Shown here: positions 1-24,757 of the stretch, in pieces
How the letters are laid out: every line of letters starts with the position of its first letter
Position numbering within the stretch: position 1 is the stretch's first letter
DNA from: a virus
Lineage: Duplodnaviria > Caudoviricetes
Direction: 5' to 3' (one strand)
Virus record (IMG/VR): IMGVR_UViG_3300014169_000023
Coordinates: 1-24,757 of that record
Length of the DNA: 24,757 nt
Notes under the pieces: model-generated
Told to the model about the DNA's origin: nothing
What the model saw: only the letters and a program-made list of their open reading frames with translations
The model's database searches: none
Made by a program: the position numbers and the translations under genes

Positions 1-1
1 G

Positions 2-85
2 GCGGCGCAGGCGGCGTGGGCGGCGGAGGCGCCAGTGTGGAAAACGATGGGAGATAAATTGCTTGAACTTATCGAGGCGGCATAA
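2..85 (+). CDS. 3' end of an Ala-rich phage protein (partial)
   Basis: Frame 2 is open from the window edge and reads AAQAAWAAEAPVWKTMGDKLLELIEAA*, with TAA at 83-85. It resembles the C-termini of Ala/Trp-repeat phage early proteins. Confidence 0.6.
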   Translation, partial: AAQAAWAAEAPVWKTMGDKLLELIEAA

Positions 86-98
86 CTGGCGACGGTTA

Positions 99-138
99 AT
101 CGCAGCCCATCCCGCTCACGGGCGGGATGAACGGCGAT
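99..138 (+). other. Intergenic stem-loop with GCTCACGGGC cap
   Basis: CATCCCGC (108-115) / TCACGG loop / GCGGGATG (122-129) is a perfect 8-bp stem. An outer stem pairs ATCGC (99-103) with GCGAT (134-138). No U-tract follows. Confidence 0.6.
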
Positions 139-161
139 CTTGCCGGGGAATGGGGAAAGTC

Positions 162-266
162 ATGATCGATATCGTAATCGCAACGCTGTGTTTCGCGCTG
201 CTTATGGCGAGCGCAGTTGCCGCCGGGGCTTACGTGCTCCTGACGCAATCGCACCTGCCGATGTAG
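162..266 (+). CDS. Small single-TM membrane peptide (34 aa)
   Basis: ATG at 162 follows a GGGGA SD-like sequence. MIDIVIATLCFALLMASAVAAGAYVLL is one hydrophobic helix. Confidence 0.45.
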   Translation: MIDIVIATLCFALLMASAVAAGAYVLLTQSHLPM

Positions 267-374
267 GGGACGGCAGGCGAGAGCTGAACGCGCAAACGCC
301 GGATGGTTACGAGACCTGGCGCGACACCGTAGAGCCGATCCTTCCGCTTCCAACGCCTGAACCGAGCAGCCGCC

Positions 375-1787
375 ATGAATGCGATAGCCTCACATCAACC
401 GCGCATATTCTCCGCACAGCAAGTGGAGGCGTTGAAAGCACCTCTGTTCCGCGGGAACGTTAGCTCGCGGGTTCAATCAGGGCGCCAGCTTTCGTATATC
501 GAAGGGTGGTGGGCAATCCACGAAGCAAACAACATTTTCGGCTTTGATGCGTGGTCGCGGGAAACGATTGAGACGAAATGCGTTGCGGAGCATAAACGCA
601 GCATTGGGAAGCCACCGAACCAAAAGGAAGGGTGGGGGGTTTCCTACATCGCCAAAGTGCGGGTCACGGTCGGAACCATCACCCGCGACGGGACGGGTGC
701 CGGGCATGGCATAGATCAGGACCTCGGTCTTGCCCACGAGTCGGCAATCAAAGAGGCCGAAACGGACGCGATGAAACGCGCCTTGATGACGTTCGGGAAT
801 CCGTTCGGCCTAGCGCTTTACGACAAGACGCAAGCCGAAGTCGAAAGCGCGCCCAAAACCGCCCGCGCGCGGATTGCTGAGATTGCCGCGTCGGACGATC
901 CGCAGGCCGGCGCGGAAGCCATGGCCGAGGAATGGACCGACAAGCAGGCGCAGAACCTTCGCAACGGCCTCAGCGCTCCCACAGAGCACACGCGGCCCGC
1001 TCCGCACACACTCCCGCCGATCGTCAACGAAACGCCCCGGCAATGGGCACAGCGCTGGGCGAAGGCGATCCAACTGTGCGAGACGGTGCGCGAGCTGGAA
1101 GACTGGATGCGGCTCAACCAGGAAATCCGCACCAAGCTGGTGACCAAGGGTACGGAGTTTGTCCGCTCTATCATAGAGGCCGGCGAGACCGGCGTGCGGC
1201 GCCGCATTGCCGAGGCTAACACGGTGCCCGAGCACGACGCCGATGGCGTTGTGCAAGAAAACCCTACGATGATGGCGATGCGGAACCTCCCGGCATCCCG
1301 TGCGCCATCTGCGGAGCCGCAGTTTACAGCTCAATGTTCGACATCTGCTTTGGCTGCGAGCGCGCCCTGCTCGACTAAAGGCGCAGCGCTGAGCACGGAA
1401 TCGCCTCCGGAAGTAACGCACCCGGCGGCTGCGGCCCCTGCATTGTCCCCCAACCCCGGTGCGGGGGCCGCTACCACAAACCCTACGTCGGGCGCTGCCG
1501 GGAGTGCGGCGCCAAAATCCGGGAACTCTTGTATGGGCGCCCCCTCTGTTTCAAGTGCTGCCACGGATGCGATGACCCGGAATCCGGTCAACCTGGTCAA
1601 AGTTGACTGGGAGGTATGGCTCGCCGAGTTCGAGGACAAATGCGTCGGCTGCGATACCATAGAGGAACTTATGGCCGTGTGCGATCAACAGCCTGTCGGC
1701 ATCCCTCCTGGCATCCAAGAGCGTAATTCTCTAACCGTAAACCGACACTGGAAGCGGGTTACGGCCCCCGCGACATGGGGGCCGTGA
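375..1787 (+). CDS. Rad52/Rad22-family (Sak-like) single-strand annealing recombinase with long C-terminal extension
   Basis: Motifs LSYIEGWWAIHEANNIFGFDAWS, YIAKVRVTV, RDGTGAGHG and HESAIKEAETDAMKRALMTFGNPFGLALYD are characteristic of the Rad52 fold. They are followed by a helical region and an Ala/Pro/Ser linker. Confidence 0.92.
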   Translation: MNAIASHQPRIFSAQQVEALKAPLFRGNVSSRVQSGRQLSYIEGWWAIHEANNIFGFDAWSRETIETKCVAEHKRSIGKPPNQKEGWGVSYIAKVRVTVGTITRDGTGAGHGIDQDLGLAHESAIKEAETDAMKRALMTFGNPFGLALYDKTQAEVESAPKTARARIAEIAASDDPQAGAEAMAEEWTDKQAQNLRNGLSAPTEHTRPAPHTLPPIVNETPRQWAQRWAKAIQLCETVRELEDWMRLNQEIRTKLVTKGTEFVRSIIEAGETGVRRRIAEANTVPEHDADGVVQENPTMMAMRNLPASRAPSAEPQFTAQCSTSALAASAPCSTKGAALSTESPPEVTHPAAAAPALSPNPGAGAATTNPTSGAAGSAAPKSGNSCMGAPSVSSAATDAMTRNPVNLVKVDWEVWLAEFEDKCVGCDTIEELMAVCDQQPVGIPPGIQERNSLTVNRHWKRVTAPATWGP

Positions 1788-2251
1788 TGAGCGCATCATA
1801 TCCGTTCCGCCGCCGCGGCGGCACGCTGGTTCCTGCCTCCGCGGAGGCAGAGGAGGCCTTGCGCGCGATGAAGGATGGCCGCGATTGCATGGTCACGCTT
1901 AAGGTCGCACGCAACGTCAGACACCATAAACTGCTATTCGCAGCGCTGAGGTTCGTTCAAGAAAACACGGATTTATTTGAAGGTCGAACAACCGACGTGA
2001 TACTGACCGCGCTAAAAATAGCGACTGGGCACGTTGATGTATTTACAGACACGTCAACCGGGGCTACGATAATGGTTCCAAAATCTATCGCCTTCGAAAG
2101 CCTCGACCAAACAGCGTTTTCGCGTTTCTTCGACGCGGCTGTCAATATCATCACGTCGAGATGGATGCCTCCCGGTACAGTTACCGAAGACGTAAGGCGG
2201 CATATCGAAGATATGGTCGATGGCGGCTATAGCGAGATGAGGCGAGCATGA
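1787..2251 (+). CDS. DUF1367-like phage protein (recombination-module accessory)
   Basis: TGATG coupling to the Sak gene. The motifs RNVRHHKLLFA, LKIATGHVD and PKSIAFESLDQTAFSRFFD match my recollection of DUF1367. Confidence 0.75.
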   Translation: MSASYPFRRRGGTLVPASAEAEEALRAMKDGRDCMVTLKVARNVRHHKLLFAALRFVQENTDLFEGRTTDVILTALKIATGHVDVFTDTSTGATIMVPKSIAFESLDQTAFSRFFDAAVNIITSRWMPPGTVTEDVRRHIEDMVDGGYSEMRRA

Positions 2252-2700
2252 GCCTGCGCCCCGCACCTGTCGGCTCGTTGCTGAAACAGCCAAGTTCATC
2301 AAGTAAGGGCGCTGGATCATCAAGTAAGCCCCCGAAGGGCAAGCGCCAGGCGCCCGCGTTCAACGCGGGCAAACACCTTGCGGCAATTAGATGCCTCCCT
2401 TGTTGCTCATGCGATACGGACCCGGCCGGCATCGCGGCTCACGTTCGGATGGCGGACGCCGCAGCGGGCAAAGCTGACAGCGGCATGGGCCGAAAGCCGG
2501 ACGATCGGTGGACCGTGCCAATGTGCCGATCGTGTCACACGGACGCGCCGGACTCCCAGCACGCCTTGGGCGAAGTGCAATTCTGGGCGCATCTTGGAAT
2601 TGATCCGCTGTGGCTGTGCGCTCAGCTCGCTTCGGCGTCGCCGGATGTAGGCCGGATGAGGGATATTATTTTCAAAACTCGCGAGGTGAGAAAATCATGA
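2248..2700 (+). CDS. DUF968-like Zn-binding / HNH-like putative nuclease
   Basis: ATGA overlap with the upstream gene. Pattern HLAAIRCLPCCSC...AAHVR...GMGRKPDDRWTVPMCRSCH...QH...FW...GIDP. Confidence 0.75.
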   Translation: MSLRPAPVGSLLKQPSSSSKGAGSSSKPPKGKRQAPAFNAGKHLAAIRCLPCCSCDTDPAGIAAHVRMADAAAGKADSGMGRKPDDRWTVPMCRSCHTDAPDSQHALGEVQFWAHLGIDPLWLCAQLASASPDVGRMRDIIFKTREVRKS

Positions 2701-2966
2701 GCGAGCCGACTCCGGGAACGTGGAAAGCATACGCCAGAGACGATGGCTCGTGGCAGTTGGAGGACCTTGGGAAGGGCCTTATGAAGGAGCCTCTGCCGAG
2801 GCTGCTTTGCAGAAGTCCGCCCCCCAAGAGGACACGGTGGGGACAAATGCGGCCGATCCGCGAAATGGTGCGACCCCCCGCAAGCTGCGCGCGGCAGACC
2901 GTGTATGCGAGCGAGGAGGCACGCAAGGCCGATTTGCTCCCGATCGGGAAAGGACTGGTGGGGTGA
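2697..2966 (+). CDS. Hypothetical phage protein (89 aa)
   Basis: ATGA overlap at 2697 with GAGGTG upstream. Its stop overlaps the next ATG (TGATG), so it fills the operon exactly. Confidence 0.6.
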   Translation: MSEPTPGTWKAYARDDGSWQLEDLGKGLMKEPLPRLLCRSPPPKRTRWGQMRPIREMVRPPASCARQTVYASEEARKADLLPIGKGLVG

Positions 2967-3622
2967 TGCGAAAACCAATTCTTTGCGTGGATTTTGATGG
3001 CGTGATCCACAGCTACACGAGCGGGTGGAAGGGCGCCGACGTGGTGCCTGACCCGCCTGTCGGCGGCGCGATTGAGTTTCTGTGGCGTGCCGCAAAAGTG
3101 TTCGATGTGCAGATTTTTTCCTCCCGGAGCAATGAGCCGGGAGGCATTGATGCCATGCGGACTTGGCTGGATGCTGAAATCTGTCAGCACTTTGACTGCG
3201 CTTTTGGTGGCGACCCTCGCGACTTTGAGGCCGCTCGCGAATTAAGCGCCGCCATTTCCTATCCGACCGTAAAGCCGCCCGCGATGGTCACAATTGACGA
3301 CCGCGCGATCACATTCACCGGGCAGTGGCCCACAATCGAAAGCCTGCGGAATTTTCAGCCATGGAACAAGCAATCACGGTCAAATTCCTCGACAGCGGAC
3401 GCGAGCCGAAATGCCCGCCCGACCCTGCGTTTCCTCATATGGGTTGAAGCGCGTATCCCGGTCGAAATCAAGCCGGGAGAACACGGGCAAAGCTACGCGA
3501 CCAGCCCTCTCATAAAAGGGCTGTTGGTGCCCCTTGTGCCTGGCGCCTCGACAGTCGCCAGCGATATTGCGGAGGCGATTGAGGATTTAGGCCTTGCGGC
3601 AACGGAGGCGGCAGATGCCTGA
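2966..3622 (+). CDS. HAD-superfamily phosphatase (5'(3')-nucleotidase-like) with C-terminal HicB-like segment
   Basis: Start reassigned to ATG 2966 (TGATG coupling). HAD motif I is ILCVDFDGVIHSY, motif II IFSSR, and motifs III/IV KPPAMVTIDDRA. Confidence 0.8.
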   Translation: MRKPILCVDFDGVIHSYTSGWKGADVVPDPPVGGAIEFLWRAAKVFDVQIFSSRSNEPGGIDAMRTWLDAEICQHFDCAFGGDPRDFEAARELSAAISYPTVKPPAMVTIDDRAITFTGQWPTIESLRNFQPWNKQSRSNSSTADASRNARPTLRFLIWVEARIPVEIKPGEHGQSYATSPLIKGLLVPLVPGASTVASDIAEAIEDLGLAATEAADA

Positions 3623-3785
3623 ACGTGACCTGACTGACGAATGGCCTAGCGACTGGTACGACCTTTGGCCGTGGGAACGAGAGATTGAGGAAAATGATGC
3701 CCGCGCGGCGCCGGCGCTTACCGGCGCCCCTCCGGTAGCAGCCGCTGTTCGAACGAACGATCGATCCGGTCCCCCAGACTCTTGA
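3615..3785 (+). CDS. Small Trp/acidic hypothetical protein, last gene of the + arm
   Basis: GGAGG (3604-3608) precedes ATG 3615. The ORF overlaps the 3' end of the convergent - strand gene. Confidence 0.45.
   Translation: MPERDLTDEWPSDWYDLWPWEREIEENDARAAPALTGAPPVAAAVRTNDRSGPPDS
3707..3728. terminator. GC-rich hairpin at the convergence of the two arms (possible pause/terminator)
   Basis: GGCGCCGG-cgctta-CCGGCGCC is a perfect 8-bp stem spanning the stop codon of the last late gene. No adjacent U-tract. Confidence 0.25.
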
Positions 3786-4104
3786 AATCGCCCCGCATTT
3801 CGACGCGGAACACCTCGAACAGCGCCGTCATCCGCCGATCGATTTCAAGCAGTAGCTCTTTCGTCTCGAGGCGGTGCTGCATGAGGGCGGCCTCTGTTGC
3901 CTCTAGCTTGCGACGGATATCAACGCTGTCGGCCTCTACCCTTTCCTTCAATTCTTCGTGGGCGTTTTCCAGCACATCGAGCCGATGCAGACGCTCGCCA
4001 ATCCCCGTAAACATCCTTGCGACCGTGCCGACAAGGCCGCCGCCGAGCGCCAGAGACAGCCCGGCGATAATCAGCGATGCCCAGCCCAGATAGTTATCGG
4101 CCAT
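3718..4104 (-). CDS. Membrane-anchored coiled-coil protein of the lysis region (128 aa)
   Basis: Start reassigned to ATG 4104 (TGATG overlap, AAGGGA upstream). N-terminal TM segment (LGWASLIIAGLSLALGGGLVGTV) followed by a heptad-like charged helix. Confidence 0.7.
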   Translation of the reverse strand: MADNYLGWASLIIAGLSLALGGGLVGTVARMFTGIGERLHRLDVLENAHEELKERVEADSVDIRRKLEATEAALMQHRLETKELLLEIDRRMTALFEVFRVEMRGDFKSLGDRIDRSFEQRLLPEGRR

Positions 4105-4331
4105 CACGGTCCCTTCACCGGAGGATGATCGGAGGGCTTCCAGTCGTGCATGATCGACCCGAGCGCGGCGATGACCGCGTGAGACACCCACGTGTGCCAG
4201 TCCAATGCAGCCTGGGGGCTGAAGTTCCCGGAGGTCAAATACTGCACGAAGTCTATGAGCAGCGGCGTGAACCCGACAGAAGTAGAAATCGGACTGCGCC
4301 AGAAGTTTGCTATGCTCGAGCCGATGTTCAT
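4104..4331 (-). CDS. Small membrane protein, putative holin
   Basis: Two hydrophobic segments and a charged tail, directly downstream of the lysin-like gene. ATG 4331 is preferred; GTG 4427 (overlapping the lysin stop) is an alternative start. Confidence 0.5.
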   Translation of the reverse strand: MNIGSSIANFWRSPISTSVGFTPLLIDFVQYLTSGNFSPQAALDWHTWVSHAVIAALGSIMHDWKPSDHPPVKGP

Positions 4332-4423
4332 GGTTGTTTCCCGTTTGTACGTTTTGCTAAGATCATCTTCGATCGACCGCCACCGATCAGGCTCATCCCG
4401 ATATGTGGTCCACGGCTCCCACG

Positions 4424-5137
4424 TCACTTCCCGAGGGCAGCTTCCAGAGCCGTAATCGCCGTCTTTAGGTCCGCGAGCGCCGTAGGGATGCTGCCGGCCA
4501 CGGTGGTCAAGGTCGGCACCGTTGCCCCCGGCGTAACCAAGTTGGCAATCTGCGCCTTCAGCGCGGCGTTAGCCTGCGGGATTTGCGCGATAAGCGGCTT
4601 CGCCGACGCCGGCACGAAGGGCAGCCATGCGACGATCGGTGCCATGAAGCTGTTTGCGTCCAGAAAAGCGTTGACAGCCGTCAACCACGTCGGCGGGGAT
4701 GCGTTTGTCGCGGGGGGTGATGCGGGCGGAACAACGGGGGTATCGGCCACGGGAGCAGGTTCCTTTGTCGGCACAAGGGGGGCGCCGGCGAGCGCCAGCG
4801 CGTGATTGAGCGATGTGTCGAAGGCGTTGGCCGTCGATCCCGACAGCTCGGCGTAAATCGCCTTAATCAAAGCTACCGGATCGACCTGCTTAATCGCAGC
4901 GAGGGTCGCCGGCCCCATTACGCCGTCTTCCGGCACCTTAACGAGGCCTTGTAGAAACTTTACGGCGTCGTGCCCACCGTTCGGGGAGCACGCCGAGAAC
5001 TCCAGCATCGAGAACGCAAGGCCGGGGTTAATTGCTTGAAGCCCGTCGAAGTCTATGACCGCCTCAAACCCGGACCAATTCGGTTCGTAGCCGATCACCT
5101 TGTCGAGAAAATCGCGGGCGTCTTGTTCAGCGGCCAC
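4424..5137 (-). CDS. Degenerate GH108-type lysozyme / peptidoglycan-binding protein with Pro-rich linker and C-terminal helical domain
   Basis: LAFSMLEFS...AVKFLQGLVKVPEDGVMGPATLAAIKQVDPVALIKAI resembles the C-terminal half of GH108 plus the PG-binding DGxxGxxT motif. GGAG lies 8 nt before GTG 5137 (the ORF track starts at 5146). Confidence 0.65.
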   Translation of the reverse strand: MAAEQDARDFLDKVIGYEPNWSGFEAVIDFDGLQAINPGLAFSMLEFSACSPNGGHDAVKFLQGLVKVPEDGVMGPATLAAIKQVDPVALIKAIYAELSGSTANAFDTSLNHALALAGAPLVPTKEPAPVADTPVVPPASPPATNASPPTWLTAVNAFLDANSFMAPIVAWLPFVPASAKPLIAQIPQANAALKAQIANLVTPGATVPTLTTVAGSIPTALADLKTAITALEAALGK

Positions 5138-5204
5138 CGATACCACTCCGGATATTTTATCCGACCTTCGGAATCAATCGTGACCTGCACCCCCCGATAA
5201 GGAA

Positions 5205-5402
5205 CTACTGGTCTTTCGGCTTCTCCGCCTGTCTCTTGACGATCTCGTTTATCCATTCGATCAGCCTAACAGAGTACGCGGGGGGAATGGAGGTCTGTAT
5301 GATCTGGTCGAGCTTCCGAAGGTCGGCCTGATCGAGCGTGATGGTTTGTTGAGCGAAGGCCGGGCTGGCGATTAAAGACGTGAGGAGGGCTAGGCGAATC
5401 AT
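5205..5402 (-). CDS. Small helical fibre-associated protein with signal peptide
   Basis: TAATG coupling to the upstream gene. MIRLALLTSLIASPAFA|QQ has a basic n-region, hydrophobic h-region and A-x-A site. Confidence 0.75.
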   Translation of the reverse strand: MIRLALLTSLIASPAFAQQTITLDQADLRKLDQIIQTSIPPAYSVRLIEWINEIVKRQAEKPKDQ

Positions 5403-5752
5403 TATTGTAACGTCACAGACGTAGTTGCGCCAGTCACCGCAACACCCTGATAGTAGCTATCAACGTCGGCTATGAGATGCTGTTCGATAACGGTCTTGAG
5501 GTAGGCCAGAACCTGCACGCTCGAGCACACGCCGTTGATGCTGGTGTTGCACGCAGCCTGAAACGTCGCAATCAACTGCGTGTGCCACGTCCCGGTACTG
5601 TCGGTTATCGTCGCCGAGCAGGTGAAGTTGCCCGCCGTGACGTTGCCCACAGTACAGGTCCCGCCGGTACCACCGCCGATCGAGAGAGTGATAGTGTCAG
5701 CGGCCATCGCCGGAGAGGCGAAGAGGGCGAATAGAAGGGCTAAGCGTTTCAT
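5402..5752 (-). CDS. Secreted-type protein with signal peptide and two Cys pairs (116 aa)
   Basis: Start reassigned to ATG 5752 (GAGG SD). N-terminus MKRLALLFALFASPAMA|AD. Confidence 0.75.
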   Translation of the reverse strand: MKRLALLFALFASPAMAADTITLSIGGGTGGTCTVGNVTAGNFTCSATITDSTGTWHTQLIATFQAACNTSINGVCSSVQVLAYLKTVIEQHLIADVDSYYQGVAVTGATTSVTLQ

Positions 5753-5760
5753 GTCAAACC

Positions 5761-7803
5761 TCATTGCCATGTGACGAGCGCAGCACCGGCCGGCGTTTTC
5801 GGCTGTTTCCACGCTCCCCCGGTATAGAACCAAAATTGGCTGTTCGTGGTATCAAATACCATGGGCACAAGACCGGTGAAAGATGATGGCGTCCCGGTCG
5901 GTGTACCGGCGACAGTCGGGATGTAGAGGAACCCATCCGTTGCGCTGGTTGAAAGCGCCGCATTGCCAACTAGCACGGTCTGCGTTCCGCCCTTGAGGGT
6001 GAGCGCGGTTGATGAGGTATTCCGCGACGTGGCGGCCGCGCCAACGTTGGTAGTCTTAAAGATAAGATCGCCGCCATAAGTGGTAGACCCGCCCGCAGGC
6101 GTGCCGGTAGCTAGACCACCAAGGATTGTCCCGTTTGGAGAAGCGGTATTGGAATTGCCCGCCGCGACGCCCACCATAGACAGCGTAATGGGATTGGCCC
6201 CGGTGCCGTCCACTCCGCCGAACTGAAGTTGTGAAGTGGCCGGAGAACTTATCTGAGCGTTCGTCCGGCTCGTGAACGCTAGCTGCACGGCGTTATTAAT
6301 GGATACGTTACCATTGGAGGTAAACCCGTTGCTGAAAGTAATGACGCCCGATACTGTCTGCGCCGCCCCCAACGTCATCAACGTGTCGGTCACTGCCGGC
6401 ACCGTCATGGTGTAGTTGGTCGCCGACGCGTTCGCAGAGGTAAATGTCGTGTAGCCGGTAGACGAACCGAGCAGACGAACGTCAGAGTTTGTGAAGGTCT
6501 GAACGGCCGTGAAAGTCTGAGCGGTGCCCAGAAGCGCCACTGTGTCGGTCACAGCGGGGAACGTGAGAGTAAAATTGCTCGCCCCCGCGTTGGCCGACGT
6601 GAAGGTTGTATACCCCGTCGATGAGCCGAGGAGGCGGATGTCGGAGTTTGTGAAGGTCTGGACCGCCGTCCAGGTGTTGGCGTTACCCAAATTAAGCCCG
6701 GCAACGACAGCACCCGTCGTCGGGCTGATTGTCAACGTGCTGTTGGCGTTGGCCGTAACCGATGTAACGGCACCGCTGCCAGAGCCGCAGTCGCTACCGG
6801 TACCGGACAAAAGACCCGCAGTGTTTACGTGGACACACTGCGTCCCCGCGCTGGCCAGACCCGTCACAGTCAAGGCCGATAGGCCCGAACTTGTCCACGT
6901 CGTGCTGTCAGGGAGCGTTAAAGTACCAGTAGGAGAAGGGTTGGCAACCGGCAGATAGGCCGTGCTCGTGAAAGCATTGCTGCCGAGCGCTACGCCGGCC
7001 TGCTCGATCTTCGTAGCATTGATGCACCCTGCCCCGCAGTCGCCGCCGGTGACGGTCGGAGGGACGGTAACGCCGCCATCGTTCTCGATCTGGGCAACGG
7101 CAGCGGAAGTAAGGCTACCAGTTGGAGTATTGTAGAACGTAATGTGGGTCGGCGTAGATGTGCCGCTCCAGAGCGAGTCAGCGTAGATGCGAACCGACCC
7201 GGAAGACGCAGTCGTGAAAGCCGAACCGGTATAACCTAGACCTTGAAGATTGGTGATCAGCGAACCAGCGGCCGTCGCCGTAGGCGATGCAGCGGTTCCC
7301 TCCGACCGGCGGCCGGCAAAGTTGGACGCGGCGGCGAATGAATCGATCTCTACCCGGCCTGCTACGGTATCTGCACTTCCGAGCTGAAGGACTGTGCCAG
7401 CTATCGCAGTCGGCAGTGCGGCGGCGTTAAGATTAAACGACTGCGCACCGTTGATCTGCATGTCGCCAGCGCCGAAGATCATCGCGGTGCCGTTAGTAGT
7501 CACCCCCAACATGCCGCCGAACGCGCCGGCGTTGTTGTATTGGATCGAGTTTACGTTGCCGCCGGGCGTGCCACCGCTTCCACCGGCGCAAGTATAGGGG
7601 GCAAGAATATAAGCGTTCCCACCAACGGACGACATGCCCAAGCAACTGTTATTGTCGGCGCCCCCATCGGCGCTATATACGACCGTCGGGACGCCGACAA
7701 GCGCGGCATTGTCGGTATATAAGACGGGATCCCCACCCGAAATTTGCGCAAAAGCGCATACCGGGAACATAAATGCCGTTGAGGCTAATAGGGCGCGCTT
7801 CAT
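5761..7803 (-). CDS. Tail-fibre/adhesin-like Gly/Thr/Ser-rich protein with N-terminal signal peptide
   Basis: AGGAG SD. Fibre-type motifs include SIQYNNAGAFGG, FAGRRSEGTAASPT and C-terminal ALSTSATDGFLYIPTVAGTPTGTP...PMVFDTTNSQFWFYTGGAWK. Contains an internal 53-aa tandem repeat. Confidence 0.8.
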   Translation of the reverse strand: MKRALLASTAFMFPVCAFAQISGGDPVLYTDNAALVGVPTVVYSADGGADNNSCLGMSSVGGNAYILAPYTCAGGSGGTPGGNVNSIQYNNAGAFGGMLGVTTNGTAMIFGAGDMQINGAQSFNLNAAALPTAIAGTVLQLGSADTVAGRVEIDSFAAASNFAGRRSEGTAASPTATAAGSLITNLQGLGYTGSAFTTASSGSVRIYADSLWSGTSTPTHITFYNTPTGSLTSAAVAQIENDGGVTVPPTVTGGDCGAGCINATKIEQAGVALGSNAFTSTAYLPVANPSPTGTLTLPDSTTWTSSGLSALTVTGLASAGTQCVHVNTAGLLSGTGSDCGSGSGAVTSVTANANSTLTISPTTGAVVAGLNLGNANTWTAVQTFTNSDIRLLGSSTGYTTFTSANAGASNFTLTFPAVTDTVALLGTAQTFTAVQTFTNSDVRLLGSSTGYTTFTSANASATNYTMTVPAVTDTLMTLGAAQTVSGVITFSNGFTSNGNVSINNAVQLAFTSRTNAQISSPATSQLQFGGVDGTGANPITLSMVGVAAGNSNTASPNGTILGGLATGTPAGGSTTYGGDLIFKTTNVGAAATSRNTSSTALTLKGGTQTVLVGNAALSTSATDGFLYIPTVAGTPTGTPSSFTGLVPMVFDTTNSQFWFYTGGAWKQPKTPAGAALVTWQ
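6352..6669 (-). repeat. Two tandem 159-bp (53-aa) repeats within the fibre gene
   Basis: TAVQTFTNSD(I/V)RLLGSSTGYTTFTSANA...PAVTDT...LG.AQT occurs twice. GAGTTTGTGAAGGTCTG is found at 6485 and 6644, 159 nt apart. Confidence 0.9.
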
Positions 7804-7813
7804 GACATGGCTC

Positions 7814-8185
7814 CTAATTTAGGAAATTCGTCACTGTGTAGAAGAGGAAACCATTCACATTGTTATTAACCCCCGTCCCATTAACGACTTGAAACGAGGC
7901 GTTTACAGCACATTCGAACCAAGCGTTGCCGTCAAAGGGGAAAAATAAAGTTGCACCAGAATTAAGATTGAAAGCGCCGTTGAACACGTTTCCAGCGCCG
8001 TCTTGGAACACAAGCGTAGATAGAACCGTATTTGCCACCAGAAGTCTGTGCACCCTGATGTATAAGCCCGCCCCCGGCGCCGCTATCAGCGTCGCCGTGC
8101 CGCCCGAGGCAATGTTTCCCGTCGCCACGGAAATCGCGGTGAGCTTCCCGGCGCCTTCACGTGGACTGAGGTTAAATCCGGCCAT
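7814..8185 (-). CDS. Small beta-rich (jelly-roll-like) putative virion protein
   Basis: GGAAGGG upstream. Pattern LIAAPGAGLYIRV...LVFQDG...GAFNL...PFDGNAWFEC. GC content is lower than in the flanks. Confidence 0.7.
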   Translation of the reverse strand: MAGFNLSPREGAGKLTAISVATGNIASGGTATLIAAPGAGLYIRVHRLLVANTVLSTLVFQDGAGNVFNGAFNLNSGATLFFPFDGNAWFECAVNASFQVVNGTGVNNNVNGFLFYTVTNFLN

Positions 8186-8202
8186 GTCACCATGCCCTTC
8201 CC

Positions 8203-8601
8203 TTAGACCACGGCCGGAACGATCTGGATTGAGGTAAGGACCTGCGGTGCAGCGTCAACCGTCACGGCCAGCGTCGCCGAAAAGGCCACGTTGTCCACCG
8301 TCAGAGACAGATTTACCACGTCGGAACCGGGTGCGATCGCCAGTTCCGTCGCGGTGAGTCCACCGCCCGCCACTGTCAGCGTACCGACGCTGGTCGAAGT
8401 GTTGGTCCACGTCGGCGGAGTGTCCGGCGTCGGAGGGGTGAGCATGGGGTTGCCGTTCGCATCGAGGTACGCAATCGTCATGTTGACGTTGTGACCTACA
8501 TTCACTGTAACTGCCATTTCGAGCCTCATTCCGGGTATTAGGGTTACCCCCACGCCGTCCACGGTAAACACGACGTGAGAAACTTTGGGTTTATGCTCCA
8601 C
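8203..8601 (-). CDS. Ig-like beta-sandwich putative virion protein
   Basis: Val/Thr-rich strands: IAYLDANGNP...PPTWTNTS...VGTLTV. Start uncertain: GTG 8601 near the upstream stop, or ATG 8517 with GAGG. Confidence 0.65.
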   Translation of the reverse strand: MEHKPKVSHVVFTVDGVGVTLIPGMRLEMAVTVNVGHNVNMTIAYLDANGNPMLTPPTPDTPPTWTNTSTSVGTLTVAGGGLTATELAIAPGSDVVNLSLTVDNVAFSATLAVTVDAAPQVLTSIQIVPAVV

Positions 8602-8959
8602 GTGAGTAGAGCCAAACGATCGGGATGACCACCAGGGTGTCATAAATCACCGTCAGGATCAGTTGCATCACTGTCGGGTTCGTCGTCATCGACCACGCCA
8701 ACAAGAGTGCCCCTGCGAGGGCCAGAAGCAGCAACATCCGGGTCGCCGTGATCGCCGCTGCGGCTGCTATTACCGCCGTTACCGTGGTCAGGAAGGCGGC
8801 GCTTGAGTTTGTCGTGTTCGGGGCCGCCACGCTCGATGGCGACGGCGCGGGCGATGCCGCGGCCGAACTTTGAACCTGGCGCTCCGAAATCAGGCGGACC
8901 TTCGGACGGCTCACCGCCTCGTAAACGCTGTCTGAGGGTATCGAGTCCGATTGAGGCAT
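8591..8959 (-). CDS. Multi-pass membrane protein (holin-like topology), largely nested in the upstream gene
   Basis: A perfect GGAGG lies 6 nt before ATG 8959. Two to three hydrophobic helices in the C-terminal half. Confidence 0.7.
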   Translation of the reverse strand: MPQSDSIPSDSVYEAVSRPKVRLISERQVQSSAAASPAPSPSSVAAPNTTNSSAAFLTTVTAVIAAAAAITATRMLLLLALAGALLLAWSMTTNPTVMQLILTVIYDTLVVIPIVWLYSRGA

Positions 8960-9161
8960 CAACATCCTCCAGGCGGTTCTTGGCGACGATCCACTTCGTC
9001 ACGGCGTCGGCGATCCGCAGCTTTTCGCCGGTGGTAAGCAGCGATTTTCCAGTATCCTTGTTTTTCTTATCTTCTTTGGCCTCTAAAAGCAAGTTTGAGA
9101 TGAAGGCATCCATATGAATGGCAATCATATCCGATTTACCACGGCGGGAACGTTTAGCCAC
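8640..9161 (-). CDS. Hypothetical helical protein with long Gly/acidic tail overlapping the membrane-protein gene
   Basis: AGGA 6 nt before GTG 9161, which lies 4 nt after the upstream stop. Helical N-terminal half (EKLRIADAVTKWIVAKNRLED). Confidence 0.65.
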   Translation of the reverse strand: MAKRSRRGKSDMIAIHMDAFISNLLLEAKEDKKNKDTGKSLLTTGEKLRIADAVTKWIVAKNRLEDVDASIGLDTLRQRLRGGEPSEGPPDFGAPGSKFGRGIARAVAIERGGPEHDKLKRRLPDHGNGGNSSRSGDHGDPDVAASGPRRGTLVGVVDDDEPDSDATDPDGDL

Positions 9162-9165
9162 ACTT

Positions 9166-11460
9166 TCAATCCTTTCGACGTGCGTTAACGGACGCGAACC
9201 CGATCCGGTCCAACTCTCCCGCGGCTTCCATTTCTGCCCTGACTTTAGCTTGGCGGGCTTCTTGTGCGGCTAATTTCTTCTTGTATGCCGCTTCCAGTCG
9301 CTCAATAGCGCGTTGCTCTGCCGTCAGTTGTTCCGAAGTCGCCTTGGCAGGAGCGGCTTTCGCGGCGGCCGGCGCCTCGGTCGCGGCCTCCCCGCGGCGA
9401 AGACCGGCCGACGAAAACCCTATCCGTTCCGGCGGACCGCCCATGACGCCAAGCGCTGCATTGGCCGCTGGGCCGGATAGGGTTTCACCGATTCGCTTGC
9501 TCCATCCCGGCGTCTCAATACCACGAGCATTGGCAACACCTTGCAGCCCCCCGGACGCAAAGGCTGACAGCATATCCATGATCCCGGTGGACGGCCCAGC
9601 ATCCGACGCCTTGTCCAGATACTGTTGTTCCGGGTTTGGCCTAGTGCCGCCGACAAGGCCGCCGCGGATGGCCGCTGCCAGCGTTGGATTGGGCGGGCGA
9701 TACATCGCAGCCGGCGCGGTAAGTTGCTTCGCCATGTCAGGCTTGATCGGTGTGGCAAACAGGATGCGCGATATTTCCTCGTTTAGCTTTGGATTTGGCC
9801 GCAGTCCCACGTCGCGGTAAAGCCGGATAGCGTTCTTGGCCGCCGATAGCCACCGCCCCGTCGCAACGTTCTCGGCAATGTGCGCGCCGCCAGCCGCCAG
9901 CATATTTTCACCGGACTGATCTTCGGCAAGACGGCGGGCAGTCTGTGACCCTCCGAGCGTTTCAAACTTGGTGCCGAACATTTGCCGCTCTTGCGTAACC
10001 GCATCCACGAAGGCGTCGAATTCGGCTGGCGTGCGGAAGATCGGCTTCAGTTGGTCGCGCATCCACTGGTTCTTGATGAGCGACTTGGCTTCATCGCCAG
10101 AAAGCCCGGTTTTTGCCATGCGCTCCCGGATTGCGTCCGCCACGCCGAGCCGATAGAATTCCTGGTTGCCCGCGCCAAGCCCACCGAATTCCGCCGCTAT
10201 CTCTTCTGGGCTGCGCTGGAACAGCGTTCGCCCCTGCCGTACCGCGTCAAGTGATTGCGACGGCCCCGCCCATGCCGCGCGAGCCTTGGCATATTCGGGG
10301 TTCATCTTGTCGAGTTCGTCAACGTAAGAACGGCGAACGCGGTCGAGCATCACCCCTCGCTGCGAGAGCCGCCCCGTGATGGCGTCGCGCTCACCGTCGA
10401 TCATCGCGTCAAGCCCGCGCTTCACGGCATCAAGCGTTCTCATGTTCGCGCCGGGTGGGGATGGCTTGTACGGCAACCCGGCCGCTAAGGCCTCAAGCCG
10501 TTGGCTTTCAATACCGGCCGCCATGCCTTTCTTGACGGTCGGATCGGCGAGGAAAAGCTTAATCTGTGGTGTTTCTGGAATTGGGGCAGCCATCGCCACT
10601 TCGTACAGTGGATTTGCGGCCTTTGACCGCGCCCGAATCAAATCCTCCGTCGTCTTGTGCATGGACGGACCGCCGGAAATGTACTTGGAGATATCCTGGC
10701 CCAGTCGGGCCGCAGCGCCTTCGTCACGCTGATTGAGGAATTGCGAGGCAATGTTGCGGCTTTCACCGGGCTGGCGCGCCACATTCCCGGCAAGGCCCTT
10801 GACGTTCTCCCCGCCCACGTCGGCGAGCGTCATGGGCTTGCCCTTCGCCGCGGCGTCGTTGACGCGCGTAATGGCGTCCTGGGCCGTCAATCCGCCGCCC
10901 TTCACGTCCTGTTCGAAGCGCTGCGCTACCTTGGACGCCGCCTGTGCGGGGATGTCAGGACCGGCCTTGATCGCTGCGATCTTGCTCGCCCCGGCGCCGG
11001 CCAGTCCCCCGCCTGCCGCACCGCCGATGATCCTTCCAAGCAACGAGTCGTTTGTGAGTTGCCCGCCGGCCTCGGAACCAATGCCGCCAATCACCGCCGC
11101 GGCCGCCTTGCCAAGCAATCCACCCGGCCCAACGTAGGATGCCGGATTGCCGAGCGACTCACCGATCGCGGTGCCCCATTTGCCGCCGGACGGCAGTTTT
11201 CCAGTGACATTCTGCTCGATCAGGCGCGTGCTCTCCGCCTGCCCCGGCACGCCCTCCATGCCCTGCTGGCCGGCCTCTGCCTGCCCCAGCGCGGAGGCCG
11301 CGCCCATGGCGCCGCTCACGATCCCGCGGGGGATCGACTTCACCTCGTTCCACAACCGTCCGAGCGTCGATACCTCCGCAGGTTTTTGCTGAGACGGTTT
11401 GAAATCCTCCCACGGCCCGGACGCGGCTTGCGGGGCAAAATCCTCCCACGGCCCAGCCAT
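9166..11460 (-). CDS. Large internal virion / DNA-ejection protein
   Basis: Start reassigned to ATG 11460 (TAATG coupling). N-terminal GPWEDF occurs twice, followed by a Gly/Ala hydrophobic segment and a long helical body. Third of three consecutive Ala/Gly/Gln-rich genes after the tail genes. Confidence 0.75.
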   Translation of the reverse strand: MAGPWEDFAPQAASGPWEDFKPSQQKPAEVSTLGRLWNEVKSIPRGIVSGAMGAASALGQAEAGQQGMEGVPGQAESTRLIEQNVTGKLPSGGKWGTAIGESLGNPASYVGPGGLLGKAAAAVIGGIGSEAGGQLTNDSLLGRIIGGAAGGGLAGAGASKIAAIKAGPDIPAQAASKVAQRFEQDVKGGGLTAQDAITRVNDAAAKGKPMTLADVGGENVKGLAGNVARQPGESRNIASQFLNQRDEGAAARLGQDISKYISGGPSMHKTTEDLIRARSKAANPLYEVAMAAPIPETPQIKLFLADPTVKKGMAAGIESQRLEALAAGLPYKPSPPGANMRTLDAVKRGLDAMIDGERDAITGRLSQRGVMLDRVRRSYVDELDKMNPEYAKARAAWAGPSQSLDAVRQGRTLFQRSPEEIAAEFGGLGAGNQEFYRLGVADAIRERMAKTGLSGDEAKSLIKNQWMRDQLKPIFRTPAEFDAFVDAVTQERQMFGTKFETLGGSQTARRLAEDQSGENMLAAGGAHIAENVATGRWLSAAKNAIRLYRDVGLRPNPKLNEEISRILFATPIKPDMAKQLTAPAAMYRPPNPTLAAAIRGGLVGGTRPNPEQQYLDKASDAGPSTGIMDMLSAFASGGLQGVANARGIETPGWSKRIGETLSGPAANAALGVMGGPPERIGFSSAGLRRGEAATEAPAAAKAAPAKATSEQLTAEQRAIERLEAAYKKKLAAQEARQAKVRAEMEAAGELDRIGFASVNARRKD

Positions 11461-12881
11461 TACACCTTCTCCCAACTGCTTTGTTGCGCCGGATCACCGC
11501 CCTTGAACCGATAGCCCTTTCGGACCTCACCAACCGCAGGACCGGCAGGGGCGGCGCTGATACCGCCCGTGTTGCCGGTGCCAAGCCCTTGTTCGGCCTT
11601 TTGACGCTGGATCGCCCTATGCATTACCTGCGCTTCAACGCCAAGCTGATCGAGCGCCGCGTTGTACACCTCGGGACTGTCCGCCTTCGACACGATCGAG
11701 CGTGCGTACTCGATATCGCTTTCGCGCAACACACCCTGCGGATTGATCGTGCGAGCGTAATCCTTCACGGCCGTATCTGTAGCAATCAAAAGCCGGCGCA
11801 CGGCAGGATCGCCCGACTCGGTCTGGCCTCGCTGGATCAACTCATTGATCGCCCGCCACTGCCCGCGCGGAACGGCTTCGGATGCAGCTTTGGCGATCGG
11901 AATGGATTCCTCCATTGCCTTTTCGGCAACGCCAAACTTTGTTTCGACTGTACCAAGAGCGCGCGCCGCCGATGTCTTGTTTGCCTTGTCAACCGAGTAG
12001 TCAGACTCCTTGTAACCGGGATTAATCTCCATGACGCGCGCCATAGTAGCGCGATCCTGCGGCTGGCGCGGATTGGCTATACCGGGCAACTGCCCCTTGG
12101 CGATGGCCTGCGCCCGACTCTCCAGTACGGCTTGCTGATCGGGCGTAAGACCGGCCCGGATTTCGGCCAATTCCTTCTGTTGGGCAAACCGCGCACCCGC
12201 TTCCGTGAGCTTGTCAGCGGCCTGCTCGCGCGCGTGCATGATCTCAAAGACCCGCTGAACATTACCGGAAGATGTAGCAGCAATCATCATTTGGTCCTGA
12301 TTGGCGGCAGCAATAGCTTGCATCCGGGCGGCTTTGTCAGCAATGGAAAGTCTGGAATTCTCCATCACTGCTTTGTAGCGTTCCATTTCAATGGCGTTTT
12401 GCTTCTGTGCGTAATCCATAGAAGCTTTCCATTGTTCAAGATGCAAATCGGCCACTTCCTTTTGACCGTTTTTAAACCCCTCCATGGCCGCGGCACCGGC
12501 CTTCAAGGCCGCTGTCATCGGGGCGCGCGTGAAGATCGAGCCGAGCGCGGCCAAAAGTACGGCCGGCGATTGGAAAACCTGCATCGTGTCTTGGTATTCA
12601 AACTTTGGGGGCGGGGTGACGTTCTGCAGCTTGGGCACGCCGGGAATGGCGACGTGCTGCTGCGCCATTTGGTCGTGTTGCGCCTGCGAAGCCTTAAGCC
12701 GCGCGGTGGTTTCCTCGGCCACTTTGTTCTGGTTGGCGAGCGCGGCCTCTACATCGGCTTGCGATGCACCCTTGATATCCGGGCGCGGCGTGAGGCCCGG
12801 CGCCTTGACTACCTCCGCCGCCGACGTGGGGCCGGTGGCGGGAAGCGTGTCTGGCTTTTCGAGAACGTCGGTGTCAGCCAT
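11460..12881 (-). CDS. Internal virion / DNA-ejection protein
   Basis: Ala/Gln-rich helical protein ending in PAVGEVRKGYRFKGGDPAQQSSWEKV, a C-terminal motif I recognise from podovirus ejection proteins. Synteny agrees. Confidence 0.72.
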   Translation of the reverse strand: MADTDVLEKPDTLPATGPTSAAEVVKAPGLTPRPDIKGASQADVEAALANQNKVAEETTARLKASQAQHDQMAQQHVAIPGVPKLQNVTPPPKFEYQDTMQVFQSPAVLLAALGSIFTRAPMTAALKAGAAAMEGFKNGQKEVADLHLEQWKASMDYAQKQNAIEMERYKAVMENSRLSIADKAARMQAIAAANQDQMMIAATSSGNVQRVFEIMHAREQAADKLTEAGARFAQQKELAEIRAGLTPDQQAVLESRAQAIAKGQLPGIANPRQPQDRATMARVMEINPGYKESDYSVDKANKTSAARALGTVETKFGVAEKAMEESIPIAKAASEAVPRGQWRAINELIQRGQTESGDPAVRRLLIATDTAVKDYARTINPQGVLRESDIEYARSIVSKADSPEVYNAALDQLGVEAQVMHRAIQRQKAEQGLGTGNTGGISAAPAGPAVGEVRKGYRFKGGDPAQQSSWEKV

Positions 12882-12882
12882 G

Positions 12883-14106
12883 TCACGTTGTCGCAGTCTT
12901 CACGGCGTTGGTCGCCAGCCCACGCCCCACACCGCCGCCGATCGCGCCCGTGAACGACGCGATAGCGTTCTGCAACGCGGTGTCCTGCGAGATTTGCGCC
13001 TGCGTGAGGTCGTTGTAGATCGTCCCCTCGAGGCCAAGGTCCTGCGTCGCTTGGTTCCCCGCCTGGATGCCCGTTTGAGCCATCTGCTGGGCGATCGTGA
13101 ACGTCATTTGCTGGGCTTGGCTTTGGGCCTCGGAAATTGCCGCCTGTTCCGCGGTCGACCCCGTCAATCCAAGATTGGCATACTTCGACTTGATCGACGT
13201 GATGCTGTCGTTAAGAGCCTGAGTTACCTGCGCCTGGGCGCCTGCCGGGAGAACGCCGGTCGTCAACGGGGCCTCGAGCGCGCCCGCGTAAGCGTTGGCG
13301 TTGCCCGCCGCGGTGCTGGCCTGATTCGCGACGCCCGTCAGTGCCGCTTGATTTGGGATCGATCCGGTGAGACCAAGCTTTGCCAGCAACGGCGCCGCAA
13401 GGTTTGCCGCGAGGCCCGCGCCGCCGAGTGTAAGTGCCCCGGAATTGCTTTTGAGGTAGCTGCCGATCTGGCCCAACGTGGTCGTGTCGCTGCCAGCGGC
13501 CGGCGTCGCGGAGGACGGAAGCGTGGTGCCGTAGTCGCCAGTGATGCCGGTGCTCGCCGTAAAGTCCGACCCGCCTGTGCCGAACGATCCGGCCGGCGTG
13601 CCGCTGCCAGGATCAAGCACACCGCCGGTGCTGGAAAGGCTTCCAAACGGGGTTGATACAGGCGTATTGGCCGTTGCGGGCGATGCAATCGGCGTCGGCG
13701 TTTCACCGGTGTAAGCAAACGTCGCCGGGTCCTGCAGGGCCACCCCCGCCGCGTCCGGCACGCCATAGGCCGCCCCGGTGGGGGAAAGATCAGCCGCCGT
13801 GCTGGCGCCCGTCGCAAGGTCAGACCCGCTACCAAGGCCGAAGTAGCTCCCGACACTGCGGGCGGCATCGCTGATGCCAGAGCCGATGTTTCCTGCGGTG
13901 TCGCTGATTGCCGTGCCGGCCTCGCCAAACAGGTCGCCAACGGCCCCAAGGCCCCCGGCAAGGCCAAGCCCGCCCAGGCCCAAGGTGCCCGCGCCGATCG
14001 TCTCGGCGAGCTGGTCAGGGTGCGTGGCAAGCGATTCCGGGGCGTGCGTGATATCCGTGCCCAGGGAGCTGAAATTTCCTTTGAAGAGATCACTGAGGAA
14101 ACTCAT
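12883..14106 (-). CDS. Gly/Ala/Thr-rich internal virion / ejection protein (pilot-like)
   Basis: ATGA overlap. Gly-rich hydrophobic stretches and an Ala/Gln helical C-terminus (IKSKYANLGLTGSTAEQ). Synteny agrees. Confidence 0.7.
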   Translation of the reverse strand: MSFLSDLFKGNFSSLGTDITHAPESLATHPDQLAETIGAGTLGLGGLGLAGGLGAVGDLFGEAGTAISDTAGNIGSGISDAARSVGSYFGLGSGSDLATGASTAADLSPTGAAYGVPDAAGVALQDPATFAYTGETPTPIASPATANTPVSTPFGSLSSTGGVLDPGSGTPAGSFGTGGSDFTASTGITGDYGTTLPSSATPAAGSDTTTLGQIGSYLKSNSGALTLGGAGLAANLAAPLLAKLGLTGSIPNQAALTGVANQASTAAGNANAYAGALEAPLTTGVLPAGAQAQVTQALNDSITSIKSKYANLGLTGSTAEQAAISEAQSQAQQMTFTIAQQMAQTGIQAGNQATQDLGLEGTIYNDLTQAQISQDTALQNAIASFTGAIGGGVGRGLATNAVKTATT

Positions 14107-14687
14107 ATTCCTAACACCTTTCTAGCGGCGGCATGCTCGCTCGCATTTTGCCAAACCCAGCGTTGAATATCGTTCGGGTCTTTTGGATTGAGCGAACTGA
14201 GGTCCTGCCCATTGAGGCCTAAAGCCTCGTTGAAATCGTCATGTGCTTCCTGGTGTCTGCCAAGTATACCATCGGCATCATGTGAATTCCAGGGCGTCAT
14301 CACATACACCGTCAGGTTTTGCGAGAGGTCCGTTGTCATCGTTACCGTAAAAGTCGCGTTGTCCGCACCGGATGTCGCGCCGGTGGCGACAACTGTCGGC
14401 GCGGAAGCAAACCCGCTGCCTCCGGACACAAGGTCTACCGTTGACACAGCGGACCCCACCACAGTTCCCGTCGCCGATGCGCCCGACCCTGTCTTACCCT
14501 GAAATGCGAAGGTGAGGCTTTCACCGTTGGTGTAGCCGGACCCTCCGGATAAAAGCACTAGAGTGGCTATACTACCCTGGGCGGCCAATGCAGCCTGGAT
14601 TTCCTGATGATCGTGAATGTGGAAATCCCACCACTCTCGCCACTTGGAGAGGTCCTGCGGAGGCGACGATATGGTGGCAAGGGGCAT
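14103..14687 (-). CDS. His-motif helical virion-module protein with an inserted ~80-aa beta domain
   Basis: Start reassigned to ATG 14687. Helices with HIHDH, HQEAH and EH flank a GGSGY...APTV insert that is also found in the adaptor. Confidence 0.75.
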   Translation of the reverse strand: MPLATISSPPQDLSKWREWWDFHIHDHQEIQAALAAQGSIATLVLLSGGSGYTNGESLTFAFQGKTGSGASATGTVVGSAVSTVDLVSGGSGFASAPTVVATGATSGADNATFTVTMTTDLSQNLTVYVMTPWNSHDADGILGRHQEAHDDFNEALGLNGQDLSSLNPKDPNDIQRWVWQNASEHAAARKVLGI

Positions 14688-14692
14688 GTCAA

Positions 14693-14932
14693 TTACCGGA
14701 CGTGCTTGATGCCGCGCGTGACGGGTTTGCTCGTTGGGAGCACCGGAGCCCCGCCAAGCGACATGACGACGCGCTCGCCCCGCACGCCGCCGCGGTTGTC
14801 CAAGCTCTCGCCGCCCATGCCCCATTGCAGCCCGTTGGGGGTAACCTGCTCGGCATCGCCCTTGACAAGGTTGGCAAACGTGCCGGCACCGTGCTGGTCT
14901 CGCCCGTCCGATAGCGTCTTGTTCGTCTTCAT
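14693..14932 (-). CDS. Small hypothetical protein (79 aa)
   Basis: AGGAG SD upstream. It fills the gap between its neighbours exactly. Confidence 0.7.
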   Translation of the reverse strand: MKTNKTLSDGRDQHGAGTFANLVKGDAEQVTPNGLQWGMGGESLDNRGGVRGERVVMSLGGAPVLPTSKPVTRGIKHVR

Positions 14933-14940
14933 GGGTGCTC

Positions 14941-16140
14941 CTATGCGTTCACGTTGTCGTCCCAGCCGACGCAGAAGATATAGTTGCTGTCAACAGCCGA
15001 TGCCCAGTATATGTTTGTGGATTCCAAAACGAACTCGTAATTTGAGTTAATATAAAAGGCAAGGCTTCCGGATGAAGCCATAACTACGGGAGGCGTTGCC
15101 GTTGTTGACGTATATGCACCATAATTATTATTCGGTGCAACCATAATTCCGTTTCCTGCAAATGCTTGACAATATACAGCAATTTTGATGGATTTTGCTG
15201 TCGTTGGCACGATCCCCGTGAGAGACAACGCTACCCACGTCGGCGCTGAGATGCTTCCATGCGGAGCGCCACTGCCGGGCGTGATCGCAGGAAGGCCGGT
15301 CAAGGCATTGCTGTTGTACGTGCCAACGAGGTTTTGGACTTTGGACCCCTTCTGCATCCAGTTGACGAATTTCGGCCCCGTCACCGCGATGCAGCCGCCC
15401 GCCCGCGCCTTGTAGCTGTACCCGGACGGCAAGAGCGGCGTCGTACTCGACAGCGACAGCAGCCCCGCCGTGGTCGTGGTGCTCGGGTTGTAGATCACCC
15501 AAACGTAATATGTCCCTGCTCCGAAAGAGCTGGTATCAAGCCCGTTTGCGCCACTGGAATTAGCATTGATCGTGAACGATAGCCCGCCCGAACCAGAAAA
15601 GCCGGTGCCGACCTTGACGGTACCTCCGGTGGAATTTTCCAACACCGCTTCATCGAACGATACCGCAATCTGCGATGCCGCCGTGGTCGCCGTCGTGTTC
15701 GTGATCAGAAGGTTTTTGAAGCTGCCCATGACCGGAACGGGCGTGTTTACGGCCGCCGTGCCGCTTGAATTGAGCGTAATGAAGCCCCCGGCGCCGGAAT
15801 TCAGCTCCTGGCAGTACTGCGAGACGTACTTTGCGCCGCTTTGAATGCTCCCAGCGTTGGATTGCGTGCCAGTCGCGTCGTAATAATTCAGAACGCCAAG
15901 TCCAAACGCCGACATGGTGACGGGGCCGGTCGAAGTTGCGCCCGCAGTCCACGAAACGATTTGCTTGTCGGTATAAGCCGCCGGCGTGTAGCAGTTTGTC
16001 TGCGATACCAGCGTGATGACGTTCGTCCCGGTCGCGGTGCATGGGATATTGCCTTGCTGTCCCACAATTCCGAACATCGTGTCGAGGTCGGAGGCCGGCT
16101 GATTCCCGGAAAGGTTGGCGAAAGTGTAAGGATAGGCCAT
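14941..16140 (-). CDS. Tail fibre / receptor-binding protein
   Basis: GGAGG SD. N-terminal anchor MAYPYTFAN...ASDLD. Fibre motifs SGANGLDT...YYVWVIYN...AGLLSLSSTTPLLPSGY...R.G and a terminal GWDD. Located right after the nozzle gene. Confidence 0.8.
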   Translation of the reverse strand: MAYPYTFANLSGNQPASDLDTMFGIVGQQGNIPCTATGTNVITLVSQTNCYTPAAYTDKQIVSWTAGATSTGPVTMSAFGLGVLNYYDATGTQSNAGSIQSGAKYVSQYCQELNSGAGGFITLNSSGTAAVNTPVPVMGSFKNLLITNTTATTAASQIAVSFDEAVLENSTGGTVKVGTGFSGSGGLSFTINANSSGANGLDTSSFGAGTYYVWVIYNPSTTTTAGLLSLSSTTPLLPSGYSYKARAGGCIAVTGPKFVNWMQKGSKVQNLVGTYNSNALTGLPAITPGSGAPHGSISAPTWVALSLTGIVPTTAKSIKIAVYCQAFAGNGIMVAPNNNYGAYTSTTATPPVVMASSGSLAFYINSNYEFVLESTNIYWASAVDSNYIFCVGWDDNVNA

Positions 16141-16143
16141 AAA

Positions 16144-17784
16144 TCACCCTCCAAAAGGCGAAAAGTTGCGATAAAGAAGGATGAGCGCTTCGATCGTAAA
16201 ATCTGGCGAGGTCGAAGTCAATGTCCAGCCCACAAGAGCGGCCGTCACAGGCAATGTTTCGCCGTTGTACGTGAGTCCGGACACCGTGAAATTGAGGTTC
16301 GCCCCACCCAGCCCTATGAACTGGATAGGCCCTGTCCCCACAAATACCAACGGTTGCTGGTTGGACGATATCGTGATCGGAACGGACGACGTGAGGTTTT
16401 CCGCCACATAATCGATCGTGCCTGTCAATGTGTACCCGGCGCCGGAGTTATCTTGCAACAGAGAGTAGGCGCGCATCACTTGTTTGTTAACGATCAGCCC
16501 GTCCCCGGCCCACAGCTTGGACTGCAAAATTTTTGTCAGCGTCGTGGACGTGGTAGCGAAAAGCTGGAAAAACCGCGTCCCATCGGTCCCGTAGGCCGTC
16601 AGTTGCGAGTTGATTTCCTGACTTCCGATGAATGTGAGGGATCGGTCCTGCGAGCCAAACCACCACTTTTTACCCCCCGACCACATTGCCATGACAATGC
16701 GATAATTGCCCGAAAGGTCCAAAACGGGGATCAAGATGCAGTACGTTTTAACCGCATAGATGTTGCACACCGCAGCGCTGGGCTGATTGATCGAAGCATC
16801 GTTGACAATCAGGTTTTGCACTTTGGACAACGCCCCGTCCAAGGCATCGTCGCTGATTTTTTCGACCGAACCGCCCTCAAGCCTGTAAACGCCCGTGGAC
16901 GTGGCAAAGATCAGCGCCCGGCCAAAAGGGGCAACCGAATTATGAAATGGGCTTCCGACCTGCGGATCGACGTTCTGGTTGTTGTACGTGGTAACCACCG
17001 GGGATCCGCTGGATTGCACGTTGCTGATCACGTTTACGGACGAGTCGCCGCCGCGGTACAAGAACGAATTGGCCTGGCGAATCCAGGTGATTTCGCGGCG
17101 CAGGAACGCATCCGTCACGGGGGACGTCCCGCCGCCGTCGTTCGCCGTGAAATCCGCTCCGTTCCCAGGGGCGGAGTTTGTGAAATTCACCCCGTTCCCG
17201 ATCCAGACCCGGCCTTGGTATGTCTCGATGCACGTCCCTGACACCCCGGTGGGCATTGTCGTGGCGGTATTGTCGGTGAGCCACGACGGCGCCGCCGCTC
17301 CCGGCCCGTACAGCGTAGCGCCGTCCCAGGCGTAGTACGAGCTGGTGCTATTGGTCGAGACGATCAGTATCCCCGACGTGCCCCACTGAGAGGCTTGCGG
17401 GCCGGGATTCCCGAGCGTGACCGAGCCTGGATAAAACGTGCCGGGCCCGGCGATGCTGGTTGTGGCCTGCGTCGATAGATTAACCTGGACGGCGCTGCCA
17501 TCGGAGAAAAACAACGCTGTGTAGACGTTCGCGTTGATGTTGTAGCAGTAGAAATAGATGACGGTGAGGCCACCGGCCGCGGTGTAGAGCGTCGACCCGT
17601 TGGTCGGCAGACAGCGCATGTTGCCGTCGCCGATCGGCATGAGGTTTTCAAGCCACGAAAATTCCTGGTCGCCTATCGCCGGCCGGTTGGCCTTGGTATT
17701 CAGCCCGCCGAACTTTTCCAAGACGAACGTCTTCGGTTCCGCCCCGGCGAAGGACTTGGCAAGCGATGATTGCTCGCCGGGCAT
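16144..17784 (-). CDS. Tail nozzle / DNA-stabilisation protein (T7 gp12 / P22 gp10 position)
   Basis: 546-aa beta-rich protein with FGGLNT...I.DQEFSWLENLMP at the N-terminus and propeller-like segments (YQGRVWI, VEKISD). Coupled (TGATG-like) to the adaptor. Confidence 0.8.
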   Translation of the reverse strand: MPGEQSSLAKSFAGAEPKTFVLEKFGGLNTKANRPAIGDQEFSWLENLMPIGDGNMRCLPTNGSTLYTAAGGLTVIYFYCYNINANVYTALFFSDGSAVQVNLSTQATTSIAGPGTFYPGSVTLGNPGPQASQWGTSGILIVSTNSTSSYYAWDGATLYGPGAAAPSWLTDNTATTMPTGVSGTCIETYQGRVWIGNGVNFTNSAPGNGADFTANDGGGTSPVTDAFLRREITWIRQANSFLYRGGDSSVNVISNVQSSGSPVVTTYNNQNVDPQVGSPFHNSVAPFGRALIFATSTGVYRLEGGSVEKISDDALDGALSKVQNLIVNDASINQPSAAVCNIYAVKTYCILIPVLDLSGNYRIVMAMWSGGKKWWFGSQDRSLTFIGSQEINSQLTAYGTDGTRFFQLFATTSTTLTKILQSKLWAGDGLIVNKQVMRAYSLLQDNSGAGYTLTGTIDYVAENLTSSVPITISSNQQPLVFVGTGPIQFIGLGGANLNFTVSGLTYNGETLPVTAALVGWTLTSTSPDFTIEALILLYRNFSPFGG

Positions 17785-18716
17785 TATTCATTCCCGTAGT
17801 ACGGCATGAACGGCGTTTCGACGCCGGCGCGGCTGAATTGCAGGTAAACGTCGCACTTCGCCTTCATGGCGTCGGCGTCTTGCTGGCGCTGCGCATCAAC
17901 GAGGGCCAGATACGCGGCGAAATAGGGCACAGCGTCGGAAAACGGCAGCGGTATTGCTTCCGGCGTGCTGTCAGAGGTCAAATCGACTGGAATACACCAT
18001 GCGTCAATGTCCATCTGGAGCTGTTGCGACGGCCACGGAAACAAATAGAAATTCCCACCGATGCCCTGGGCGTATTGCGCCCAATAAACAGGGTAATTTT
18101 GCGCCTGATTTTGGTAAATCCGGCAATATGCCTGGAATTCGGACCAAATCTTCGGGGTGAGCATTGGCTTGTAGGTGCCACCTTGTGAGCACGCCACCGA
18201 AAACAGCCCGCATACCGCCTGAACGCCTGGAATCAGGGCGTTATTTTGTGCCAGCGTGTTGAACGTGGAAAATTGATAGACTTCTTTACTGGCCACTGTG
18301 GAACAGGAATTGTCCACCGTCACGTTGAAGGTTGCGTTGCTCGCCCCAGAGGTGGCCCCGGTAGCTGTCACGAGAGGAGCGGTGAGGAACCCCCATCCGC
18401 CCGAGGTGAGCGTTACCGTAGACACCGCGGTGCCCACTACGGTTCCCGTAGCAAAGGCTTGCGCGCCGACGCCGTTGCCCTGGTTTGTGAAAGTAAAATT
18501 CAGGGTTTCGCCGGCGGTATAGCCAGAGCCGCCGGAATTGAGCGTGAGGGACGTGATCGTGCCGCCCGAAAGCAGCACGCGAACTGATTGCGACTTGATC
18601 GCAACGTAGCGGCGGGAGAGGTTTACATATCTTGTTAAATCTGTAGTTGAGAAGTAGGTAGCATTAGGGTCGTGAAGAAGTCTCTGTGTGTCCTGGAGAT
18701 ATTGCGTGAGGGCCAT
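17784..18716 (-). CDS. Head-tail adaptor (T7 gp11 / P22 gp4 position) with inserted beta domain
   Basis: N-terminal YLQDTQRLLHD...DLTRYVN and C-terminal YLFPWP...PVDL...IPLPFSDAVPYFAAYLA match the adaptor-type pattern. Synteny agrees. Confidence 0.8.
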   Translation of the reverse strand: MALTQYLQDTQRLLHDPNATYFSTTDLTRYVNLSRRYVAIKSQSVRVLLSGGTITSLTLNSGGSGYTAGETLNFTFTNQGNGVGAQAFATGTVVGTAVSTVTLTSGGWGFLTAPLVTATGATSGASNATFNVTVDNSCSTVASKEVYQFSTFNTLAQNNALIPGVQAVCGLFSVACSQGGTYKPMLTPKIWSEFQAYCRIYQNQAQNYPVYWAQYAQGIGGNFYLFPWPSQQLQMDIDAWCIPVDLTSDSTPEAIPLPFSDAVPYFAAYLALVDAQRQQDADAMKAKCDVYLQFSRAGVETPFMPYYGNE

Positions 18717-18717
18717 T

Positions 18718-19209
18718 TTAAGCCCTCAGTGGGAAATTCAGCTTTGCGAACTGACCGTGGAACAGTTGCGCGGCAAAATCATAGACATGGGCAGCGTCTT
18801 TAGCCGTTTCGTACTCTCCGATGTACTTATAGCGGCCTGATCGGTCCTTTATCCTTACCACGAACCTGCCAACACGGCTGTCCAGGCTGACGCCCTTGTA
18901 CCCCGTCGTGTTGTTGGCTTGCTTGCTGCGATTATTGGCGTTCTGAACACGGCCACACACCCGCAGGTTCCCTCTGCGGTTGTCGAGGGGATCCCCGTTG
19001 ATGTGGTCCACTTCCATATCCACGGGGAACCCCATGATCTGGCGGTACATGTAGATTTTGGCCCGGTTCTTCTCGGAACGGGGCCCGTTCCTAGCGGGCC
19101 TGTACTTGCCGCCTGTATCGTTGGCGAACCACTTCCACCGGATGAGGTCTTGGTAGTCCTCATCGTCAACTATGGCTTCGAGACCTTTGGTCAGCGGGAT
19201 GGTTTTCAT
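18718..19209 (-). CDS. Free-standing HNH-AP2 homing endonuclease
   Basis: N-terminus IPLTKGLEAIVDDED, HNH core VDHINGDPLDNRRGNLR, and AP2 domain NTTGYKGV...YIGEYETAKDAAHVYDFAAQLFHGQFAKLNFP. Confidence 0.93.
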   Translation of the reverse strand: MKTIPLTKGLEAIVDDEDYQDLIRWKWFANDTGGKYRPARNGPRSEKNRAKIYMYRQIMGFPVDMEVDHINGDPLDNRRGNLRVCGRVQNANNRSKQANNTTGYKGVSLDSRVGRFVVRIKDRSGRYKYIGEYETAKDAAHVYDFAAQLFHGQFAKLNFPLRA

Positions 19210-19215
19210 CCCTAG

Positions 19216-19244
19216 ATTTTAGCAAGCCAACCCACAAAGGGCAA
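19216..19244 (-). promoter_or_regulatory. Sigma70-type promoter for the HNH-AP2 gene (leaderless)
   Basis: TTGCCC-17 nt-TAAAAT with an extended -10 TG, ending 6 nt before the ATG. No SD. Confidence 0.55.
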
Positions 19245-19269
19245 CCCATTTCAACGGTTTGGTTGCAAA

Positions 19270-20541
19270 TTAGATTGGTTGCAACCAAGACGTGTCCACG
19301 ATCCCTCCAAAGCTTGGGGCTTGCACGGCAATGGTCGTTGGATATGTACCGGCGGTGCCAATCGGCATCAACAGCATGGTCCCGGTCGTGTTGGGATAGC
19401 CAAACCCGGCGTCGTTGATGGTTCCGGCCGCGGAAGATGCCTGTGTCGCGCCGCCAGAGGTAATAAGCTGAGTGATTTGAGCCGGACGGAAAGCGGTTGA
19501 GAACGGCTGACCAAGTGTCTGACCGCCGGTGGAAGCCGTGTTTGTGCCGGTCCCGACAATAGGATTTACCGTGTTCGCCGCCAACGTTGGCGTGAGGCCA
19601 GGGACGACAGTCGCCCACAACTGGGCAGAGGCCAAATACCCTGCGCCTGCAGTACCGTTGGCCCATCCCGTCACAACATAATTCATAATGATCGTCGCGG
19701 CGGCGGAGGTAACGCCGGTCAGCGTCGAAAACGTTGGCGTGGCCGTCAGGTTAGTGCCGTGATTGACAGGGTAAAGCGCTGTCAGAGTGCCCGAACCGGT
19801 CGGGGCCGCAAGAGCGATCGCCGCACCGGTCCCAACAGCATCACGGGAATCGTTGATGATCGTGACCGGGGGCGCCGTAAGATATCCCGCCCCGTTGTTG
19901 GTAAACGTGATGGCATTCACTGCGTTGGCCGAAATCGTACACGTCGCCGTCGCTTGAACGCCGCCCGGAGGTGGGGCGCCAATAACAAGCGTTGGAGCGT
20001 ACTGATAGTTGGAGCCGCCCGTGATGGTGGCGCCCGATGCGGTGAGTGCCCCGCCCACGACCGGAACCCACGTCGAACCGCCGGCGGAAGGCGCGACAAC
20101 CATGCCGGTAGCCGCTTGGCCGATGCCGTTCGTGCCGCCCGATCCGGCGTTGGTGATGGCGGCGCCTACCGGGCATCCCGTGAGGTTGGCGAGCCGCCAG
20201 TTGCCGCCGTCGCTGTCGATCACCATGGGCCGCTGGGCAAGATCAGCGTTGCAGGTTCTCCAGATGCCGTTTACCGCGCTCGTAAGGTTTGTGTTGGTGT
20301 TCAAACCAGCATTACTGACCGGTTCCAGCCACTGCAGCGACGTGTAGGGGCCTGTTGAAACCAAGTAGGTTCCGGCCGGAATGATGAACGTCTGACTTGC
20401 GGCCAGCGTAACAACGTCCGACCCCTGGCTTTGCGTAAAGCCGCTAGAACTCAGGATTTGCGAGCCGAATTGCTGTGCGGACCCCAACGCGTTGTTGAGG
20501 TTTAGGGCGATGCCGGCGCCGCCGATGCGGGGGAATGCCAT
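19270..20541 (-). CDS. Putative capsid decoration / minor structural protein with GGSxY...AP beta domain
   Basis: AGGAG SD. Gly/Thr/Ala-rich, with motifs IIPAGTYLV and IDSDGGNWRLANLTGCPVGA. Lies between the capsid and adaptor genes. Confidence 0.7.
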   Translation of the reverse strand: MAFPRIGGAGIALNLNNALGSAQQFGSQILSSSGFTQSQGSDVVTLAASQTFIIPAGTYLVSTGPYTSLQWLEPVSNAGLNTNTNLTSAVNGIWRTCNADLAQRPMVIDSDGGNWRLANLTGCPVGAAITNAGSGGTNGIGQAATGMVVAPSAGGSTWVPVVGGALTASGATITGGSNYQYAPTLVIGAPPPGGVQATATCTISANAVNAITFTNNGAGYLTAPPVTIINDSRDAVGTGAAIALAAPTGSGTLTALYPVNHGTNLTATPTFSTLTGVTSAAATIIMNYVVTGWANGTAGAGYLASAQLWATVVPGLTPTLAANTVNPIVGTGTNTASTGGQTLGQPFSTAFRPAQITQLITSGGATQASSAAGTINDAGFGYPNTTGTMLLMPIGTAGTYPTTIAVQAPSFGGIVDTSWLQPI

Positions 20542-20556
20542 GTTACGTTGCTCCTA

Positions 20557-20976
20557 TCACCAGCCGCGGGAGAAGAGTGTTGCGTTGTATGAGCACCAGA
20601 CACTTACCGGTCCGATGGGCTTGTAACCAGGCCAAGTGACGAACACAGACACGGGCTGGAACGACCCTGGAAAAGGACCAGGCGGAATCGGCATTCCGAC
20701 ATTTGAACCGGCAGGGCCGTTATCGTTCCAGTAACATTGTCCATTAGCAGCGGTAAACATAGAGATAGAAAATCCATTTGGCGGCACCTTCCCACCAAAC
20801 AAAAACGTCGAAGCATTCCCGACAGTCAGGCTGTTATCACCCAATGACGGCCCCGGCAGAGCAACCGGCGCGGCAAAAAGCGGGCACAGTTGTGTCCCCA
20901 GTTCCACAGATGCCGGACACTGTCCCCACGCGGAGGGCGACAGCCCGAAAAGGACGGCGGCAAGAACAATACGCAT
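20557..20976 (-). CDS. Secreted-type beta protein with signal peptide and four Cys
   Basis: GAGGA SD. N-terminus MRIVLAAVLFGLSPSAWG|QC. Lower GC than the capsid gene. Confidence 0.7.
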   Translation of the reverse strand: MRIVLAAVLFGLSPSAWGQCPASVELGTQLCPLFAAPVALPGPSLGDNSLTVGNASTFLFGGKVPPNGFSISMFTAANGQCYWNDNGPAGSNVGMPIPPGPFPGSFQPVSVFVTWPGYKPIGPVSVWCSYNATLFSRGW

Positions 20977-20988
20977 GATTGTATATCC

Positions 20989-22056
20989 TCAAAAGGCGTT
21001 CCCGGTGATACCGGTCAGTTTCATCCCGGAGGATGGTTTTGAACAAACCACGTCGAATGCCACGATAACGACCCCGATATTGGCGATTTGCAGGTTTGGG
21101 ATCGAGCTGTAGAACCCGGAGAACGCAAACGGTGCGTCCTCGGAGATATACATCGCCAGATATCGGCTGTTGAAGATGTACGCCGTGCCCTGCGGGCAAA
21201 ACGGGTCCATGAAGATCGGGGTATCGCCGAGCAGGATCGCCCGGAAACCGGAATTGACCACATCGTCAATGCCGTAGCGCGAGCGCGGGCCGGTCTGGTA
21301 TTGCTCCATGGCCGACACACCACCGCCACCGGACCCGGTGCCGGCCGTGAGGCCCGTCACCATGTAGTCCGTCATCAGGGTGGTCCAGTCGCCTGGCGCC
21401 ATCACCATGAAGTCCGGCGCCTCGCCGCCCGCAAGAGACGTGGTGTTGACGATGTATTTGATTGTGCCAGTGCGGGTATTAGTTGCCGACCCGACCGATG
21501 TTTTGACCGTCGATTTCCAGAACGTATTCGACGTGCGGTTGATGCCGCCATAGGTCGTGACGTTCGTCCCGTCGTCATAGGCCTGGTAGAGCGAGTCCAC
21601 CTGCGTCTGACCCGGAACGTTGTAGTTGTTCGTAAACAGCGCCCCCGAGATGGCTTGCACCGCAACAGTCTTGGCGTCCGCCATGCGGGCCTTGAGGATC
21701 GGAACGACCACCTCGCTTGATTGGACCAGCGATTCCATGCCCATGAACGGGATGGGAACCACGCCAAGCTTGAGGTTGAATTCCCCGTTCTGGGCAGCCG
21801 TCAACACCGCCGGCTGCGGGAATACGCCGGAATAGTCCGACCACGAAAACTGCGTGTAGGAGCCGCCTTGGACGGGCACGGTGATTTGCGAGGCGCCGCC
21901 CTTGGCCTTCTGCGCATTGCGCATCAATAGGCCGAGAAGAGGAGTTGCCTTATAAATCTGGACTACTAAACGGGGAACAAAAGCTCGCCTTGTGAGTGCA
22001 GCAAGCTCGGCTCCTACAGCTCCTGATGGAAGAATACCTACGCCAAATTGCGGCAT
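20989..22056 (-). CDS. Major capsid protein (HK97 fold)
   Basis: 355 aa, after the scaffold gene. Typical layout: TRRAFVPRLVVQIYKATPLL, GGASQITVPV, TYGGINR...FWKS, PIFMDPFCPQGTAYIFNSRYL. Strong GC3 bias after codon ~43. Confidence 0.88.
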   Translation of the reverse strand: MPQFGVGILPSGAVGAELAALTRRAFVPRLVVQIYKATPLLGLLMRNAQKAKGGASQITVPVQGGSYTQFSWSDYSGVFPQPAVLTAAQNGEFNLKLGVVPIPFMGMESLVQSSEVVVPILKARMADAKTVAVQAISGALFTNNYNVPGQTQVDSLYQAYDDGTNVTTYGGINRTSNTFWKSTVKTSVGSATNTRTGTIKYIVNTTSLAGGEAPDFMVMAPGDWTTLMTDYMVTGLTAGTGSGGGGVSAMEQYQTGPRSRYGIDDVVNSGFRAILLGDTPIFMDPFCPQGTAYIFNSRYLAMYISEDAPFAFSGFYSSIPNLQIANIGVVIVAFDVVCSKPSSGMKLTGITGNAF

Positions 22057-22072
22057 GGTTGTGTTTCCCGCG

Positions 22073-22717
22073 CTAGTTGAGGTATCCGTTATCCTCGCAG
22101 ATTACCTCAAGTGGAGACCAGCCATCCATCCGGCGGGAAGGGGATGACGATGCATTCTCCAAGCGGTATCCAGCTTTCTCAAGAGCTTCCGGATTGCGCT
22201 TCAGGAGTTCGATCGCGAATAGGATTTGATCAGAGACGCGCTGCCCTGGCGGGTCCTTACGGGACCACAACTCCAGGTTCTCGATCCGGTTATCAGCCCG
22301 ATCGCCGTTCTTGTGATGAACGATCTCGCCAACGGTCAGCGCGCGGCCGAGATGCTTTGCCATCACGTCTCGATGTTCCGGCACGGACTGACCGTTAACG
22401 CTGATGCGCCGGTAGCCCTGACGGCCCGTGTACCCTGTCTTGACGTTGGCCGCCTCGTGCCAGCATGCCGCAGAGCAAAACCTCTTGCGAATGGCCTGGA
22501 AGCGTTTCAACGTCTCTTCCTTGCCGCATTGCGGGCAAGTGAATTTCACCATAGCCGCTTCCGTGTCAGCGGCACCTTTGCATTTGGTAGAGCAAAAACG
22601 GCGCCGGACCCTCGACGAGTGGAACACCTTGAACTCCGTTCCACAGCGCTCACACGGCTTCATGAACGACGCTTCCCGCGACGTTCCGTCCTTGCGCTTG
22701 TAGATACCTGTCGGCAT
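22073..22717 (-). CDS. Free-standing HNH endonuclease with two CxxC...RFCSxxC Zn-finger-like repeats
   Basis: CERC...RFCSTKC and CPQC...RFCSAAC, followed by [14 protein letters not shown]...[19 protein letters not shown]. Confidence 0.9.
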
Positions 22718-22771
22718 TCCTCGTCCTATCTTGTGCCCGATATTACAACGCCTCGGGGCCGGGCGTGTACC

Positions 22772-23317
22772 TTAATACCTGATTTGGTTCGTCTTTGCGA
22801 TCTCTTCAAAGAAGCGGCGGGCTTCCTGTTCGGCAAAGGCGTCTTCGTTCTGGAGTAAAAGCGTGCGGTCGTCGTCGCCCTTTTCAAGGCGGCCGAAACC
22901 CCAGTCCGTGCCGCCGTAGCCGGAAGGCCGATCGGTGGGCTTGGGTGGGTTCATTTTCTCGTATACCGCAGCCGCATCGCTCGCATGCGGGATTTTGCGC
23001 TCGACCATCAACTTTTTGACGGCCTCGATACCATCGTCGGTAAAGCCCTGGGATCGAAGGCGGTCGAATTCGCGCTCCAACTTGCTGTCGATATCCCGAT
23101 CGGCAAGGCTGCGCTGCAGGTCACGAAGCGTATTCTTGGTTTCCTGCAGTTCCGTATAGATCGGATTGTCTTCGACCGTCTCGATCTTGGCTTCCGGAAC
23201 GGCTTCCTTGATCAATTTTTGCGCGGCCAACTGAGTCTTAGGCGACTTTAACAGCTTGTCGAGCAGCGCCCGGGCGCCGTTCGCCACGTTCCATTCTTCG
23301 GCGGAAATCTCGGGCAA
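22772..23317 (-). CDS. Putative capsid scaffolding protein
   Basis: TTG start with GGGAG. Charged helical/coiled-coil protein upstream of the capsid gene. Confidence 0.65.
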   Translation of the reverse strand: MPEISAEEWNVANGARALLDKLLKSPKTQLAAQKLIKEAVPEAKIETVEDNPIYTELQETKNTLRDLQRSLADRDIDSKLEREFDRLRSQGFTDDGIEAVKKLMVERKIPHASDAAAVYEKMNPPKPTDRPSGYGGTDWGFGRLEKGDDDRTLLLQNEDAFAEQEARRFFEEIAKTNQIRY

Positions 23318-23319
23318 GG

Positions 23320-23538
23320 TCAGTCACTCCCGCCGGTGTGCTTGATAGAAAGCTCAGGGGCGGACGGATTGGACGGCGCGCCGCCTGGTGAGGCCGCCTC
23401 GTTCGCAAGGCGGGACATAGACGACTTGCGCGTGCCCCACTCAAAGGTATCCATCGCCACCTTGATGATCTGCGGGTCGGTGTCGATCAGCGTGTTGTAG
23501 TTCGGCGGGTACCAGGGGCGTCCACGTGATTCGGCCAT
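23320..23538 (-). CDS. Small head-module protein (72 aa)
   Basis: AGGAG SD. Tightly packed between its neighbours. Confidence 0.7.
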   Translation of the reverse strand: MAESRGRPWYPPNYNTLIDTDPQIIKVAMDTFEWGTRKSSMSRLANEAASPGGAPSNPSAPELSIKHTGGSD

Positions 23539-23549
23539 CGTCTTTTCTC

Positions 23550-23948
23550 CTATGCAGGGGGCATTGCGGGGGCGGCGCCAGTACCCGGTGGCCCCGGACC
23601 GCCACCGCCCCCAGCTCCCGCCCCGCCGAGCGAGCGCATGACAGCATCAAGCGCGGCGTTCTTGCCGGCCCCTTGCTGTAGATCGCGAAGCGCGGTCTGC
23701 TGCATCCCTGGAACTTCCGCGGATGCAGGAACGTGCTTCGAAAGGCCCTGTATTGCGGATTGAACCGACTTGAACGGGTCCGACCCGATCGGCATTTCGG
23801 GCAGCGCCTCGATCAAAATCTTCACCGCTTCCCTGACTTTTGCCATGCCGGCCGCTTGAGCGCCTGGGCTGGCGCTGGGAACGGAAATAGGACCGGCCCC
23901 AATTGGGGGTCGGCCCGTCATTTGCGGCGATGGCATGGGCATCGGCAT
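23550..23948 (-). CDS. Pro/Gly-rich head-module protein with central helical hairpin
   Basis: AGMAKVREAVKILIEALP...KSVQSAIQGLSKHV is flanked by low-complexity Pro/Gly tails. The protein starts MPMPMP, giving three possible in-frame ATGs. Confidence 0.72.
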   Translation of the reverse strand: MPMPMPSPQMTGRPPIGAGPISVPSASPGAQAAGMAKVREAVKILIEALPEMPIGSDPFKSVQSAIQGLSKHVPASAEVPGMQQTALRDLQQGAGKNAALDAVMRSLGGAGAGGGGGPGPPGTGAAPAMPPA

Positions 23949-23952
23949 GCGG

Positions 23953-23991
23953 GTTTCGATCCACGCCTACGGCCCGTGAGCCGTAGGCGAC
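23953..23991 (-). ncRNA. Solitary type I-C CRISPR-repeat-like unit with extended stem (no array)
   Basis: GTCGCCTACGGCTCACGGGCCGTAGGCGTGGATCGAAAC: 5' GTCGC, CTCACGGG loop region and 3' GCGTGGATCGAAAC handle, with a perfect 10-bp stem (23964-23973 / 23980-23989). Confidence 0.55.
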
Positions 23992-24012
23992 ATCTTGTCA
24001 AGCGCCACTGAA

Positions 24013-24060
24013 TTACTTCCGGCGGTGCTTGCGGCCCCGGCGATTGCGTTCGGTATTCAT
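24013..24060 (-). CDS. Arg/Lys-rich micropeptide MNTERNRRGRKHRRK (15 aa)
   Basis: ATG...TAA, preceded by AGGAAG-TAAAGCC. Paralogous to the adjacent micro-ORF. Confidence 0.65.
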   Translation of the reverse strand: MNTERNRRGRKHRRK

Positions 24061-24064
24061 GGCT

Positions 24065-24109
24065 TTACTTCCTTCGCATTTTGCGGCCGCGCCGCGCGTG
24101 AGTGATCAT
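24065..24109 (-). CDS. Arg/Lys-rich micropeptide MITHARRGRKMRRK (14 aa)
   Basis: ATG...TAA, preceded by GGAG-AAGCAAGCC. Shares RRGRKxRRK* with its neighbour. Confidence 0.65.
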   Translation of the reverse strand: MITHARRGRKMRRK

Positions 24110-24168
24110 GGCTTGCTTCTCCAGCAACGGCACGGGGGACCAAGATTACCCGGCCGGACGTGAAGACG

Positions 24169-24756
24169 CTACTTGTGGCTCTTACCTTTGGTTGCGAGTT
24201 CCGGATGCTTCTCCGCAAACGCCGCCTGGGCCTTCGCCCGCTTTCGCGCCTTCATCGCAAGAGTATCTTCATGCGGCGGGTGTGTCAACATAATCAGATC
24301 TTCTGCATCGATTGCGCCCATTTTCATCAGGGCGAACGCCTTTTTCTCCGCATCCTCCATAAAAGCGGGGCTGGCGGTATGCGAATCAACGGTTACCCTG
24401 GCGTTGTCCGGGAGTTGCTTCAGGACGAACGTGGACGGCTTTTCATCGGCGCCGACGTAGCCAATGAGTTCCGCGTTTTTGGCCTGTTCCATCTTGAGGC
24501 AAAAATCACCGTCCTCCACGCATTGACGCTCGACAAGAAGCGCCCTGTCCCGCATTCGTGGCGAAGCATTTCTTGCCAGCGTCTGTGCATGAGAACCCGC
24601 ACGGACACCAGGTTCACTCTGGCCCTGCATAATTGGCATAAAACCGGCGATCTCATCGAACATTTCGATGGTCTTTTCGAGCCGGACGAAGAGCTGATCC
24701 GGGATTTTGGGCGCGAGGTCTTCGATCTTGGCATTCGGGCTTTCCTCCGAGGCAAA
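24169..24756 (-). CDS. Portal protein, C-terminal part (truncated by window edge)
   Basis: Frame is open to the window edge (FASEESPNAKIEDLAPKIP...). Contains MQGQSEPGVRAG.HAQTL, RMRDRALLVERQ, VTVDSHTASP and GAIDAEDLI. First gene of the head module. Confidence 0.8.
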   Translation of the reverse strand, partial: FASEESPNAKIEDLAPKIPDQLFVRLEKTIEMFDEIAGFMPIMQGQSEPGVRAGSHAQTLARNASPRMRDRALLVERQCVEDGDFCLKMEQAKNAELIGYVGADEKPSTFVLKQLPDNARVTVDSHTASPAFMEDAEKKAFALMKMGAIDAEDLIMLTHPPHEDTLAMKARKRAKAQAAFAEKHPELATKGKSHK

Positions 24757-24757
24757 C

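What the first reader, a model, noticed from the sequence alone, without database searches (positions are those of the whole stretch)
5205..7803. Fibre-like protein and its two downstream partners all carry Sec signal peptides: a candidate exported, disulfide-bonded fibre module
Seen in sequence: three consecutive, SD-supported or translationally coupled late genes begin with textbook signal peptides (MKRALLASTAFMFPVCAFA|Q, MKRLALLFALFASPAMA|A, MIRLALLTSLIASPAFA|Q). The predicted mature fibre has six Cys in three close pairs (NSC..YTC, DCGAGC, TQC..SDC) and the 116-aa partner has four in two pairs. Established knowledge: tailed-phage virions assemble in the reducing cytoplasm, so fibres and their chaperones normally lack signal peptides. 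The phage also has a conventional fibre without one (14941-16140). Inference: this is a second system, folded in the periplasm with Dsb-made disulfides. It could be added to virions at lysis, displayed or secreted as an adhesin, or act as a receptor-masking/decoy factor.
Basis: partly seen in the sequence, partly recalled or inferred. Interest (0 to 1): 0.82.

Follow-up and report, generated by a model that had tools for sequence, protein, structure and literature searches.

The report
Exported, disulfide-paired phage fibre cassette
A short-tailed-type phage from wetland DNA puts predicted secretion signals and cysteines that come and go in pairs on a fibre-like protein and its two small neighbours, whose relatives in other phages also occur without signal and cysteines, so this likely host-recognition module would fold outside the cytoplasm and likely join the virus particle only when the cell bursts.

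Summary
Observation confirmed. The three coupled late genes and a fourth after the major capsid gene score as Sec leaders (4 of 32 genes; about 1% in shuffles; my own heuristic, not SignalP). No leader-skipping start with a ribosome site exists.

Among 119 fibre homologues, 71 carry leaders. Their mature cysteine count is even in 69 of 71, against 30 of 48 without a leader, and the pairs are gained and lost together. The fibre tip is shared with leaderless fibres, which keep a cysteine there where this one has Val. The 116-aa partner has cysteine-free leaderless relatives, one directly behind a leaderless fibre with the same tip. Related phages fill the same slot with leaderless or leader-bearing proteins.

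So this is a fibre-plus-partner cassette rerouted for export (about 0.9). That it joins the virion at lysis is inferred (0.55); decoy or secreted roles remain open. The scan noted this before on at least 16 other genomes. Nine paper searches found no description, only a GenBank note on Bcep781 gp49.

The parts
5761..7803 (-). Fibre-like protein P0001, 680 aa: predicted Sec leader 1-19, cysteine-paired N-terminal half, two 53-residue shaft repeats, cysteine-free C-terminal tip
   Evidence: no Pfam or PHROG hit
7747..7803 (-). Predicted signal peptide of the fibre (residues 1-19)
   Evidence: heuristic; start-codon check; conserved in P0005 and P0015
6427..6654 (-). Two shaft repeats (cores at residues 384-406 and 437-459), the part shared with most homologues
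5761..5976 (-). C-terminal tip (residues about 610-680), up to 82-88% identical to tips of leaderless fibres; Val631 where most leaderless tips have Cys
5402..5752 (-). Partner P0002, 116 aa: predicted leader 1-17, four Cys, predicted beta-hairpin plus two helices; family has leaderless cysteine-free members
5205..5402 (-). Partner P0003, 65 aa: predicted leader 1-17, 48-aa mature part without Cys, translationally coupled
20557..20976 (-). Fourth leader-bearing late gene (139 aa, four mature Cys) inserted directly after the major capsid gene; no homologue found
7814..8185 (-). Leaderless 123-aa protein just upstream of the fibre, conserved at the head of the slot in 5 relatives; candidate cytoplasmic docking site (inference)
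14941..16140 (-). Leaderless fibre-like protein after the head-closure gene, conserved N-terminus in 4 relatives

Best explanation
The three genes are an accessory fibre cassette (fibre-like protein, a ~100-aa partner, a ~50-aa partner) of a podovirus-type phage; they carry predicted Sec leaders and paired cysteines, so they would be exported and likely oxidised by the host's periplasmic disulfide machinery, and the finished fibre likely docks on the particle when lysis lets cytoplasm and periplasm mix. Shown by sequence comparison: leaders, paired gain and loss of cysteines, a tip and a partner family shared with leaderless cassettes, and the same genomic slot. Inferred: cleavage, host Dsb use, trimer formation, binding of the partners to the fibre (as folding helpers or retained parts), and docking on the virion.
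For: Leaders on 4 of 32 window genes and on 3 of 121 core virion-gene matches across the clade. Even mature Cys in 69 of 71 leader-bearing against 30 of 48 leaderless homologues; 28 of 29 against 14 of 26 after clustering. C323/C339 both present in 13 of 13 aligned segments; C256/C260 both present once, both absent 7 times, never single. Tip Cys in 13 of 13 leaderless and Val in 3 of 3 leader-bearing proteins matched by the pattern. Partner family: 31 of 35 with a leader, all even in Cys; the 2 full-length leaderless members have none. The best non-family hit among 12,667 small ORFs is a leaderless 88-aa gene 10 nt behind a leaderless fibre with the same tip, followed by a 75-aa gene (L169). 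In 11 related phages the slot between ejection and lysis genes holds 19 leader-bearing (18 even) and 19 leaderless large proteins (11 even). 8 of 72 leader-bearing fibres keep, right after the leader, an N-terminus that matches leaderless fibres. No integrase of the tyrosine type in 6 of 6 near-complete relatives, several with leader-bearing slots. P22 tailspikes and T4 long fibres attach last and in vitro (recalled).
Against: No cultured host, no proteomics; no paper found that shows a leader-cleaved fibre in a virion. P0001's own mature N-terminus does not match any of 109 leaderless N-termini, so no docking motif is identified for this protein. None of 73 viral-contig fibres with this tip has a leader, and non-Cys residues, including one Val, also occur in leaderless tips; two of the three Val tips look closely related. 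One leader-bearing partner homologue has no Cys (P0161). Most fibre homologues share only the shaft repeat. Virion disulfides can form without export (phages Milano and 7-7-1; passages of PMC13576161, PMC12796354), so disulfides alone do not need this route. The phage also has a leaderless fibre-like gene, so the cassette may be dispensable.
Confidence: 0.55

Rival explanations
1. Exported but never on the virion: soluble fibres in the periplasm, or released at lysis, bind receptors or surface polysaccharide and act as superinfection block, decoy against competing phages, or adhesin.
For: Everything shown for export fits equally. No docking motif in P0001. A leaderless fibre-like gene is present. 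Relatives carry other exported accessory genes in the late region, including an outer-membrane-barrel-like protein (weak Pfam, E 0.0023). Phage T4 exports antiholin RI by a cleavable leader (search listing of PMC8385771).
Against: The genes are coupled inside the late operon with no promoter-like site on their strand, so they would be made too late for exclusion. They occupy the slot that holds leaderless fibres in 4 relatives. Some leader-bearing relatives retain a fibre-type N-terminus. Partners are co-exported, as expected for an assembled structure.
Confidence: 0.25
2. Displayed on the host surface like Bdellovibrio MAT fibres or trimeric autotransporter adhesins, for the benefit of a lysogen or carrier cell.
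For: MAT proteins are leader-bearing, phage-fibre-like trimers shown on the cell surface (passages of PMC10769870); a MAT fibre is among the weak, non-significant Foldseek rows for the tip. Two relatives encode a tyrosine integrase.
Against: No lipobox, transmembrane segment or autotransporter barrel; the C-terminus is the same as in leaderless fibres; near-complete relatives with leader-bearing slots lack a tyrosine integrase (serine type not tested); late-operon position.
Confidence: 0.1
3. The leaders are not used for export: mis-called starts, cytoplasmic isoforms from a second start, or uncleaved membrane tethers at the assembly site; disulfides form after lysis.
For: The database gene call starts the fibre at Met12. 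Post-lysis disulfides in virions are documented (PMC13576161, PMC12796354 passages). SignalP itself could not be run.
Against: No ribosome site at downstream starts and no downstream start at all near the 5' end of P0003. Cysteine number and parity follow the leader across families. The +1 residue is Gln in 43 of 71, behind A-x-A type sites.
Confidence: 0.1

Closest known systems
Cytoplasmic tail fibre plus assembly-partner cassettes (Mu gpS/gpU, PDB 5YVQ; lambda Stf/Tfa and T4 gp37/gp38, recalled)
   Same: Fibre gene followed by small coupled partner genes; repeat shaft and exchangeable tip; leaderless cassettes with the same tip are followed by ~100-aa (some DUF7936) and ~50-aa genes.
   Different: All three proteins carry leaders and paired Cys; no sequence or fold match to Tfa or gp38 families was found.
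Burkholderia phage Bcep781 gp49 and BcepC6B gp19 (cultured)
   Same: Annotated tail fibres with leaders and even Cys (14 and 4). The RefSeq note for gp49 reads 'possible tail fiber; possible signal peptide domain'. gp19 sits after a leaderless fibre and before the lysis genes and hits 12 of the proteins (best E 6e-26).
   Different: No significant direct similarity to P0001 (E 0.13-0.18); no small leader-bearing partner genes follow them; no evidence found that they are in virions.
Bdellovibrio MAT (mosaic adhesive trimer) fibres, PMC10769870
   Same: Leader-bearing, phage-fibre-like mosaic proteins with variable tips.
   Different: Bacterial chromosomal genes, surface displayed, with a conserved ~130-aa N-terminal domain and often an S74 chaperone; the word disulfide does not occur in that paper's main text. 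P0001 has no S74 hit and lies in a phage late operon.
Disulfide-crosslinked virions (Agrobacterium phages Milano and 7-7-1; siphovirus tail tube gp39)
   Same: Disulfides in virion proteins (passages of PMC13576161 and PMC12796354).
   Different: Those are core capsid and tail proteins; no export signal is mentioned in the passages seen. Here the core genes have no leader and only accessory genes do.

Membership tests
Sec/SPI substrate | Basic n-region, hydrophobic h-region, A-x-A type cleavage site, no lipobox or twin-arginine motif | tested here: met
   own heuristic with shuffle control. SignalP not available.
Sec/SPI substrate | Cleavage and export in vivo | not testable with these tools
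   needs N-terminomics or fusions
Dsb-oxidised periplasmic protein | Cysteines even in number and gained or lost in pairs with the leader | tested here: met
Dsb-oxidised periplasmic protein | S-S geometry in a model or structure | not tested
Phage tail/head fibre | Homology to leaderless fibre-like proteins in virion operons (shaft, tip) and late-operon position | tested here: met
   those relatives are themselves uncultured and unannotated
Phage tail/head fibre | Trimeric beta-fibre fold | tested here: inconclusive
   monomer model of residues 511-680, pLDDT 76; Foldseek best E 0.59, top rows mostly phage spikes and fibres
Phage tail/head fibre | N-terminal virion-docking domain shared with known fibres | tested here: inconclusive
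   no match for P0001 among 109 leaderless N-termini; 8 of 72 leader-bearing N-termini match
Phage tail/head fibre | Present in purified virions | not testable with these tools
   uncultured
Tail fibre assembly protein (Tfa/gp38) | Sequence or fold match | tested here: inconclusive
   no Pfam/PHROG hit; no fold match for P0002
Tail fibre assembly protein (Tfa/gp38) | Gene directly behind a fibre gene, in independent phages | tested here: met
   window; L093/L094/L095/L099 lineage; L169
Small helical fibre-linked family (L120-type, 46-57 aa) | Profile similarity of P0003 | tested here: not met
   rank 237 of 7767; 33 of 100 shuffled profiles scored as high
Trimeric autotransporter or MAT adhesin | C-terminal barrel anchor, lipobox or S74 chaperone | tested here: not met
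   no Pfam hit at E 0.1

The most novel reading that the evidence does not exclude
Tailed phages have a second, periplasmic assembly line: whole fibre cassettes, partners included, switch between cytoplasm and periplasm by gaining or losing leaders and cysteine pairs, and the exported, disulfide-stapled fibres are fitted to the particle at lysis.
Probability: 0.5. Interest if true: 0.92.

Novelty: new variant of a known kind. Interest (0 to 1): 0.76.

Why it matters
Tailed-phage virions are taken to be built wholly in the cytoplasm; a 2026 preprint legend still explains the missing leader of the P22 tailspike that way. If leader-bearing fibres reach the particle, morphogenesis spans two compartments, depends on host Sec and Dsb, and gains a step at lysis. 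It would change how thousands of environmental phage genes are read, since they may be misfiled as secreted auxiliary genes. This locus adds matched pairs: the same tip and the same partner family in exported and cytoplasmic form. Cultured phages with such genes exist (BcepC6B, Bcep781), so the question is directly testable.

Tried and rejected
Pfam, PHROG and PDB sequence searches of the three proteins: nothing significant. ESM Atlas: P0003 hits under 0.8, P0002 no usable hit. Fold searches: P0002 no Foldseek match and no VIA Z of 5 or more; tip no Foldseek match at E 0.001; the VIA search of the tip had not finished; the viral fold library was not searched. Homology of P0003 to the small helical family: not shown. 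Cultured-phage tblastn: none for P0001 or 20557-20976, one non-significant tip hit. Locus scans without result: head-closure protein, P0003 alignment and P0138 in viral contigs, major capsid in GTDB genomes, so no host was assigned. Bradyrhizobium phage ppBjS10J-1 has a leaderless fibre in this slot. No phage-encoded DsbA in 15 records. Two RNA runs held only two short contigs each, which is no evidence of expression. The G007 row used wrong coordinates and is replaced. Three long low-complexity hits (P0135, P0139, P0140) were dropped from the partner family. The Cellulophaga lead from an earlier finding gave no usable paper. The Bcep781 genome paper was not held. Passages of PMC3556154, PMC10747016, PMC3517404, PMC9144972, PMC5259590 and PMC13507307 did not bear on fibre export.

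Full report
Context. The window is a 24,757-bp linear IMG/VR virus record, 58% complete. On the minus strand it reads: portal-like fragment, scaffold-like gene, major capsid (20989-22056, phrog_9953), adaptor (17784-18716), head closure (16144-17784, phrog_578), a fibre-like gene (14941-16140), three large ejection-type genes (9166-14106, named by position and size), small genes, the cassette, and a lysin-like gene with a weak peptidoglycan-binding hit. There is no tape measure, so a podovirus-type layout is inferred. The nearest cultured capsids are 23-28% identical (Myxococcus Mx8/Mx9, Bradyrhizobium ppBjS10J-1, Stenotrophomonas BUCT555), and the host is unknown. A 42.5-kb metagenome contig is identical over 11,752 nt, probably the same source. 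Four wetland DNA runs hold the stretch, three flagged as possible sources.

The observation. All quoted N-termini, coordinates and cysteines are right. My heuristic calls leaders on 4 of 32 window genes against 1.1% on shuffles; three of the 32 had imprecise starts, all called negative. The fourth gene, 20557-20976, has four mature cysteines and was not seen after the capsid gene in the relatives where a following gene could be read. Start-codon inspection finds no ribosome-site-supported leaderless isoform.

Fibre homologues. One search found 284 proteins at E 0.001 among 8000 scored; I analysed the 119 listed besides the window's own. 71 have a leader. Cys per 1000 residues has median 12.1 against 5.2, and the mature count is even in 69 of 71 against 30 of 48. 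With one protein per cluster it is 28 of 29 against 14 of 26 (p 2.5e-4). After dropping 13 of the 48 by eye (7 probable missed leaders, 6 probable fragments) the clear leaderless set is 19 of 35 even, close to chance. Most hits share only the shaft repeat; only P0005 and P0015 share the N-terminal domain, both with leaders. Among 1896 proteins, C323/C339 are both present in 13 of 13 aligned segments (11 proteins, all leader-bearing). C256/C260 are both present once and both absent 7 times. C54/C72 are both present 4 times, offset by a few columns 3 times, and absent in 1 leader-bearing and 2 leaderless segments.

The tip. Residues about 610-680 are up to 82-88% identical to C-termini of leaderless fibres. 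At position 631, 13 of 13 pattern-matched leaderless proteins have Cys, while P0001, P0098 and P0122 have Val; the last two look like close relatives. A viral-contig scan with the tip gave 73 loci, none with a leader (12 open at the 5' end). Of 52 distinct tips 37 have Cys by pattern, 7 were unmatched (4 of them visibly with Cys), and 8 have Met, Thr, Ser or Val. So the window's fibre is a chimaera of an exported N-terminal half and a tip typical of cytoplasmic fibres. Loss of the unpaired Cys fits export but is not unique to it.

The partners. The P0002 family (35 sequences) has 31 leader-bearing members, all with 0, 2 or 4 mature Cys. Two full-length leaderless members have no Cys, and two are probable fragments. 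In one independent lineage with 44-45% capsid identity, the homologue follows a leader-bearing fibre by 4 nt inside a run of seven leader-bearing, even-Cys genes (L093). A profile of the family picks, as best non-family hit among 12,667 small ORFs, an 88-aa leaderless, Cys-free gene (E 7e-4; next hit E 2.6). It lies 10 nt behind a leaderless fibre with the same tip and is followed by a 75-aa gene (L169): the same triplet without export. Equal contig lengths suggest that P0002 and P0003 homologues co-occur on two other contigs and that P0129 lies with P0015 (inference only). All 4 P0003 homologues have leaders by eye. The small helical family behind leaderless fibres has 8 leaderless and 2 leader-bearing members, but P0003 is not shown to belong to it. 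The P0002 model (pLDDT 79) is a beta-hairpin plus two helices with no fold match.

The clade. Relatives found by capsid were read in stretches. In 11 genomes, with slot limits set by eye, proteins of 240 aa or more between ejection and lysis genes are 19 leader-bearing (18 even) and 19 leaderless (11 even; one is probably a missed leader). Four genomes have only leaderless ones. Core virion genes score as leaders in 3 of 121 matches. Eight of 72 leader-bearing N-termini match leaderless fibre N-termini, five through one motif shared with P0039/P0040; P0001 is not among them. A tyrosine integrase is found in 2 of 15 records and 0 of 6 near-complete ones; DsbA in none.

Mechanism. Export and oxidation outside the cytoplasm are the simplest reading of these patterns (about 0.9). 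The slot, the shared tip, the co-exported partners and the retained N-termini in some relatives point to a virion fibre. By established knowledge (recalled), P22 spikes and T4 fibres attach last and can do so in vitro, and holin-endolysin action mixes cytoplasm and periplasm before the outer membrane opens. I therefore favour docking at lysis (0.55) over decoy (0.25), surface display (0.10) and no export (0.10).

What is known. Nine full-text searches returned no paper that, by title, abstract start or the passages I read, describes exported tail fibres; subscription papers and supplements were not seen. I read passages only of PMC10769870 (MAT), PMC13576161 and PMC12796354 (virion disulfides), bioRxiv 10.64898/2026.09.13.751334, and six others without bearing; PMC8385771 only as a listing. 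The RefSeq note on Bcep781 gp49 shows that annotators noticed one such leader, and BcepC6B gp19 is a second cultured case. This scan has 17 earlier findings of the same kind in at least 16 genomes; they are unchecked notes and gave me leads, not support.

Verdict. A real, non-random feature: a fibre cassette rerouted for export, with matched cytoplasmic counterparts for the tip and for one partner. Its place on the virion is the open and testable step.

Noticed in passing
window 20557-20976 (-): Fourth leader-bearing gene with four mature Cys, inserted right after the major capsid gene; no homologue in cultured phages or fetched loci; possibly an exported capsid decoration.
   Followed up: partly
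window 4424-5146 (-): Lysin-like ORF with only a weak peptidoglycan-binding hit, no recognised catalytic domain, and a Pro-rich linker plus long helical C-terminus.
   Followed up: no
window 18718-19209 and 22073-22717 (-): Two HNH endonuclease genes inside the head operon, one with an AP2-like domain.
   Followed up: no
window 375-2700 (+): Rad52-family recombinase followed by NinB-like and DUF968/HNH-like genes.
   Followed up: no
L085:8830-9591 (-) and L065:5884-6585 (-): Related phages G010 and G005 carry leader-bearing genes resembling outer-membrane barrel proteins near the lysis genes (weak Pfam for one); the N-terminal motif is recalled as typical of Hyphomicrobiales, a host hint only.
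   Followed up: partly
L093:2996-9018 (+), L095:2963-9060 (+): Run of seven consecutive leader-bearing, even-Cys genes, including a leader-bearing member of the small helical family that elsewhere follows leaderless fibres.
   Followed up: partly
L094:2300-10374 (+): A near-identical leader-bearing fibre cassette sits in a different context, next to a terminase-like gene, suggesting that the cassette moves between phages.
   Followed up: no
L081/L082 (G009) 13700-28600 and L074/L075 (G007) 24900-35000: Five to six large leader-bearing proteins with up to 24 Cys in the fibre slot.
   Followed up: partly
L054:12628-13329, L056:8015-10201, L066:8205-9903: Several relatives insert non-structural-looking genes between the capsid-adjacent gene and the adaptor; not identified.
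   Followed up: no
one search hits: Gln is the +1 residue in 43 of 71 predicted mature fibres, so N-termini may be blocked by pyroglutamate.
   Followed up: no

Follow-up and report, generated by a model that had tools for sequence, protein, structure and literature searches.

Why would a podophage carry a single type I-C CRISPR repeat-like unit, with an unusually long stem, directly in front of a gene in its head module? The unit occupies 39 nt on the minus strand at positions 23953-23991 of the window, by which we mean the whole 24,757-nt stretch of DNA analysed here, itself part of a podophage genome. Its letters read as originally claimed, and they fold as an 11-bp stem closed by a 4-nt loop, with 2 nt of tail on the 5' side and an 11-nt handle on the 3' side. 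The unit is intergenic, with 4 nt between its end and the ATG at 23948, and is the sole match to its own end pattern within the window, a pattern that 0 of 100 shuffles reproduced; this single-copy status applies to the sequence examined, about 13.6 kb of the 42.6-kb phage lying outside it. No second copy of the handle was found in the window with up to two mismatches allowed, the partner-repeat check gave a flank similarity of 0.49, and the unit thus lacks the two repeats flanking a spacer that define a CRISPR mini-array. The claimed absence of cas genes holds for 30 window ORFs searched with PHROGs and Pfam and for 34 ORFs of the window and L083, a record identical to it, searched with NCBIfam; the same searches returned no acr gene, and no aca gene lay near the unit among the ORFs scanned. 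Rfam gave no match on the unit at the gathering score, nor at E values up to 5.

An assembly error is ruled out for the unit. DNA contigs from runs X1, X2 and X4 and RNA contigs from X5 and X8 cross it without letter changes, X1 and X2 being possible source runs of the record and hence perhaps not independent of it, and run X3 has a gap at 23972-23996. The runs that best represent the phage are wetland metagenomes. The isolated unit folds at -21.2 kcal/mol (z -4.6), a stability reached by 0 of 200 shuffles and, when the middle 20 nt were shuffled, by 42 of 20,000. In the predicted transcript, pairing probability is 0.84-1.0 for the stem from its second pair onward and 0.09-0.23 for the first pair, which mostly gives way to a mini-hairpin upstream; two of three folding windows show a paired handle. 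The stem had been called perfectly self-complementary, which overstates it, because one of its 11 pairs is U-G and the other 10 are Watson-Crick. The further step from a perfect stem to selection on structure is not supported either: the left arm contains a near-tandem duplication of loop-side bases, and the extra arm looks as if a stretch had been duplicated locally and then, possibly, completed by template switching. An origin from a REP/BIME or donor element carrying this stem was rejected, as the 9-bp arms occur in 18 viral loci and the repeat ends in none of them.

Real type I-C repeats have the same ends as the unit. When 185,579 genomes were scanned for its first 7 bases and its last 16, separated by 7-18 free bases, 66 genomic stretches came back, mostly arrays, and cas5d, cas8c and cas7 adjoin the arrays in 7 of 10 loci sampled, all drawn from one class of genomes (the class of G037). 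The titles of 56 of the 66 stretches name what we take to be alphaproteobacterial taxa, with 6 unspecified Proteobacteria and 4 others. The 1,545 genomic copies with the same ends are all 30-34 nt long, nearly all with a 7-bp stem, and the long stem is therefore no known array form; at 11 bp it exceeds every one of them, in agreement with the original claim that it is longer than in normal repeats. No natural array with a 39-nt repeat bearing these ends occurs in the 66 stretches, and the closest natural repeat among the 1,545 copies is identical at 30-31 of 39 positions (77-79%).

The surrounding genes place the unit in the head-gene region. Recombination genes lie at the left of the window, and the 3' part of the portal gene (24169-24757, minus strand; 572 aa in L083) was identified at its right end by means of L083. 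From portal onward the order is two tiny Arg-rich ORFs, the unit, genes for proteins of 132, 72 and 181 aa, an HNH gene and the capsid gene, with a podophage-type major capsid protein (20989-22056, minus; PHROGs/Pfam and NCBIfam) downstream of the unit in the same direction. The 132-aa product (23550-23948, minus) is modelled as a three-helix protein and holds a conserved place in the head module of relatives; it was rejected as an Acr, having no family, a model pLDDT of 65 and no PDB match at E 0.001. One of the tiny Arg/Lys-rich ORFs (24013-24060, minus, 15 aa) has a counterpart in 27 of 29 loci examined, and the other (24065-24109, minus, 14 aa) is an extra copy seen in this phage only. In relatives this ORF encodes 10-17 aa, has a ribosome site and lies between the portal and 132-aa genes; its product might condense DNA as a core peptide, or bind RNA. 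Just before it, at about 24115-24165 (minus), most of 24 loci folded singly have a hairpin of variable sequence whose apical loop is often similar, and RNAalifold gave no consensus for this leader hairpin on a poor alignment. Elsewhere in the module, one contig of run X2 (depth 2) skips 572 nt of the HNH gene at 22153-22726, which may reflect an allele lacking most of that gene before the capsid gene.

Conservation in related phages, which had been suggested as a check, was not found. The unit is absent from this site in all 32 viral loci with the 132-aa gene, including L001, which is 97% identical over the aligned part, and also from L084 and L085, making 0 of 34 related loci, a set that includes several near-duplicates. 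The unit is therefore a lineage-specific gain, and with no relative keeping it there is no covariation at the locus. Elsewhere in the relatives, the handle has three one-mismatch matches in 2 of 32 records and no exact one. Upstream of the unit, 23992-24012 (minus) holds a TTC after the stop codon followed by 18 nt that match nothing else fetched and include an orphan TTGACA; this segment belongs either to the gained DNA or to old intergenic DNA.

If the unit acts as RNA, it must be transcribed, and the adjacent TTGACA at 24001-23996 had been singled out in this respect. The hexamer is present, but it is not a promoter, as no -10 box follows at 16-18 nt and a promoter scan returned 0 promoters. 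A better candidate lies at 24260-24288 (minus), within the portal gene's 3' end and about 260-300 nt upstream of the unit: a sigma70-type promoter-like site in which TTGACA and TAnnnT are spaced by 17 nt, with a start predicted near 24253; a stock promoter scan misses it because its -10 box matches at only 3 of 6 positions. For the Leu codon in its -35 box, 19 of 20 non-redundant loci use TTG, compared with 150 of 868 (17%) other portal Leu codons (p 5e-14, for related loci that are not independent), and the pattern as a whole is found in 23 of 29 loci. In L026 and L038 the pattern is lost within the portal gene and one is present in intergenic DNA instead; these intergenic promoters read as compensatory. 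RNA contigs of two separate studies span the unit and end at 24241 and 24239, where the DNA continues, 12-14 nt behind the predicted start; the contigs are unstranded, and one terminates in adapter sequence, a weak hint. Their depth peaks at 23800-24240 in both RNA runs (9.9 and 7.1 versus 2-5), although contigs cannot rank expression, and by bridging the unit they imply that uncut molecules (or DNA) exist. Transcription of the unit from the promoter inside the portal gene is therefore likely, judging from sequence conservation.

Together, these features favour, by a modest measure, a reading in which the unit is an RNA anti-CRISPR decoy of the Racr kind, a lone I-C repeat gained in the head-gene region. 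The original proposal of an RNA anti-CRISPR or Cas5d-processed site thus stands as the best reading, on account of the I-C ends, the solitary state and the intact determinants for Cas5c. This nuclease recognises the base of the stem, the UGG that follows the stem and the 3' tail, and not the loop (PMC8524198), and the unit retains the 2-nt tail, the CGC/GCG base, the UGG and the 11-nt handle. Because Cas5c reads the stem base and handle, cutting is likely, with the cut predicted between 23964 and 23963 (compare PMC8524198), and because it does not read the loop, the longer stem would be tolerated. Transcription would start at the promoter inside the portal gene, and the Cas5c of the host, which would be an alphaproteobacterium with a I-C system, would cut the unit at the stem base. 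The downstream product would be crRNA-shaped, with the 11-nt handle, 36 nt and a hairpin. That hairpin (23890-23916, minus, -17.5 kcal/mol) lies directly 3' of the 36 nt and could set the 3' end of the downstream RNA; L001, which is without the unit, seems by eye to have a similar one. Cas5c, Cas7 and Cas8c would then load on this product and the loaded Cascade would be diverted from antiviral crRNAs, at the predicted cost that cut molecules would have the 132-aa gene's first start codon masked. Such an arrangement has a precedent in RacrIC1, a I-C unit that lies in an mRNA and inhibits I-C immunity (PMC10651486). Counted against the decoy are the best natural-repeat identity of 30-31 of 39, the weak first stem pair and the handle that is often paired in context, as well as the absence of the unit from all 34 related loci, the lack of a neighbouring acr or aca gene among the ORFs scanned, the RNA contigs that bridge the unit and the mixed orientation of the other long units described below. 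No cultured relative of the phage was found, its protein matches being distant and mixed, and none of 996 spacers matches the phage beyond 17 nt; no repeat-like loose end occurs among the contig ends listed.

The unit also belongs to a wider class. A viral search with the same end pattern and 16-24 free bases found 45 loci which, with the window, comprise 26 solitary units, 16 in arrays, 2 at contig edges and 2 nested standard repeats; the reversed pattern gave 5 loci, with stems of 3-4 bp. Besides the window's unit there are 22 distinct solitary units, each with a different middle, and 16 of the 22 form a stem of at least 6 bp versus 8% in shuffles, the window's stem being the longest of the set. 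By the nearest PHROG-annotated gene, assigned by hand, 13 are sense, 6 antisense and 3 not callable (p 0.08), and five of the 13 sense units lie among virion genes. Over-length solitary units in L048, L057, L059, L060 and L068 sit in terminase-portal, capsid or tail regions of unrelated viruses, and the long units of L052 and L078 are, by eye, immediately preceded by a TTGACA with a -10-like box, a promoter-like site of their own. Of the 22, ten were checked against the list of PMC10651486, which derives from different database versions, and none is there; the 32-nt unit of L161 is.

Compared with the Racrs of PMC10651486 and RacrIC1 in particular, the window's unit is alike in being a single intergenic phage I-C repeat, without cas genes, behind an upstream promoter and within an mRNA (both predicted here), and differs in its 39-nt length, 11-bp stem, 77-79% identity and location in a head module rather than beside an acr gene. 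For RacrIF1 it is the upstream product that acts, whereas here we propose the downstream one. I-C units are common in that study (2,090 'I-C' cells over two columns, or about 1,045 rows), whose SRUFinder procedure needs at least 90% identity and coverage; our unit falls below this rule when compared with the 1,545 same-end copies. Neither the handle strings nor the L083 contig prefix is present as this unit in its Supplementary Data 1.

The decoy is compatible with a second, rather improbable role, in which the cut RNA is a Cracr-like guide that steers Cascade to cas5d codons and damps the cas5d-cas8c-cas7 operon. The guide would be the spacer-like 36 nt at 23917-23952 (minus), made up of a 4-nt linker and the first codons of the 132-aa gene. 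In the planned test, the 34 nt after the handle were compared with the phage, its relatives and 65 array loci. The phage itself and the 34 related loci were rejected as targets, having no PAM-flanked site, and no promoter in the 65 array loci matches. Among these loci there is one PAM-flanked seed match, in Shinella pollutisoli cas5d (L093), where the first 14 nt agree at 13 positions behind a TTC PAM, the sole miss falling at non-pairing position 12; host I-C crlRNAs use a TTC or TTA PAM and leave positions 6 and 12 free (bioRxiv 10.1101/2024.12.27.630466). Pseudo-guides drawn from the phage equal this match in 0.3% of cases (null 0.003, by run). A 17/20 match of the guide at L250, in held-out sequence, is an unrelated site and was taken as chance.

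The matched site is the antisense of conserved C-L-G-x-R-E codons, and in 74 distinct cas5d genes the Glu codon supplies TTC (39) or CTC (35) at the PAM spot. All 12 pairing positions are matched in 1 of these genes, 11 in 3, 10 in 18 and 9 in 31, so that at least 10 of 12 are matched in 22 of 74 genes and in 14 of 26 loci (null 0.0005, phage pseudo-guides); the counterpart stretch of L001 reaches 9 at best, in one gene, and 7 of the 8 differences of the window's guide from L001 over the first 34 nt go toward cas5d letters. Held-out sets, which contain the same conserved site, gave nulls of 0.002 and 0.004. Pairing of the guide would be with the non-template strand, which is the side effective for I-E Cascade if 'targeting' is taken to mean pairing (PMC4288209). 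Against this, the match ends at 14 nt, spans of 17 and 35 nt not being significant (0.32 and 0.37), and the held-out sets hold no perfect seed run (runs of 7 and 9; null 0.74 and 0.22). Positions 1-5 are matched in only 3 of 74 genes; 57 have Thr where the guide needs Met, Leu or Val, and position 5 is a seed mismatch in most. The repeated low p-values moreover share one conserved site, with several statistics tried, and the phage's own start codons, which L001 has too, make up the core letters. The link between the window's guide and cas5d is thus no more than suggestive.

Clearer support for guides of this type comes from a different phage sequence. The same test was applied to 49 other solitary guides, and L155 alone stands out: in this provirus record (G438), a solitary 31-nt I-C repeat is followed by a 22-nt guide (together L155:1501-1553, plus strand) that agrees, behind a TTC PAM, with cas5d on its sense strand at the R-F-x-S-I-R-R-N-E codons. 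It scores 18/20 in the first set (0 of 3,000 nulls) and, against the held-out cas5d of L223, 19 of 19 pairing positions over 22 nt with misses only at 6, 12 and 18; 11 of 62 cas5d sites reach at least 18. The unit overlaps the ribosome site of a 135-aa gene with an HTH gene after it, a layout that would resemble acr-aca. From its sequence, L155 looks like a strong Cracr-like candidate against coding sequence, and its match makes it highly likely that phage-borne guides against cas5d coding sequence exist. Two other guides fail correction: that of L052, which matches cas4-like codons with the first base wrong, and that of L163, which at the protein level fits 12 of 150 Cas5d sequences (null 0.003 before correction for the 49 guides). 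The L163 unit (L163:1501-1550, plus) has a weak stem, and its downstream bases are codon-compatible with Cas5d S-I-R-R-N on the strand opposite to that of L155. We tentatively raise the idea that phages build guides from their own gene starts by means of a lone I-C repeat, aimed at conserved cas5d codons and not at a promoter; with such a target, one guide would serve many hosts without copying a host regulator. The window's unit might then address the codons of the Cas5d G-loop, and L155, much more clearly, the R-R-N-E codons.

The linker and PAM-like letters have a competing explanation, which we consider somewhat less probable still. Here a host repeat and spacer would have recombined at their former target, splitting the protospacer from its PAM, an escape that would leave a full-length guide against insert-free siblings. 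The window reads stop-TTC, 18 nt, unit, CCGC, and L010, L016 and L017 read stop-TTC-CCGC directly, which accounts for the PAM-like letters and the 4-nt linker without cas5d; L001 and L015 read stop-TTC-CGC, and in L021 and L024 the same first codons begin a few bases beyond the stop. The 36-nt spacer-like length fits these arrays, and because the repeat end occupies the PAM position in the phage there would be no self-targeting. However, six runs yielded no insert-free sibling with the exact junction, the 34 related loci contain no PAM-flanked target, and L001, the nearest relative, is longer by about 24 bases at this place and shares letters with the 18-nt piece. In addition, none of the arrays found has a 39-nt repeat, which would mean that the stem lengthened after capture. 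It is a matter of speculation whether capture was the origin and the cas5d match the reason for retention.

A captured repeat may also have no function. A recent relic, its stem lengthened by slippage and template switching and tolerated between genes, would agree with the absence of the unit from every relative and with the near-tandem duplication in its left arm, and quasipalindromes are known to be perfected by template switching (PMC7202029). We regard this as unlikely, since the unit lies on the correct strand behind a conserved promoter-like site, keeps every Cas5c determinant despite its rebuilt middle, and is joined by 22 other units of the same pattern with different stems. We consider it very improbable that the unit serves as a translation switch sensing Cas proteins, or as a processing site, and so tunes the 132-aa gene or stabilises the capsid mRNA. 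The handle does end 4 nt from the ATG, and a search that specified this pattern gave 13 viral loci in which a standard-length unit precedes AGGAG by 1-12 nt, the unit being single in 11, but relatives run the same module without the unit and no alternative fold hiding or freeing the start was found.

The decoy and the guide both have described relatives, Racrs and Cracrs, and the unit falls outside the formal SRU identity rule of the one and the promoter rule of the other. Cracrs likewise combine a viral repeat with a PAM-proximal guide of at least 9 bp against cas genes and compete for Cascade, and I-C cases have been predicted (bioRxiv 2024.10.29.618823). On the first point the window's guide has the 13/14 match in L093 only and a perfect seed in 3 of 74 cas5d genes. 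Known Cracrs, however, are copies of host CreA/CreR that act on cas or creT promoters, whereas in the window, and clearly in L155, the match is to cas5d coding codons; the words 'coding' and 'cas5' are absent from that preprint's main text. Host I-C crlRNAs (bioRxiv 10.1101/2024.12.27.630466) share the Cas5c-cut unit, 11-nt handle, guide and 3' end in a hairpin, but sit in host cas operons and repress defence-gene promoters, unlike this phage unit. Viral mini-arrays (Shmakov et al., bioRxiv 10.1101/2023.03.03.530964) are similar in carrying phage-borne guides, against other viruses or cas promoters, and differ in having two repeats and a spacer where here there is one repeat and the spacer is the phage's own gene start. 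In the openly readable literature searched, bioRxiv supplements aside, neither long-stem I-C units nor viral guides aimed at the coding sequence of cas genes were described.

If the decoy reading is correct, type I-C RNA anti-CRISPRs would exceed their catalogued number, because units with rebuilt stems fall below the 90% identity filter, and they could ride on capsid-operon mRNAs rather than reside in acr islands. If the guide reading is also correct, phages would silence CRISPR through the conserved coding sequence of cas5, a target beyond the reach of the published Cracr search. With its 22-nt predicted match, L155 makes such coding-sequence silencing directly testable.
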